Assembly (NCBI GenBank): GCA_977020255.1
Contig: CDROCS010000253.1
Location: 806,001-870,000, forward strand
Reading direction: 5' to 3'
Source of the DNA: Obrimoposthia wandeli
Taxonomy: Eukaryota
DNA length: 64,000 bases
Made by a program: the position numbers and the translations under genes. How positions within the stretch are numbered: position 1 is the first letter of the stretch; every line of letters starts with the position of its first letter. The notes beneath the pieces were generated by a model, which was given only the letters and a program-made list of their open reading frames with translations, was not told the DNA's origin and searched no databases. Positions 1 through 64,000 of the stretch are shown piece after piece.

Positions 1-1
1 T

Positions 2-2728
2 GAGATTATTGCGCAAATTAAAGATTCAGGAAATGAGCATCGCGAAGATTCCCTTAACTTTTTCATTTATAACACCTTGCCTGGAACAACCAGTGCTGCG
101 GGTGTAAAAGCTATTTTCCTAAAAGAAATTATTTTAGGTGAATCTGTAGTAGCTGAAATCACACCAACATTTGCATTTGAATTGTTATCTCATATGAAAG
201 GCGGCCCTTCAATTGTAGTGCTTCTTGATTTAGCCCTTTCTGACCTAACACAGGCTGATGACGCATCAGTAGCAAAAGCAGCGGCAGAAGTATTAAAAAC
301 TCAAGTATTCTTATACGACGCAGATACAGCACGCCTTGAAGTAGCGTTTAAAGCAGGTAATGCACTTGCCAAAGAAATTTTAGAAAGCTACGCACAAGCA
401 GAGTTCTTCACAAAATTACCTAATGTAGAAGAAAAAGTTGAAGTTGTTACTTATATTGCCGGTGAAGGTGATATCTCAACTGACTTACTTTCTCCTGGCC
501 ATCAAGCGCATTCTCGTGCTGACCGTGAATTACACGGCCAATGCATGAGCACCCCAGAAGCTCAAGCAGAAATACTTGCATTACAAGTTAAACATCCTAA
601 TGCAAAAGTGATGTTAATTGCTGAAAAAGGCACTATGGGTGTTGGTTCATCTCGTATGTCGGGTGTTAACAACGTTGCACTCTTAGCAGGTAAACAAGCA
701 AGCCCGTACGTACCATTTATTAACATTGCCCCTGTAGTTGCTGGTACTAATGGTATTTCTCCAATCTTCTTAACTACCGTTGATGTAACTGGCGGTATTG
801 GTCTTGACCTTAAAAACTGGGTTAAGAAAATAGATGCTAGCGGCAACACAGTTGTTGATGCAAATGGTGATGCAGTTTTAGAAGAAGCTTACTCAGTAGC
901 AACGGGTACTGTGTTAACTATTGATACCAAAGCGAAGAAATTATACAACGGTGACAAAGAGCTTGCGGATATATCTTCAGCCTTTACACCACAGAAAGTA
1001 GAATTCATGAAAGCTGGTGGTTCTTACGCGGTAACATTTGGTAAGAAATTACAAACGTTCGCTGCACAAACACTTGGCGTAGCAACACCACCTGTCTATG
1101 CAACTTCAAAAGAAATTTCACATGAAGGTCAAGGTTTAACGGCCGTTGAAAAAATCTTTAATAACAACGCTGTTGGTGTAACATCTGAAACACCATTACA
1201 TGCTGGTTCAGATGTTCGCGTTAAAGTGAATATTGTTGGTTCTCAAGACACAACAGGTCCTATGACTTGTCAAGAACTTGAAGCAATGGCTGCTTCAACT
1301 ATCTCTCCATTGGTTGATGGTGCATACCAGTCTGGTTGTCACACAGCGTCCGTTTGGGATAGCAAAGCAAAAGCTAACATTCCAAAATTGATGGCATTCA
1401 TGAATAAATTCGGCCTTATCACAGCACGTGATCCTAAAGGCGAATATCATGCAATGACTGACGTTATTCATAAAGTATTGAATGATATTACGGTTGATGA
1501 CCGCGCTATCATCATTGGTGGTGACTCACATACTCGTATGTCTAAAGGTGTCGCCTTTGGTGCTGATTCGGGTACGGTGGCAATCGCGCTAGCCACAGGT
1601 GAATCGGCTATGCCAATCCCTGAATCTGTAAAAGTTACTTTTAAAGGTCATATGCAAGGCCACATGGATTTCCGTGACGTAGTTCACGCAACTCAAGCAC
1701 AAATGCTTAAGCAATTTGGTGGTGAAAACGTATTCCAAGGTCGTATCATTGAAGTGCATATTGGTACTTTATTAGCTGACCAAGCATTTACCTTTACAGA
1801 TTGGTCTGCAGAAATGAAGGCAAAAGCCTCAATATGTATTTCTGAAGATGAAACGTTAATTAAATCACTTGAGCTTGCTAAGAGCCGTATCCAAATCATG
1901 ATCAACAAGGGTATGGAAAACGAAGCGAAAACACTTAACGGTTTAATTGCATTAGCTGACAAACGCATCGAAGGCATTAAATCAGGTGAAACGCCTGCAT
2001 TAGCACCAGATGATAACGCTACATACTACGCAGAAGTCGTGATTGATTTAGATGTTATCGACCAGCCAATGATTGCTGATCCAGATGTAAACAACGAAGA
2101 CGCCTCTAAACGTTATACGCATGACGTTATTCGCCCTGTTTCATTCTACGCTGATAAATCAGTTGATTTAGGTTTTGTTGGTTCTTGTATGGTTCACAAA
2201 GGCGATATGCAAATCATCGCGCAAATGTTCCGTAATATGGAAGCACAAGGTAACAAGATAGAATTTAAAGCACCACTTGTTGTTGCGCCACCAACTTACA
2301 ATATTGTTGATGAGCTTAAAGCTGAAGGTGACTGGGAAATTTTACAAAAATACTCAGGTTTCGAATTTGACGATGCTGTACCTAAAAATTCTGCCCGTAC
2401 TAAGTATGAAAACATCATGTACTTAGAACGCCCAGGCTGTAACTTATGTATGGGTAACCAAGAGAAAGCTGAACCAGGTGACACGGTTATTGCAACATCA
2501 ACGCGTTTATTCCAAGGTCGTGTTGTAGCAGATACTGCAGAGAAGAAAGGTGAATCACTACTTGGTTCGACACCGTTAGTGGTACTTTCAACTATACTTG
2601 GTCGTTTCCCTTCAATCGAAGAGTACAAGTCAGCTGTAGAAGGTATCGATTTAACACGATTCGCTCCTCCTACGCATGAGATGACTACTAAGTACACTGC
2701 ACCAGCAGTACCGATTACAGTAGTATAA
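2..2728 (+). CDS. acnB: Aconitate hydratase 2 / 2-methylisocitrate dehydratase (AcnB, long divergent type); 5' end lies outside the window
   Basis: The frame is open from base 2 (EIIAQIKDSGNEHREDSLNFFIYNTLPG), so TTG77 is not the true start. AcnB motifs: GSSR, IGGDSHTR, GSCM and PGCNLCMGNQ (Fe-S cysteines), STRLFQGR. Confidence 0.92.
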   Translation, partial: EIIAQIKDSGNEHREDSLNFFIYNTLPGTTSAAGVKAIFLKEIILGESVVAEITPTFAFELLSHMKGGPSIVVLLDLALSDLTQADDASVAKAAAEVLKTQVFLYDADTARLEVAFKAGNALAKEILESYAQAEFFTKLPNVEEKVEVVTYIAGEGDISTDLLSPGHQAHSRADRELHGQCMSTPEAQAEILALQVKHPNAKVMLIAEKGTMGVGSSRMSGVNNVALLAGKQASPYVPFINIAPVVAGTNGISPIFLTTVDVTGGIGLDLKNWVKKIDASGNTVVDANGDAVLEEAYSVATGTVLTIDTKAKKLYNGDKELADISSAFTPQKVEFMKAGGSYAVTFGKKLQTFAAQTLGVATPPVYATSKEISHEGQGLTAVEKIFNNNAVGVTSETPLHAGSDVRVKVNIVGSQDTTGPMTCQELEAMAASTISPLVDGAYQSGCHTASVWDSKAKANIPKLMAFMNKFGLITARDPKGEYHAMTDVIHKVLNDITVDDRAIIIGGDSHTRMSKGVAFGADSGTVAIALATGESAMPIPESVKVTFKGHMQGHMDFRDVVHATQAQMLKQFGGENVFQGRIIEVHIGTLLADQAFTFTDWSAEMKAKASICISEDETLIKSLELAKSRIQIMINKGMENEAKTLNGLIALADKRIEGIKSGETPALAPDDNATYYAEVVIDLDVIDQPMIADPDVNNEDASKRYTHDVIRPVSFYADKSVDLGFVGSCMVHKGDMQIIAQMFRNMEAQGNKIEFKAPLVVAPPTYNIVDELKAEGDWEILQKYSGFEFDDAVPKNSARTKYENIMYLERPGCNLCMGNQEKAEPGDTVIATSTRLFQGRVVADTAEKKGESLLGSTPLVVLSTILGRFPSIEEYKSAVEGIDLTRFAPPTHEMTTKYTAPAVPITVV

Positions 2729-2773
2729 TACATAGTTAGTGGGTAGAACTTCTACTTTACTATCTAAATAAAA

Positions 2774-2824
2774 TAAAAATGCGGATTACTTAACTTAATT
2801 AAGCCAAGTAACCCGCATTTTTTT
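2774..2824 (+). terminator. Rho-independent terminator after acnB, probably bidirectional
   Basis: AAAAATGCGGATTACTT...AAGTAACCCGCATTTTTTT: stem flanked by A and T tracts, between convergent genes. Confidence 0.75.
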
Positions 2825-2917
2825 ATCCTTTAATTTACGCTTTGCTATTCAACCCATAAATTTACTAAAACATCATTCAGCTCGAGTAGATAATCACTTC
2901 ACAAAGTCGCTTTCGTA

Positions 2918-3301
2918 TTAGCCTTTTATTGGACATTCAAGTTTAGCCATTAAATTTGGCATAATTAAATTAGGGGATGCACGCGGATAGTCAAAGCTTT
3001 CAACACCGGTAATTAGCTCCAATTTATAACCATAAGTACCACAAATTAAGTAACCACGACGTAATAAAAAGGCAGATAAACGCTCAAAACTAACGTTATT
3101 ATTGGGAATAACTTCCAATTGATAGTGCTTATCATCAAATTGAATTTTTTTAAATTGTAGTTGGTGGTCAAAATCCCATTCGGTTTGCGCTTGACCGAGA
3201 ACAGCGACACTGGGTCCTGCACAAGCAGCTAAAAATACAACACACCACAAAAAAACAATCGTTTGAAGTGCTGATTTGATTGTCGAATTTAACATAGTCA
3301 T
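2918..3301 (-). CDS. Hypothetical lipoprotein
   Basis: 127-aa ORF with a hydrophobic N-terminus and lipobox-like FLAA-C. Confidence 0.7.
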   Translation of the reverse strand: MTMLNSTIKSALQTIVFLWCVVFLAACAGPSVAVLGQAQTEWDFDHQLQFKKIQFDDKHYQLEVIPNNNVSFERLSAFLLRRGYLICGTYGYKLELITGVESFDYPRASPNLIMPNLMAKLECPIKG

Positions 3302-3404
3302 TACTCCCTTAACTTTTGGCCTATCTATTATAAGTCTAGCAAATAGAATGCGATGACGACAATGATGCTAAAGCGATGACCCTAAAGCAATCCCTCTAAA
3401 TGAA

Positions 3405-4454
3405 TCAAGTATTGAATGGATGCTCAATCAGTTTAAAGCTGGTTTTTGCCTCACCGTACACATAAATACTACAATTCTTCCAGCTAGTAGGTAGCTGCCA
3501 TGTGTTATCTGCTTCAATGGTATAAAGATGGCGTTTATTAGCACAGCGAACATCTAAGGTGTGTAATGAACCTTCGATATCAGTTAACGAAAATGCATTC
3601 CTCACTAAATCAGCACTCCAATAATCTTTCTCAATATCAGCCGTCACAACAAGGTTTTTGTCACCCATAATAACTTTGTCTATTTTAGCCATCACTCCAG
3701 CAAGTTGTGTAAGATGAGGTTTAGCTGAAGGTAACTCTATTAATTGTTCATAAGTACTATACGCTGCGATAAATTGATTTAATTCAACTTGCAAATTAAA
3801 TGTTTGATACAGCACAGATAACTGTTGCTCTTCATTATCAAAGCTTTTTAATGAACTTACCACACGGTTTAAATGTTGGAGTTCTTTATGCTTATCTCCC
3901 TGTTCTTTAGCATATTGAGCAGATAACAGCTGAAGGTAATTATTTTCTGATAAATGCATATATTTACCATCACTCATTTGAGCAAGCAAAGCTTCTAATC
4001 TAACAAAATCCTTTGCATTTAAGGCTTCTACAGCTTTAGCATATTTTGCTTTAAAGCTTCTACTAGCTCCCTTTGTGCCTTGCTCACCCATTCTAAAGTC
4101 CAGTTTCACTGTATTAATACATTGCTGGATAGCTTTACCATTCTCCATAGCTGGTTTATAGTGCCACTTTTTAACCGCTTTTTTTGCCGCTTTAGTAATA
4201 TCTTTGCTGCCCGAACTATCCTTTAAAATGACATCTTCAACATTGCCTTTTTCATTAATAACAAAGCTGAAAATAGCCCAGCCTTCTCGACCTTGTCGAG
4301 CAGCATTAATAGGGTATTTTGGATAAACCCGTTTGGTGGGCTCTGGGACAATAATAGTTGAAAGGTGTTGAGATACGTCATTAGCCTTAACGCTAGCACT
4401 CATACTGAGAATGTAAGAAGCGGCTACAGCTGTCGCACATACTTTGAATATCAT
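3405..4454 (-). CDS. TonB C-terminal-domain protein with signal peptide and helical C-terminal extension
   Basis: PKYPINAARQGREGWAIFSFVINEKGNVEDV...AVKKWHYKPA is a TonB_C signature; N-terminal signal-like segment ending SVKA. Confidence 0.75.
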   Translation of the reverse strand: MIFKVCATAVAASYILSMSASVKANDVSQHLSTIIVPEPTKRVYPKYPINAARQGREGWAIFSFVINEKGNVEDVILKDSSGSKDITKAAKKAVKKWHYKPAMENGKAIQQCINTVKLDFRMGEQGTKGASRSFKAKYAKAVEALNAKDFVRLEALLAQMSDGKYMHLSENNYLQLLSAQYAKEQGDKHKELQHLNRVVSSLKSFDNEEQQLSVLYQTFNLQVELNQFIAAYSTYEQLIELPSAKPHLTQLAGVMAKIDKVIMGDKNLVVTADIEKDYWSADLVRNAFSLTDIEGSLHTLDVRCANKRHLYTIEADNTWQLPTSWKNCSIYVYGEAKTSFKLIEHPFNT

Positions 4455-4556
4455 GATTAATTCCTTTTATCTGTGATTATACCCAATTGGTATTACTATA
4501 CTTTCCATAAGTAACAAAAACTTAACATAATAAAAAGAGCTGGTCTAGAAAAACAA

Positions 4557-4598
4557 AAAACCAGTCAATGCTAGCTTTGCTAACATTGACTGGTTTTA
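4557..4598 (-). terminator. Terminator after lpdA
   Basis: AAAACCAGTCAATG-loop-CATTGACTGGTTTT perfect stem; T tract on the minus strand. Confidence 0.75.
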
Positions 4599-4658
4599 TT
4601 AATAGCTAAAATTACTCCACTTGAATGAAGCCTTCACTATCTATTTTTTATCTTACGC

Positions 4659-6092
4659 TTATTTCTTTTTCTTAACTGCTTTAGCATTAGGTAAATCAGT
4701 GATTGAACCTTCAAAGATTTCTGCTGCTAAGCCAATTGATTCATTTAACGTTGGGTGAGCATGAATGGTTAAACCAATATCTTCTGCATCAGCACCCATT
4801 TCAATAGCTAAACAAATTTCGCCTAACATTTCGCCTGCATTGATACCAACGATAGCGCCACCAAGTATGCGACCTGAATCTTTTTCGAAGATTAACTTAG
4901 TTTTACCTTCAGTACGTGCAGAAGCGATAGCACGGCCAGATGCAGCCCAAGGGAAGTTAGCGATTTCGATGTTTAAACCTTGCTCTTTCGCTTCAGACTC
5001 CGTTACACCAACCCAAGCCATTTCTGGATCAGTATAAGCGATTGAAGGGATACAACGAGGTTCGAAAGTATGCTTTTTACCCGAAATAACTTCAGCTGCA
5101 CAATGTGCTTCATGAACGGCTTTATGAGCAAGCATAGGCTGACCAACAACATCACCAATAGCGAAGATGTGTGGAACGTTAGTGCGAAGCTCGTTAGTTA
5201 CGTTGATGAAACCACGCTCATCAACATTTACGCCAGCTTTATCAGCAGCAACTAAGTGACCATTTGGCTTACGACCAACAGCAACTAGAATTTTGTCATA
5301 ACGTACTTGTTCTTTTGGTGCTTTCTTGCCTTCAAAAGTAACATATAAACCGTCATCTTTTGCTTCAACAGCAACAACTTTAGTAGACAACATGATGTTG
5401 AATTTTTTCTTGTTGTAGTTGTTATAAACTCTAACGATATCTTTATCAGCTGCTGGTACTAATTGATCAGCAAACTCAACAACAGATACATTAGAACCTA
5501 ATGCAGAGTATACAGTACCCATTTCTAGACCAATGATACCGCCACCAAGTACTAACAATTCTTCTGGAACGTCTTTAAGCTCTAATGCGCCAGTTGAATC
5601 GATAACACGTGGGTCATCGTTAGGGATAAATGGCAAGTCAATTACTGAAGAACCCGCTGCGATAATTGCGTTATCAAAAGTAATAGTCGTTTTTTCGCCG
5701 TCATTACCTTCAACTTCGATAGTTTTATCAGAAGTGAATTTACCGTAACCGTATACTGTAGCTACTTTACGGGCTTTAGACATGCTGCCTAAACCACCAG
5801 TAAGTTGAGCAATTACACTTTCTTTCCAGCCACGGATTTTATCTAAATCAATTTCAGGTTTACCGAAAGTAACACCGTGAGAAGCCATTGCAGCTGCATC
5901 ATCAATAACTTTAGCAACGTGAAGTAATGCTTTTGATGGGATACAACCAACGTTTAAACAAACGCCACCTAATGTTTCACGGCTTTCAACTAATACTACG
6001 TCTAAACCTAAATCTGCTGCACGAAATGCCGCAGAATAACCACCAGGGCCTGCACCTAATACTACTACTTGAGTTTTGATATTGTTACTCAT
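4659..6092 (-). CDS. lpdA: Dihydrolipoamide dehydrogenase (E3)
   Basis: GAGPGGY FAD motif, GGVCLNVGCIPSK redox disulfide, HAHPTLNE. Start set at the MSNNIK ATG because GAGGA precedes it. Confidence 0.97.
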   Translation of the reverse strand: MSNNIKTQVVVLGAGPGGYSAAFRAADLGLDVVLVESRETLGGVCLNVGCIPSKALLHVAKVIDDAAAMASHGVTFGKPEIDLDKIRGWKESVIAQLTGGLGSMSKARKVATVYGYGKFTSDKTIEVEGNDGEKTTITFDNAIIAAGSSVIDLPFIPNDDPRVIDSTGALELKDVPEELLVLGGGIIGLEMGTVYSALGSNVSVVEFADQLVPAADKDIVRVYNNYNKKKFNIMLSTKVVAVEAKDDGLYVTFEGKKAPKEQVRYDKILVAVGRKPNGHLVAADKAGVNVDERGFINVTNELRTNVPHIFAIGDVVGQPMLAHKAVHEAHCAAEVISGKKHTFEPRCIPSIAYTDPEMAWVGVTESEAKEQGLNIEIANFPWAASGRAIASARTEGKTKLIFEKDSGRILGGAIVGINAGEMLGEICLAIEMGADAEDIGLTIHAHPTLNESIGLAAEIFEGSITDLPNAKAVKKKK

Positions 6093-6254
6093 GCTTATCC
6101 TCATTGAATATGTAAGCTGATATAGGGTTTCTGTATCAGCTTTTATTTATAATAATTTCTTGTGGCGAAATTCTACGCCTATGCGTTGAATTTCGCCAAT
6201 AATAATTAGCAACTGCCGACTAAAGTCGGACTGTCTAACCACTTAACGTACAAT

Positions 6255-7904
6255 TTAAAGTATTAATTTACGAATGTCAGACATCACACCAGCTAAATGC
6301 ACCGTAAAGCGTGCAGCTAATGCACCATCAATAACACGATGGTCGTAAGACATTGACAATGGCAACATTAATTTAGGTTCGAAGTCTTTACCATTCCACT
6401 TAGGCTTCATTTCTGATTTAGAAACACCTAAAATAGCCACTTCTGGTGCATTAACGATTGGTGTAAATGCCGTTCCGCCAATACCACCCAGGCTAGAAAT
6501 AGTAAAACAACCACCTTGCATATCTGTTGCTTTTAATTTGCCATCGCGTGCTTTTATGCTGATTTCAAGTAATTCACGAGATAACTGATGAATACCTTTT
6601 TGATCAACATCACGTACTACTGGCACAACCAAACCATTGGGTGTATCAACCGCAACACCTATGTGAATATACTTTTTCATAATTAAGCTTTCACCGTCTT
6701 CACTCAAACTTGAGTTAAACGTTGGGAAGGTACGTAATGCATCTGCCGCCGCTTTTAAGATAAAGACTAATGGTGTAATTTTAAAACCAAGCTTTTGCTT
6801 TTCACAAACAACATTCTGTTCTTTACGGAACGCTTCAACGTTAGTGATATCAGCTTCATCAAATTGAGTAACATGTGGAATAGTTACCCAGTTACGATGT
6901 AAAAATGGTCCAGAAATTTTCTGAATACGTGTTAGTGCTTTCGTTTCAATTTCACCGAATTTAGAGAAATCGATCGCTTTAGCGCTAACAACTTGTAAAC
7001 CACCTTCACCCGCAGCAACTGAACTACCCGCATTAGCTTTCGGACGAGACAATTCATATTTAACGTATGATTGTACATCTTCTTTTAAAATACGGCCTTT
7101 ACGTCCAGTACCTTTAACTACGGTTAAATCAACACCAAATTCACGGGCAAGACGACGAATCGAAGGTGACGTATAAATAGTACCTTTCTTGACATTACCC
7201 GCTTGTGGATGATGTGGAACAGGTGCTGCTTTTACAGCTGCTGGAGCTGCAATAGGAGCAGCCGCTACTGGTGCAGCTTGAACTGCAGGTGCTGCAGCAA
7301 CAGGTGCAACGCCGCCAGCCGTTTCAAGTTTGATAACGAGTGTGCCTTGTTTGACTTTGTCACCGTTATTAATAAAGACTTCTGTAACCGTACCGGCATG
7401 CGTTGATGGTACATCCATCGTCGCTTTATCAGTTTCAAGGGTGATTAAGCCATCTTCTTCTGCAATCACATCACCAACGCTAACTAATACTTCAATAACA
7501 TCAACTTCGCCATCTTCACCAATATCCGGTACTGCGATTTCAATCACTTGCGAAGCAGTAGCAACAGGAGCTGCTACTGCAGCAGCTTCAACAACCGGAG
7601 CAGCAGGTGCTGCTGCAGGTGTTTCAACTACGGCAGCAGCAGGCGCTGCTTCAGCGGCTGCTGCTGAAGCGCTCTTCATTTCGGCAATAACATCGCCTTC
7701 TTTAATTTTGTCGCCAACCTTTACGGTTAAGCTAACAAGCTCACCCGCAAACGGCGCTGGAATATCCATTGAAGCTTTATCCGTTTCAACGGTTAAAATT
7801 CCTTCGTCGGCTTCCAGGCTATCGCCAATAGCAAAACAGATTTCGATAATTTCAACTTCATCGCCACCAACATCAGGGACTAGAATTTTTTGAATATCAG
7901 ACAT
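6255..7904 (-). CDS. aceF: Pyruvate dehydrogenase E2, two lipoyl domains
   Basis: ETDKASM and ETDKATM lipoyl motifs, Ala/Pro linkers, DHRVIDG catalytic motif. Confidence 0.97.
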
Positions 7905-7918
7905 TTTTTTTCCTTATT

Positions 7919-7964
7919 TATACCCGTCACCTATCAAGATGTACTTTGAATAATAACGGGTATA
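7919..7964. repeat. 46-bp miniature ERIC-like/MITE element
   Basis: TATACCCGT...ACGGGTATA terminal inverted repeats, matching the ends of the 266-bp element at 15919. Confidence 0.7.
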
Positions 7965-7972
7965 GCCAATAA

Positions 7973-10654
7973 TTAAGCGTAAAGTGGGTTAAGTTTTTCA
8001 GTATCAATATCAAAGCGTTTGATTGCTTCGCTTACCACTGAACGTTTAACTTCACCACGATTTGCTAACTCAAATAATGCCGCAACAACAATATAAGCTG
8101 CGCTTACTTCGAAGTGAGTACGTAAGTTTGCACGACTATCACTACGACCAAAACCATCAGTACCTAAACAACGGTATTCAGTATCAATGTACGCACGTAC
8201 TTGATCAGAGTAGTTTTTGATGTAATCAGTTGCTGCAATGGCAGGTCCTGCATCTTTAGTAATAATTTGCGCAATGTAAGGTACACGCTGCTCACTTTCT
8301 GGATGAAGCATGTTCCAACGAGTTACGTCTTGACCGTCACGACCTAATTCATTAAATGAAGTTACTGAGTAAACATCACTTGAAATGTTGAACTCATTGG
8401 CAAGAATTTGTGCCGCTTCACGTACTTTTTCTAAAATAGTACCTGAACCTAATAATTGAACATTAGCAGTTGCCTTACCTTTAGCAGGTGCAGCTTGTTC
8501 AAGTTGATAAATACCTTTAATTATTTCTTCTTCAACTGTTTTACTTTCTGGCATTGCTGGATGTTGATAGTTTTCATTCATTAACGTTAAGTAGAAGAAT
8601 ACATTTTCATTTTCTTCATACATGCGACGTAAACCTTCACGTACGATAACTGCAATTTCATAACCGTAAGTTGGATCATAAGTCACACAGTTAGGGATCA
8701 AACCAGCTTGAACGTGTGAGTGACCATCTTGATGTTGAAGACCTTCACCGTTAAGTGTTGTTCTACCAGCAGTAGCACCTAATAAGAAACCACGAGCTTG
8801 GCTATCGCCAGCTGCCCATGCTAAGTCACCAACACGTTGGAAACCAAACATTGAGTAATAAATGTAGAATGGAATCGTTACCGCATTACAAGTAGAGTAA
8901 GACGTACCAGCAGCGACCCAAGACGCCATAGCACCTAACTCGTTAATACCTTCTTGTAAAACTTGGCCTTGTTTATCTTCACGGTAATAAGCAACTTGGT
9001 CAGCATCTTGTGGAACATATTTCTGACCTTCGCTTGCGTAAATACCGACTTGGCGGAATAAACCTTCCATACCAAAAGTACGTGCTTCATCTGGAATAAT
9101 CGGTACGATACGCTTACCAATTTTTTTATCTTTTAATAAACTATTAAGTACACGTACAAAGGTCATTGTTGATGAGACTTGACGCTCACCTGAGCCTTTT
9201 AAAATAGGTTCAAAGATTTTAAGCGCTGGAATTTCAAGTTGTTCTTCCGCTTGCACACGACGTGCTGGCAATGAACCACCTAATGCTTCACGGCGGGCTT
9301 TCATGTACTTGAATTCTTCGCTGTCTTCTGGGAATTTGTAGAACGGTAAATCAGCAATGTCATCATCGCTTACTGGAATATTGAAACGATCACGGTAATG
9401 TTTAATTGCCTCAACGTCCATTTTCTTAACGTTATGGGCAATGTTTAATGCTTCACCTGAAGCGCCTAAACCGAAACCTTTAACTGTTTTAGCTAAGATT
9501 ACTGTTGGACGACCTTTAGTGTTTTTCGCTTTTTCATAAGCCGCATAAACTTTAACTGGATCATGACCACCACGGTTTAAACGCCAGATATCTTCATCTG
9601 ACATGTTAGCAACCATGGCCTTCGTTTCAGGGTACTTGTTAAAGAAGTTTTCGCGTGTGTACTTACCGCCTTTCGCTTTACAGTTTTGGTATTCGCCATC
9701 CACTGTTTCGTTCATTAACTGTAGTAATTTACCTGAAGTATCACGAGCAATCAGTGAATCCCAGTAAGAACCCCAAATAACTTTCACTACTTCCCAGCCT
9801 GCGCCACGGAATGTACCTTCAAGCTCTTGGATTATTTTGCCGTTGCCACGTACCGGGCCATCTAAACGCTGTAAGTTACAGTTAACAATAAACGTTAAGT
9901 TATCTAAACCTTCACGTGAGGCTAAACCGATTGCACCTAATGATTCTGGCTCATCAGTTTCACCGTCACCTAGGAAACAATAAACACGTTGGCCTGAACA
10001 ATCTTTAATGCCACGGTCAGTTAAGTACTTTAAGAAACGTGCAGTATAGATAGCTTGTAATGGACCTAAGCCCATAGAAACTGTTGGGAACTGCCAGAAA
10101 TCTTTCATCAAATGAGGATGTGGGTATGAAGATAAACCTTTGCCGTCACACTCTTGACGGAAGTTATTCATTTGTTCTTCAGTTAAACGACCTTCCATAA
10201 AGGCACGAGAATAAATACCTGGAGAAATATGACCTTGAGCGAAAATAAAATCGCCACCGTCTTGTTCTGATGCCGCTTTAAAGAAGTGGTTAAAACCTAC
10301 GTCATATAAAGTAGATGAAGAAGCAAAGCTACCAATATGACCGCCAAGCTCTAAATCTTTTTTAGAGGCACGTAATACTAATACTAAAGCATTCCAACGA
10401 ATTGCAGAACGGATTCGTGATTCAATAGTTTGATCCGCAGGCATGTTTGGCTCTTGACCTGGTGGGATAGTATTTACATAAGCAGTCGTTGCATCAAATG
10501 GTAAATGAGTACCACCACGACGAGCGCGTTCAATTAACGTTTCTAATAATTGATGTGCGCGCTCTGGGCCTTCATTTTCTAATACTGACTCCATTGATTC
10601 TAACCACTCTTGGGTTTCTGCTGAATCAATATCGATATTTGGTAGATCTGACAT
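7973..10654 (-). CDS. aceE: Pyruvate dehydrogenase E1 (homodimeric type)
   Basis: GDGETDEPES ThDP motif, VNCNLQRLDGPVRGNGKI, DGFGRSDSRANLR. Confidence 0.98.
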   Translation of the reverse strand: MSDLPNIDIDSAETQEWLESMESVLENEGPERAHQLLETLIERARRGGTHLPFDATTAYVNTIPPGQEPNMPADQTIESRIRSAIRWNALVLVLRASKKDLELGGHIGSFASSSTLYDVGFNHFFKAASEQDGGDFIFAQGHISPGIYSRAFMEGRLTEEQMNNFRQECDGKGLSSYPHPHLMKDFWQFPTVSMGLGPLQAIYTARFLKYLTDRGIKDCSGQRVYCFLGDGETDEPESLGAIGLASREGLDNLTFIVNCNLQRLDGPVRGNGKIIQELEGTFRGAGWEVVKVIWGSYWDSLIARDTSGKLLQLMNETVDGEYQNCKAKGGKYTRENFFNKYPETKAMVANMSDEDIWRLNRGGHDPVKVYAAYEKAKNTKGRPTVILAKTVKGFGLGASGEALNIAHNVKKMDVEAIKHYRDRFNIPVSDDDIADLPFYKFPEDSEEFKYMKARREALGGSLPARRVQAEEQLEIPALKIFEPILKGSGERQVSSTMTFVRVLNSLLKDKKIGKRIVPIIPDEARTFGMEGLFRQVGIYASEGQKYVPQDADQVAYYREDKQGQVLQEGINELGAMASWVAAGTSYSTCNAVTIPFYIYYSMFGFQRVGDLAWAAGDSQARGFLLGATAGRTTLNGEGLQHQDGHSHVQAGLIPNCVTYDPTYGYEIAVIVREGLRRMYEENENVFFYLTLMNENYQHPAMPESKTVEEEIIKGIYQLEQAAPAKGKATANVQLLGSGTILEKVREAAQILANEFNISSDVYSVTSFNELGRDGQDVTRWNMLHPESEQRVPYIAQIITKDAGPAIAATDYIKNYSDQVRAYIDTEYRCLGTDGFGRSDSRANLRTHFEVSAAYIVVAALFELANRGEVKRSVVSEAIKRFDIDTEKLNPLYA

Positions 10655-10759
10655 ATTGTTTAGTCTCCAATACTTATTATTTAATAAGAAAGTTGATGAA
10701 ATGTTTAATCGTTACTTAAATCTGTTAATTTTTTCTTCTACTCTGTACGTATAATTCTT

Positions 10760-11530
10760 TTACATTCTGCGCATTGAGCGTTCCATGCGACTATTTTCTT
10801 GTGTCGACTTCAATAATATTTCTTCGATGAAAGCTAAGTGTCGATGACTTGCTCCCCACGCTTTTTGAGGTTCACCACTGATAATGGCATTAAGCAAACG
10901 TTTTCTATAATCGGTAATCTTGCTAAATATATCGGGACGCTTCGCTAATACAGTTAAGTTTTGTGCAATATTATCCGCTAATAATGGCGACATGCTCCGT
11001 GCTAGCTGTAAAATAACCGCATTATGTGACGCTGCACAAATAGCTAAATGAAACTCAACAACCGCTTCAGCTTCCCCGCGAAAGTCATCTTCGCCTTTTT
11101 CTAGCTGGCTATTACCAATTTCATTATGCTTTGCTTGAATTTGTTCAAAATCGGCTGGTGTGCCACGCATAGCAGCATAGTACGATGCCATACCTTCAAT
11201 ACCATGACGAAACTCTAATAAATCAAATTGTGATTCCTTATTATTCGCCATTAATTCAAACAAGGGATCAGAAAAACCACTGAGTAAATTGTCACTAACA
11301 AAGGTGCCACCACCTTGCTTTCGTGTTACTAAACCTTTGGCTTCTAACTTCTGTATCGCTTCACGTAATGACGGTCTTGAGACTTCAAATTGCAACGCAA
11401 GTTCACGCTCAGGTAATAATTTTTCACCGGGCTGTAAACTTCCTTCAATGATCATCCCCTCAAGCTGAGCTAAAATAATATCAGCTAACTTCTGTGGCTT
11501 TACTTTCGGCTTTAACTGCGCTGCAACCAT
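10760..11530 (-). CDS. pdhR: Pyruvate dehydrogenase complex repressor (GntR/FadR family)
   Basis: LLPERELALQFEVSRPSLREAIQKL HTH, position ahead of aceE, cognate operator upstream. Confidence 0.93.
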   Translation of the reverse strand: MVAAQLKPKVKPQKLADIILAQLEGMIIEGSLQPGEKLLPERELALQFEVSRPSLREAIQKLEAKGLVTRKQGGGTFVSDNLLSGFSDPLFELMANNKESQFDLLEFRHGIEGMASYYAAMRGTPADFEQIQAKHNEIGNSQLEKGEDDFRGEAEAVVEFHLAICAASHNAVILQLARSMSPLLADNIAQNLTVLAKRPDIFSKITDYRKRLLNAIISGEPQKAWGASHRHLAFIEEILLKSTQENSRMERSMRRM

Positions 11531-11601
11531 AGATTTTTCATCTCATTCAAAGGTAACTAACAAGCTCAATTCAAGCTCAATTGCTTTATAGACTCTTGGT
11601 A

Positions 11602-11618
11602 AATTGGTCTTACCAATA
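11602..11618 (-). promoter_or_regulatory. PdhR operator (proximal)
   Basis: The minus strand reads ATTGGTAAGACCAATT, essentially the E. coli PdhR box. Confidence 0.9.
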
Positions 11619-11758
11619 ACTTTACAGGCAATAAAATAGCAAAATAATGTCGAATTGACAAGTAAATTTAGTTGATGACTAAGTGATAAGCAAGGACTAA
11701 ATTAGAGCCAAAACTTAAAACTAGCGTTTTATTTTGACTCTAAATAACTTAAAAACAG

Positions 11759-11773
11759 ATTGGTAAGACCAAT
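11759..11773. promoter_or_regulatory. Second PdhR operator (distal)
   Basis: ATTGGTAAGACCAAT on the plus strand, just past the stop of the LTA-synthase-family gene. Confidence 0.8.
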
Positions 11774-11783
11774 AATTACATTG

Positions 11784-13766
11784 TTAATTATTGGTCATAC
11801 CTTCAACTTGAGCGTTAATAAAAAGTGTTTGCAGTTGTTTATATTCTTTTAAAAAGTTCACTTGTCCATGCTTCTTTGATATAGGGCTCACTTGTAAACT
11901 AGCATCATTAAGCCAAGGATAAATTAACTCGGGAGAAGAGGCACAAATCACTCCTTCAGGGGTGAGCATAACCGTTGCATTAAAGCCTTTCGCTGTTTCT
12001 ACATCAGTTTCAGCAAGTAAATTCCGTCCACCTAAGCTTGTATACTTACTATCCGATAAACTATATGAGTACAATGTCGGAAAAATATCCCGGTGTGAGC
12101 CAACCCTAAAATTGTTATAGCGATAGGATGATGAAGCTAAAATATTATTGGGGATGTGTAAATAAAAAGGCACTGAATAGGCAAAACCAAGATCTTTTGG
12201 GTAGTCAATAGCATAGCTCCTGACTCGATGATCCCCAGTCGCGGCAATAATTGTATTACCTTCTGTTTTCTTAATATCTTGAATGAAGTCGCCTAATGCA
12301 TTTGTTGCATACTGATAAGTTTCAAATATTTTTCGAGACTTTTCTTCTGTCATAGACAGCTTGCCCATGGCGTTATCAGATACCGCAATAGATTCTGGCA
12401 GATAATCATCAGGGATCTGATACGGCGAATGGTTAGTTTGAGTTAACAGCATTATCATCACGGGTTGCTCATTATGTTCAATGATATGTTTTGCAAATTT
12501 GAAGGTAAAAGCATCCGGTACTCCCCACGTTCCTGCGTTCACTGATGCCTTAGGATAAATGTTCTCAATATCGGTTTGAGAATAAAATTCATCGACACCT
12601 TGATGTAGCAGATATTGATTCATATTACGCCATGTAGGGCTTCCTCCAGTAATATAAACCACCTTATAACCAGCCCTTTTATAGGGTAAAAAAGCAGATC
12701 CAGATAAGGATTTTTTTTGCGCTTTACCATGGCTAATTGTATTCACATTACTGTGAAATAACATCATGACAATACTATCTATCGTGGTATCGGTTCCCGA
12801 TACAAACCGTGTAAAAAGAAAGTCATCTTTAAAAGGCTCTCTCAAAGAGCCTAATAAGTCATTCTTACCGGCACTGTCTTCCAGCAGTAAATTGGTGCCC
12901 ATGCTCTCCATAAGTGCGAACACCACATTAGGCGGGGAGTCCGCTAATAAATCATTCTTCTTGGTCAGAAAAATTGCACTATTTCGATCTAGTACCTTCT
13001 TCAACTGTGTTTGCAACTTTACTTTAGGTACTTGAAAAAACTTACCATCTTTTTTATGCTTTTTATGTGCCCAACCTAACGCTAAAAATGCATTTGGGGT
13101 ACTTTTATTAAATACTTCATAACTAGACACGTTTGCATGGTACTGCTTTAAAGGAAAAGTTCCTAACGAACCGCGAGCAAAATAGAAATAGCATAAAATG
13201 AGACATGTTAAAGACAGCGCAGTTATATACCAAGCTCTTTTCTGTCCGCACTTATCAGCTAATCGATTTGAGACATTACTAACAACTCTGCTGAGGAGCA
13301 GCGTTATTAAAAGAGTCGAAATAAACGAAATAACGATTGGGTAATCGCTCCACATACTCGCTAAAACATTGACGGTATCGTCTTCAATGAAGCCAAATAC
13401 AAAGATATCAAAATGATTATTGTAGGTTTTAAAGTAATAATAATTACCAACTGATAAAGATACCGCCAAAAAATAAATAATAAAACTATACGTAGAAACC
13501 GACTTTTTAAAAAAGGTATAATATTTAGTTGGCATCACTATAAGCCCGAATAAAAACAGTGGGGCACAGGCAATGGTCGCTGCTCGAAAATCAAAACGTA
13601 AACCAATAAAGATAGTCTCAAATAAGTCAACTGGCATATTGAGCATGACTTCATGATTTCCATTTAATAATAGAAATATCCATCTTGAGATCGAAAAGGT
13701 CATTGCAAGAAGCGCAACTTGAAACCATATAACACGAGAAAAATGATAAAAGTTTTTTTGGATCAT
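11784..13766 (-). CDS. LTA synthase / OpgB-family membrane phosphoglycerol transferase (alkaline phosphatase superfamily)
   Basis: About five N-terminal TM segments; soluble domain with LMESM, GTDTT (Thr nucleophile candidate), TNHSPY and TGDH metal motifs. Confidence 0.8.
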   Translation of the reverse strand: MIQKNFYHFSRVIWFQVALLAMTFSISRWIFLLLNGNHEVMLNMPVDLFETIFIGLRFDFRAATIACAPLFLFGLIVMPTKYYTFFKKSVSTYSFIIYFLAVSLSVGNYYYFKTYNNHFDIFVFGFIEDDTVNVLASMWSDYPIVISFISTLLITLLLSRVVSNVSNRLADKCGQKRAWYITALSLTCLILCYFYFARGSLGTFPLKQYHANVSSYEVFNKSTPNAFLALGWAHKKHKKDGKFFQVPKVKLQTQLKKVLDRNSAIFLTKKNDLLADSPPNVVFALMESMGTNLLLEDSAGKNDLLGSLREPFKDDFLFTRFVSGTDTTIDSIVMMLFHSNVNTISHGKAQKKSLSGSAFLPYKRAGYKVVYITGGSPTWRNMNQYLLHQGVDEFYSQTDIENIYPKASVNAGTWGVPDAFTFKFAKHIIEHNEQPVMIMLLTQTNHSPYQIPDDYLPESIAVSDNAMGKLSMTEEKSRKIFETYQYATNALGDFIQDIKKTEGNTIIAATGDHRVRSYAIDYPKDLGFAYSVPFYLHIPNNILASSSYRYNNFRVGSHRDIFPTLYSYSLSDSKYTSLGGRNLLAETDVETAKGFNATVMLTPEGVICASSPELIYPWLNDASLQVSPISKKHGQVNFLKEYKQLQTLFINAQVEGMTNN

Positions 13767-13987
13767 TCAGGTTAACCAATTAATGTGAAATGTTATGGAT
13801 GTTGGAATTTTATCACAGTGAAATATCCATTTCCCTGAACAATATCCATAAGAGTGTTTAAAAAATGTAAGAGCAAGAAATGAGTGACTTCGGTATATTA
13901 TTATTTAAAACCGTATATATCCGCTCCAATCAATCGGCATATTTTAAAATGCACATTGACTGGTAACGGATATAGTTAATGCTCATT

Positions 13988-14356
13988 TTAGGAAGAAAGT
14001 ATCGCGCCCCAAGTAATAGCAGCGACTAACAAGCTAATAAGTACCGCTGCAGAACCAAGATCTTTTGCTAGGCCAGATAAAGGGTGTATTTCTAAACCGA
14101 TTCTATCAACAACAGCTTCTATTGCCGTATTTAAAACTTCCGTAAAGACTATAAAAATCAATGAAATAAGCAGTGCCACTTGCTCATATTTTGATATATC
14201 AAATAAAAACGTAGTGGGTACCAGTAGTAACAGCAAAACTAATTCTTGTTTAAAGGCCGCTTCATTCTTATACATCCAAAAAAGACCTTTTTTGGAATTA
14301 TTTACAGCCAAAAGAATTCTTTTTAATCCTCTGGGTTTGTTATTACTATCGAACAT
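13988..14356 (-). CDS. dgkA: Diacylglycerol kinase
   Basis: NEAAFKQE, EVLNTAIEAVVDRIG, AKDLGSAAV. Confidence 0.95.
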   Translation of the reverse strand: MFDSNNKPRGLKRILLAVNNSKKGLFWMYKNEAAFKQELVLLLLLVPTTFLFDISKYEQVALLISLIFIVFTEVLNTAIEAVVDRIGLEIHPLSGLAKDLGSAAVLISLLVAAITWGAILSS

Positions 14357-14383
14357 AAACTTACCATCCTCATGACGTAATAA

Positions 14384-15304
14384 TTAATTAAGCAAGCCAC
14401 TAAGCGTCAAGATTGATATCACGGCAAGTACAAGTAGAACATTACGTTTTGCTAATCTAACAAGTAAACAAGGCTCTGCTGTGCAATCATTTTCATTTAC
14501 CATGATATCTTCAGATTTCTCTGCCACATCAATTAACACTTGGTGAGTTGCTTTTTGACTATCAAATAAACTTTCTAACCAAACAGGCATAGCTTTGGAG
14601 AAGTGACCAACAAACATGTAACCAAATGAGGCGATACGCACAGGCAACCAATCTAACCAAAAAAGTACATCATGATGGTTTTGGCAGCCATTGATAATAT
14701 TTGGAGCTACGTTACCTTCATGAAGAGCTTCATGCTGACCTTCAGAGTTAATGCCGCTTTCATCTACTTGAGCTTTATTTTCAGCAGCACTCGTCATACA
14801 TTTTTCTTTCTTATGTTCAATGACGGTAGTCAGCAAACGATAGAATACCGCACCCGCAGCGCCAAATACGGTGAAATACAGCATAATTGCAATGTAATAG
14901 CGGTAGTTTAACCAAATGAGTGCTTGACCAAACCCCATATCCGGCAAGTTTTTGTCTGACAATAATTGCTGGTGATGCATCTCTGTGGTCGTTTCTTCCC
15001 CACGAAAAGCAGAGTGTAAATAACGTTTATAGTTATTTCTAGTGGCCGTACAACCAAAACAAACGATAAGTATCACAGTAGAAAGCAGTAATTGAAGTAC
15101 CGTATTATCAATAACATCAAGTAATAAATATGTCGCTATTACAGGTAGGATAATAAATACCGCACTGGCCACAGTACCTTGCCTAGCAGTAAAGTTGCGG
15201 CTAAAAAAATGGTGATAATGTTGGTAATAAAAATTAAATTGCCACACTTTTGCAGATAAAGATCGATCGGCTGCTAACGCAATTAATAAACTTAATAAAC
15301 TCAT
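14384..15304 (-). CDS. ampE: AmpE regulatory membrane protein
   Basis: WLNYRYY and LDWLPVR motifs; immediately downstream of ampD. Confidence 0.85.
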   Translation of the reverse strand: MSLLSLLIALAADRSLSAKVWQFNFYYQHYHHFFSRNFTARQGTVASAVFIILPVIATYLLLDVIDNTVLQLLLSTVILIVCFGCTATRNNYKRYLHSAFRGEETTTEMHHQQLLSDKNLPDMGFGQALIWLNYRYYIAIMLYFTVFGAAGAVFYRLLTTVIEHKKEKCMTSAAENKAQVDESGINSEGQHEALHEGNVAPNIINGCQNHHDVLFWLDWLPVRIASFGYMFVGHFSKAMPVWLESLFDSQKATHQVLIDVAEKSEDIMVNENDCTAEPCLLVRLAKRNVLLVLAVISILTLSGLLN

Positions 15305-15305
15305 G

Positions 15306-15875
15306 TTAGGTATTGTTCCTTGTCGCTTGTTCAGTCAAATTTTGACGAAAGTATTGCCAATCAAATACTGGCCCGGGATCGGTTTTTCTAACCGGGGCAA
15401 TATCACAATGACCAACAACATTGCCCATGATAATAGCAGGAAATTGATTTTGCAAACAAAGTGTTAAGCCTATTAATTGTTGATATTGCTCGGCTGTATA
15501 AGGGATATCATCTGTGCCCTCCAATTCAATGCCGATGGAATAATCATTACAACGCTCTCTTTTATTAAATGATGAAACTCCGGCATGCCAAGCCTTGTCA
15601 TTAAAAGAAACATACTGAATAACACAACCATCACGGCGAATAAGACAATGTGCTGATACTTCAATGCCTTTTAAATCATCAAAACTCGCATGGGCGTTAC
15701 AATCTAGTTGACCAAGAAATAAGTCACTAATGCAGTTGCCACCAAACTGCCCTGCCGGCAAAGAGATATTATGAACAACGAGTAAACTAATTTCTTCACC
15801 AAGGTCACGTGAAGAAAAGTACGGTGACGGCAAATGTTTTGCTTGAGCTAACCAGCCGGAGGAAATTGAAAACAT
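15306..15875 (-). CDS. ampD: 1,6-anhydro-N-acetylmuramyl-L-alanine amidase
   Basis: VVHNISLP, SAHCLIRRDG, AWHAGVS, SIGIELEG, GHCDIAPVRKTDPG. Confidence 0.96.
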   Translation of the reverse strand: MFSISSGWLAQAKHLPSPYFSSRDLGEEISLLVVHNISLPAGQFGGNCISDLFLGQLDCNAHASFDDLKGIEVSAHCLIRRDGCVIQYVSFNDKAWHAGVSSFNKRERCNDYSIGIELEGTDDIPYTAEQYQQLIGLTLCLQNQFPAIIMGNVVGHCDIAPVRKTDPGPVFDWQYFRQNLTEQATRNNT

Positions 15876-15918
15876 GCGTCTCTCATTTTATAGTGATTAA
15901 TGCGGTAAGTTTGCTATT

Positions 15919-16184
15919 TATACCCGCTCCACTTGAAGATGCAGGATTCAGCTGGAATTAGAAACGCCTTTAGGCAAGGCATTGATTGAAGAGAATAGTT
16001 ATTCTATTGTCGAAATCAATAACGCAGTATAAAGCGTTTATAAACCAGCCCTTTGGGGAAAACTGAGCAAAACATACTCGTCGTTACATTTGTTGCTAAG
16101 GGGATAACCATTAACAAAAAATGTGTCTTGATTATGATTCGCTCAGGTTTCCTGAAACGAGCATCTTCAAGTGGAACGGGTATA
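15919..16184. mobile_element. 266-bp non-autonomous MITE (ERIC-like), complete
   Basis: 24-bp terminal inverted repeats TATACCCG(C/T)TCCACTTGAAGATGC with one mismatch, TA termini, no transposase; second copy at 23810. Confidence 0.85.
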
Positions 16185-16303
16185 TACTAATCGACTTGGA
16201 CCAACCGAAGTAATTTATTAATGCATTTGGTCTAAGGTTACACTTTGTACTTTATTACTTGCTAACATACAATATCTATACCCTTAATCAAAGGCTACTT
16301 AGT

Positions 16304-17735
<1,432 letters not shown>

Positions 17736-17753
17736 CACTGTACTAAGAACAAT

Positions 17754-17792
17754 AAAAAAGCGGTAAAGCATAATATGCTTTACCGCTTTTTT
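17754..17792. terminator. Bidirectional terminator between nadC and the DUF3667-like gene
   Basis: AAAAAAGCGGTAAAGCAT-AAT-ATGCTTTACCGCTTTTTT perfect palindrome. Confidence 0.9.
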
Positions 17793-17880
17793 GTCTCAAT
17801 AACTGCCTTCTAGGCTAGTTACCCAGTTGGCTACTTATCGTTAAATAATCTTTAAGTAACTTTATGCAATAAAGCAAATT

Positions 17881-19176
17881 TTACGTCCCCATTATTCCCC
17901 AAACCAAGGCTGAGAGCCCTGTTAGTATTATCATCAAGCCATATATAGTACCAATAATACTAAACTTCACTAAGGTGAAAAAGACACCTTGTTTATACAA
18001 TTTTTTCTGCATTAAGAATAAATATATCGGTATCCACAAGAGTAATGCTCCAGCTACTAAACCGAAAAAAATAGCTGACTTTGGGCTGGTGTCGGCTAAA
18101 TATCGCTGTAATACCTCAATCATCTCTGACAGTAATATCGTAATAAAAATAAAACTATGACTATGTAAAGCAACCGTTAAATGTTCCATGTATAGCCGAT
18201 TGGAGAACATGAACATCACTTTTAATAACACGGCAAAGAGGGGCAATAAAATAAACATTAACTGCGGTAATTTACCAATAACTTGTTCAATTAATGGCCC
18301 GGTATCTGAATTAAACGCTTTTTTACCTTTTTTGACTAATTCTTCAGCAAACTTATTCAGTTTTTTATTTTTTTCATCCGATAGGAAATCAAATGACAAG
18401 GTACCATCGTCATTATTACCTATCGAGATATCATCGGCAGCATCACTTTCACTATTTTTTTCTTCTGATAGACGAGCAATCAAAGTATCAATGCGTGCTT
18501 TTTTATCTGTAGGTAGCTGAGCTTTAACTTGCTCAAACTCTAATTCAACAAGCTCTCGAGTCAGCTTTATAATCTTATTGTTATTACCCACATCACTATG
18601 GTCACTATTTAAATCGTTAAGATAATCATTAAACTTCACGATATCAGCATCTAATTGACCAACTTTTTCCGTATTATCGACTTCTTCGACGTTACCGACA
18701 TTGCCCTCAACGACTTTATCTAAAATTACTTTCTCAGTTTCGAGACCTTTTACATGACTTTTTATCTGGGTAATAAGATTTTTTTTATCACTCACCGTAA
18801 TGATGTTGTTATCGTCATTCGTGACAAAAAACTTTAAAGTAATAAAGAAAACAATACTAATGAATAAATATAATCGTATTGGTGGTACATAATGCACCCT
18901 TCTACCCGCAAAATATTCATTGGTTAAAAAAGCAGGTCTTGTCAGTAAAGGCCAGAGGGTTCGGCTTGCCCGAGAATCAAAACTAAAAATATCATCTAGC
19001 AGGTGCATAATAACCACCCAAAAATATTTCAATTTTGAGTCAGCTTCTTGTCCACAATTAGCACAAAAAGGTCCATTAAGTGGTACATGGCAATTTTCAC
19101 AGGTTTTACTGTCCTCAACTGGGACAATCACCACATCAGTTGCAGGCTCTGCTTCGGTTAACGTTGTTGTTGGCAT
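17881..19176 (-). CDS. DUF3667-like membrane protein
   Basis: N-terminal CENC...CANCGQ zinc ribbon, GRRVHYVPPIRLY, several C-terminal TM helices. Confidence 0.75.
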   Translation of the reverse strand: MPTTTLTEAEPATDVVIVPVEDSKTCENCHVPLNGPFCANCGQEADSKLKYFWVVIMHLLDDIFSFDSRASRTLWPLLTRPAFLTNEYFAGRRVHYVPPIRLYLFISIVFFITLKFFVTNDDNNIITVSDKKNLITQIKSHVKGLETEKVILDKVVEGNVGNVEEVDNTEKVGQLDADIVKFNDYLNDLNSDHSDVGNNNKIIKLTRELVELEFEQVKAQLPTDKKARIDTLIARLSEEKNSESDAADDISIGNNDDGTLSFDFLSDEKNKKLNKFAEELVKKGKKAFNSDTGPLIEQVIGKLPQLMFILLPLFAVLLKVMFMFSNRLYMEHLTVALHSHSFIFITILLSEMIEVLQRYLADTSPKSAIFFGLVAGALLLWIPIYLFLMQKKLYKQGVFFTLVKFSIIGTIYGLMIILTGLSALVWGIMGT

Positions 19177-19420
19177 AATGAATAGTTATTGAATAGTTAT
19201 AGACAATAAAAGCATAACACCTTGTTAATATCAAGTTACATTGTTATCAAAGTATTTAAGCGAATAAGGTGTCGATATTTGTATATTCTGTTAAATTAAT
19301 AATTGAGATAATAGATCAAATCAATATATTTCAACTAACTCTATTAAAGTTAGTCAACTATGCTTATACCCGTAACCAATAAAGCATATTCAAAATAAAG
19401 CCAAAAGCAGGAGAATTATA

Positions 19421-19969
19421 ATGGCGTTTGAAGTTAAATTTGAATTAACCGAAGCAGACTTAGAGCATTTCCGCGATGTTATGCGTAAAGCGCAGGCAGG
19501 AGCTAAACAACTTAGCGAGCAAGACATTTTAACTAACGCTAAAAAGATTAGTCAAAATGTAAAAGCTAACGTGCCTGAGTTTGTTCGTGAGCGTATTCAA
19601 AAGCTAGAAACTTTTGTGGCCATGATTGAAGATGATGAATGGCAAATTCCAAACGAGGAGCGTACCGAAGTATTAAGTGCTTTAGCTTACTTTAGTGATC
19701 CTGAAGATTTAGTACCTGATCATATTCCGGTATTGGGCTTTTTAGATGATGCGATTATGATCGAACTTGTCGCTGAAGAATTTAAAGATGATTTTGAAGC
19801 CTTTGAAGAATTTTGTGCTTATCGTACTCGTGAAGAAGGCCGCAGCGGAGATGCTACCATTACTCGCGAAGAGTGGTTAGAGTCAAAGCGTCACGAACTA
19901 CATAGCAGAATGAAAAGCCGTCGTTCATCGAGAAGAAGTGGTCGATCGTCGTTCCGTTCAATATTTTAA
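19421..19969 (+). CDS. YkvA/DUF1232 family protein
   Basis: ALAYFSDPEDLVPDHIPVLGFLDDAIMI signature; GGAG RBS. Confidence 0.85.
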   Translation: MAFEVKFELTEADLEHFRDVMRKAQAGAKQLSEQDILTNAKKISQNVKANVPEFVRERIQKLETFVAMIEDDEWQIPNEERTEVLSALAYFSDPEDLVPDHIPVLGFLDDAIMIELVAEEFKDDFEAFEEFCAYRTREEGRSGDATITREEWLESKRHELHSRMKSRRSSRRSGRSSFRSIF

Positions 19970-19990
19970 AGTCACGACTTTAAATCTGTT

Positions 19991-20026
19991 AAAAAAGTGA
20001 CAAAGCATTTGCTTGGTCACTTTTTT
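19991..20026. terminator. Terminator after the YkvA-family gene
   Basis: AAAAAAGTGAC...GTCACTTTTTT. Confidence 0.8.
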
Positions 20027-20460
20027 ATTGCCTTATTTACAGTGCTCACCTATCACTTATTTTAATTTGGCAACGAAGGTTTTTCTCAACTTAGCAAGTT
20101 TTGGTGAAATAACCGCAGAACTCACTTGGGTCACAATAGGATAATCAAATAATTGTTATTGATTGATCTCCACAAGGATAGCTAATCCCTGCGCTATCAA
20201 ACTAAAGTTATACCATTTCAGCATGACAACTATTGCCAATTAAAAACCTCATTATACGTTGCCGCTTTATTTTGCATACACCAGCAACATCCTGCCAAAG
20301 TCTTTGTTTGTAATAGTTTTTCGTTAAGTTACTCTGTTATTTTATCCGCTGTCTTAATCATTGTTCTTTTTTATGATTCACCTCAGCATTTTTATTGTTA
20401 AATAAGCTAAGATGTCATCGTTAATATTGCTCATGCTCATCTTTATCCAATAAGAAATAT

Positions 20461-21714
20461 ATGCCACAATTTTTCAAAAGACCTAGCCAAATACAAGCGA
20501 TTATTGCTTTGCGTAGCATTGCTATCGCCATTCAATTACTGTTAATTCTCTTTGTCAATTTGGGCTTAGCATACCAGTTACCTTGGACGCCATTGGTAAG
20601 CGTTATTAGCTTAGAAATACTTTTTACGCTCAGCAGCTATCTTTATTATCGCCACAATCATTTAAGTGAAAAGAAAGCGAGCCAAAAAGCAATATTGGTA
20701 CAAATATGTGCTGATATTATTTTCCTTTCTCTACTACTCTTTTTTAGTGGTGGGGCAACCAATGCTTTTGTTTCTTTATTGCTCATTCCTATCGCAATAG
20801 CCGCGGTCACTTTAACGCCATTACTACTTACCGTTGTTGCCTTCCTTGCCATCGCCTCTTACAGCATTCTATTATGGTCATTACCCATGAGTGTAATGCA
20901 CGGTAATATGCAGGGCCACTTTATTGGTATGGGTATCAACTTTTTATTTTCAGCACTCGTGGTTGCTATTGTCGTTGGTAAGATGGCACGTAGTATTAAT
21001 CAACAAGAACTTGCTATTGCGGCCTATCGTGAAAATTTATTAAAACAAGAGCAAGTGACTTCATTAGGTGTTGCTTCCGCTCAAGTAACCCACCAATTAG
21101 CGACTCCTATTGCAACAGTACAACTGCTGGCTGATGAATTAAGTGAAGATTTACCTGACAACGAAATTGTCCAGGATATGCAAGGCCAGCTTACTCGTTG
21201 TCGAGACAGTTTATCTGAATTTCGTGCGATGGTTTTCGATATAAAAGAACAGGTGATTAAAGCTATTAATTGCCAAGATTTATTCGATGAAATAACCGAT
21301 AATGTCCGAGTAAATAATCCAGAAATAAGTTTGCAGTTATTAAAAAACAATGACGAAAGTACCAAAGACGTCACTATTAATGCTGATGCGGCTTTGTTAC
21401 CTGCCATTCTTAATTTAATTAATAATGCGATTAGAGCAAGTAAAGCCAATAACAGTAAGTCGCTTAGCCTCACGGGGAAAATTATTGAGCATAACTGGCA
21501 ATTTACTATTCGTGATTATGGTAAAGGATTTACCTTAAAAAAATTAAATGAATTAGGCGTAAAACCTGTTAATAGTGAGCAAGGTTTTGGCATGGCCGTT
21601 TTTTTAAGTCACGCTAGTTTAGAGCGCCTTGGCGGAAAGTTAGCCTTAACAAACCACCAAGAGGGTGGTGCACTGGTCACTTTAAGCCTACCTATTTCAT
21701 CTCAGAAAATATAA
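20461..21714 (+). CDS. RegB/PrrB-type sensor histidine kinase
   Basis: TM region with GGATNAF (cf. GGxxNPF), H-box THQLATP, RCR redox Cys, N/G boxes. Confidence 0.85.
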   Translation: MPQFFKRPSQIQAIIALRSIAIAIQLLLILFVNLGLAYQLPWTPLVSVISLEILFTLSSYLYYRHNHLSEKKASQKAILVQICADIIFLSLLLFFSGGATNAFVSLLLIPIAIAAVTLTPLLLTVVAFLAIASYSILLWSLPMSVMHGNMQGHFIGMGINFLFSALVVAIVVGKMARSINQQELAIAAYRENLLKQEQVTSLGVASAQVTHQLATPIATVQLLADELSEDLPDNEIVQDMQGQLTRCRDSLSEFRAMVFDIKEQVIKAINCQDLFDEITDNVRVNNPEISLQLLKNNDESTKDVTINADAALLPAILNLINNAIRASKANNSKSLSLTGKIIEHNWQFTIRDYGKGFTLKKLNELGVKPVNSEQGFGMAVFLSHASLERLGGKLALTNHQEGGALVTLSLPISSQKI

Positions 21715-21732
21715 AGCATTAACAATAAGGAA

Positions 21733-22299
21733 ATGAGTATGCCTAATTCAGCAATACCTTCGATGTTACCAAAATTATTAATCGTTGAAGATGATATTAT
21801 TTTTGCCAACACCCTTAATAGACGTTTGACTAAACACGGCTTTGATTGTGTGCAAGTGGATAATAACAATGATGCGTTACTCGCATGTCATCGCCACACA
21901 CCCGATTATATTTTGCTAGATATGAAGTTGGCAGAGGAAAACACCTTATCAATCATCACGCCATTACGTAAATTACGCCCACAAAGCCGCATTGTATTAC
22001 TTACCGGTTTTGCTAGCATTGCCACCGCGGTTGACGCGATAAAATTAGGTGCGGATGATTATTTGTCTAAACCCGTGGATAGCCAAACACTGCTCGCGAC
22101 GCTTAAAGGTAGTAAAGCTGAAACCATAGCAGTCGATACTCAAAGCGAACAAACCTTATCTGCGGAGCAAGTGGAATGGCAACATATCCAACAAGTATTG
22201 AAAGCTAACCAGGGGAATATTTCGGCTACTGCTAGACAGCTTTCAATGCACAGAAGAACATTACAACGTAAGTTACAAAAGCGACCTCAACCAGCTTAA
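21733..22299 (+). CDS. RegA/PrrA-type response regulator
   Basis: Receiver domain plus EWQHIQQVLKANQGNISATARQLSMHRRTLQRKL Fis-type HTH. Confidence 0.9.
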   Translation: MSMPNSAIPSMLPKLLIVEDDIIFANTLNRRLTKHGFDCVQVDNNNDALLACHRHTPDYILLDMKLAEENTLSIITPLRKLRPQSRIVLLTGFASIATAVDAIKLGADDYLSKPVDSQTLLATLKGSKAETIAVDTQSEQTLSAEQVEWQHIQQVLKANQGNISATARQLSMHRRTLQRKLQKRPQPA

Positions 22300-22355
22300 G
22301 CTAATTTACTTGATAATTACCAAGTGAATTTATTAATTGACTACTGAGCAAAAAA

Positions 22356-23474
22356 TTAAAAATTATAGGCTAGATGCTGATGAAATCTAATCATCATTTC
22401 TTCTTTAGTAGGCTCTATTTCAAGTTCTACCGCCATTAACTGCATTGCTTGTTCTATTTGATTTAAAAATCGACCAAAACCATGACCACTATTATTTTCA
22501 GGTGTTGCCACAAAGACGAGCTGAACATTATCAGTTAGCTCACCTGCACTCCATTTACTGACAATACCACATGGACTTTGCTCAGGATTGTAGCCTAACA
22601 TTTGCAGCTCACCCACTCGAGATACGATCTCATGAATACTGTATCTAACAATAGGCACTAAACCATTAGCAATCAACGCACCATTGTTTAGATTATAACG
22701 CTTTGCTGCCATAGTAAAAACATCAGTAAGGTACATATACAAAGGATTGTAAGGGTCTTTTGAATGACTATCTATTTCTACTTGTTGCAGTAACTCATTA
22801 CTAATATTCAAGGTAACCACAGCATAATTCATTGCGCTATGGTGGATTGGTACTGTCACGTTTTGACTAGCATAACGTTTATTAATTTCACGCAACGTAT
22901 GTGTTTGGGTAATTGTGCAACCTTTATTCTTAGCGAACAAATCGTAAGTAAGATGCTGATGATCTCTCAAACGCATATCGCTTTTATCTAGCTTAATCTT
23001 TTCACAAAATTTTTCGACAACTTGACTCACTTGATTATGAAAGCTGGCAGCATTAACTCGAATTTCATTACCTGTTGCTAAAAAGAGTAAACAAACTTTC
23101 TTCGCTCTTTTACTACCATCAAAAAACGATTTTTTAAGATGGTGACTCTCTGGGTTGTAATAAAACAAAATTTGCTGATTGGTTTGCCATTGATGCATTT
23201 CTTGACTGTATCTCACGCGTGCTAGTTTATCATTGGCAATAAACTGGCAATTATCTAGTGCTACTTCATCGGTTAATTCAAAAAATAATGCCGACAATTT
23301 CTGATAAAAGTCATAATATGGCTGCGGTTTTAAATCACTGTATTTTCCTGACAACTGCTGAAACAGTTCATCGGTCAAGGTAAATTCGGCTAAAATGTAT
23401 TGATTATCACGCACATTACCAGGCAAGTAAGCTTTGTGAGCGGCACTTCGTTTTCTAATAATTGACATCTTCAT
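22356..23474 (-). CDS. Conserved hypothetical protein (DUF3083-like)
   Basis: 372-aa ORF; the family name is from recall only. Confidence 0.55.
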   Translation of the reverse strand: MKMSIIRKRSAAHKAYLPGNVRDNQYILAEFTLTDELFQQLSGKYSDLKPQPYYDFYQKLSALFFELTDEVALDNCQFIANDKLARVRYSQEMHQWQTNQQILFYYNPESHHLKKSFFDGSKRAKKVCLLFLATGNEIRVNAASFHNQVSQVVEKFCEKIKLDKSDMRLRDHQHLTYDLFAKNKGCTITQTHTLREINKRYASQNVTVPIHHSAMNYAVVTLNISNELLQQVEIDSHSKDPYNPLYMYLTDVFTMAAKRYNLNNGALIANGLVPIVRYSIHEIVSRVGELQMLGYNPEQSPCGIVSKWSAGELTDNVQLVFVATPENNSGHGFGRFLNQIEQAMQLMAVELEIEPTKEEMMIRFHQHLAYNF

Positions 23475-23587
23475 CCCTAAATTTATTAACCTTTTACGAT
23501 GGGAGCAGTATAATGAGTGCCGATGAAGCTTTTGTGACGTAAATATGTCACTAATATGACAAGCATTTACGCGTAAAAGGACCTAAT

Positions 23588-23806
23588 TTGTTAAACGATC
23601 AACAAGCCCTGATTGAAGCTATTAATCAAACGATGCCTTTTGGCAAATATGCCGGTAGAAAACTACTACAATTGCCTGAACCCTATTTGGTTTGGTTTCA
23701 TAGCAAAGGTTTTCCTGAAGGGAAATTAGGACAACAATTAGCCTTGATGTATGAAGTAAAGCTCAATGGTTTAGAAGCCATGCTACAACCTTTATTACAT
23801 ACTTAA
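23588..23806 (+). CDS. DUF3820 family small protein
   Basis: MPFGKYAGRKLLQLPEPYLVWF...GFPEGKLG signature. Confidence 0.85.
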   Translation: MLNDQQALIEAINQTMPFGKYAGRKLLQLPEPYLVWFHSKGFPEGKLGQQLALMYEVKLNGLEAMLQPLLHT

Positions 23807-23809
23807 TAG

Positions 23810-24082
23810 TATACCCGCTCCACTTGAAGATGCTCGTTTCAGGAAGTCTGAGCGATTCATAATCAAGGCGCATTTTTTTATTAAGGGTTATTCAGGAGAA
23901 TGTGCTCCTGCATTCTCTAAGAAGCTACATCCATGTAGCGTCCTTAAAAAGAAATGTAACGTAGAGTATGATTTGCTCAGCCTTCCCCAAGGGCTGGTTT
24001 AGAAACGCTTTATGCTGCGTTATTGATTTCGACAATAGAATAACTATTCTCTTCAATCAATACCTTGCCTAAAGGCGTTTCT
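23810..24082. mobile_element. Second MITE copy: inverted, one end truncated, about 49-bp internal insert
   Basis: Begins TATACCCGCTCCACTTGAAGATGCTCG; 24015-24061 is the exact reverse complement of 15981-16027. Confidence 0.85.
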
Positions 24083-24442
24083 TACTCGTAGGAAAGAAAT
24101 TTTTTAGAGTGATTTTATCTATAAAAATAGTGTTGTTATTACTTCTGGCAATAACCCTTTAAACTGACTTAGCGCTAACAAATTGTTTTACCAAGACAAA
24201 CCTTTATGGTTGTAAATCGTACACTTTTTTTTATTTTCTGATTAGATTGTCCTCTCGTTACAATTATATTTTTTCGCTTGCATCACTTCCCAAAATCCTC
24301 TTAAATAACTCGTCGATTGATTAAAATTCATACCAAAAAATTGATTGGAAAATTTAATGAATCGACCACTCTGTAGTATTTAGTAATAACTTTTATCTAT
24401 TAACTTATTAGATAATTACGACATGTTTATGAGGTGTGTAAA

Positions 24443-24616
24443 ATGAAAAGACAAAAAAGAGATAAATTAGGTAGAGCGCATGCTAATGGATATCAGGCTG
24501 GCCTAGGTGGCAAAGCTAAAGAGCAGTGCCCTTATCAAAATCTTGAAGTAAAATCACAATGGTTAGGAGGTTGGCGAGAGGCCATTAGTGACAAGAACGT
24601 GGGAATGTTTAAATAA
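24443..24616 (+). CDS. rmf: Ribosome modulation factor
   Basis: MKRQKRDKLGRAHANGYQAG...CPY...WLGGWREA; GAGG RBS. Confidence 0.95.
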   Translation: MKRQKRDKLGRAHANGYQAGLGGKAKEQCPYQNLEVKSQWLGGWREAISDKNVGMFK

Positions 24617-24721
24617 AAAGAACTCGATTCGTTTACTACTTATCCCCGGACTTTAACGTTCGGGGATAAATATCGTCAACAAAATCGACTTAGCGATTAA
24701 ACCTGTAACTTAGCAAAGGGA

Positions 24722-26092
24722 TTAAATCACCCGAGAAAAGCGTTGCTGATTAATATGCCTTTTCATATAAGCATCAAAGCTCATACAAATAATGCGAATT
24801 AACAAACGAGCTTTTTGTTCTACCTTAATATAATTAGCATGATTCTCTACTAAACCATCATCAATAAAAGTAGTTAACAGTGGTAAATCCTCAGCAAAAT
24901 ATTCATCAAAGTTAATATTATACTTTTCACTAATGACTTTTTTATCTAGATACAAGTTACACATCAATTCTTGAATAACTTCACCACGTAAAATATCATC
25001 TTCAGATAAACTGACGCCTTTAATCTGGGCATGCTGTTTTTCTGTTATTGCTTGGTAATATTCTTTCAAATCTTTTATATTCTGGCTAAAGCTATTACCA
25101 ATCGAGCTAATTGATGACACACCTAGCCCCAATAAGTCACAGCCACCTTTCGTTGTGTAACCTTGGAAGTTACGATGTAAGGTGCCATCACTTTGCGCTA
25201 AGGCTAACTCATCGTTAGGTTTAGCAAAATGATCCATACCGATAAAGTCGTAACCAAAATCACAAAGCGTTTCTATAGCCAACTTCATTAAGGCGAATTT
25301 TTCTTGCGTATTAGGTAACCATTCATCACGTAACTTACGCTGTGCGGCAAAGCGGCTTGGTATATGGGCGTAACTAAACAGAGAGATTCGCTCAACATCC
25401 CACTCATGCGCTTTTACTAACGTTTTAGCAAAGTTCTCAAGCGTTTGATGCGGTAAGCCATAAATAAGATCAATATTAATCGACTTAAAGCCAACCTCTT
25501 TGGCGTGTTTAATAAAGTCACCAATGAACTCAGTTGACTGCACACGGTTAATAGCTTGTTGTACTTTTAAATCAAGATCCTGCACACCTAAACTCAAGCG
25601 ATTGAAACCTAATGAATATAAATGTTCAGCTAAGTCCATCTCAATTTCACGAGGGTCAATTTCAATACTCATTTCTAAATCATCTGAGAAATTAAACTTC
25701 TCTTTTAATAAGGATACAAGTTGAGTGATTTGTGGATGTGTTAAAAAGCTGGGTGTACCGCCGCCCCAATGTAGTTGTTTAACAGTATATTCTTCAAACA
25801 ATGGCGCCTGTAGCGCTATTTCTTGAGCTAAATATTCAAGGTAAGTATCGGCTTTGCCACGATGACGAGTAATAACTTTATTACAACCACAGTAATAACA
25901 AAGCGTATGACAAAATGGGATATGCACGTAAAGTGACAATTCGCGGTTTTGCGAGGTTTCTATCGCTTTAATAAAGTCATCATGTTTAAAATCTTCATGA
26001 AACTCTAACGCTGTTGGATAAGAGGTGTATCTTGGTCCGCTGGTGTTATATTTATTTAATAGCGCATTATCGAAGAATTGACTTACTTTCAT
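24722..26092 (-). CDS. hemN: Oxygen-independent coproporphyrinogen III oxidase
   Basis: GPRYTSYPTA, CHTLCYYCGC radical-SAM motif, HRNFQGYTT. Confidence 0.97.
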   Translation of the reverse strand: MKVSQFFDNALLNKYNTSGPRYTSYPTALEFHEDFKHDDFIKAIETSQNRELSLYVHIPFCHTLCYYCGCNKVITRHRGKADTYLEYLAQEIALQAPLFEEYTVKQLHWGGGTPSFLTHPQITQLVSLLKEKFNFSDDLEMSIEIDPREIEMDLAEHLYSLGFNRLSLGVQDLDLKVQQAINRVQSTEFIGDFIKHAKEVGFKSINIDLIYGLPHQTLENFAKTLVKAHEWDVERISLFSYAHIPSRFAAQRKLRDEWLPNTQEKFALMKLAIETLCDFGYDFIGMDHFAKPNDELALAQSDGTLHRNFQGYTTKGGCDLLGLGVSSISSIGNSFSQNIKDLKEYYQAITEKQHAQIKGVSLSEDDILRGEVIQELMCNLYLDKKVISEKYNINFDEYFAEDLPLLTTFIDDGLVENHANYIKVEQKARLLIRIICMSFDAYMKRHINQQRFSRVI

Positions 26093-26125
26093 ATTTTCAT
26101 ACCGTTTTATTTAGTGAACGAAAAT

Positions 26126-26166
26126 ATTATAGCCTTTTATAATTTGTACGCATTGATCAAGCGCAA
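26126..26166 (-). promoter_or_regulatory. Putative FNR-type class II promoter of hemN
   Basis: TTGATCAAGCGCAA at 26153-26166 and minus-strand TATAAT at 26131-26126. Confidence 0.55.
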
Positions 26167-26210
26167 TAACAGACCTTATTAAGATCTGTTATTGGTAACA
26201 AGTAATGGTG

Positions 26211-26699
26211 CTAAGGAGTGAGATGAGCAAGCTGCTCAGTGGTGAACTGATAAAGCTCACCCAAATCAGTCACAATCTCATCATGCCTTTTGTTTAATAC
26301 TGTCATGCGTTGATAATCTTCACGCATACGATCTTTTTTCGTTAGTGTTTTACGTGCATCAAGAATAGCGAGGTCTTTAATTTCATCATATAAACCAAAA
26401 ATTCCCGGAAATTTATCAGATACTTCCGTTAATGTTTTCAATGAAGACAACAATACCGACAAACGCCAGCAACCTTCATCAAACTCACATTGCTCTTCCT
26501 GCATAGCACGCGTAATTAATAACACACTATCAAATATTTTTTTATCGTGCTTATTTAGTGCTTGCTGTTGTGCCAATTTTGCTTGTGCTTGTTGCTCTTT
26601 TTGTTGGGTTACTTGTTTTAATAACTTACCCGCATAAACTGCTAAGGCAAGCACAAGAATAACACCAAGTAACAAAGCATAAAGCCAAAAATCACCCAT
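26211..26699 (-). CDS. DUF2489-like protein
   Basis: N-terminal TM, EQCEFDEGCWRL; lies between yihI and hemN. Confidence 0.7.
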   Translation of the reverse strand: MGDFWLYALLLGVILVLALAVYAGKLLKQVTQQKEQQAQAKLAQQQALNKHDKKIFDSVLLITRAMQEEQCEFDEGCWRLSVLLSSLKTLTEVSDKFPGIFGLYDEIKDLAILDARKTLTKKDRMREDYQRMTVLNKRHDEIVTDLGELYQFTTEQLAHLTP

Positions 26700-26704
26700 T
26701 GATG

Positions 26705-27337
26705 TTACTCTTTCTCTTCAAAATCTGAAAAATCTGGGCGATCTAACTTATCCCATAAATCATCTTCGCTGTCATCGTTATTAGATACATCGTTATCACT
26801 AGCGTCGTCATCTTCATCGAGACCTAATTCAGCCGATAATGCTTGATGACGTTCCATCTTCTCATTGTAGTAATCAACTTCTTGCTCTGTTAAAGCAATA
26901 TCATCTTCTTGCTTGGCTAAAATTGTTTGCAACGTTTCATCTTGCTCAATTGCATCTAATTCTTGCTCTGGTGATAACTCAACAACGGTGGCCTCAACAA
27001 CTGTATTCTCAACAAAACGAACACTCGCAATAGGCGCTAATTTCTGGCTGGCTTGTTTCGCTTTTGCTTGTTTAGCTTTTTCTACTTTAGCTTTTTCGGC
27101 TTTAGTAATTATTTTACCTAAAACAATCGGTGTTTTATTACCAAGGCGCGGATCTTTATTAGCCCCTTTCTGATTACTATCAGTTTGCTCTGGCATTGCT
27201 TCTTTTTGACGGTTGCCCGGCATCTTACCCGTTGTTTTACGGGTACGTTTCTCAACTTTTTCTAATTCTTGCTTACTTAACTTAGGTTTAGCTGTCGGTG
27301 CTCCACCTGGTTTTCTAGATTTTTTTGAACGGGACAT
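26705..27337 (-). CDS. yihI: Der GTPase-activating protein YihI
   Basis: KDPRLGNKTPIVL motif, basic N-terminus, acidic C-terminus, synteny with hemN. Confidence 0.88.
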   Translation of the reverse strand: MSRSKKSRKPGGAPTAKPKLSKQELEKVEKRTRKTTGKMPGNRQKEAMPEQTDSNQKGANKDPRLGNKTPIVLGKIITKAEKAKVEKAKQAKAKQASQKLAPIASVRFVENTVVEATVVELSPEQELDAIEQDETLQTILAKQEDDIALTEQEVDYYNEKMERHQALSAELGLDEDDDASDNDVSNNDDSEDDLWDKLDRPDFSDFEEKE

Positions 27338-27420
27338 AGATACAGTTACTTTTTTACTAATAATGTCAGCTATTTTACGTTATTAATGGCTGAAAAACCT
27401 TAAAAAGCAGAAAAAAGACA

Positions 27421-27449
27421 CAAAAAAAGCGCCAAAAGGCGCTTTTTTA
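27421..27449. terminator. Terminator between the hypothetical gene and yihI
   Basis: AAAAAAAGCGCC-AAAA-GGCGCTTTTTT. Confidence 0.8.
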
Positions 27450-27461
27450 AAAGAGAATAGC

Positions 27462-27728
27462 TTAAAGACGAATTTGAATCTTTGGGTGAGTATTTATTTC
27501 TCCCCCTTTAGTGATCACAGCGATGTTCTCATTACAGCTTAGTACTGCCACATGAGTATCATGTAAATCTCTAATAAAATTAAGCTTATAGCCAAATTGC
27601 GCTAAGCTGCTGGCAGCAAATTTCTGTGCCAATGTTAAACCTTTCCAAAGTTCATCTGTATCCTCCAACATTTCCTGTCGGCGTTCTAACAGATCTTCTC
27701 TCTGTTCCCTCTGTATTGCTACATTCAT
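27462..27728 (-). CDS. Conserved hypothetical protein
   Basis: 88-aa ORF with a GGAAGGGA RBS-like sequence upstream and a terminator downstream. Confidence 0.7.
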   Translation of the reverse strand: MNVAIQREQREDLLERRQEMLEDTDELWKGLTLAQKFAASSLAQFGYKLNFIRDLHDTHVAVLSCNENIAVITKGGEINTHPKIQIRL

Positions 27729-27901
27729 AATTTCCCTTCCTAGTCCAATTATGATTTAGTTAAACTTAATTGTTTCTATTATCAAATAATATTTTGCATG
27801 AAAGTTAACCTACTTTACATGTAACATCAATAGCGATTAAACTAACTGCTTTGAATTAATTGGTGTTTAGCTACATTGTCTTTGATATATAAGGTTAAAA
27901 A

Positions 27902-28759
27902 ATGACACGTGTATTAGATGAATTATCGGCGTTATTGAAATTAGAAGTCATTGAACAAGGCATCTATCGTGGACAAAGCCAAGATTTAGGCTATAAAGCT
28001 CTCTTTGGCGGCCAAGTTATGGGTCAAGCCCTTTCAGCGGCTCATGAAACAATTGCAGCTAATCGTTTTGTACATTCACTGCATTCTTATTTTTTACGCC
28101 CGGGGGATGCTAGCTTACCCGTTGTTTATGAAGTAGAAAACATTCGTGATGGTGCAAGTTTTAGCACCCGCAGAGTACAAGCAATTCAAAATGGCAAAGC
28201 CATCTTTTATATGACAGCGTCTTTTCAACATGCTGAAGCAGGCTTTGATCATCAAGATAACATGCCTGATGTAGCTGCTCCTGAAGATCTTCTGTCATTT
28301 ACCGATTATATAAAAGCCAACCAAGATTCTATACCTAAATCACTGCGCGAAAAATTTCTAGCTGAAAAACCTATTGATATACGTCCAGTTCAACAATATA
28401 GCTGGTTACACCCAACTCCAACAGATTCTGCGAGCCAAATGTGGATAAAGGCCAATGGTGATTTACCTGATGATTTAGGCATACATACCTATATGCTAGC
28501 TTATACGTCAGATTTTCATTTTTTACCGACGGCATTATTACCTCACGGCGCAAGTCATTGGCAACCTAACTTCCAAATTGCCACCATAGATCACGCAATG
28601 TGGTTTCATCGACCATTTCGCTTTGATGATTGGTTACTTTATTGTATGGATAGTCCATCTGCAAGTAATGGTCGCGGACTAGTGAGAGGGCAAATATATA
28701 ATCGTCAAGGCGAGTTAGTCGCTTCTACAATGCAAGAAGGTGTGATCAGACAACGGTAA
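27902..28759 (+). CDS. tesB: Acyl-CoA thioesterase II
   Basis: LFGGQVMGQAL, HSLHSYFLRPG, ATIDHAMWFHRPF, MQEGVIR. Confidence 0.96.
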   Translation: MTRVLDELSALLKLEVIEQGIYRGQSQDLGYKALFGGQVMGQALSAAHETIAANRFVHSLHSYFLRPGDASLPVVYEVENIRDGASFSTRRVQAIQNGKAIFYMTASFQHAEAGFDHQDNMPDVAAPEDLLSFTDYIKANQDSIPKSLREKFLAEKPIDIRPVQQYSWLHPTPTDSASQMWIKANGDLPDDLGIHTYMLAYTSDFHFLPTALLPHGASHWQPNFQIATIDHAMWFHRPFRFDDWLLYCMDSPSASNGRGLVRGQIYNRQGELVASTMQEGVIRQR

Positions 28760-28813
28760 CTATCACTTTTAATAATATGACTATATCATTTATAGTCATT
28801 TTATTTTTTAGTG

Positions 28814-29365
28814 TTATTTTTCCCGTGATCTATTGTTTAATGCTTTACGTTTTCCCACCGCTAGTGAAGTCACTCGCGCTTTTAATACCGGCTCTAAACC
28901 CAGCATAAAGTACACTTCGGCCATTAAAAATAATGGCCCTATGAAAAACTGACTTAAATCATCGACAAAAGCCGGTTTAGCTTTTTCATAATAATGACCA
29001 ATAAACTGAATAATCCAACCAATAACAAATAAGCCCAATGCGATATAGATCAAACCTGCTGTACCACTAACTAATTGCGCAATTATCAAGTTAATTAATA
29101 TATATACCATCATGCCCAATGCCAATAAACGATGCAAAAAAATATAATAAAGAGCCACGACAGAAAAGATAACCATAGCTAAAGTAAAGTGCAGAGTAAC
29201 CGGAATACTAAAAACATCATCCATAGATATTTCAAAGATAATAGTGCTCAACATCAGTGTTACCGCTAACACGATCAAAGGCACACCAATAAAATGCGTG
29301 TTAATATTTCTCTGATTCAAGTGCACACTTTTATAACGTGCTAATTGCTCTTCAATTGACTTCAT
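28814..29365 (-). CDS. Mpo1/DUF962 family membrane protein
   Basis: HLNQRNINTHFIGVP and QFIGHYYEKAKPAF His motifs. Confidence 0.85.
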   Translation of the reverse strand: MKSIEEQLARYKSVHLNQRNINTHFIGVPLIVLAVTLMLSTIIFEISMDDVFSIPVTLHFTLAMVIFSVVALYYIFLHRLLALGMMVYILINLIIAQLVSGTAGLIYIALGLFVIGWIIQFIGHYYEKAKPAFVDDLSQFFIGPLFLMAEVYFMLGLEPVLKARVTSLAVGKRKALNNRSREK

Positions 29366-29376
29366 TTAAGTACTCG

Positions 29377-30630
29377 TTATGAATGCTGTTGCCAATCATG
29401 TCCACTTGGGTGCTGAAAGACTCGTAAATCAAACTGTGGCGCAATGGCAAAAAGGTGATCAAAAATATCGGCTTGGATTGTCTCGTAAGCACTCCAATCA
29501 GTGGTGTTAGCAAAACAGTAAACCTCCAGAGGCAAACCTGTCTGCGTCGCTGTTAACTGCCTAACCATACACGTCAAATCATTACGAATATGTGTGTTTT
29601 GTTGTAAGTATTTAGTGATATAAGCGCGAAAAGTTCCTATGTTAGTCAGTTGTCGACTATTAAGAGAAGTAAACGATTGGGCAACCTCGTCACTGTTTTT
29701 GTCTTGTTCACTTAATGCCAGCTCTTGTTTTTTATTACTAAGATAATCTTGTAATAAATGCGCATTAGTAAGCTGATTTATTTTTTCCGCACTGTAAAAA
29801 TCAATACTGGCAAGATCAATAATAATAGTACGTTTAATACGCCGTGCGCCTGTATGGTACATATTACGCCAGTTTTTAAAAGAATCACTAATCAGCGCGT
29901 AAGTCGGTACTGTGGTAATAGTTTTATCAAAGTTTTCTATTTTTACTGTACTTAACCCTATTTCTAGCACATCGCCATCAGCACCATATTTGGGTAACTC
30001 AATCCAGTCACCTGCAACGACCATTCGATTCGCTGAGATTTGAATACTAGCGACCAAACCTTTAATAGTGTCTTGAAAAACCAATAATAATACCGCGGTC
30101 AAAGCACCTAAACCACTTAATAAATAGACAGGTGAACGGTCAATTACCAGCGAAATAATGATAATACTGGCCACTAAATATAATGCTAACTTAAAAATTT
30201 GAATAATAGCATTTAACGGTAAAAATCGCTGTTTGGCACTTTCTTGATAGATGCTTCTACTCACATTAAGTAAGGCGCTAATACAACGTGCTATTTGAAA
30301 GGTAAGTAACACCTTACTTAATAGAATGAGTAAGGTACTAGTGATACTATTGGCTGCTAAAATAAGTGGCGTTAAAAAGAGTATTAAGACAAACGGCAAC
30401 AGTAAAGTCATGCGACTGAGCACGCCATGCTCGATCAAAGCATCATCCCAGGTATTTTTACTCTTAATAATGACCTTATTAATTAAGTTTAAAACTTGAT
30501 GTTTTGCAACATAATAACTTAGGCTTGAAATCAAAAAAATCACACCAATACCTACGGCAATGGCACTACTGGCTAAATATTTCGAGCTGAGGCCTTGTTC
30601 ACTCAGCCAAATACTGATCAGTTCATTCAT
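29377..30630 (-). CDS. Mechanosensitive channel, MscS family (YbdG-like)
   Basis: GDWIELPKYGADGDV, TVKIENFDKTITTVPTY, NWRNM, GLPLEVYCF. Confidence 0.9.
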   Translation of the reverse strand: MNELISIWLSEQGLSSKYLASSAIAVGIGVIFLISSLSYYVAKHQVLNLINKVIIKSKNTWDDALIEHGVLSRMTLLLPFVLILFLTPLILAANSITSTLLILLSKVLLTFQIARCISALLNVSRSIYQESAKQRFLPLNAIIQIFKLALYLVASIIIISLVIDRSPVYLLSGLGALTAVLLLVFQDTIKGLVASIQISANRMVVAGDWIELPKYGADGDVLEIGLSTVKIENFDKTITTVPTYALISDSFKNWRNMYHTGARRIKRTIIIDLASIDFYSAEKINQLTNAHLLQDYLSNKKQELALSEQDKNSDEVAQSFTSLNSRQLTNIGTFRAYITKYLQQNTHIRNDLTCMVRQLTATQTGLPLEVYCFANTTDWSAYETIQADIFDHLFAIAPQFDLRVFQHPSGHDWQQHS

Positions 30631-30691
30631 ACACGTCTCCTGTCATAATATGACAAGTAAATTAGCTTAGGGGTGGATCAAGCGTTAAAAT

Positions 30692-31603
30692 TTATTCATC
30701 ACTTTGAGCGTGATGTTGTAGTCTCATTTTCTCAAGTCTTGCATCTTTATCATGCCAAAATTGCGTTAACCACTTTTGCACAGCAACTCTATCATTACGA
30801 TCTGAAAAATCGATATGACCCAGTTCACTAGCAATATCTAAAGTATGAATATCAATGTGCACTGTTCCCACTTGGCCATAGACAAAATCACTAAAGTTTG
30901 GGATACCCTCTGGGTAATAAATAGTAACATCAACAATTTTAGTCAAATGCTCTCCCATAGCATCCAAAACAAAAGAAAAACCACCGGATTTAGGCTTTAA
31001 TAAATGTTGAAAAGGTGAATTTTGTTTGTCATGTTTTTTTTGACTAAAACGCGTACCTTCAATAAAATTCATGATACTCACTGGCTTGTGCTTAAACTTA
31101 GCACACGCTTTTCGCGTTGTTGCTAAGTCTTTACCACGCAAGTGAGGATTTTTCTTCAAAAAAGCTTGGCTATATCGCTTCATAAAAGGAAAATCAAGCG
31201 CCCACCAAGCCAACCCCAGTAGTGGTACATAAATGAGTTCTTTTTTTAAGAAGAACTTTAAAAAGGGAATATTTCCGTGTAAAGCCCGTTGTAAAACGAC
31301 AATATCAACCCAGCTTTGATGATTTGCTAACACCAAATACCAATCATTAATTTTAAGCGCTTCTAAACCTGTCACTACAATATTTGTTTTAGTAAATATA
31401 TTTTGAATAATGCTATTGGTCGCAACCCAATTACTTGCCATCAAATCAAGTAAATAACTAAATGTTTTTTGTGAAAAATCTAATGGAATTAATGCCTTAA
31501 ATAGTGAAAAAACTAAAATAGGCAACAGCCAAAATAGTGTATTCAGGATATAGAGGGAGAAAGATATAAAACCGATCAATTTGGCAGGTAAGAAATTTAG
31601 CAT
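30692..31603 (-). CDS. PlsC-family acyltransferase (YihG-like)
   Basis: NHQSWVD, FFLKKEL, FIEGTR. Confidence 0.9.
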   Translation of the reverse strand: MLNFLPAKLIGFISFSLYILNTLFWLLPILVFSLFKALIPLDFSQKTFSYLLDLMASNWVATNSIIQNIFTKTNIVVTGLEALKINDWYLVLANHQSWVDIVVLQRALHGNIPFLKFFLKKELIYVPLLGLAWWALDFPFMKRYSQAFLKKNPHLRGKDLATTRKACAKFKHKPVSIMNFIEGTRFSQKKHDKQNSPFQHLLKPKSGGFSFVLDAMGEHLTKIVDVTIYYPEGIPNFSDFVYGQVGTVHIDIHTLDIASELGHIDFSDRNDRVAVQKWLTQFWHDKDARLEKMRLQHHAQSDE

Positions 31604-31712
31604 ATCTTGATAATAACTAATAATAGATAAGTGACACGGATAGCGTCATTTAATCATGATTCAGCTAATAATTAAATTTTTTTATTAGCTACTCACCTAG
31701 CAATCATTTTCA

Positions 31713-31806
31713 TATACCCGTTATTAATCAATATATACCCAAGCTACATGAAGCCTCAAGTGACTTGGGTATACATGTTTAAGCACTTTGAATGCTAACG
31801 GGTATA
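31713..31806. repeat. 94-bp ERIC-like element with nested inner inverted repeat
   Basis: Outer TATACCCGTTA...TAACGGGTATA; inner TATACCCAAG...CTTGGGTATA at 31734-31773. Confidence 0.75.
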
Positions 31807-32026
31807 AAATACAACATGAACAAAAAGCGATCATTTTTATTTTATAACAAAGTAATTTAGTATTTTGTACTGACATAAAGCTATAAAACACATGGTTCAT
31901 CACATATACATTATAAAACGACCAAAAGTATACGTTTTATCTCTACTAATAGTGAATATTTCCCTTATCAATTGAGTTTTTACTCAATTTGTTGCATACT
32001 GAAGAAGGATCATAATAGGAGATAAA

Positions 32027-33124
32027 ATGAACTTTAATAGAGCTGTAATCAAAGTTGGTAGTGCCTTAGTCGCACCCACTCGCGATGGTTGTAGCGGCAA
32101 ATACATCTTAGCAATCGCACAATTCATAACCACATGCCAGCAACAGGGTAAAGAGATAATTTTAGTTTCCTCTGGTGGTGTCGCAGCTGGCCGTACTATC
32201 ATTCAACATGGCTCACCAAAACTCTCACTCTCTACTAAAAAGGCCATGGCTAGCGTTGGTCAGATGCAAATGATGGCCAATTGGCAGCGCTTTTTTGATG
32301 TTCCTTGTAGCCAAATACTCATTACCCAAAATGATTTAGCTGATAGAGAACGCTTTATCAGCATTCAAGAAACAATCAAAATTCAATTAGCCAATGGCGT
32401 GCTACCGATTGTTAACGAAAATGATACCGTCACCACCAAAGCGCTTGCCATAGGCGATAATGATAATATTGCCGCGTTAGTTGCCCAGGCATGTGAAGCT
32501 GACAGTTTATTCATATTAAGTGATATCGATGGTGTCTTTACCAAAGACCCAAACATCAATGACGATGCAGTATTAATCCCTAATATCGATAAAATTACTG
32601 ATGAAATTTATGCCATGGCTGGCACAAGTCGCAACCCTCTTGCGACTGGAGGCATGAAAACTAAAATACAAGCCGCTGAAAAAGCTGTTGAACATGGGAT
32701 AAATACCTATATTGTCAACGGCACTAAAAGTGAGGTATTTAGCTCACTTTTAGCAAAAGTTAATCCAGGTACTCGTTTTGCTGCAGATAAAGATATTATT
32801 ACTGCCAAAAAGCATTGGTTAAAGCATACCTTGAAAAGCCGAGGTAAAATTAAACTTGACCCTGGCGCTGTTAATGCAGTTGTTAACAAAGGTGCTTCTT
32901 TATTACCTTCCGGTATTAAATCAGTAACTAATAGGTTTAAAGCGGGTGATGCCATCGATCTAGTTGATGCAAGAAATAATGCGGTGATCGCCAAAGGAAT
33001 AACGCTATATAGTCACTATGACTTAAAAAGGATTATGGGCAAACACAGTAATGATATCACCGCTATTTTAGGTCATGACCAAGGCGATGTAGTAGTACAT
33101 CGCGATGATATGGTTATTTTATAA
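32027..33124 (+). CDS. proB: Glutamate 5-kinase
   Basis: VIKVGS, VSSGGVAAG, PIVNEND, TGGMKTKIQAA, C-terminal PUA domain. Confidence 0.96.
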   Translation: MNFNRAVIKVGSALVAPTRDGCSGKYILAIAQFITTCQQQGKEIILVSSGGVAAGRTIIQHGSPKLSLSTKKAMASVGQMQMMANWQRFFDVPCSQILITQNDLADRERFISIQETIKIQLANGVLPIVNENDTVTTKALAIGDNDNIAALVAQACEADSLFILSDIDGVFTKDPNINDDAVLIPNIDKITDEIYAMAGTSRNPLATGGMKTKIQAAEKAVEHGINTYIVNGTKSEVFSSLLAKVNPGTRFAADKDIITAKKHWLKHTLKSRGKIKLDPGAVNAVVNKGASLLPSGIKSVTNRFKAGDAIDLVDARNNAVIAKGITLYSHYDLKRIMGKHSNDITAILGHDQGDVVVHRDDMVIL

Positions 33125-33187
33125 TTGCCTAAAAAGACTTCAAGCAATTCAAAGCAACTTAAACAATTTTTCGACGAGAGTAGCAAA

Positions 33188-34444
33188 ATGACTGATTTTA
33201 ATATCGCCACTATGGCACAAAATGCTAAAACAGCCAGTCGAGTGGCTGCACAACTTAACAGTAGTGAAAAAAACGCTCTATTAAATGACATTGCCACTGC
33301 AATTGAAAATAATAGCGAGACTATTATTCAAGAAAACAGTAAAGATATTGCCGCAGGGCGCGAGAAAGGTTTATCACAAGCCATGTTAGATCGACTAGTG
33401 CTAACGGAAAAAGGCATTAAAGAAATGAGTTCAGCTATCCGTGAAATCGTTGCTTTAACCGATCCTGTCGGAGATATTGATAAACTATCATTACGCCCAA
33501 ATGGCATTCAAGTCGGTAAAATGCGCATCCCTCTTGGCGTAATAGCCATGATTTATGAAGCGCGACCGAATGTTACCGCTGAAGCTGCTGCTTTGTGTAT
33601 TAAATCAGGTAATGCGGTTATTTTACGGGGTGGCTCTGAAGCGATTCACTCCAACTTAGCTATCGCTCATTGTTTACATCAAGTATTAACGGCTCATCAT
33701 GTTGATGAACATATTGTTAGTGTTATTCCTGATACTAGCCGCAGTATTATTGAGCAGCTATTACAACAAAGCGACACTATTGATCTAGTCATTCCACGTG
33801 GCGGTGAAGGATTGATCCGTTATGTCAGTGAAAATAGTCGCATCCCTGTTATTCAACACTATAAGGGTGTCTGTCATTTATACATTGATAAATACGCGGA
33901 CTTAACTAAAGCGGTCAACATTTTAGTCAATGGTAAAACCCAAAAACCTAGCGCCTGTAACGCCTTTGAAACCGTTTTGGTCCATGGTGATATAAGTGCA
34001 AAGTTCCTACCACTAGCCGCTAAAGCACTAAATGACGCAGCGCAAGTTACAGTACATGCATGTGAAAATAGTATTGGTTATTTTCCAGATGCTGAATTAG
34101 CAACAGAAGAAGATTACCAAGCAGAATATTTAGCGCAAGAAATTGCGGTGAAGGTAGTAAGTAGCTTTGACGCGGCTATTAGTCATATCAATGAATTTAC
34201 TTCTGATCATACTGAAGTCATTATTAGCCAAGACATTTCACGCAGCCAACAGTTTGTCCGCCAAATAAACTCCTCTGTAGTGATGGTTAATGCCTCTTCA
34301 CGCTTTTCAGATGGTAATCAATTAGGTTTAGGTTCTGAAATAGGCATATCTACCAGTAAACTACATGCTTATGGCCCAATGGGTCTTGAAGCATTAACAA
34401 CAGAAAAATTTGTTGTTTTTGGTGATGGCCAAGTTCGACTGTAA
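33188..34444 (+). CDS. proA: Gamma-glutamyl phosphate reductase
   Basis: PLGVIAMIYEARPNVT, CNAFET, NASSRFSDG, KLHAYGPMGL. ATG33188 preferred over TTG33125 because of a GAGAG RBS-like sequence. Confidence 0.96.
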   Translation: MTDFNIATMAQNAKTASRVAAQLNSSEKNALLNDIATAIENNSETIIQENSKDIAAGREKGLSQAMLDRLVLTEKGIKEMSSAIREIVALTDPVGDIDKLSLRPNGIQVGKMRIPLGVIAMIYEARPNVTAEAAALCIKSGNAVILRGGSEAIHSNLAIAHCLHQVLTAHHVDEHIVSVIPDTSRSIIEQLLQQSDTIDLVIPRGGEGLIRYVSENSRIPVIQHYKGVCHLYIDKYADLTKAVNILVNGKTQKPSACNAFETVLVHGDISAKFLPLAAKALNDAAQVTVHACENSIGYFPDAELATEEDYQAEYLAQEIAVKVVSSFDAAISHINEFTSDHTEVIISQDISRSQQFVRQINSSVVMVNASSRFSDGNQLGLGSEIGISTSKLHAYGPMGLEALTTEKFVVFGDGQVRL

Positions 34445-34467
34445 AGTAATAGAGTAAGTATAACCGT

Positions 34468-34551
34468 ATGCCTACGGAGCTCTTATTAGGTCTTGAAGCG
34501 TTAACCACTGAGAAATTTTTTGTGTTTGGCGATGGCCAAGTTCGACTGTAA
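34468..34551 (+). pseudogene. Duplicated, diverged fragment of the proA 3' end
   Basis: 34489-34551 matches 34382-34444 at 56 of 63 nt and encodes GLEALTTEKFFVFGDGQVRL*. Confidence 0.85.
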
Positions 34552-34614
34552 GCACAATGCATAAAGAAGCCTATGGTTCATCAAAACCTTAGGCTTCTTT
34601 ATTTACTCTAGCGC

Positions 34615-35007
34615 TTAATGAACGCGTCGAGCATTCGGTTTTTGTTTCACAATGCTCAATGCTAAGCGTTCAGCCCATTGCCCACCATGTTTTTCCTGAC
34701 AAGCCTGCTCACTATCAAAATGAACACTCTTTTTAATATTTTTAACGACAACGCCCACTTTTAATAATTGCTTTTGAATACTTGCGCGCAATAGTTCATC
34801 TTGCTGCAACGCTTTCATTGCTGCAACCTCTTCATCCGTATTAAACACACAGGTAATAACTAAACTGGCAGGGAAATTAGTGTAGTTTGCTCTGTGGGTT
34901 AACCAAACAAAACCTGCAACGTCATGCAAAGATGACTCACACGCTATAGTTAAGGCTTTGCAGACGTTATTATCAATTTTTTGACTCGTTTTGCTTAATT
35001 TCATCAC
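34615..35007 (-). CDS. Conserved hypothetical protein
   Basis: 130-aa ORF (GFVWLTH...FPASLVITCVF); no recognisable functional motif. Confidence 0.65.
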   Translation of the reverse strand: MMKLSKTSQKIDNNVCKALTIACESSLHDVAGFVWLTHRANYTNFPASLVITCVFNTDEEVAAMKALQQDELLRASIQKQLLKVGVVVKNIKKSVHFDSEQACQEKHGGQWAERLALSIVKQKPNARRVH

Positions 35008-35118
35008 TAGTTTCCAATTCAGTTTTCTCTATTTTAACCGCCTAGAAAAATGAACACAACAAGACCACTTACACTAACGCCTAAATTAGCTGATTAAAAA
35101 TTAATTATAAGCTAGGCC

Positions 35119-35147
35119 TTGAGATTATCTTAGTTACTGAGTATGCT
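35119..35147 (+). promoter_or_regulatory. Sigma70-like promoter of yegD
   Basis: TTGAGA-17 nt-TATGCT. Confidence 0.5.
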
Positions 35148-35184
35148 ACGCGGCCTTTTTCCCGTAGGCATTCTCATAGGTATA

Positions 35185-36546
35185 ATGATGATAGGTTTCG
35201 ATTACGGTACATCCAACTGTGGTGTTGCCACCATGCGCAACGGCCAACCTCATATAATTCCGTTATTAGGTGATGAGTCATACATTGCTTCAAATCTATA
35301 TGCTCCAAGCCGTGATGTTATTACCAATTGGCTTTCTCAACAATTAACTAGCCCACAACAAGCAAACTTTATCGCTGAGCGTAAAAGTCAGCTACAAAAA
35401 GGTCAAACGGCGCTACGTGAGTTAAAATTTGACGGTATTTCAAGTGAATTACTCTTTGGTAAGTCTGCCTTGGCTCAATACCTTGAAGACCCCGAAGAAG
35501 GCTATTACATCAAATCACCTAAGTCCTTTCTTGGTGCTAGTGGTTTAGCGACAGCCCAAATTCAGTTTTTTGAAGATATTGTTGCCTGCATGATGAGTAA
35601 TGTAAAAAATCTCACTGAACAAGCACTGCAAAAAGAAGTAACGCAAACGGTTATTGGTCGACCTATTAATTTCCAAGGCTTACATGGTGAAGAAAGTAAC
35701 CGACAAGCCATTAGCGTATTAACTAATGCGGCAAAACGCGTTGGTTTTAAAGACGTTGAGTTTCAGTATGAGCCCGTTGCAGCAGGTTTTGAGTTTGAAA
35801 GCTCATTAACAAAAGAAACACGTGTATTAGTTGTTGATATTGGTGGCGGTACCAGTGATTGCTCAATGTTACTGATGAGCCCAAATTTTACTGATAACGA
35901 TAATCGTAACGACCATCTGCTCGCTCATACCGGTGTTCGTGTGGCAGGTAATGACTTTGATATTCAATTAGCCTTACAAGGTATTATGCCAAGCTTAGGT
36001 ATGAATAGTTTATTAAAGACGGGTAAACCAATGCCAACCAGTAGTTTTTATCAAGCGCTAGCAATTAATAATATTAACGAGCAAACTGAGTTTTATAGTG
36101 CCAAAAACAGGCGTAATTTGGTTCAATTATCTCGTGATGCCAAAGAAACTGCTATTATTGAGCGCTTAGTGGCAGTACACGACCACAAACTCAGTTATCA
36201 ATTAGTCAATGCAGCTGAACAAGCAAAAATAGCACTTACCGAGCAAAGTAAGCAAACCATCGACTTAAGTGATATTACTAATGGCCTTTATGCTGAAGTC
36301 AGCAAAGAAACGTTACGTTCAGCCAATAAACGTACCTTAGAAAGCATTGCTAATATAATGCATTCGGCGGTACAACAAGCCCAGTGTCAACCAGAAGTAA
36401 TTTTTGTCACGGGTGGTACGGCAAAGTCCCCAGTATTGAGTGAGTTTTTACAGCAACAAATGCCTAATATCCCGATCGTTGTTGGTGATCACTTTGGTAG
36501 TGTAACTTCAGGCTTAGCGCGTTGGGCTGAGAAGATATACCAATAG
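35185..36546 (+). CDS. yegD: Hsp70-family chaperone YegD
   Basis: IGFDYGTSNC, KSPKSFLGA, VVDIGGGTSD, VTGGTAKSP. Start moved to ATG35185 because ATG35143 overlaps the -10 element. Confidence 0.9.
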   Translation: MMIGFDYGTSNCGVATMRNGQPHIIPLLGDESYIASNLYAPSRDVITNWLSQQLTSPQQANFIAERKSQLQKGQTALRELKFDGISSELLFGKSALAQYLEDPEEGYYIKSPKSFLGASGLATAQIQFFEDIVACMMSNVKNLTEQALQKEVTQTVIGRPINFQGLHGEESNRQAISVLTNAAKRVGFKDVEFQYEPVAAGFEFESSLTKETRVLVVDIGGGTSDCSMLLMSPNFTDNDNRNDHLLAHTGVRVAGNDFDIQLALQGIMPSLGMNSLLKTGKPMPTSSFYQALAINNINEQTEFYSAKNRRNLVQLSRDAKETAIIERLVAVHDHKLSYQLVNAAEQAKIALTEQSKQTIDLSDITNGLYAEVSKETLRSANKRTLESIANIMHSAVQQAQCQPEVIFVTGGTAKSPVLSEFLQQQMPNIPIVVGDHFGSVTSGLARWAEKIYQ

Positions 36547-36610
36547 TTAATCATACAAGTCTAACGTTTTAAATAAGATAAACGCCTGGCGATTGAGTTA
36601 CTTAAAGTAC

Positions 36611-36645
36611 AAAAAAACGACGCACGTGCGTGCGTCGTTTTTTTT
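36611..36645. terminator. Bidirectional terminator between yegD and nfeD
   Basis: AAAAAAACGACGCAC-GT-GCGTGCGTCGTTTTTTT. Confidence 0.85.
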
Positions 36646-36683
36646 AGCAGATATAGATCTTTCAGCCTTAAAATTTATTCAAT

Positions 36684-37142
36684 TTAAAGCGTCTTAACTA
36701 ACATGGTATTACCTGATATTGCGACAATTCTACACTGACTTTGTGCACTAATGGATTCCCCATTCGCATCCTCAGCTAAACGCGCTTGCCAATCAATACC
36801 AGAATAACGAATACTACCACTGCTTACATTAATTTCAGTACTTGCTAAGACGGTTAATCCAATCATGTCACTGGAGTTATCTGTTTTATCTTTTGAATTC
36901 TGTAATGTCTTGAATGGCTTCCATAAAATAGCAGTAACAACCGCCGTTAATAAACCAACCGTTAATATTTCACTTTGCCAACCATCAACAAAACCAATAC
37001 TAACTAAAATACCGGTAGTCAAACTAGCAATAGCAAAAAAGAATAACGGGCCACTTAACCCCATAATACTCAGTTCAATTACAAAGCTAATACCCGCAAT
37101 TAAGTACCATAAATGATCAGGGTTTTCTAAAAAATATTCCAT
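36684..37142 (-). CDS. Short NfeD-family membrane protein
   Basis: Three TM segments plus OB-fold GSIRYSGIDWQAR; downstream of an SPFH gene. Confidence 0.85.
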   Translation of the reverse strand: MEYFLENPDHLWYLIAGISFVIELSIMGLSGPLFFFAIASLTTGILVSIGFVDGWQSEILTVGLLTAVVTAILWKPFKTLQNSKDKTDNSSDMIGLTVLASTEINVSSGSIRYSGIDWQARLAEDANGESISAQSQCRIVAISGNTMLVKTL

Positions 37143-37198
37143 AAAACCTCTTTAGTAAATTAGCATAAACCTTTTAAACGCTAGATTTATATTAAGCA

Positions 37199-38176
37199 CT
37201 AGTTAGACAGCTTCAAACTACTTGAAACAGCAATGGCTTGTGCAACAGTATTAGCAATATTGTCACCCGTTTTACCATCTGTCAGTACCACTGTACTTTC
37301 ATTAGCAATAGCTTGATGAGCTGAAATAGCATCTTGTGCTAGTGTTAGCATTACCGCCGATTGACCTTCCTCACTATTTGCCGCATGACCTACGACCTCT
37401 AACGCATTAGCATCCGCATCCGCAACTAAGCGAATAGCTTCCGCTTTACCTGTTGCCTCAAGAATTTGTGACTCTTTTGATGCTTCTGCTGCAAGCACTT
37501 GCTCAGCTTTTGCTGCCTCAGCATCTAATACTCTCGCTTGTTTCTGACCCTCAGCTTCGGTGATCGCTGCAATTTTAACCCCTTCTGCGGTTAAAATCAC
37601 TGAGCGTTTTTCACGCTCTGCAGTCATTTGTTTTTCCATATCTTCACGGATAGTTTGTGGTGGCGTGATATCTTTTATTTCATAACGAGTTACCATAACA
37701 CCCCAAGGGGCGGTAGCTTCTGTCATTGAATTCAAGATTTGAGCATTTATCGCATCACGGTTTTGAAAACAATCATCTAACTCCATTGAGCCAATAGCAT
37801 TACGCATACTTGTCATAGCAAGTTGTACTACCGACATTTTATAATCGGTGATGTTATTCGTCGCTGCTGAAGCATCTGTGACTTTCATAAATAAAATACC
37901 GTCAATATCTAAAGTAATGTTGTCTTTAGTTATTGCCGGCTGTGAAATAATCTCTAATGACTGCTCTTTTAAATTACGATCAGCAGCTACTGATTGCACA
38001 TAAGGGATAATAAAGTTTAAGCCCGCAGAGAGGGTTTTACTGTACTTACCTAAGGTATAAATAACATAACCTCGGTTTTGTGGTACAAAATAAATGCCCT
38101 TTTTGAGCGTGTATAAAATAACAATAGTCAGCCATAAAACCGGACTAGTAAGAATACCTTCAACAATGTTTTCCAT
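37199..38176 (-). CDS. SPFH/band 7 stomatin-like protein (QmcA-like)
   Basis: AITKDNITLDIDG, WGVMVTRYEIKDI, QMTAEREKR; AAGG RBS before MENIV. Confidence 0.9.
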   Translation of the reverse strand: MENIVEGILTSPVLWLTIVILYTLKKGIYFVPQNRGYVIYTLGKYSKTLSAGLNFIIPYVQSVAADRNLKEQSLEIISQPAITKDNITLDIDGILFMKVTDASAATNNITDYKMSVVQLAMTSMRNAIGSMELDDCFQNRDAINAQILNSMTEATAPWGVMVTRYEIKDITPPQTIREDMEKQMTAEREKRSVILTAEGVKIAAITEAEGQKQARVLDAEAAKAEQVLAAEASKESQILEATGKAEAIRLVADADANALEVVGHAANSEEGQSAVMLTLAQDAISAHQAIANESTVVLTDGKTGDNIANTVAQAIAVSSSLKLSN

Positions 38177-38432
38177 AAATATATTTTCCTTATTATTTGA
38201 ATCTACATTTGATATAAAATCTAAACTCAATTGAGACTTATTTTTAACAACACGTTAATAGACTGTTATAAGCAAAGCAAGTTATTTTACTCAGGTTGTT
38301 GCTTCTCCCACAACAATAGCAGCATAGTTAAAAGTAATCGCAGGGAGAAAAGTGACATTTAAAACATTGGTATATCTTGCAGCACCACTTTATTTGTCGC
38401 TATGGGGGATATTTTCAGCTAGATAAAATGCC

Positions 38433-38460
38433 AAAAGCACCAACAGAAAGTGGTGCTTTT
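38433..38460. terminator. Hairpin/terminator downstream of ppnP
   Basis: AAAAGCACCA-8 nt-TGGTGCTTTT. Confidence 0.65.
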
Positions 38461-38547
38461 AAAGTTTACCAATAATATTGGTAAACAGGATTATTACTAG
38501 CGATAGCTTCTTGCTCAATAACCGACCTTTACTTGTCAGTCAATTAA

Positions 38548-38862
38548 TTAGCTAATATAAGTACAACAATAATCAATTAAGGTTTTCGCGCGTACTTCAA
38601 AAGAACTATTTGCTGGGACACCAAAAGATTGTCCGCCGCTAATGCTTTGCCATTCCGTCGCACCGGCCAGTAAAATTTCACATTCACCCGCAGTAATTTC
38701 CATTAATTCTTCTTCATTGGTACCAAACTTATAGTCACCTGGCATCATGATACCTAAGGTTTTAAAACTTCCATCGTTGAAAGTAACCTTTCGGCTGGTA
38801 ACTTTACCATCAAAATAAACGCTGGCTGCTTTAGTAACGGTAACTTCTTTAAACTCTGACAT
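38548..38862 (-). CDS. ppnP: Pyrimidine/purine nucleoside phosphorylase (DUF1255)
   Basis: YFDGKVTSR, KTLGIMMPGDYKFGT, DYCCTY. Confidence 0.88.
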   Translation of the reverse strand: MSEFKEVTVTKAASVYFDGKVTSRKVTFNDGSFKTLGIMMPGDYKFGTNEEELMEITAGECEILLAGATEWQSISGGQSFGVPANSSFEVRAKTLIDYCCTYIS

Positions 38863-39022
38863 TGATAATTCTCTTTAATATTGTGATGATTTAAAAATAG
38901 GATGACTAAAAGCAAAAACGGGAAGCCATTAGCATCTATTGAGCAATGGATTCCCGACTTATACTCTGCGATATAAATGACTACGGGAATGACAACCCCA
39001 AGGTTGTCATTCTAAGTCGCAA

Positions 39023-40504
39023 TTATGTTGCACTAGCAATTTTTTTCATGTCAGTCATATAACCGCGAAGTTCTTTACCAATCACTTCAACACCATGACT
39101 GCGAATAGCTTCGTTTACTTCAATCAAACGAGCATTATCAACATTATTTGAACTTTCTTTTAAGCCTTCACCTAATTGCTCTAACGATAAGTTAGCTGTG
39201 AAGTCTTTAAGTAATGGTACAGCAGCATGAGTAAATAAGTAGTTACCGTACTCTGCAGTATCAGAAATAACTACATTCATTTCATAAAGCTTGTTACGCG
39301 CAATACAGTTAGCAATTAATGGCGTTTCATGAAGTGACTCATAATATGCTGACTCTTCAACAATTCCAGCAGCTACCATTGCTTCAAAGGCTAATTCAAC
39401 ACCCGCTTTGATCATGGCAACAACGAAAATGCCTTTATCGTAATATTCTTGTTCAGTAATTTCAGTATCACAATCAGCAGCTAATTCAAAAGTAGATTCT
39501 GCTGTTTCTGCGCGCCATGTTAATAAGTTAATATCATCATTTGCCCAATCAGCCATCATAGTTTCAGAGAAGCGACCTTCAATGATGTCATCCATATGCT
39601 TTTCAAATAATGGACGTAAAATCACTTTCAATTCTTCAGACATATCAAACGCTGCGATTTTCGCAGGGTTTGATAAGCGATCCATCATATTAGTAATGCC
39701 GCCATGCTTAAGACCTTCAGTCGTCGTTTCTAAACCGTACTGTAATAATTTACGAGCGTAAGCTGCGTCCATACCTTGAGCAAGTAATTGCTGGTGACCT
39801 AGTACTGCAGCTGTTTGCAACATGCCACAAAGAATCGTTTGCTCGCCCATTAAGTCAGACTTAACTTCTGCGATGAAAGATGACTGTAAAACACCCGCTC
39901 TATCACCACCAGTTGCACTAGCGTAAGCTTTAGCAATAGCTAAACCATTACCTTGAGGATCATTTTCTGGATGAACTGCGATAAGTGTTGGTACACCAAA
40001 ACCACGTTTGTATTCTTCACGTACTTCAGTACCTGGACACTTAGGAGCAACCATCACAACCGTGATATCAGAACGAACTTGCATGCCTTCTTCTACAATG
40101 TTGAAACCATGTGAATAAGAAAGCGTAGCACCTTGCTTCATCAACGGCATTACCGCAGTAACAGCTGAAGTATGTTGCTTATCAGGTGTTAAGTTTAAAA
40201 CTAAATCTGCTTGAGGAATTAAGTCAGCGTAGTTACCCACTGTAAAACCATTTTCTGTAGCCCACTGCCATGATTGACGTTTTTCGCTAATTGCACCATC
40301 ACGTAAAGCATAAGAAATATTTAAACCTGAATCACGCATGTTCAAACCTTGGTTTAAACCTTGAGCACCACAACCAACAATAACAATGTTCCAGTCTTTG
40401 ATGAAATTACAGCCATCGCTAAACTCTTCACGTTTCATAAAACGACATTGGCCTAATTGACCTAATTTTTCACGTAAACTTAAAGTATTAAAATAATTGC
40501 TCAT
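39023..40504 (-). CDS. ilvC: Ketol-acid reductoisomerase (long form)
   Basis: [30 protein letters not shown]. Confidence 0.97.
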
Positions 40505-40577
40505 GGGGATCCTTGGAATATCTAAAATTTAATGGGTCAGATTTTCTGACAATGAAATTACCTTACCCTAGATATTA

Positions 40578-40626
40578 CGTTGCAAGAAGTGATATATTCG
40601 CACTGCAACGTTGCGTTTTTAGCAAC
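40578..40626. promoter_or_regulatory. IlvY operator region
   Basis: TTGCGTTTTTAGCAA (40611-40625) and TTGCAAGAAGTGATA (40580-40594) between divergent ilvC and ilvY. Confidence 0.55.
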
Positions 40627-40660
40627 ATAAAGACACTTATCTACACAAGGGCATTAAATT

Positions 40661-41539
40661 ATGGATCAAAAAGCACTCTCTATGTTTGCCCATTTGAGCC
40701 AAACTTTACACTTTGGTAAAACTGCGCAAGCACACCACATCAGTCCGTCTACGCTAAGTAGAGCAATTCAACGGCTTGAAGATGAGGTTGGTGGTGAATT
40801 ATTGCATCGCGACAATCGAACGGTGGTCCTTACCGATATAGGCAAAAAATTCAAAATTTATGCTGAACACCAGCTGGATCAATGGTACAGCTTCAAACAA
40901 TCACTTGACCATAAACAAGTGGCGTTAACTGGAAAGCTACATATTTATTGTTCCGTTACTGCCGCGTACAGTCATTTACCGCCGTTACTTGAACGCTTTC
41001 GTGCTCGACATCCTTTAGTAGAAATTATGCTGACCACTGGGGATGCCGCTGACGCCCTTGAACAAGTACAAAATCAATCCGTTGATTTTGCTATCGCTGC
41101 TGCGCCTGAAAATTTACCCCGTAGTGTTTACTTCCACCATCTTGATACCATAGCGCTTACGGTTATTGCGCCAACCATGACTTGCAAGGTGCAGCAACAA
41201 CTAAGCCAAAAAGTATTGAGTTGGTCTGAAATTCCGATAATTTTGCCCGAGCATGGCGCTGCTCGAAAAAGATTTGAAATCTGGTATCGTAAAAAGCAAC
41301 AAGGAAAACCGACCATCTACGCCACAGTTTCTGGTCACGAAGCTTTGGTAAGCATGGTTGCTTTAGGTTGTGGTGTTGGCATAGTGCCGCAGGTCGTAGT
41401 GGATAACAGCCCAGTGAAAGATAGGGTTAGCAATCTCGAAAACATTGGTGATATAGAACCCTTTGAGTTGGGAGTCTGTTGTTTGAATCAATCAAAAGCA
41501 CAGCCACTAATTAAGGCTTTTTTTTCGTCGATTGTTTAG
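40661..41539 (+). CDS. ilvY: LysR-family regulator IlvY
   Basis: LHFGKTAQAHHISPSTLSRAIQRLE HTH, CSVTAAYSHLP; divergent from ilvC. Confidence 0.94.
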   Translation: MDQKALSMFAHLSQTLHFGKTAQAHHISPSTLSRAIQRLEDEVGGELLHRDNRTVVLTDIGKKFKIYAEHQLDQWYSFKQSLDHKQVALTGKLHIYCSVTAAYSHLPPLLERFRARHPLVEIMLTTGDAADALEQVQNQSVDFAIAAAPENLPRSVYFHHLDTIALTVIAPTMTCKVQQQLSQKVLSWSEIPIILPEHGAARKRFEIWYRKKQQGKPTIYATVSGHEALVSMVALGCGVGIVPQVVVDNSPVKDRVSNLENIGDIEPFELGVCCLNQSKAQPLIKAFFSSIV

Positions 41540-41576
41540 TTTTCATTAAATATTTATTAAACAGAATTCAGCTTAA

Positions 41577-43100
41577 CTAAACCGATATTGCACTCATTAA
41601 ATGGCATAACAATCGGTCCATCGCTCGGTAAGACAAGGCTTCGACTAAATGTTTATGACAAATATTTTCGGTTCCTTCCATATCCGCAAGCGTACGGGAA
41701 ATTTTCAAAATTTTATGATGCGCACGGGTTGATAACCCTAGTTTTTCCACCGCAAGCTCTAAAAACTCATTGTCATCGACACTTAAATCACAATAACTTT
41801 TCAATTCGCTACTGCTGATATGTGCGTTGGCTTTATTTTGTCTTTGCAACTGAATAGTCCGACAGACTCGCACTCGCTGTTGTACTTGTGCGCTTGATTC
41901 ATTTTTTTGATTGCTTTGTGCCCAAGTACCTCGAGGTAACCTTGCGACTTCAATTTGAATATCAATCCGGTCAAGAAACGGTCCTGACAAACGATTTAAA
42001 TACCGTAACACTTGCTCTGGCGTACTGCGCTTGTCGTTATAGAATCCTGTTGGACTTGGGTTCATCGCAGCAATCAATTGAAAACGTGCGGGAAAACATT
42101 GTTTATGCATAGCTCTAGAAATAGTCACTTCACCCGACTCCATTGGCTCTCGTAATACGTCTAACACTTTTCTTTCAAACTCAGGTAACTCATCTAAAAA
42201 CAACACACCGTTGTGCGCTAGCGTGATTTCACCGGGTTTGGGCTGACTGCCACCTCCCACTAAAGCGGCCGATGATGCGGTATGATGCGGTGCTCGAAAA
42301 GGTCGAGTAAACCACGACTTACGCGTAATACCTTGATGGCTAATCGATTGAATGGCAGCGACTTGCAGGGCTTCTTCCTCTGTCATTGGCGGTAAAATCC
42401 CCGCTAAACGGCTAGCTAACATGGTTTTACCGGTACCTGGTGGGCCGATGAATAGTAAATTATGACCACCACTGGCAGCAATCTCCAACGCTCGCTTTGC
42501 CAAGGGTTGCCCCATAACATCACTCATATCTAGCGTTTGCTCAGTCAACTCTTCTGCCATGATCTGCGCAGTGACTAACGGTAAAACCTGTTGACCAGCA
42601 AAATGAGAAAACAATTGTGTTAAATGGCTTATAGCATGAATTTTTGCTTGTTTAACCCAACTGGCTTGTTCGATATTTTGTATGGGAATGATCAAAGTTC
42701 GCTGACTTTCACTACTTGCCATAGCGACGGGGATTTCCCCGACAATGGCGCGTAGTTCACCTGACAAAGCCAGTTCCCCAGCAAATTCATATTGAGATAA
42801 ATCAACAGGTGGTAGTTGTTCCGACGCGGCAAGAATTCCCACTGCTATGGGTAAATCAAAACGGCCACCCTCTTTCGGTAAATCGGCCGGGGCAAGATTG
42901 ACGGTAATTCGTTTCGCTGGAAACTCATAACCACAATTGATTATGGCGCTACGTACCCTATCTTTTGATTCTTTTACCGAGGCTTCGGGTAAACCAACAA
43001 TATTAAATGCTGGCAGACCATTGGCAAGGTGAACTTCAACCGTAACAAGGGGAGATTCAAGGCCGATTCGAGCCCGACTGTACACGCAAGAAAGTGACAT
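41577..43100 (-). CDS. comM: ComM/YifB Mg-chelatase-like AAA+ ATPase
   Basis: RITVNLAPADLPKEGGRFDL, GPPGTGKT, FRAPHH, LAHNGVLFLDE. Confidence 0.92.
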   Translation of the reverse strand: MSLSCVYSRARIGLESPLVTVEVHLANGLPAFNIVGLPEASVKESKDRVRSAIINCGYEFPAKRITVNLAPADLPKEGGRFDLPIAVGILAASEQLPPVDLSQYEFAGELALSGELRAIVGEIPVAMASSESQRTLIIPIQNIEQASWVKQAKIHAISHLTQLFSHFAGQQVLPLVTAQIMAEELTEQTLDMSDVMGQPLAKRALEIAASGGHNLLFIGPPGTGKTMLASRLAGILPPMTEEEALQVAAIQSISHQGITRKSWFTRPFRAPHHTASSAALVGGGSQPKPGEITLAHNGVLFLDELPEFERKVLDVLREPMESGEVTISRAMHKQCFPARFQLIAAMNPSPTGFYNDKRSTPEQVLRYLNRLSGPFLDRIDIQIEVARLPRGTWAQSNQKNESSAQVQQRVRVCRTIQLQRQNKANAHISSSELKSYCDLSVDDNEFLELAVEKLGLSTRAHHKILKISRTLADMEGTENICHKHLVEALSYRAMDRLLCHLMSAISV

Positions 43101-43322
43101 AAAAATTCCATTTAATTTATTCCTTTTTTCCAGTGTAGTCTAAATCTTTTTATATTGGGTTATTACCGATTGTCGATTACTGCACAAAAATACTCTAACA
43201 AAAAACCTTGCACATGGGATTAGAGCTATGGTACTAATTTAATAAGTAAACGACGCTGAACATAAAAAAAACGTAAAAAATAATAATCAGTCTGCGTAAA
43301 ATAAAACAAGCAAAGAGATAAA

Positions 43323-43397
43323 ATGCATAAATTTAATTCAATTATTACTAACCTTCTCGTCGTGGTGATTATTAAATCATCTCGAGGGTTTTGTTGA
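43323..43397 (+). CDS. ilvL: ilv operon leader peptide, MHKFNSIITNLLVVVIIKSSRGFC
   Basis: Hand-translated 24-aa ORF with an IITNLLVVVII run, directly before the attenuator. Confidence 0.85.
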   Translation: MHKFNSIITNLLVVVIIKSSRGFC

Positions 43398-43462
43398 GCT
43401 AAAGAAAAGCATTCAATCAAATAACAAACCCTCGCTTCGCAAGAACCGAGGGTTTTCTTTTA
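43381..43462 (+). terminator. ilv attenuator (antiterminator/terminator)
   Basis: AAACCCTCG...CGAGGGTTTTCTTTT terminator; CGAGGGTTTTGTT in the leader can pair with AACAAACCCTCG. Confidence 0.85.
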
Positions 43463-43541
43463 GCCTCTTTTTCATTAATTTTTTATTAAAGATGAAGATG
43501 CTGAAAATACCGACATTAACAAGATAACAATTGGAATCATC

Positions 43542-45206
43542 ATGACCAAGAGTAAAACGCTAACAGGCGGCGCATTATTATTTGAAGTATTACAAGAACA
43601 CGGTGTACAGCACGTTTTTGGCTACCCCGGTGGTGCCATAATGCCAATTTATGACGCTTTGTACGACAGTGACGTGAAACATTTTTTATGCCGACATGAG
43701 CAAGGAGCAGCATTTTCTGCTGTTGGTTACGCGCGTGCTGCTGGTACCGTTGGTGTCTGTTTAGCGACCTCAGGTCCAGGGGCAACAAACTTGATTACCG
43801 GTCTTGCCGATGCGTTAGCAGATTCAATTCCAGTTGTTGCTATTACAGGACAAGTTCCTACTGCTGCTATGGGTAGTGATGCCTTCCAAGAAATTGATAT
43901 TTTTGGTTTATCTCTTGCTTGTACTAAGCATTCTTTCCAAGTAACTGATATTAATGAGCTTGAAAAAGTATTGCATCAAGCCTTTGAAATTGCTTTAGAA
44001 GGTCGTCATGGACCCGTACTTGTTGATATTCCAAAAGACATTCAATTAGCAGAAGTAACTCAGCGTTTAGATAAACTGTCTCATTTAAAGAATAAAGTAA
44101 AATTACCCCTTGCTGATATCAGCAAAGCGCTTGATTTACTGACTCATGCTAAGCAACCTATTTTGTACGTAGGTGGTGGTGTTGGTATGGCGAACGCGGT
44201 AGAAGAAGTACGAGATTTTGCCGAAAAAACAGGTATGCCAAGTGTTTCAACATTGAAGGGCTTAGGTGCCATTAATCCAGATAATGAAAACCACCTTGGC
44301 ATGTTAGGTATGCACGGCACAAAAGCAGCTAACCTTGCCGTGCAGCAAAGTGATTTATTAGTAGTGGTTGGTGCTCGTTTTGATGACCGAGTGACTGGCA
44401 AACTAGATGAGTTTGCGCCGAATGCTAAAGTCATTCATTTTGATATTGATACCGCTGAAATTAATAAACGCCGCGATGCCGACGCTGCTATTTTAGGTGA
44501 CTTGAAAGGTAACTTACCGCTATTAACCACTGATTTAGACATAGCAGATTGGCAACAAAAATTACAAAAGATGAACACAGACTTTGCATGGCGTTATGAT
44601 CACCCAGGCGATAACATTTTTGCCCCTGCCGTATTAAAAACGGTGAGCGACCTTATGCCAAGCAATACCTGTATAACCACTGATGTTGGTCAACACCAAA
44701 TGTGGGCCGCACAACATATGGTATTTGATGACCCAAGCAACTTTTTGACCAGTGGCGGCATGGGCACTATGGGCTTTGGTTTACCCGCAGCAATCGGTGC
44801 ACAGATATCACGCCCCCATGATACGGTCATAGCGGTATCAGGCGATGGCTCAATTATGATGAATGTGCAAGAATTAGCAACGATTAAACGCTACCAAATT
44901 CCAGTAAAAGTCGTGCTAATTGATAACGCTAAACTCGGTATGGTTCGCCAATGGCAAGACCTATTTTTTGATGGCAGACTAAGCGAAACTGATTTGTCAG
45001 ATAACCCTGACTTTGTCATGTTAGCCGCGGCGTTTGAGATAAAATCAAAGCTGATCACTAAAAAGAATGAAGTTAAAGCTGCCGTTGAAGAAATGTTAGA
45101 TCATGATGGCCCTTACTTATTACAAGTAAAAATTGATGCAACAGAAAATGTTTGGCCACTAGTGCCGCCAAATACAGCAAACGATAAAATGATGGAGAGT
45201 GTGTAA
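43542..45206 (+). CDS. ilvG: Acetolactate synthase II large subunit
   Basis: [34 protein letters not shown]; frame intact. Confidence 0.95.
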
Positions 45207-45207
45207 T

Positions 45208-45486
45208 ATGAGTTCTATGACGCTGAATAAGTATCAATTAATCATTATGGCTGATGATAAGCAAGTAGTGCTAGAGCGAATTTTGCAAGTCACTCGGTAT
45301 CGCGGTTTTCTAATCAACGGTATGAATGCCGAAGTTAATACGGGTAACAATGTCGCCACAATCACTATGTCTGTCAGTAGTGAGCGCCCTATTTCTTTGC
45401 TTATTGATCAAATAAACAAATTGATCGACATCAAGGGTGTCAAAGTAGACAATAGTGAAGTGCAAATAAAACAACATAGCGCTTAA
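45208..45486 (+). CDS. ilvM: Acetolactate synthase II small subunit
   Basis: LERILQVTRYRGF, SERPISLL; follows ilvG. Confidence 0.9.
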   Translation: MSSMTLNKYQLIIMADDKQVVLERILQVTRYRGFLINGMNAEVNTGNNVATITMSVSSERPISLLIDQINKLIDIKGVKVDNSEVQIKQHSA

Positions 45487-45591
45487 AAAACAAGCGACAT
45501 AATAAAAATTCGCCTTGGTTGACTAACCATGCTCTGACATTTTCGTCGGGGTTTGTTAATTATCCAAGAGCAACAAAATTAGGAAAAGAAA

Positions 45592-46518
45592 ATGGCTAAA
45601 GTAAATGCAGATTATATTTGGTTCAATGGTGAAATCATGCCGTGGCAAAATGCTACAGTACACGTAATGAGTCATGCTCTTCATTACGGCTCATCAGTTT
45701 TTGAAGGCATTCGTGCCTATGAAACACATAAAGGCACGTGTATTTTTCGTTTAGAAGAACACATCAAGCGTTTATTTGATTCAGCAAAGATTTACCGTAT
45801 GAATATCCCATACACTCAAGCAGAAGTTGTACAAGCGTGTAAAGATGCCGTGGTAAAAAATGACTTGAAATCCGCTTATTTACGTCCATTAGCCTTTTTA
45901 GGTGATATTGGTATGGGTCTTCGTCCACCAATTGATGCTAAAGCTGACCTTATGATTGCAGCCTTTAGCTGGGAAGCATACTTAGGCGCTGATGCTGTTG
46001 AGAATGGTGTTGAAGTTGGTGTTTCTAGTTGGAACCGTTTAGCGCCAAACACTATGCCTACAGCAGCAAAAGCTGGTGGTAACTACCTGTCTTCACAGCT
46101 TATTTCAACAGAAGCAGCTCGCCATGGTTATGCCGAGGGTGTAGCACTTGATGTTAATAACATGGTAAGTGAAGGCGCAGGTCAAAACTTATTTTTAGTA
46201 CGTAACGGTGTCATATATACCCCGCCAGGAACCGCCTCTATTTTACAAGGCTTAACACGCGATGCGGTATTCTATTTAGCTAAGCAGTTAGGTTATGAAG
46301 TACGTGAAGAATCTATTGCACGTGAAGCATTATATCTTGCTGACGAATTCTTTATGTGTGGTACTGCTACAGAAGTAGTACCAGTAAAATCGGTAGATGG
46401 TTTACCTGTAGGTACTGGTTCTCGTGGACCTATAACCAAAGCAATTCAAGAAGCCTTTTTTGGTATTTTTGATGGCACTACCAGCGTACCAGAAAGCTGG
46501 TTAGATCCAGTTAAATAG
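45592..46518 (+). CDS. ilvE: Branched-chain amino acid aminotransferase
   Basis: HALHYGSSVFEGIRAY, AKAGGNY, SEGAGQNLF. Confidence 0.96.
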   Translation: MAKVNADYIWFNGEIMPWQNATVHVMSHALHYGSSVFEGIRAYETHKGTCIFRLEEHIKRLFDSAKIYRMNIPYTQAEVVQACKDAVVKNDLKSAYLRPLAFLGDIGMGLRPPIDAKADLMIAAFSWEAYLGADAVENGVEVGVSSWNRLAPNTMPTAAKAGGNYLSSQLISTEAARHGYAEGVALDVNNMVSEGAGQNLFLVRNGVIYTPPGTASILQGLTRDAVFYLAKQLGYEVREESIAREALYLADEFFMCGTATEVVPVKSVDGLPVGTGSRGPITKAIQEAFFGIFDGTTSVPESWLDPVK

Positions 46519-46529
46519 TTAGTAACTAC

Positions 46530-46631
46530 CCAACTCTTTGCCAGTTAATACTGTAGCATCGGAAATACTCACTTATATTCATAAGCTCCGTATTTCCTCT
46601 TTGTTACAGCATCAACTGACTTTGAGTTGAG
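46530..46631. repeat. About 100-bp imperfect inverted repeat between ilvE and ilvD
   Basis: Nested arms CAACTC/GAGTTG, CAGTT/AACTG, CTGTAGC/GTTACAG, GGAAATAC/GTATTTCC. Confidence 0.65.
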
Positions 46632-46764
46632 CAGTCACATCCCCTGTAATTAAATAATAAATCTCATTTTAAAAGTTCATTTAGCTCCGTAAGCACAAAG
46701 TGAATTTTCAAAATAATGCTATTAAAAATAAGTTCTCAAACTCACCAATTGGAATGTAAAAATC

Positions 46765-48624
46765 ATGCCTAAATTAAGATCTGCAACTTCTACTCAAGGC
46801 CGCAATATGGCCGGCGCTCGTGCACTTTGGCGTGCTACAGGCATGACAGATGGCGATTTTGGAAAACCAATTATCGCGGTAGTGAACTCTTTCACCCAAT
46901 TTGTACCTGGTCATGTGCATTTAAAAGACATGGGCCAATTAGTTGCTGGTGCAATTGAAGAAGCTGGCGGTGTTGCTAAAGAATTCAACACTATCGCTGT
47001 CGATGACGGTATTGCTATGGGTCATTCAGGTATGCTTTATAGCTTACCTTCTCGTGACTTGATTGCTGACTCGGTTGAATACATGGTAAATGCCCATTGT
47101 GCTGATGCCATGGTTTGTATTTCAAACTGTGACAAAATCACTCCTGGCATGATGATGGCCGCAATGCGCTTAAACATCCCAGTAATTTTTGTCTCTGGTG
47201 GCCCAATGGAAGCAGGTAAAACAAAGCTTTCAGATCAAATTATCAAGCTTGATTTAGTTGATGCCATGATTAAAGGTGCGGATCCTACAGTAAGTGATGA
47301 AGATAGCGATAAAATTGAACGTTCTGCCTGTCCAACCTGTGGTTCATGTTCTGGTATGTTCACTGCAAACTCAATGAACTGTTTAGCTGAAGCATTAGGT
47401 CTTGCCTTACCCGGTAACGGTTCTATGCTGGCAACACACGCTGATAGAGAGCAGTTATTCTTAAAGGCCGGTAAAGAAATCGTTAAATTGACTAAACGTT
47501 ATTACCAAGATAACGATGAGTCTGCACTACCACGTAATATTGCCTGTAAAGAAGCATTACACAATGCTATGTGTTTAGATATTGCTATGGGTGGTTCAAC
47601 CAACACTATCTTGCATTTACTGGCAACTGCACAAGAAGCTGAAATTGATTACACCATGAAAGACATGGATGAATTATCTCGTCGCGTGCCACAGTTATGT
47701 AAAGTCGCCCCATCAACACCTGAGTACCACATGGAAGATGTGCATCGCGCTGGTGGTGTTATTAGTATTTTAGGTGAATTAGATCGTGCTGGTTTATTAC
47801 ATACAGATGTGCCGAATGTTTTAGGTACCACGTTAGCAGATGTTATCGCTAAATATGACATTACATTAACCGATGATGAAGATGTTAAAAAATTCTACCG
47901 TGCAGGCCCTGCTGGTATACGTACAGTTAAAGCATTTAGCCAAGATTGTCGTTGGGATACCTTAGATGATGACCGTGCTAATGGTTGTATCCGTAGTCTT
48001 GAAAACGCCTTTTCATTAGAAGGTGGTTTAGCTGTACTTTCAGGTAATATTGCCCCTGATGGCTGTGTTGTTAAAACGGCAGGTGTAGAGGACGATAACT
48101 TAGTATTCACCGGTCCTGCACACATTTTTGAAAGCCAAGACGAAGCAGTTGCTGCCATTCTTGATAAAAAAGTTGTTGCTGGTGAAGTAGTCGTTATTCG
48201 TTACGAAGGCCCTAAAGGTGGTCCAGGCATGCAAGAAATGCTTTATCCAACCACTTACTTAAAGTCGATGGGATTAGGTAAAGCCTGTGCCTTATTAACC
48301 GATGGTCGTTTCTCTGGCGGTACTTCAGGTTTATCAATAGGTCACGTTTCTCCTGAAGCAGCTGATGGCGGTACAATCGCCTTAGTTGAGCAAGGCGATA
48401 TCATTCACATTGATATTCCTACTCGTGAGATTACTTTACAAGTCTCTGAAGAAGTCCTTGAAGAACGTCGTGCTGCGATGGAAGCCAAAGGTAAAAAGGC
48501 TTGGAAACCTGCTGATCGTGTTCGTCCAATTAGCTACGCACTTAAAAACTACGCAATGTTAGCGACAAGCGCCGATAAAGGGGCTGTTCGAAACAGAGCC
48601 TTACTCGATGGTTTAGTCGATTAG
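46765..48624 (+). CDS. ilvD: Dihydroxy-acid dehydratase
   Basis: [32 protein letters not shown]. Confidence 0.97.
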
Positions 48625-48728
48625 TCGATATAAAAACTATATACCATAAATAAAAAGGCTTGGCGCGGCTTTCGTCGCACTCGGCCTAAGCTGTATAAAC
48701 AGCTAAATAAAAACTCTAGGTAAATCTA

Positions 48729-50297
48729 ATGACAAAAACACTCAAGCAAGCATCACCCAAAGAACCATTAGATTACCTAAGGCGTATTCTACTTGCCCCT
48801 ATTTATGATCTGGCCATTGAAACTGAACTGACAGCTTGCAACAAATTATCCGCTCGATTAAATAACCAAATTTATTTAAAACGTGAAGATCAGCAACCGG
48901 TACATTCGTTTAAATTACGTGGTGCTTATAACAAACTAAATAGTTTAACTGAAGAGCAATGCATTCATGGAGTGATCGCTGCTTCTGCCGGTAATCATGC
49001 ACAAGGTTTAGCACTAGCGGCCAAAAAATTGGGAATTAAAGCAACTATCGTCATGCCCAAAACCACCCCTGATATTAAAGTGGACAATGTCAGGCGCTTT
49101 GGTGGTGAAGTACGATTAGTTGGCAATAGTTTTAATGAAGCACAAGCGGCTTCAATTGAATATGCACAAGCAGAAAGCAAAACACTTGTTCATCCCTTTG
49201 ATGATATTGAAGTGATTATTGGCCAAGGTACGGTAGCTAAAGAGCTGTTACAACAATTACCCCATGCTGATGTGGTTTTTATACCGGTTGGCGGTGGAGG
49301 TCTACTCGCGGGAATGTCGGTATACCTGAAACAGCTAAGTCCTAGTACCAAAATTATCGGTGTCGAAGCTGAAGATTCAGCCTGTTTGAAAGCCGCACTT
49401 GCAGCAGGGAAACCTGTTGATTTAACTCAAGTAGGTTTATTTGCCGATGGCGTTGCCGTTAAACGTATTGGTGAAAATACCTTTGGTTTGATTCAACAGT
49501 TTTGTGATGAAGTGATCACCGTATCAACCGATGAAATTTGCGCTTCCATTAAAGATATTTTCGAAGAAACACGTGTTATTGCTGAACCTGCTGGCGCACT
49601 ATCTTTAGCTGGTTTACAAAAATATTGTCAGACGAGTAAGGGTGATGAATCATTAGCCGCAGTACTTTCCGGCGCAAATATGAACTTTCATACTTTACGT
49701 TACGTATCAGAACGTTGTGAATTAGGTGAAAAGAAAGAAGCAATATTGGCTGTTACTATTCCAGAAGAAAAAGGCAGTTTTAAACGTTTTTGCCAATCTA
49801 TAGGCAACCGTGCTATTACCGAGTTTAACTATCGTTATTCTGGTAAGCCTAGTGCTGAAATTTTTGTTGGTGTTCGCCTTAGTGGCAGTATGCAAGAACG
49901 TCAGGAACTACTTCAAGGACTAGAAAGTGCAAATTATCAAGTAAGAGACTTTACCGACAATGAGCTAGCTAAGTTACATGTTCGCTACATGATTGGCGGT
50001 AAAAAACCTGAATCAGCTAAAAATACTAATGCTGTTGATAAGAATGATGAGCGACTGTTTAGTTTTGAATTTCCTGAACATCCTGGCGCATTAGAAAAAT
50101 TCTTAGCTGCGATGGGCGAACATTGGAATATCACCTTATTTCATTACCGTAACCATGGCGCTGCATTTGGTCAGGTACTTGCTGGTTTCGATCTTGATGA
50201 CAACCAACAAAACGAATTCTTCCAACACCTTGATGCGCTTGGTTATCAATGGCAAGAAGAAACCGATAACCTCGCATATCAGACATTTTTGAATTAA
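48729..50297 (+). CDS. ilvA: Threonine ammonia-lyase, biosynthetic
   Basis: SFKLRGA PLP lysine, SAGNHAQG, C-terminal ACT-like domains. Confidence 0.97.
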   Translation: MTKTLKQASPKEPLDYLRRILLAPIYDLAIETELTACNKLSARLNNQIYLKREDQQPVHSFKLRGAYNKLNSLTEEQCIHGVIAASAGNHAQGLALAAKKLGIKATIVMPKTTPDIKVDNVRRFGGEVRLVGNSFNEAQAASIEYAQAESKTLVHPFDDIEVIIGQGTVAKELLQQLPHADVVFIPVGGGGLLAGMSVYLKQLSPSTKIIGVEAEDSACLKAALAAGKPVDLTQVGLFADGVAVKRIGENTFGLIQQFCDEVITVSTDEICASIKDIFEETRVIAEPAGALSLAGLQKYCQTSKGDESLAAVLSGANMNFHTLRYVSERCELGEKKEAILAVTIPEEKGSFKRFCQSIGNRAITEFNYRYSGKPSAEIFVGVRLSGSMQERQELLQGLESANYQVRDFTDNELAKLHVRYMIGGKKPESAKNTNAVDKNDERLFSFEFPEHPGALEKFLAAMGEHWNITLFHYRNHGAAFGQVLAGFDLDDNQQNEFFQHLDALGYQWQEETDNLAYQTFLN

Positions 50298-50337
50298 CTT
50301 TATCGACTAAACTTTCATACTAAATATGTAGATAAAA

Positions 50338-50370
50338 ACAAAAGCCTTGACATATTATGTCAAGGCTTTA
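50338..50370 (+). terminator. Terminator of the ilv operon
   Basis: AAAAGCCTTGACAT-ATT-ATGTCAAGGCTTT. Confidence 0.8.
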
Positions 50371-50457
50371 TTGTTATTAACACTCTAGTTACAATTACTC
50401 TTAAGATAAATATCTAATAATAATTGCTGAGCTATTAATAAAAATAAAGGAAAATAC

Positions 50458-51390
50458 ATGTTGAAAAATGGAATGACAAAAACCCCTGTCGATATAGATA
50501 CTGCTCAAATAACCAAGCATTTTGGAAAAATTTCTGCTGCCGTTGTTACAGCTCTTATTTTATGGCAAGTACCTTACACCATTGATGAAGGTCATGTCGG
50601 TATCGTCAAGCGTTTCGGTGAAGCAACCACGCAAGTAAATCCTGGTTTACATACTAAAATCCCTTTTGCCGACTCCATTGAAGAATTAGAAATCCGTACC
50701 CGTAAAAATTCAGAAAACCTCAAAGCATCAACGTTCGAGCAAATGCCTGTACAAGCCGCAGTATCTGTTAACTGGACAGTTATACGCGCAGAAGCTTTTG
50801 AATTATATAAAGGTTACGGTGGTTTAGATCAATTTGAAAACCGTATTTTAGATCCCCGTTTACGCTCTGCAACTAAAGATGCTCTAGCCCGCTTTAAAGC
50901 AGAACAAATCATTCAAAACCGTGGTCAAGTCATTCAAAAAATTGAAGAGACACTCTTAGCTGCCATGGCAGAGTTTCCAGTAAAACTGGATAGCGTACAA
51001 ATTGAAAACTTAGTTTTGCCACAAAAATACTTACAAAGCATAGAAACTAAGCAAACAGAAAAGAACTTAGCGGCAGCAGAAAAGCATCGCTTAGAGCGCC
51101 AAAAGCTTGAGGCGCAACGAGAGGTAAACACTGCAGAAGCTAAGCGTGATGCTGAAAAAGCGCGTGCTGATGGTAGTGCTTATGCCATTGAAATTGAAGC
51201 TAAAGCTCAAGCAGAAGCTATTTTAGTAAAAGGCTTAGCTGAAGCGGAAGCAATGGTAAAAAAAGCAGCTGCCATCAAATCGAATAAAACCTTAGTGGAA
51301 TATGTCAAAGCACAACAGTGGGATGGGAAACTACCGACCACGGTAATGGGCAGTGGCCAAGATATTTTATGGAATATGAAGGAAAAATAA
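50458..51390 (+). CDS. Prohibitin-like SPFH protein
   Basis: N-terminal TM, YTIDEGHVGIVKRFG, coiled coil, QQWDGKLP. Confidence 0.85.
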   Translation: MLKNGMTKTPVDIDTAQITKHFGKISAAVVTALILWQVPYTIDEGHVGIVKRFGEATTQVNPGLHTKIPFADSIEELEIRTRKNSENLKASTFEQMPVQAAVSVNWTVIRAEAFELYKGYGGLDQFENRILDPRLRSATKDALARFKAEQIIQNRGQVIQKIEETLLAAMAEFPVKLDSVQIENLVLPQKYLQSIETKQTEKNLAAAEKHRLERQKLEAQREVNTAEAKRDAEKARADGSAYAIEIEAKAQAEAILVKGLAEAEAMVKKAAAIKSNKTLVEYVKAQQWDGKLPTTVMGSGQDILWNMKEK

Positions 51391-51815
51391 TACCTTCTCG
51401 GTATAGTGCAACAAACTGCGCTATACCGTACCTTAAAGATAACTTCTTTCGTTTACTCAGCTGGCATTGTCGTATCAATTTTATTCAGTGATCGTAAAAC
51501 AAGCCTAATCCATATAATTTCAAGTCAGTTTCTAGTGTTGTTTTTTACTTTTTATAGCGTTGTTTAGTTACAATCATTAACACCATTAATATTTCATCCA
51601 TTACACGACAAAATGGCTGTGTACCTAGTTTTAACTTGAAGATTCGCTTAGTGTCAGGTAACATTTTTTGTCGTAAAATTAATAATGCGACTACCAATGA
51701 TTTTACTATCATGGCTATTGGTGACACACAATATTCAGGTTAAGACCAATTTAGCTTAGCTGCTGGTGAGACTATCACTTCTGGTTTTCTTTATGCCGAT
51801 GCAAATAGTAATAGT

Positions 51816-52388
51816 TCAGGTAGCGTAATAAAAAACAAATCCTGCTGGGGTCACTAAGCCAGCAATAACCAGCCAACTCCGCTTTCCCAAGGCACTATAT
51901 CTCCCCTTAACCATAAACAATGCCGATATCGATAGAAATATCAGCATCAAGGCATACAAGTCAGAAAAATAAACCCATGCATTTTTTGCTTCATTTAAAT
52001 GCAAAAAATTTAGACTTCGAAGTAATGGTCTAGCTTTTATCTGCTCAACAAATACAGTATTCAGAGCAATATTGATAACAACAGTGCCGTTTTCGGTAAA
52101 AAGTTTATAGGTCTTAGGATTTTGCCAAAAGCGAGCTTTGACTTTAGCCTGTAGATTAATTTCTTTTAGTAACCAAGTTTCAAAATTATCACTTTCAATC
52201 TTAGTAGCCAGAGCCGTTATTTCATAAGTTTGCTGACTAACCGAGTAATTAGAGTTCCAATCATTAATATGGTTTAAGGCAATACCAGAAATAGCAAAAA
52301 CTAACGTCATGCCAATGCAAAAAAAACCAATATCCCGATGCAGAGTACGATTCAACCTAAACCAAAAAACTTGTCGTTTGTTAGTCAA
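51816..52388 (-). CDS. PepSY-associated TM helix protein (short form)
   Basis: LHRDIGFF...SGIALNH and LHL His-bearing TM segments. Confidence 0.8.
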   Translation of the reverse strand: MTNKRQVFWFRLNRTLHRDIGFFCIGMTLVFAISGIALNHINDWNSNYSVSQQTYEITALATKIESDNFETWLLKEINLQAKVKARFWQNPKTYKLFTENGTVVINIALNTVFVEQIKARPLLRSLNFLHLNEAKNAWVYFSDLYALMLIFLSISALFMVKGRYSALGKRSWLVIAGLVTPAGFVFYYAT

Positions 52389-52854
52389 TGATAGTCACTC
52401 CAGTCGGAGTGAATCGATATAGTGTCATTCCCTCCGTGACTAAAGATGAGTCGAATTCAACCTGGTTCTCTTTTGCACGATAGCTTAAATGCCTTTCAGC
52501 CTGTTTTCGACTCAATTTAATGGCAGCTAATGTTCCCGTGGCAAAGGCTTTCTTTCCCATAGTACTCATCGGAAATACCATTTCTCCATCGGGTACTTTT
52601 ATTGTGAGTATTTGATATTTCTTGTCTGAAGCGAGCTCCACCCAACAGCCCCTTTTTTTACACACTTTTACTATAGTGCCTGAAATAGTTGTCTTCACAG
52701 TCGTATAGTTTTCAGGTGTTGCTAACATTGTTGAAATACTAATCAACTTATCCATATTAGCACCAGGTCCAAACTTAATGGATTGAGCTTGTGTATAACT
52801 GGCTGTCAGTAAAAGTAGCACCATAAAACTCTCTTTAATCAGTGTTCTTCTCAT
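52381..52854 (-). CDS. DUF4920-like periplasmic protein
   Basis: Signal peptide; VCKKRGCW motif; overlaps the downstream gene by 8 nt. Confidence 0.75.
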   Translation of the reverse strand: MRRTLIKESFMVLLLLTASYTQAQSIKFGPGANMDKLISISTMLATPENYTTVKTTISGTIVKVCKKRGCWVELASDKKYQILTIKVPDGEMVFPMSTMGKKAFATGTLAAIKLSRKQAERHLSYRAKENQVEFDSSLVTEGMTLYRFTPTGVTIID

Positions 52855-53036
52855 TTATCCATCTCCTATGAAAGTAAATTAAATATATTTATACATTAAA
52901 TTACAATAAGTTAAGCTGCACCTTACTCGCTATAGAATGGTATATGTCACTTACAAAGCTGAACTTAGAACAAAATAAAATAACTTATTGCAAACAAATC
53001 TTAGATGATTTACTCTACTTTTTCAATAACCGTAAC

Positions 53037-53055
53037 GATAATTATTATCATTAAG
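53037..53055. promoter_or_regulatory. Fur box
   Basis: GATAATTATTATCATTAAG matches the consensus GATAATGATAATCATTATC at 15 of 19 positions. Confidence 0.75.
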
Positions 53056-53067
53056 ATAACATTAAAT

Positions 53068-55311
53068 ATGAAAATTAAAAAATCAATACTTTTTGTGGCT
53101 ATTATTACCGCCATTTATACTGGCCAAATCTCCGCAAAATCGGTGACTAAAGACCAAAATGAATTAGAAAAAATCGAAGTGTTTGGTCATAAAATAAGTC
53201 TATTAAATCAAGATGCTGCGGCGTCTATTTCCGTTTTAAATGAAAAAGAAATAGCACGTCAACAACAAGCAGAATTAACCAGTTTACTAAAACAATTACC
53301 TGGTGTTGATATCAATGGTGGCGTTACACCACTATCCGGTCAGCCAGTGATTAGGGGCCTATACGGTGAGCGAATTCACATTTCAGTGGATAACGTCAAA
53401 CGAAAAACCGAATCTGATGGTAGTAATAATATCGCCAGTATCAATAGCTTAGGTATAGACCCAGGACAGTTAAAACAGATACAGGTATTGCGTGGTGCCG
53501 ACTCATTAACTGTAGGTTCAGGCGCGGTAGGTGGTAGTATTCGCTTAGTAACCAAAGATGCCAAAGACTACTTAGCAGATAAAAATGGTATCGGCGCTCG
53601 TGTAGATGGCCTACACCAATCCGTCTCAGATTCTAATAAATTTGGTCTGTCATTATTTAATTTAACTGACAATCTAGATACAGTTTTTCATGCTAGTCAG
53701 GTCAAATTTTCAGATATTGATGTGGTCGCTAAAAGCGAAAATGATTTTGATACGCCCGATGATGTAGAAGAAGTAGCACTACTTGATAAAATAAAGAATG
53801 AATCAACCCGCACCAACCTGACCCTGAAAAACACTTGGTATTTTGCGCCCATGCACAGCATACAAAGCAAAGTAGACTGGAGCGAAACCAAGTCACTAGA
53901 TCAACCTTATGGTCAGCGTCAATCACTGGCTATTGCTTATCCAACCTTAGCCGAAGACTATAGTAACGATTATATTGAAGCTATGGCTAATTACGCCTAC
54001 CAGCCAGAAAGTCCGTTAATTGATCTGGATGTTCAACTGGTTTATTCAAAAAAAGATTACCAGAAAGAAACCCGAGGCTATATTGAGCGACGTGGTAATA
54101 AAATGAGTTTCGATAAACTCAGCGAAGGCTCAACCAAGCGTACCAGTTTACGCCTTGCTAACTTGTCTAAGTTTGAAGGCACAATAGATCACCGTTTGGC
54201 CATTGAATTTCATTATGAAACGGAAAACTTTACCCAATCTGAATTTAAAGATGATAAAACTAGCACTTATTACGGCGATAGCGACTCTGAAAACCTATCA
54301 TTGTCTTTGATTGACCAAGCAGAATTTTTTGATGGCCGCATTCTCGCAACGGGTGGATTTCGCTACGATACTTACAAGCGCAGCAACAATATTTTCACCC
54401 ATTATAACAATAATAACGATGGCGAGTTATCAAACGAACTCGGCTTAACTTTTAAAGCAACAGAGTATCTGAATTTTTACCTAAAATACGCCGAAGCATT
54501 TAGAGCGCCCTCCGTTCAAGAGTTATATAAAAAAGATGAGTGGCGCTGCCATATTGGTGGAAAAATTTGTTACAGTGAACCGCAACCTGACTTAAAACCA
54601 GAAACATCAACGAACTACGAAGCTGGCTTTGGTCTGGCCTGGCAAGACACTAGTTTCGCTGATCAACTGAGTGTTAAAGCGATTTACTTCAATAACAAGA
54701 TTGATAATTACATCGATAATGTTCCCTTTATGTATTACATCGATAAAAATGGTAACAAGCTACAAGGCTCGCCAGGTCCCAAGCCTGCCAATGATATTCC
54801 CGTTGCAACGCATCGTGATTACAGTGCCAAAAACATCGGTCTGTTGATCAGCACAGGCATAGAAATTGAAATGACTTATCAACTCGGAAAATTTGACGCC
54901 TACCTTGGCTATTCAGCAATGAATATGGATGTTGAAGGCATGCCCAATTTCTTTCTCGGCAGCATAGACTACCAGACGCAGCCTTACACGGAAGCACCCG
55001 CAGATAAACTGGCCTTAAATTTGAATTACCAACTGTTTGAAAGTTTCAATATTGGTGGTCAGGTATTAGCCTATGCTGAACAAAAGCGCTTGCCACAACA
55101 ATACCTTGATGCCGGATATGGTACCGACTCCTATCAAGTCTATAATTTCAATGCGAGCTATTACGGCAATGGTAGTTTATCTGGAGTAGGCATAGTGTTT
55201 GGTATTGATAACATCACCAATGAAAGATATCTACGTGCTCCAGCAAGTGAAGCCAATGATCCCGCAGAGCTAGGTCGTAACTATAAAGTCACCGTCAGTT
55301 ATCAATTTTAA
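53068..55311 (+). CDS. TonB-dependent receptor, heme/hemoglobin-receptor type
   Basis: Signal peptide, plug (LPGV, IRG, IQVLRG...GAVGG), FRAP motif, C-terminal GRNYKVTVSYQF. Confidence 0.88.
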   Translation: MKIKKSILFVAIITAIYTGQISAKSVTKDQNELEKIEVFGHKISLLNQDAAASISVLNEKEIARQQQAELTSLLKQLPGVDINGGVTPLSGQPVIRGLYGERIHISVDNVKRKTESDGSNNIASINSLGIDPGQLKQIQVLRGADSLTVGSGAVGGSIRLVTKDAKDYLADKNGIGARVDGLHQSVSDSNKFGLSLFNLTDNLDTVFHASQVKFSDIDVVAKSENDFDTPDDVEEVALLDKIKNESTRTNLTLKNTWYFAPMHSIQSKVDWSETKSLDQPYGQRQSLAIAYPTLAEDYSNDYIEAMANYAYQPESPLIDLDVQLVYSKKDYQKETRGYIERRGNKMSFDKLSEGSTKRTSLRLANLSKFEGTIDHRLAIEFHYETENFTQSEFKDDKTSTYYGDSDSENLSLSLIDQAEFFDGRILATGGFRYDTYKRSNNIFTHYNNNNDGELSNELGLTFKATEYLNFYLKYAEAFRAPSVQELYKKDEWRCHIGGKICYSEPQPDLKPETSTNYEAGFGLAWQDTSFADQLSVKAIYFNNKIDNYIDNVPFMYYIDKNGNKLQGSPGPKPANDIPVATHRDYSAKNIGLLISTGIEIEMTYQLGKFDAYLGYSAMNMDVEGMPNFFLGSIDYQTQPYTEAPADKLALNLNYQLFESFNIGGQVLAYAEQKRLPQQYLDAGYGTDSYQVYNFNASYYGNGSLSGVGIVFGIDNITNERYLRAPASEANDPAELGRNYKVTVSYQF

Positions 55312-55601
55312 AGAAAACTGATATAAGTTTAAGTTTATAAAGCAGTTGAGCCTCATCGCTCTACTGCTTTACTTATTACTATTGAGTGGCTATTGCTGCA
55401 TCAATTTTATTCAACGACAGTAAAAAATTCCTAATCTACCGATAGCGAATAGAAAAGAAGACGCATATCAAATTATTGCTATGTTCTTTTCAATGATGCT
55501 AGAATTAAAAGAATTATTATTGCCTAGCTATTTTGTTAAGTTATTAACTAACGAATAACTAACGAATAACTAGCTAATAATCCCTAGCTACTAATCATTA
55601 A

Positions 55602-56036
55602 GTGCTGCTTGTGCCTACTTTTATAAATAAAACAATAATGGTGATATTGCTTTGTTTGATCTTTATCGGTCAATCAATGGCATCTATGACTATGTTTTAT
55701 CGCATGACAAATATGCAATCTATGACTGGAATGTCATCGATAAAAAGTTCGCATCGTACTATGGAAAAAATAGACAATTCGACTCATCACATGAGTAATA
55801 TGTCTGATTGCGATGAAGAAGCGATGACGCAAACACCTTGCACTACTAAGTCTACACAAGATTGCTGTGCGCAAGAGTGTGATTGTTTAACAAGTGGCTG
55901 CTCAACCGTATCAGCATTTTCAATCATTATTAATTACACCCCTGTATTTGCTACTCCCAGTAAGATCAATTCACCCAATGCGTTAGCCGCTAGTCAAACA
56001 CTTACCTCCCTTTATAGACCGCCCATACTGAGCTAA
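55602..56036 (+). CDS. Cys/His/Met-rich exported protein upstream of the efflux operon (CopL/DUF2946-like leader)
   Basis: Hydrophobic N-terminus, HHMSNM, CCAQECDCLTSGC, C-terminal SLYRPPILS. Confidence 0.7.
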   Translation: MLLVPTFINKTIMVILLCLIFIGQSMASMTMFYRMTNMQSMTGMSSIKSSHRTMEKIDNSTHHMSNMSDCDEEAMTQTPCTTKSTQDCCAQECDCLTSGCSTVSAFSIIINYTPVFATPSKINSPNALAASQTLTSLYRPPILS

Positions 56037-56207
56037 TCACTGCCTCATTGCGTCTAAATTTTGCTGTTTTATTCTTATCATAGATAATTTAAAACACTCG
56101 ATGCTGCAAAAATTATCACGTTACTTATTAATTTAGCATTCATAAATTTATAGTGACTTCACCAAAAAAACATTCATTTCCGTAAAATATTCCCTCAGGA
56201 GGGAGTT

Positions 56208-57614
56208 ATGTTTTCATTTTCTTTTCCAGCTAACGCGATCGTAATTATTGTCAGTGCTATAACATTAAACGGGTTATTGGCTTTTAGCCCTGCTCTTGAA
56301 GCTGCTGACCATCAAAAGGGCTGGTCGTTTAATAACACCGTCATCACAGCCCAAAAAAATGACCCTTGGCTCACGGGCAATAAACATCAACAACAAGCCG
56401 TTAAGGCTATGAGCCATGCTGCCTCGAGTTTGCCTGATCCTAAAATGTCAGTAGCACTAGCAAACCTACCCACCGATGGTTTTGATTTCTCGCAAGAAGC
56501 TATGACACAACTCAAGGTGGGTATTACCCAGATGTTCCCCCGTGGGGATACCCTGACAATAAAAAATCAGCAACTGCGTATTCAAAGTGAAGCCTATCCC
56601 TTTCAACGTGCCGATAGAAAGGCCAAAGTTGCAGTTACTGTTGGTACTTTATGGCTCGATGCTTATCGGGTGCAACAAAGTATTGCGCTAATAGAACAAA
56701 ATCGTTCCTTGTTCGAGCAATTAGCTGATGTTGCTCAAGCCAGTTATTCTTCAACATTAGGTAAAACACGCCAACAAGATATTGTGCGCGCACAGCTTGA
56801 ATTAACCCGACTCGATGATCGGCTAGACATACTGGCGCAACAGCAAAATGCCTATTTGGGTATGTTGGCGCAATGGCTGTCAACGGCCTTTGCGGTAAAT
56901 AGCCAACAAGGTGCTATCCGCGCGATAAGCCAGCTGCACAACATCCAATTAGCTACAGAGTTGCCGCAACTTGATTTACTCAATAATGAGCTTGTCTATA
57001 GTAAGATCGCGGGATCTGTTGAGGTGCTAGCTAAGCACTTTGCCAATCACCCAGCCATATTTGCTCTCGATAAAAAAATATCTGCCAGCAAAACGGGTAT
57101 TAACTTAGCCGAGCAGCAATACCAACCCGAATGGGGAGTTAATGCCAGTTATGGTTATCGAGATGATGACCCTATGGGTAGAAGTCGTTCAGATTTCTTC
57201 TCTGTTGGTGTTACGTTCGACCTGCCACTGTTTACTGAAAACCGTCAAGATATGGCAGTAAAATCTGCCATATCAACAACGGAAGCCGTTAAAACCGAAA
57301 AAATACTATTATTACGTCAACTACTCGGAGCCTTCTCAAGTGCCAAAGGCCGCTTATTGCGATTAGAACAGCGAAAATTACTCTATAAAACGCGACTGTT
57401 ACCACAAGTTAATGATCAAGCAGAAGCGTCATTAACCGCGTACACCAATGATGATGGTGACTTTGCTGAAGTAGTACGTTCACGCATTGCCGTACTCAAT
57501 GCCCAAATTGACGATTTAGTCATTCAGGTGGCAGAGCAAAAACTTATTCTAGAATTAAATTACTTATTTGTTGGCTCGTTAAATACGGGCAATCAAATAG
57601 CAGGAGAAAAATAA
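56208..57614 (+). CDS. TolC-family outer-membrane factor (CusC-like)
   Basis: SLPDPKM, QQDIVRAQLEL, PEWGVNASYGYR; AGGAGG RBS. Confidence 0.85.
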   Translation: MFSFSFPANAIVIIVSAITLNGLLAFSPALEAADHQKGWSFNNTVITAQKNDPWLTGNKHQQQAVKAMSHAASSLPDPKMSVALANLPTDGFDFSQEAMTQLKVGITQMFPRGDTLTIKNQQLRIQSEAYPFQRADRKAKVAVTVGTLWLDAYRVQQSIALIEQNRSLFEQLADVAQASYSSTLGKTRQQDIVRAQLELTRLDDRLDILAQQQNAYLGMLAQWLSTAFAVNSQQGAIRAISQLHNIQLATELPQLDLLNNELVYSKIAGSVEVLAKHFANHPAIFALDKKISASKTGINLAEQQYQPEWGVNASYGYRDDDPMGRSRSDFFSVGVTFDLPLFTENRQDMAVKSAISTTEAVKTEKILLLRQLLGAFSSAKGRLLRLEQRKLLYKTRLLPQVNDQAEASLTAYTNDDGDFAEVVRSRIAVLNAQIDDLVIQVAEQKLILELNYLFVGSLNTGNQIAGEK

Positions 57615-59362
57615 TGACAGCAACTAAATCCTCAACCTTAAAAGCTAGTCTATTTGGCTTAATTATTGGCTCAGTTGTTACCTTTATTGGTTACACCCTA
57701 CTGACTCCTAAACATGAAATAACTAACACAAATAATAGCGCCAGTAGTGAAAATAAACCGCTCTATTGGGTTGCCCCTATGGATGCTAATTATCGTCGCG
57801 ATAAAGCCGGTAAATCGCCTATGGGCATGGATTTAATACCCTATTATGGTGGTGATGGATCGGGACCAGATGAAGGTGTTGGCACTATTCGGATTTCAGC
57901 GAATGTCATCAATAATCTAGGCGTTCGTACCGTTAATGCCGAAGTTAAAACACTGCATACGCGAATAGATACCGTAGGTTATGTCACCTATGATCAAGAT
58001 AGATTAGTACATATTCACCCTAGGGTAGAAGGCTGGGTAGAAAAGCTTTATGTTAAAGCGATTGGCGATCCAGTAAAAAAAGGCCAACCACTGTACAATA
58101 TTTATTCTCCTGAACTAGTTAATGCCCAAGAGGAGTTTTTACTTGCGCTAGACAGAAAAAACCGTCGATTAATTACCGCATCAGAAAACCGCTTAGTAGC
58201 GCTACAATTACCCAGATCAGTTATTAGCAACCTTAAAAAGAACCGTAAGGTGCAACAAAACATTGCCTTTTTTGCACCACAAAATGGCGTTATAGAAAAC
58301 CTGAAAATACGTGAAGGATTTTTTGTTAAACCTGGCTCAACTTTAATGTCTATTGGCGATTTATCACAAGTTTGGGTTGAAGCAGAAGTGTTTGAACGCC
58401 AAGCAAGCCAAGTAGAGCAAGGCACACCTGTCACCATGAGCCTAGACTATTTACCGGGAAAAACCTGGCAGGGCAAGATAGATTACGTTTATCCCATCTT
58501 AGATGCTAAGACCCGCACGGTAAAAGTAAGATTGCGCTTTAACAATGAAAATGGTGAGTTTAAACCTAACATGTTTGCACAAATCACCATTCATACGAGC
58601 AGTGATGAAAAAGCATTATTAATTCCCAAAGAGGCACTAATTCGCACCGGTAATCACGATCGGGTGGTATTAGCATTAGGCGAAGGAAATTTTAAATCCG
58701 TCACGGTGAGTGTTGGTCGTTTTGATAGTGATAATGTTGAAATATTATCAGGTCTGAATGCAGGAGAAAAAGTGGTTAGCTCGGCGCAATTTTTACTCGA
58801 CTCTGAATCAAGTAAAACCTCTGATTTTAAACGTATGAGCCATGACAATGTACCCAGCACGGTATGGGTCAACGCCAGCATAATTAGCCTAATGGCAGAG
58901 CACAAAATGCTGACTTTAGCTCATGATGTCATCCCTGCCTGGGACTGGCCAGAAATGACTATGGACTTCATCGCTTTAGACTCAATAGACTTTTCTCAAC
59001 TAACAGAAAATATGACTATTCGTGTTGAAATTGAAAAAGCCAGCGACAACGATTATCGCATAATAAACGTTGAGCCAAACGGAGACAAAACCGTCAGCAG
59101 TGCCACAGTAAATGGTACCGTAGCCTCTGTTATGCCGCCTCATCGCATGGTCACAATTCACCGTGAAGCTATTGAAAAATGGGATAGAGAAGCAGCTACC
59201 GTTGATTTCATTGTTGCTGAAAGTGTTGATATGACACTATTTACTGTCGGTGCTTATTTGATGTTTACCTTCGAAATTAAAGAGGGTGAATTTCGAATTA
59301 TTAGCGCGATGACAATGAAAAAAGACAGCTCTTCACATGATATACCACAGGGAGATAAGTAA
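57614..59362 (+). CDS. cusB: CusB-like periplasmic adaptor with two C-terminal CusF-like domains
   Basis: YWVAPMD...KSPMGMDLIP metal-binding segment, membrane-fusion core, HDVIPAWDWPEMTMDF. Confidence 0.85.
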   Translation: MTATKSSTLKASLFGLIIGSVVTFIGYTLLTPKHEITNTNNSASSENKPLYWVAPMDANYRRDKAGKSPMGMDLIPYYGGDGSGPDEGVGTIRISANVINNLGVRTVNAEVKTLHTRIDTVGYVTYDQDRLVHIHPRVEGWVEKLYVKAIGDPVKKGQPLYNIYSPELVNAQEEFLLALDRKNRRLITASENRLVALQLPRSVISNLKKNRKVQQNIAFFAPQNGVIENLKIREGFFVKPGSTLMSIGDLSQVWVEAEVFERQASQVEQGTPVTMSLDYLPGKTWQGKIDYVYPILDAKTRTVKVRLRFNNENGEFKPNMFAQITIHTSSDEKALLIPKEALIRTGNHDRVVLALGEGNFKSVTVSVGRFDSDNVEILSGLNAGEKVVSSAQFLLDSESSKTSDFKRMSHDNVPSTVWVNASIISLMAEHKMLTLAHDVIPAWDWPEMTMDFIALDSIDFSQLTENMTIRVEIEKASDNDYRIINVEPNGDKTVSSATVNGTVASVMPPHRMVTIHREAIEKWDREAATVDFIVAESVDMTLFTVGAYLMFTFEIKEGEFRIISAMTMKKDSSSHDIPQGDK

Positions 59363-62300
59363 TGATTACTGCCATTATTCGCTGGTCAGTAGGCAATCGC
59401 TTCTTTGTCATTTTGGCCACCATGATCTTAGTTGGTGTTGGTTTATATTCAGTCAAAAACACCCCCGTTGATGCCCTACCCGATTTATCTGATGTGCAAG
59501 TTATCATCAAAACTAGCTACCCAGGCCAAGCGCCACAAGTCGTTGAAGATCAAGTCACTTATCCGCTAACCACTGCTATGTTATCAGTCCCTGGCGCGGT
59601 AACCGTACGTGGTTATTCCTTTTTTGGCGACTCTTACGTTTATGTTATTTTCGACGAAGACACTGACCTTTACTGGGCACGTTCTCGCGTTTTAGAGTAC
59701 TTAAGCCAAGTATCTCCCAGTTTACCCAACGAAGCTAGGCCACAACTAGGGCCTGATGCGACAGGTGTTGGTTGGGTATATCTTTATGCCTTAATCGACA
59801 AAACGGGGCAGCACGATTTAAGCCAATTACGAAGCTTACAAGATTGGTTTTTAAAGTATGAACTACAAACGGTCAAAGGCGTTTCAGAGGTTACCGCACT
59901 CGGTGGCATGGTTAAGCAATACCAAGTACAAATTGATCCCGATAAATTACGCGCTTTTGGCATTCCTTTATCTCTGATTCAAACAGCAATCAAACAGGGT
60001 AACCAAGAAATTGGTGCCTCTGTAGTGGAAATGGCCGAAGCCGAATATATGGTGCGCGCCACCGGCTATATTAAAAGTGTTGATGATCTTGAAAATATTC
60101 CCCTTGGTGTCAATCAAAATGGCACGCCATTGTTACTTAAGGATGTTGCAGAAATAGGCACAGGGCCACAAATGCGCCGTGGTATCGCCGAACTTAATGG
60201 TGAAGGTGAAACCGTTGGTGGTATTGTAGTGATGCGCTTTGGTGAAAATGCTCAACAGGTTATTAATGGTGTAAAGGCGAAACTCGAACAGTTGAAAAAA
60301 GGTTTACCTGAAGGTGTAGAGATTGTACCTGTTTATGACAGATCGGCATTAATAGAGCGTGCTGTCAGCAACTTGGCGATAAAGCTGTTAGAAGAGTTTG
60401 CTGTCGTTGCTTTAGTATGTGTTATTTTTCTCTTTCATTTACGCTCCTCTTTAGTGGTGATCATTAGTATTCCTGTCGGTATTTTAACGGCATTTATCGT
60501 GATGCATGCCCAAGGTTTAAATGCCAATATCATGTCACTTGGTGGTATTGCAATTGCTATTGGCGCTATGGTTGATGGCGCTATTGTCATGATTGAAAAC
60601 ATGCACAAACACATGGAGAAGACGCCGTTAACCGATGAAAATCGATGGCAAATAGTTACTGATGCCGCCTGTGAAGTTGGACCTGCACTATTTTTTAGTT
60701 TGCTGATTATCACGGTAAGTTTTGTCCCTGTATTCACCCTTGAAGCGCAAGAAGGACGGATGTTTTCACCACTGGCTTACACCAAAACTTATGCGATGGC
60801 GGCAGCGGCAGCTTTAGCTATTACCTTAGTGCCAGTTTTAATGGGGTATTTTATTCGTGGTAAAGTACTGGCTGAACATAAAAATCCGGTAAATAAGTTT
60901 TTGACTGCGTTATACCTACCTGCGCTAAAAGCAGTATTACGTTTCCCTAAAGTGACCTTATCTGCCGCGGTTGTTGTGCTTCTTATTGGTTTATATCCAT
61001 TAGATAAAATTGGTAGTGAATTCATTCCTCCCCTTGATGAGGGTGACTTAATGTATATGCCAACCACTTACCCAGGAATATCTATCGGCCAAGCCAGACA
61101 GTTGTTACAACAAACCGACAAGCTAATTAAAACCGTACCTGAAGTTAAAACCGTTTTTGGTAAAGTGGGTCGTGCGGAAACGGCAACCGATCCTGCGCCG
61201 TTAACCATGATAGAAACCTTTATCCAGTTGAAACCAAAAAGTGAATGGCGTGAAGGTGTCACTACCGCCAGTTTGAAAAAAGAATTAGATGCTTTAGTCA
61301 AACTGCCTGGCGTTACCAATGCTTGGGTTATGCCAATAAAAACGCGAATTGACATGCTAGCAACGGGTATCAAAACCCCGGTAGGTATCAAAATAGCGGG
61401 ACCTAAACTTGAAACTATTCAAGAAATTGGTCAGCAGCTGGAAGTGATTTTAGCCGATGTACCCGGCACAGCTTCGGTGTATTCTGAGCGAGTTGCTGGT
61501 GGTCGTTACATCAAAGTTGATATTCAACGCGGTAAAGCCGCTCGTTATGGCTTAAACATCAGTGATATTCAGCAAGTAGTCGCGACGGCTATTGGCGGCA
61601 TGAATGTTACCAATACCGTTGAAGGCTTAGAGCGATATCCGGTCAATTTACGCTATCCGCAAGATTATCGAAACTCCCCTGAGCAGTTGTCACTATTACC
61701 CATAGTAACGCCTAATGGCCAGCGAATCTCCCTTGGTGATGTTGCCCATATATTTATTGAAGATGGTCCTCCAGGTATCAAATCAGAAAATGCCCGCTTA
61801 AATGGCTGGGCTTTTATAGATATCGAAGGTGTCGATGTTGGTACTTATGTTGAAACAGCACAGCAGGTAGTTGATGATCAACTAACATTGCCTGCAGGCT
61901 ATTCTATTGCTTGGGCAGGTCAATATGAATACATGCAACGCGCAAAAGCTAAATTGACTTATGTTGTCCCCTTAACCTTAGCAATCATTATTGTCTTACT
62001 GTATTTAAACTTTCGCAATGTTATTGAAGTTGCCATGATTTTAGGTACACTTCCGCTCGCTATGGTAGGTAGTATTTGGTTAATGTATTTACAAGGTTTC
62101 AATTTCTCTGTCGCAGTCGGCGTTGGTTTCATTGCCCTTGCTGGTGTTGCTGTAGAAATTGGCGTTATTATGTTAGTTTACTTGAATCAAGCATATCATG
62201 CGGTATTGGCCGATAATGCCGTACAAGGAAAGGCGACAACTAAAGCTGATATTTTACAGGCAGTCCTCCATGGCGCAGGCTTGAGAGTAAGACCAGTTAT

Positions 62301-62493
62301 GATGACCGGAGGCACGGTTATTGTTGGTTTATTACCAATATTATATGGCACAGGCACGGGTTCAGAAGTGATGAGTCGAATTGCTGCTCCTATGGTTGGT
62401 GGTATGGCGAGTGCCATGTTATTAACCTTGCTCGTTTTACCCGCGCTCTATTATTTATGGCGCTCTGCTGGCCTACAAAAAATTAATGAGTAA
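59362..62493 (+). CDS. cusA: CusA/SilA heavy-metal RND transporter
   Basis: DALPDLSDVQV, AIGAMVD; Met sites GDLMYMP, PLTMIET and RIDMLATG, as in Cu/Ag-specific CusA. Confidence 0.93.
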   Translation: MITAIIRWSVGNRFFVILATMILVGVGLYSVKNTPVDALPDLSDVQVIIKTSYPGQAPQVVEDQVTYPLTTAMLSVPGAVTVRGYSFFGDSYVYVIFDEDTDLYWARSRVLEYLSQVSPSLPNEARPQLGPDATGVGWVYLYALIDKTGQHDLSQLRSLQDWFLKYELQTVKGVSEVTALGGMVKQYQVQIDPDKLRAFGIPLSLIQTAIKQGNQEIGASVVEMAEAEYMVRATGYIKSVDDLENIPLGVNQNGTPLLLKDVAEIGTGPQMRRGIAELNGEGETVGGIVVMRFGENAQQVINGVKAKLEQLKKGLPEGVEIVPVYDRSALIERAVSNLAIKLLEEFAVVALVCVIFLFHLRSSLVVIISIPVGILTAFIVMHAQGLNANIMSLGGIAIAIGAMVDGAIVMIENMHKHMEKTPLTDENRWQIVTDAACEVGPALFFSLLIITVSFVPVFTLEAQEGRMFSPLAYTKTYAMAAAAALAITLVPVLMGYFIRGKVLAEHKNPVNKFLTALYLPALKAVLRFPKVTLSAAVVVLLIGLYPLDKIGSEFIPPLDEGDLMYMPTTYPGISIGQARQLLQQTDKLIKTVPEVKTVFGKVGRAETATDPAPLTMIETFIQLKPKSEWREGVTTASLKKELDALVKLPGVTNAWVMPIKTRIDMLATGIKTPVGIKIAGPKLETIQEIGQQLEVILADVPGTASVYSERVAGGRYIKVDIQRGKAARYGLNISDIQQVVATAIGGMNVTNTVEGLERYPVNLRYPQDYRNSPEQLSLLPIVTPNGQRISLGDVAHIFIEDGPPGIKSENARLNGWAFIDIEGVDVGTYVETAQQVVDDQLTLPAGYSIAWAGQYEYMQRAKAKLTYVVPLTLAIIIVLLYLNFRNVIEVAMILGTLPLAMVGSIWLMYLQGFNFSVAVGVGFIALAGVAVEIGVIMLVYLNQAYHAVLADNAVQGKATTKADILQAVLHGAGLRVRPVMMTGGTVIVGLLPILYGTGTGSEVMSRIAAPMVGGMASAMLLTLLVLPALYYLWRSAGLQKINE

Positions 62494-62507
62494 TCAAAAA
62501 TAAAGCC

Positions 62508-63356
62508 ATGGTCAAACACACTAAAAATATTCTTCTGCTTAGCCTCGCTTGCTTGACGCTATGGTCAAATATCGTTGCTAAGCCTGCACAAGCAAAAACA
62601 CTCGTTATTGCTTCTGATGAATGGTGTCCTTATATTTGTGACGATCCTATTCTTCCGGGGTTTTTAGTTGAAATAGTGACCGAAATTGCTGCTAATAACG
62701 ACATTAAAATAAGGTTTTCTTTAACACCATTAGCCAGAGCACTAGACCTCACTCAAAAGGGGGAAATCGACATGTTACTTGGCTTAACGCCACAGCATAT
62801 TATTGATTTTCAACTCAAGCAGAGCCATTTTAGCTTTGGTGGTTTATATAACGATTTTTACGTGCGAGCTAATGACCCATGGCGCTTTCAAAATATTGCT
62901 AACTTAGAAACTAAGTTAAAAAACAATACTGTTTTAGGTACTATCAATGGCTATGAGTATGGCGACAGTATCAGCCGTTTACTTAAAGATAATGCAACAC
63001 ATGTCTTTTCTGCTAGTGGTAATTCACCTTTGCAAAAACAATTGAGAATGTTGCGCTTGGGTCGATTAGACATCTTATTGGACTCAAGATTTACTGTGCA
63101 GTACCAACTATCAACGTTGTTAAAGACAGCCAAACCAACAATTGTTTATGCTGGTACAGAAGGTGACTTTACCCCCTTATATTTAGGCTTTTCACCTTTA
63201 CTGAGTAAAGCGCAAATACAAGTCTTTGATAAAGGTTTAATAACACTTAGACGCAGTGGTCGGTTAAACGAAATATTAGCAAAATATGGCGTAATAGATT
63301 GGCATGAGCAGTCGATTACTCTTCAAGATAAAGAATTATCACTATTGGCTAAATAG
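62508..63356 (+). CDS. Periplasmic substrate-binding protein (family 3-like), orphan
   Basis: Signal peptide, ASDEWCPYIC, LGTINGYEYG, LRRSGRLNEILAKYG. Confidence 0.8.
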   Translation: MVKHTKNILLLSLACLTLWSNIVAKPAQAKTLVIASDEWCPYICDDPILPGFLVEIVTEIAANNDIKIRFSLTPLARALDLTQKGEIDMLLGLTPQHIIDFQLKQSHFSFGGLYNDFYVRANDPWRFQNIANLETKLKNNTVLGTINGYEYGDSISRLLKDNATHVFSASGNSPLQKQLRMLRLGRLDILLDSRFTVQYQLSTLLKTAKPTIVYAGTEGDFTPLYLGFSPLLSKAQIQVFDKGLITLRRSGRLNEILAKYGVIDWHEQSITLQDKELSLLAK

Positions 63357-63410
63357 TTACTTATCAAGTACTAAAAAGTAAATCACTATGCATTTTTCAG
63401 AGTACTCACG

Positions 63411-63950
63411 TTATTTTTTTAATCCAACAATGGCATAGTCACCACCAACGGTAAGTTTAACCACGACCGGTTTATCTGATGTGTTTTTCCAATACCAACC
63501 ATGAATACCAGTAAATGGTGTAGTAAAACTACCTTTCATTTCTGTTAACGTCGCAATAGCATAACTTTCATAATAACCTGTGGTATCACCTTCTGGCTCA
63601 CCGTGTAAATCAAAGAAAAGTGCAGTGCCGTCGGTTTGCCATTGATATTCCATTTTCTTAAACTGCGTCATAGCAAATTTATACTCGACACCACGCCCAG
63701 CGGGTACAACAACTTCAATAATATCGACTGCATGTTGGTTTGCTGTGTTGAGGTCTTCACTTTGTGCTGTGTTTATTGTCGCAGTAGCCACTGGATTTGC
63801 TAAAGCTGTTAAACCGAGCTTAGCGCCAATACCTGTTGGGTCGATATTATATTCTGCAGGTAATATAAAGCTAATAAGTACTAAACCAGCAATCACCAAA
63901 GCAATGATGGTTGATTTGAGTAAGGCTTTATTTGATAAGGTATGTTGCAT
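63411..63950 (-). CDS. Membrane-anchored hypothetical protein with conserved His/Trp motifs
   Basis: N-terminal TM, LPAEYNIDPTGIG, FDLHGE, GIHGWYWKN. Confidence 0.75.
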   Translation of the reverse strand: MQHTLSNKALLKSTIIALVIAGLVLISFILPAEYNIDPTGIGAKLGLTALANPVATATINTAQSEDLNTANQHAVDIIEVVVPAGRGVEYKFAMTQFKKMEYQWQTDGTALFFDLHGEPEGDTTGYYESYAIATLTEMKGSFTTPFTGIHGWYWKNTSDKPVVVKLTVGGDYAIVGLKK

Positions 63951-64000
63951 AAAATATCTCTTAGATTTTCGAATTGAAGTAATGTGTTTTTTGATAAGTT

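Follow-up and report, generated by a model that had tools for sequence, protein, structure and literature searches.

A short open reading frame (ORF) lying directly upstream of a cusCBA-type efflux operon in the window (the whole 64-kb stretch of DNA analyzed here) probably encodes a cis-acting, metal-responsive leader peptide of the CopL/CutF-like type, in which metal-promoted ribosome stalling at a C-terminal RPP motif would block transcription termination and/or free the cusC ribosome-binding site. We assign this reading a probability of about 65%. The membership of the leader in its family, the fixed architecture of the peptide, the operon contexts and the RNA elements of the locus are established here. 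The leader and the operon behind it are made up as follows.

55602-56036, forward strand: leader ORF, CopL-family/CutF-like (144 amino acids from a GTG at 55602, 141 from a GTG at 55611)
55611-55682, forward strand: predicted Sec signal peptide (Lys n-region, hydrophobic core, SMA before S)
55683-55808, forward strand: Met/His-rich segment, weakly conserved (residues 28-69; protein alignment A1)
55863-55901, forward strand: Cys cluster CCx3CxCx4C (C88, C89, C93, C95 and C100), which includes a CxxxC
55902-56015, forward strand: spacer of 38 residues, fixed in length and variable in sequence, forming the 5' part of a C>G bubble
56016-56024, forward strand: putative arrest site R139-P140-P141, followed by I-L-S (56025-56033) and the stop codon (56034-56036)
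56208-57614, forward strand: cusC, OEP (PF02321), from Pfam and NCBIfam matches
57614-59362, forward strand: cusB, a CusB-type adaptor fused at its C-terminus to two CusF-like stretches, from Pfam and NCBIfam matches
59362-62493, forward strand: cusA, a 1043-amino acid ORF named by its size, its position and its identity to related loci

The leader stop codon ends at 56036 and the cusC ATG lies at 56208, which leaves an intergenic region of 171 nt, and start and stop codons overlap within cusC-cusB-cusA (56208-62493). The ORF in the cusA position shares 74% to 97% identity with the homologous ORFs of related loci, and its homologues in plasmid records carry the annotation CusA/CzcA-family RND permease. 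We infer that the pump behind the leader is a Colwellia copper/silver efflux pump, and in the favored reading cusCBA would be the controlled operon. The initial annotation had described a 144-amino acid ORF 171 nt before cusC with a signal-like N-terminus, an HHMSNM stretch, a Cys cluster and a SLYRPPILS end; its coordinates were verified in the sequence and each feature is present where it had been placed (HHMSNM at residues 62-67, PP at residues 140-141 of 144). Translation probably begins at the second GTG, at 55611 (MPTF...), because homologues begin there and one relative has an ATG at the same position. The N-terminus reads ...IMVILLCLIFIGQSMA, then S, and follows the typical n-h-c pattern of a signal peptide when read by eye, with SMA and then S. 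Cysteines occupy positions 70, 80, 88, 89, 93, 95 and 100.

Homologues of the leader were found as 93 proteins in a word-based search, as 5 plasmid loci by tblastn, and as 71 genomic loci with a pattern containing SLYRPPI, so that motif conservation within these 71 loci is circular and independent support for the motif comes from the word-based protein search and the tblastn plasmid matches. These numbers place the ORF far beyond a chance ORF. In alignment A1 the invariant columns are C88, C89, C95 and SL.RPPI.S, and C93 and C100 are kept in at least 90% of the sequences. The whole CCx3CxCx4C cluster is kept in 135 of 149 distinct homologues, and also in the plasmid homologues. The distance from this cluster to RPP is 38 amino acids in 127/149 homologues and 37 to 39 in 139/149, and exactly 3 residues follow RPP in all but one of the 149. 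The SLYRPPI core is present in 144 of them and KPP occurs in two relatives, giving a C-terminal consensus of SL[YF][RK]PPI.S, while the remainder of the protein falls to 25% to 45% identity. Within that remainder, L17, L19, F21, Q24 and S25 are conserved in the signal region, and Y33 and M35 are invariant in the Met/His-rich segment, with M38 nearly so. Because synonymous codons vary freely at RPP (AGA, CGA, CGT or CGC for the Arg and all four codons for Pro), conservation acts on the peptide. Conservation is thus concentrated in the [R/K]PP block and the Cys cluster, a point that the initial annotation had proposed to test. Its comparison of the C-terminus with RAPP/RAGP-type motifs was dropped: the leader has [R/K]-P-P-I, in which the basic residue is followed directly by PP instead of by Ala or Gly, and does not conform to R-[A/G]-P-[P/G].

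The leader family heads cusCBA, DUF411-cusCBA, cusBA, copCD and multicopper-oxidase operons, the last represented by Marinomonas members that precede a multicopper oxidase gene. Nearly all loci examined have a copper-resistance operon behind the leader, as expected if a metal operon belongs there. This type of leader appears widespread in marine gammaproteobacteria and their plasmids. Such ORFs are mostly annotated as 'hypothetical protein'.

Judged by its sequence, the leader is a member of the known CopL/CutF-like family, and a clean further example of it and not a new kind of system. It scored 40.3 bits (E = 4.3e-10) against the NCBIfam model NF033807 (CopL_fam), which is borderline for the window protein itself since the curated cut-off is 40 bits, and the alignment pairs residues 14-142 with positions 6-128 of the 129-position model. 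The same model matched 26/26 aligned relatives, with a best E of 4.5e-13. The working definition of CutF-like proteins (PMC9973294) considers size, an N-terminal Sec signal peptide of the signal-peptidase-I type, a PP near the C-terminus and the downstream gene; here the protein has 141 to 144 amino acids with a putative signal peptide and PP at 140-141, and cusC follows 171 nt on, an arrangement that is alike in nearly all related loci. This position before a resistance operon is consistent with the cis role of the CopL family. A Pfam search of the leader gave no match at E <= 1, including DUF2946 (PF11162), the family of CruR. DUF2946 matched 2 of the 26 relatives only, at E = 0.048 or weaker, and membership of the leader in this family was rejected.

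Around the leader ORF, the following promoter and RNA elements were recognized.

55476-55505, forward strand: promoter-like site TTGCTA, 18-nt spacer, (TG)TAGAAT (consensus scan and upstream alignment of 13 loci)
55549-55570, forward strand: tandem 11-nt duplication, TAACGAATAAC twice, inside a variable segment of the 5'UTR
55901-56100, forward strand: C>G bubble, candidate Rho-utilization region (base composition)
56004-56013, forward strand: anti-SD-like ACCUCCCUUU, codons T135-Y138 (RNAduplex scan, -12.4 kcal/mol)
56037-56072, forward strand: conserved block after the stop codon (alignment A2, the window's clade)
56189-56206, forward strand: SD hairpin AUUCCCU-CAGG-AGGGAGU (-7.7 kcal/mol), which hides the cusC Shine-Dalgarno (SD)

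The segment 55902-56066 (165 nt, the ORF 3' end plus 30 nt of intergenic region) has a C-G value of 0.176, which lies within the top 0.04% of like windows on both strands of the 64-kb window. C exceeds G in every 78-nt sliding window starting from 55901 to 56101, and the composition of the spacer region is 0.29 to 0.33 C versus 0.08 to 0.14 G. In sister clades, an intrinsic terminator hairpin of -10 to -19 kcal/mol was found in 27 loci. It starts 4 to 5 nt upstream of the stop codon end and extends to approximately +58, its stem begins inside the last sense codon of the leader, and U5-7 follows. No canonical intrinsic terminator was found behind the leader in the window's clade. The median C-G is 0.158 in this clade versus 0.085 in the terminator-bearing clade, and base composition suggests that termination in the window's clade is probably Rho-dependent. 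The 5' half of the sister-clade terminator hairpin is the homologue of the block at 56037-56072, which may belong to a rut site or be a relic of that terminator.

Farther downstream, beyond the SD hairpin, the start region with the AUG at 56208 is rich in U. A hairpin of this kind precedes the first downstream gene in most loci with arms that differ in sequence, its median stability is -5.7 kcal/mol versus -0.75 kcal/mol at control gene starts, and in three loci it was flagged as terminator-like. It lies approximately 150 nt beyond the leader stop codon. Across an intergenic region of 171 nt (family median, 153 nt) an RPP-stalled ribosome cannot reach it, which excludes direct melting of the SD hairpin as described for CutF. 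The element ACCUCCCUUU is the best complement to the cusC SD region in the entire 5' transcript, and both the minimum-free-energy fold and the alifold consensus contain this pairing. No covariation supporting it was found, and such complementarity is expected anyway from C-rich Pro, Ser and Thr codons. Long-range pairing between leader and SD is physically plausible and was retained as a secondary element only. Another hairpin, pairing the Y-R-P codons with GCGUCUA (56015-56056, -7.7 kcal/mol), was not adopted because it is broken without compensation in relatives using CGA or CCT. The region 55300-56400 gave no Rfam match at E <= 1.

From these elements and the precedents of CruR and CutF we propose a mechanism in which stalling, its metal trigger and polarity, the coupling to export and the role of Rho are all deduced. 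The constitutive-looking promoter at 55476-55505 would transcribe the leader, and the nascent chain would display the signal peptide, the Met/His segment and the CCx3CxCx4C cluster, which sits 38 residues (approximately one exit-tunnel length) before [R/K]PP. Binding of Cu(I) or Ag(I) to the nascent chain would lengthen a pause at RPP, with Pro140 and Pro141 in the P and A sites, respectively. At that point the Cys cluster would have reached the tunnel exit or the translocon but not the periplasm. The leading edge of the paused ribosome would stand at the stop codon, and this ribosome and the queue behind it would cover the C-rich 3' third of the ORF, preventing termination beyond the leader, whether Rho-dependent as here or at the intrinsic terminator of the sister clades. 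The same ribosome would also mask the anti-SD-like codons. With metal, cusCBA would be transcribed and its sequestered ribosome-binding site would be usable; without metal, translation would end fast, transcription would then terminate and the pump would stay off. A context-specific arrest must be assumed because RPP is a plain XPPX motif and not a robust RAPP or RGPP, and EF-P may resolve the pause. The polarity, with metal promoting arrest, was chosen because an efflux pump has to be induced, and it is opposite to that of CruR.

Part of this evidence would also fit a purely translational control of the CutF type, which we regard as unlikely and yet as the most serious competitor. Read-through into the operon would then be constant, and the cusC ribosome-binding site would be shut by the local hairpin together with pairing to codons 135-138; stalling at RPP would remove the long-range partner and raise cusC initiation, with the weaker local hairpin remaining. 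The conservation of the SD hairpin fits this view, as does the location of the best SD partner inside the RPP-stall footprint in 31 of 69 loci, the selection of the long-range pairing by both folding approaches, and the CutF precedent of a stem-loop shielding the SD (PMC9973294). However, the local arm alone can sequester the SD, which could thus stay hidden even with the distal anti-SD covered, and the pairing, besides lacking covariation, follows trivially from CCN and UCN codons. Moreover, Ozturk et al. expect direct unfolding for short intergenic regions only, and neither the stop-codon-overlapping terminator of the sister clade nor the C>G bubble is explained by translational control, whereas both have a place in the termination-based mechanism that we prefer.

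The promoter at 55476-55505 is near consensus with an extended -10, and appears constitutive by sequence. It is kept in the window's clade while the sequence farther upstream is not, and no conserved dyad, operator or upstream activator box was seen at this site in the 13-locus alignment. The 5'UTR segment that holds the 11-nt duplication is shorter or missing in relatives, and one related contig lacks 11 nt at this place. The single match from an RNA library was a 247-nt contig of a relative spanning 55527-55771, which is uninformative about expression; the other matching runs are of unrecorded type. A separate metal-regulated promoter within 56037-56207 had been named beforehand as an observation that would speak against a leader; a consensus scan of these positions found no sigma-70-like promoter, and a second, intergenic promoter was discarded, the central part of the region being deleted in three relatives.

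These observations bear on whether a trans-acting regulator encoded elsewhere in the genome (CusRS-, CopRS- or CueR-like) acts at 55476-55505 and the leader provides constant attenuation. The statement that the window encodes no metal regulator stood for the CusRS-type (OmpR-family) and MerR/CueR-type, of which none was found in the 64 kb. Other regulators do occur: 20461-22299 encodes a kinase resembling PilS together with a Fis-HTH response regulator, and one regulator each of the GntR and LysR types is also present. None looks metal-related, and even the nearest is more than 14 kb from the leader. Trans-regulation draws its strength from a view limited to 64 kb of the genome, from the suggestion of CopRS as a possible controller of cus in Cupriavidus metallidurans (PMC10304878) and from a motif resembling the putative CopR motif before one silD start site (PMC7563307). 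We nevertheless consider it improbable: the promoter comes close to the consensus (extended -10, 18-nt spacer), its flanks are unconserved, no CusRS-, CopRS- or CueR-like regulator adjoins the locus in the window or in the inspected flanks of relatives, and C. metallidurans cusD is uninduced while cusCBAF is induced (PMC7563307, PMC10304878).

It is somewhat less probable still that the ORF product is exported and binds metal as a protein in its own right, buffering Cu/Ag in the periplasm or serving the pump as a chaperone, with no role in cis; its conserved C-terminus would then be a sorting, interaction or degradation tag. The predicted signal peptide, the ligand motifs rich in Met/His and in Cys, and the placement of the gene within the operon would suit such a protein, and CusD was taken by the authors of PMC10304878 as a periplasmic copper-sequestering lipoprotein. 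The best-conserved part is, however, the C-terminal [R/K]PP with its 3 residues and the fixed 38-amino acid spacer, and not a fold. The AlphaFold2 model of the leader (mean pLDDT 48.9, below 50 from residue 42) contains a single confidently modelled helix at residues 6-28 and no fold past this signal helix, which disfavors a folded chaperone, although this disorder is weak evidence because the input alignment held only 26 sequences. Long structured intergenic regions and a terminator starting in the last codon are also unexpected for a plain first cistron, the family precedes unrelated copper genes, and CutF and CruR are undetectable as stable proteins (PMC9973294, PMC9426467). Finally, a CruR-type polarity, with constitutive RPP arrest relieved by metal and inverted RNA logic in which the freed codons 135-138 pair with the SD arm and prevent a terminator-like SD hairpin and U-tract, is very improbable: copper does relieve CruR arrest (PMC9426467), the leader anti-SD could compete for the 3' arm of the hairpin, and a very U-rich start follows a hairpin flagged as terminator-like in three loci, but the sister-clade terminator overlapping the stop codon needs stalling for read-through, the same peptide would need opposite metal responses in close relatives, and the long-range helix would hide the SD too.

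If the leader works as we propose, a metal sensor on the ribosome would be a regulator-free alternative to CusRS. Copper/silver RND pumps are the textbook case of two-component (CusRS) control, and to our knowledge CutF-like leaders heading an RND efflux pump are a class proposed from bioinformatics, with no reported experiment. The idea of leader-controlled RND efflux is already present in Ozturk et al. 2023 (PMC9973294), where OEP/RND efflux genes were the commonest neighbors downstream of CutF-like leaders. We put forward more tentatively that the Alteromonadales CopL clade holds the first RND efflux pump to be switched on solely by a metal-induced nascent-chain arrest, with no regulatory protein involved. 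A single arrest peptide would then be coupled to exchangeable outputs: a terminator of the intrinsic type, starting at the last codon, in one clade, a C>G region of the Rho type in the window's clade, and the SD hairpin in addition. The Cys cluster, one tunnel length (38 amino acids) from the peptidyl-transferase center, would then act as a metal sensor at the tunnel exit. The locus offers a compact test system with a fixed peptide geometry (Cys cluster, 38 amino acids, RPP, 3 amino acids, stop) and a constitutive-looking promoter, and in natural variants the same peptide is followed either by an intrinsic terminator or by a Rho-type region, which makes transcriptional and translational read-outs separable. 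For annotation, ORFs of this type now called 'hypothetical protein' could be named CopL-family leaders.

Among known systems, CutF of Rhodobacter capsulatus, in which copper-induced stalling turns cutO on (PMC9973294; bioRxiv 10.1101/2025.02.05.636593), resembles the leader as a small exported protein with a Cys motif (CxxxC here) and a PP within 15 residues of the C-terminus, encoded directly before a gene for copper resistance that has its SD within a stem-loop and is expected to be induced by copper. In contrast, CutF ends in GPPPRL and requires EF-P whereas the leader has YRPPILS; the CutF SD stem-loop is close enough to be melted whereas the hairpin here is approximately 150 nt away; and the terminator or rut-like elements of the leader suggest transcriptional control. 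With CruR (Bp2923 of Bordetella pertussis, DUF2946) the leader shares a strict Cys-to-motif spacing (45 amino acids in CruR, 38 here), a long intergenic region (162 versus 171 nt) and a C>G bubble that extends from the 3' part of the ORF into the beginning of the intergenic region. CruR carries RAPP 3 residues from its C-terminus at a conserved distance from CxxC, and has both a C>G bubble and Rho-dependent termination (PMC9426467); its arrest places the first Pro in the P site (PMC12992588). The stalled ribosome guards against termination in CruR, and we propose the same for the leader. The two differ in motifs (CXXC and RAPP versus CCx3CxCx4C and RPP) and in the DUF2946 match, and because CruR heads a copper-repressed TonB-dependent copper-uptake transporter, the polarity of the leader must be opposite.

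The classical arrest peptides are more distant. In TnaC, a ribosome arrested near the end of the leader ORF blocks the access of Rho, as it may do here, and in SecM, an exported peptide whose arrest is modulated by translocation, the arrested ribosome remodels downstream RNA; neither the peptides nor the ligands are related to those of the leader, which lacks the R-A/G-P-P/G core of the RAPP-like class (ApdA, ApdP, ApcA, SecM). Closer in context are CusD and SilD of C. metallidurans (cusDCBAF, silDCBA), small Cys/Met/His-rich exported proteins whose genes immediately precede cusC or silC and which have been assigned to the CutF-like network (PMC9973294). CusD, which we liken to the leader by its description, is presented by its authors as a Tat-exported lipoprotein and copper-sequestering chaperone, unlike the leader; yet copper is not needed for cusD expression, whereas cusCBAF is induced (PMC10304878, PMC7563307), the pattern expected of an attenuator. 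CopL of Xanthomonas and Stenotrophomonas (copLAB) is likened to the leader through the family model NF033807 that they share, with the score just at the cut-off (40.3 versus 40) and an RND pump downstream in our case. As copL precedes copA, the Marinomonas leaders precede a multicopper oxidase gene, and copL is needed in cis for copper-induced copA expression (PMC9973294).

The leader is encoded upstream of a Colwellia cusC-cusB-cusA operon (56208–62493), and the elements of its locus are arranged as follows.

55476–55505: promoter-like site (TTGCTA, 18 nt, TG-n-TAGAAT), kept across the window's clade (the window and related loci L001–L016)
55602–56036, forward strand: leader ORF, 144 aa counted from GTG
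56189–56206: hairpin with the Shine-Dalgarno (SD) sequence as its 3' arm, immediately before the first downstream gene, −7.7 kcal/mol

The leader has a hydrophobic N-terminus with GQSMA at its end followed by S, a Met/His-rich stretch, and Cys at residues 70, 80, 88, 89, 93, 95, and 100, and it ends in SLYRPPILS, which contains the putative arrest site R139-P140-P141 (RPP). Between the last nucleotide of the stop codon (56036) and the next ATG (56208) lies an intergenic region of 171 nt. All these features are present exactly as claimed in the initial annotation, which had proposed a metal-sensing arrest-peptide leader controlling cusCBA. Alignment with relatives, one of which has ATG at this position, indicates that the second GTG (55611, MPTF...) is the true start. 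The nearest proteins and loci come from Colwellia. An AlphaFold2 model built from the leader alignment was confident for the signal helix alone (residues 6–28), and residues 42–136 had pLDDT values below 50. The leader did not match Pfam, and NCBIfam places it in NF033807 ("CopL family metal-binding regulatory protein") with a full-length match just at the threshold (40.3 bits, cut-off 40); the same model is matched by 26 of 26 aligned relatives.

A word-based search returned 93 leader homologues, in which Q24, Y33, M35, C88, C89, C95, I122, and the C-terminal S-L-x-R-P-P-I-x-S are invariant and C93, C100, K121, and Y138 are conserved in at least 90%. The RPP and the Cys cluster are thus among the conserved columns, as had been anticipated. 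Outside these columns identity drops to 40–50%, and the Met/His-rich part contains indels. When these homologues were pooled with the translated loci (149 distinct sequences), RPP was followed by exactly three residues in 148, the Cys cluster had the form CCx3CxCx4C in 135, and the last Cys was separated from the Arg by 38 residues in 127 (37–39 in 139). Because the 71 genome loci were fetched with a pattern built on SLYRPPI, the presence of the motif in them is circular. Independent support comes from plasmid tblastn matches of only 25–30% identity, in which the leaders end in SLFRPPIFA (Alteromonas macleodii), SLYRPPIFFVK (Shewanella baltica), and SLYKPPIFA (Pseudoalteromonas xiamenensis), all three with the same Cys cluster and 38-residue spacer. 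Codons of the conserved tail vary freely among synonyms (AGA, CGA, CGT, or CGC for Arg, all four for each Pro, and likewise for Leu, Ser, and Tyr), so that, as read from these alignments, selection on the tail is at the peptide level.

Three genes that overlap start to stop follow the leader. The first, cusC, encodes an outer-membrane efflux protein (PF02321), and the third is a 1,043-aa ORF at the cusA position, with homologues 74–97% identical in related loci and annotated as CusA/CzcA-family RND permeases in plasmid records. The CusB-type adaptor (57614–59362) has an N-terminal heavy-metal-binding motif (HMBD) and, at its C-terminus, two CusF-like stretches (PF11604), so that adaptor and periplasmic chaperone are fused in the window. 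Whether a metal-transport operon always follows such leaders had been posed as a check, and copper-resistance genes do lie 3' of the leader, on the same strand, in almost every locus: a DUF411 gene and then cusCBA in 43 of 71, cusC or cusB directly in 23, and a Tat-signal multicopper oxidase in 5 (Marinomonas). The plasmid loci have the same gene order, and the intergenic region has a median length of 153 nt (range 94–336). In Marinomonas (L063–L070, about 6001–8600), a leader ending in SSLYRPPILS lies 211–216 nt before the oxidase gene, which is the classical copL-copA arrangement, with a cusBA-like pair upstream. Colwellia marinimaniae (L004, 2866–5376, reverse strand) encodes a second CopL-like leader of 127 aa, ending in TSLYRPPILS and divergent from the first, that heads copC and copD across a 311-nt intergenic region, and several genomes contain two CopL-cus loci (e.g., L001/L025, L012/L040, and L034/L059).

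The DUF411 gene is missing between the leader and cusC in the window. The window CusC (56208–56250) starts with MFSFSFPANA..., the N-terminus of the relatives' DUF411 protein, and then continues as CusC (compare L004 6620–6700 and 7216–7300). On this sequence evidence, an in-frame deletion took the DUF411 gene and fused its start and first approximately ten codons, together with everything upstream, including the hairpin, to cusC. Psychrosphaera and Pseudocolwellia loci carry a similar fusion (MF.NK... joined to CusC), which suggests that DUF411 deletions are recurrent and constrained to retain the 5' module.

As first claimed, no cusRS or cueR is present: the whole 64-kb window encodes no OmpR-family/CusS-type pair and no MerR-type regulator, nor was one seen beside the leader in those relatives with inspected flanks. 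The window has a single two-component pair (20461–22299), made up of a PilS-like histidine kinase with six transmembrane segments and a receiver/Fis-type HTH response regulator without a sigma-54 domain; it is 33 kb from cus and has no evident metal link. Sequence upstream of the promoter-like site is not conserved in the window's clade, and no dyad or activator box was apparent there in the clade comparison. A separate metal-regulated promoter within 56037–56207 would have spoken against control by the leader, and no promoter-like site was found in this intergenic region. Rfam gave no match. The 5'UTR contains a tandem duplication (55549–55570) of the 11-nt unit TAACGAATAAC; relatives vary in this segment or lack it, and a related contig from a public run carries one copy.

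A TonB-dependent receptor gene (53005–55311; TIGR01785, 309.9 bits, just under the cut-off) lies directly upstream of the leader, divergent from genes for a DUF4920 protein and a PepSY_TM-like protein (region 51816–55311). In Bordetella, the TBDT/PepSY_TM pairing forms a copper-uptake operon headed by CruR (PMC9426467, PMC12914433, PMC13038864). In the 71 related loci, none of the three genes was found near the leader (within about 6 kb; two loci carry a distant receptor at 23–30% identity), so this adjacency looks specific to the window's genome. A 179-aa membrane-anchored protein without a family match (63411–63950, reverse strand) has homologues, 57–63% identical, upstream of a CopL-like leader in six other genomes, at 1–2 kb in L018, L034, L040, L049, and L056 and about 6 kb in L045, and may belong to the copper locus.

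The region after the leader differs between clades. The larger sister clade (Colwellia, Cognaticolwellia, Pseudocolwellia, and Thalassotalea) has a long hairpin that begins within the last sense codon, 4–5 nt before the stop codon ends, and extends to about +58, with U5–7 directly behind it (27 loci, −10 to −19 kcal/mol); it is highly conserved, with little covariation. The Shewanella plasmid locus has a perfect hairpin from the stop codon and then a U-rich tract. This stop-codon-overlapping terminator is absent from the window's clade, which retains a conserved block of approximately 35 nt behind the stop codon. The window's clade also has a pronounced C>G bubble that covers the final third of the ORF and the beginning of the intergenic region (C 0.30 vs G 0.12 in the window, among the top 0.04% of its 165-nt windows on both strands), and the median C−G is 0.158 in this clade versus 0.085 in the terminator-bearing clade. 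The core GUCCAAAAUUUGG just 3' of the leader stop (window 56052–56066; L072 6366–6400; alignments A3 and A4) is conserved in sequence across clades while its partner changes: in Colwellia it pairs internally, and in Alteromonas a GUGCGU/ACGCAC hairpin has it in the loop. This hints at constraint on the sequence itself and not on the structure.

A comparable SD hairpin occurs in most loci with differing arms (UCCCU/AGGGA, UCUC/GAGA, CAUCC/GGGUG, and UCGCUCU/GGAGUGA); its median of −5.7 kcal/mol compares with −0.75 at 40 control gene starts with SD-like motifs, a statistic inflated by relatedness. The strongest complement of the cusC SD in the entire 5' transcript is ACCUCCCUUU (56004–56013), the codons right before RPP, and these codons are likewise the best SD complement in 31 of 69 loci. 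No covariation was found for this distal pairing, and the complementarity is a consequence of the C-rich codons.

The initial interpretation is supported in every comparative test available, and we give a metal-responsive, cis-acting arrest leader a probability of about two in three. In CruR, the ribosome arrests with its P site occupied by the first Pro and its A site by the second (PMC12992588). A similar arrest at RPP would put the leading edge of the ribosome at the last sense codon and the stop codon, and this predicted position coincides exactly with the start of the sister-clade terminator stem. A stalled ribosome would take away the stem base beside the U-tract, so that transcription could read through, and a promptly terminating one would let the terminator form; the need to reach the stem start would explain why three residues follow RPP in nearly all sequences. 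In the window's clade, a CruR-like C>G bubble accompanies the same peptide in place of the terminator. This geometry and the bubble point to a stalled ribosome that controls transcription termination, a mechanism that for the window's clade we propose tentatively, at somewhat less than even odds. A further layer, at translation, could come from the SD hairpin together with the distal anti-SD. The controlled genes serve efflux and detoxification, so metal would have to promote the arrest and thereby turn them on, with CutF-type polarity. Upon arrest, the 38-residue spacer would place the Cys cluster at the tunnel exit. Provided that export is co-translational, the Met/His-rich part, which lies 70–110 residues from the peptidyl-transferase centre, would by then have crossed the membrane; either part is a candidate metal sensor.

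This idea is essentially the published CutF/CruR concept and was already anticipated in print. In CutF, copper on CxxxC induces stalling at the Pro-rich C-terminus and cutO is expressed (PMC9973294; bioRxiv 10.1101/2025.02.05.636593). Ozturk et al. placed CopL, CusD, and SilD in the CutF-like network and found RND outer-membrane efflux proteins to be the commonest downstream neighbour of CutF-like leaders (PMC9973294). In C. metallidurans, cusD expression does not need copper and induction is limited to cusCBAF (PMC10304878, PMC7563307), which lends the leader model indirect support. No experimental test of a member heading an RND pump was found in the literature that could be searched. New for this clade are the fixed geometry of 38 aa, RPP, and 3 aa; an intrinsic terminator that overlaps the stop codon in sister clades, where the window's clade has a Rho-type signature instead; an SD hairpin that is widely conserved; one leader deployed in modular fashion ahead of five kinds of copper operon; and DUF411 deletions that leave the regulatory 5' end intact. 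CruR has RAPP three residues from its end, a conserved Cys-to-motif spacing, a 162-nt intergenic region, and Rho-dependent termination, which a stalled ribosome prevents (PMC9426467), and the window's clade resembles it in the C>G bubble after the peptide. The leader does not match Pfam DUF2946, the CruR family, and lacks the R-A/G-P-P/G core of RAPP-like arrest peptides. It fits the CutF-like working definition of Ozturk et al. and the NCBIfam CopL model, and therefore joins an already known class.
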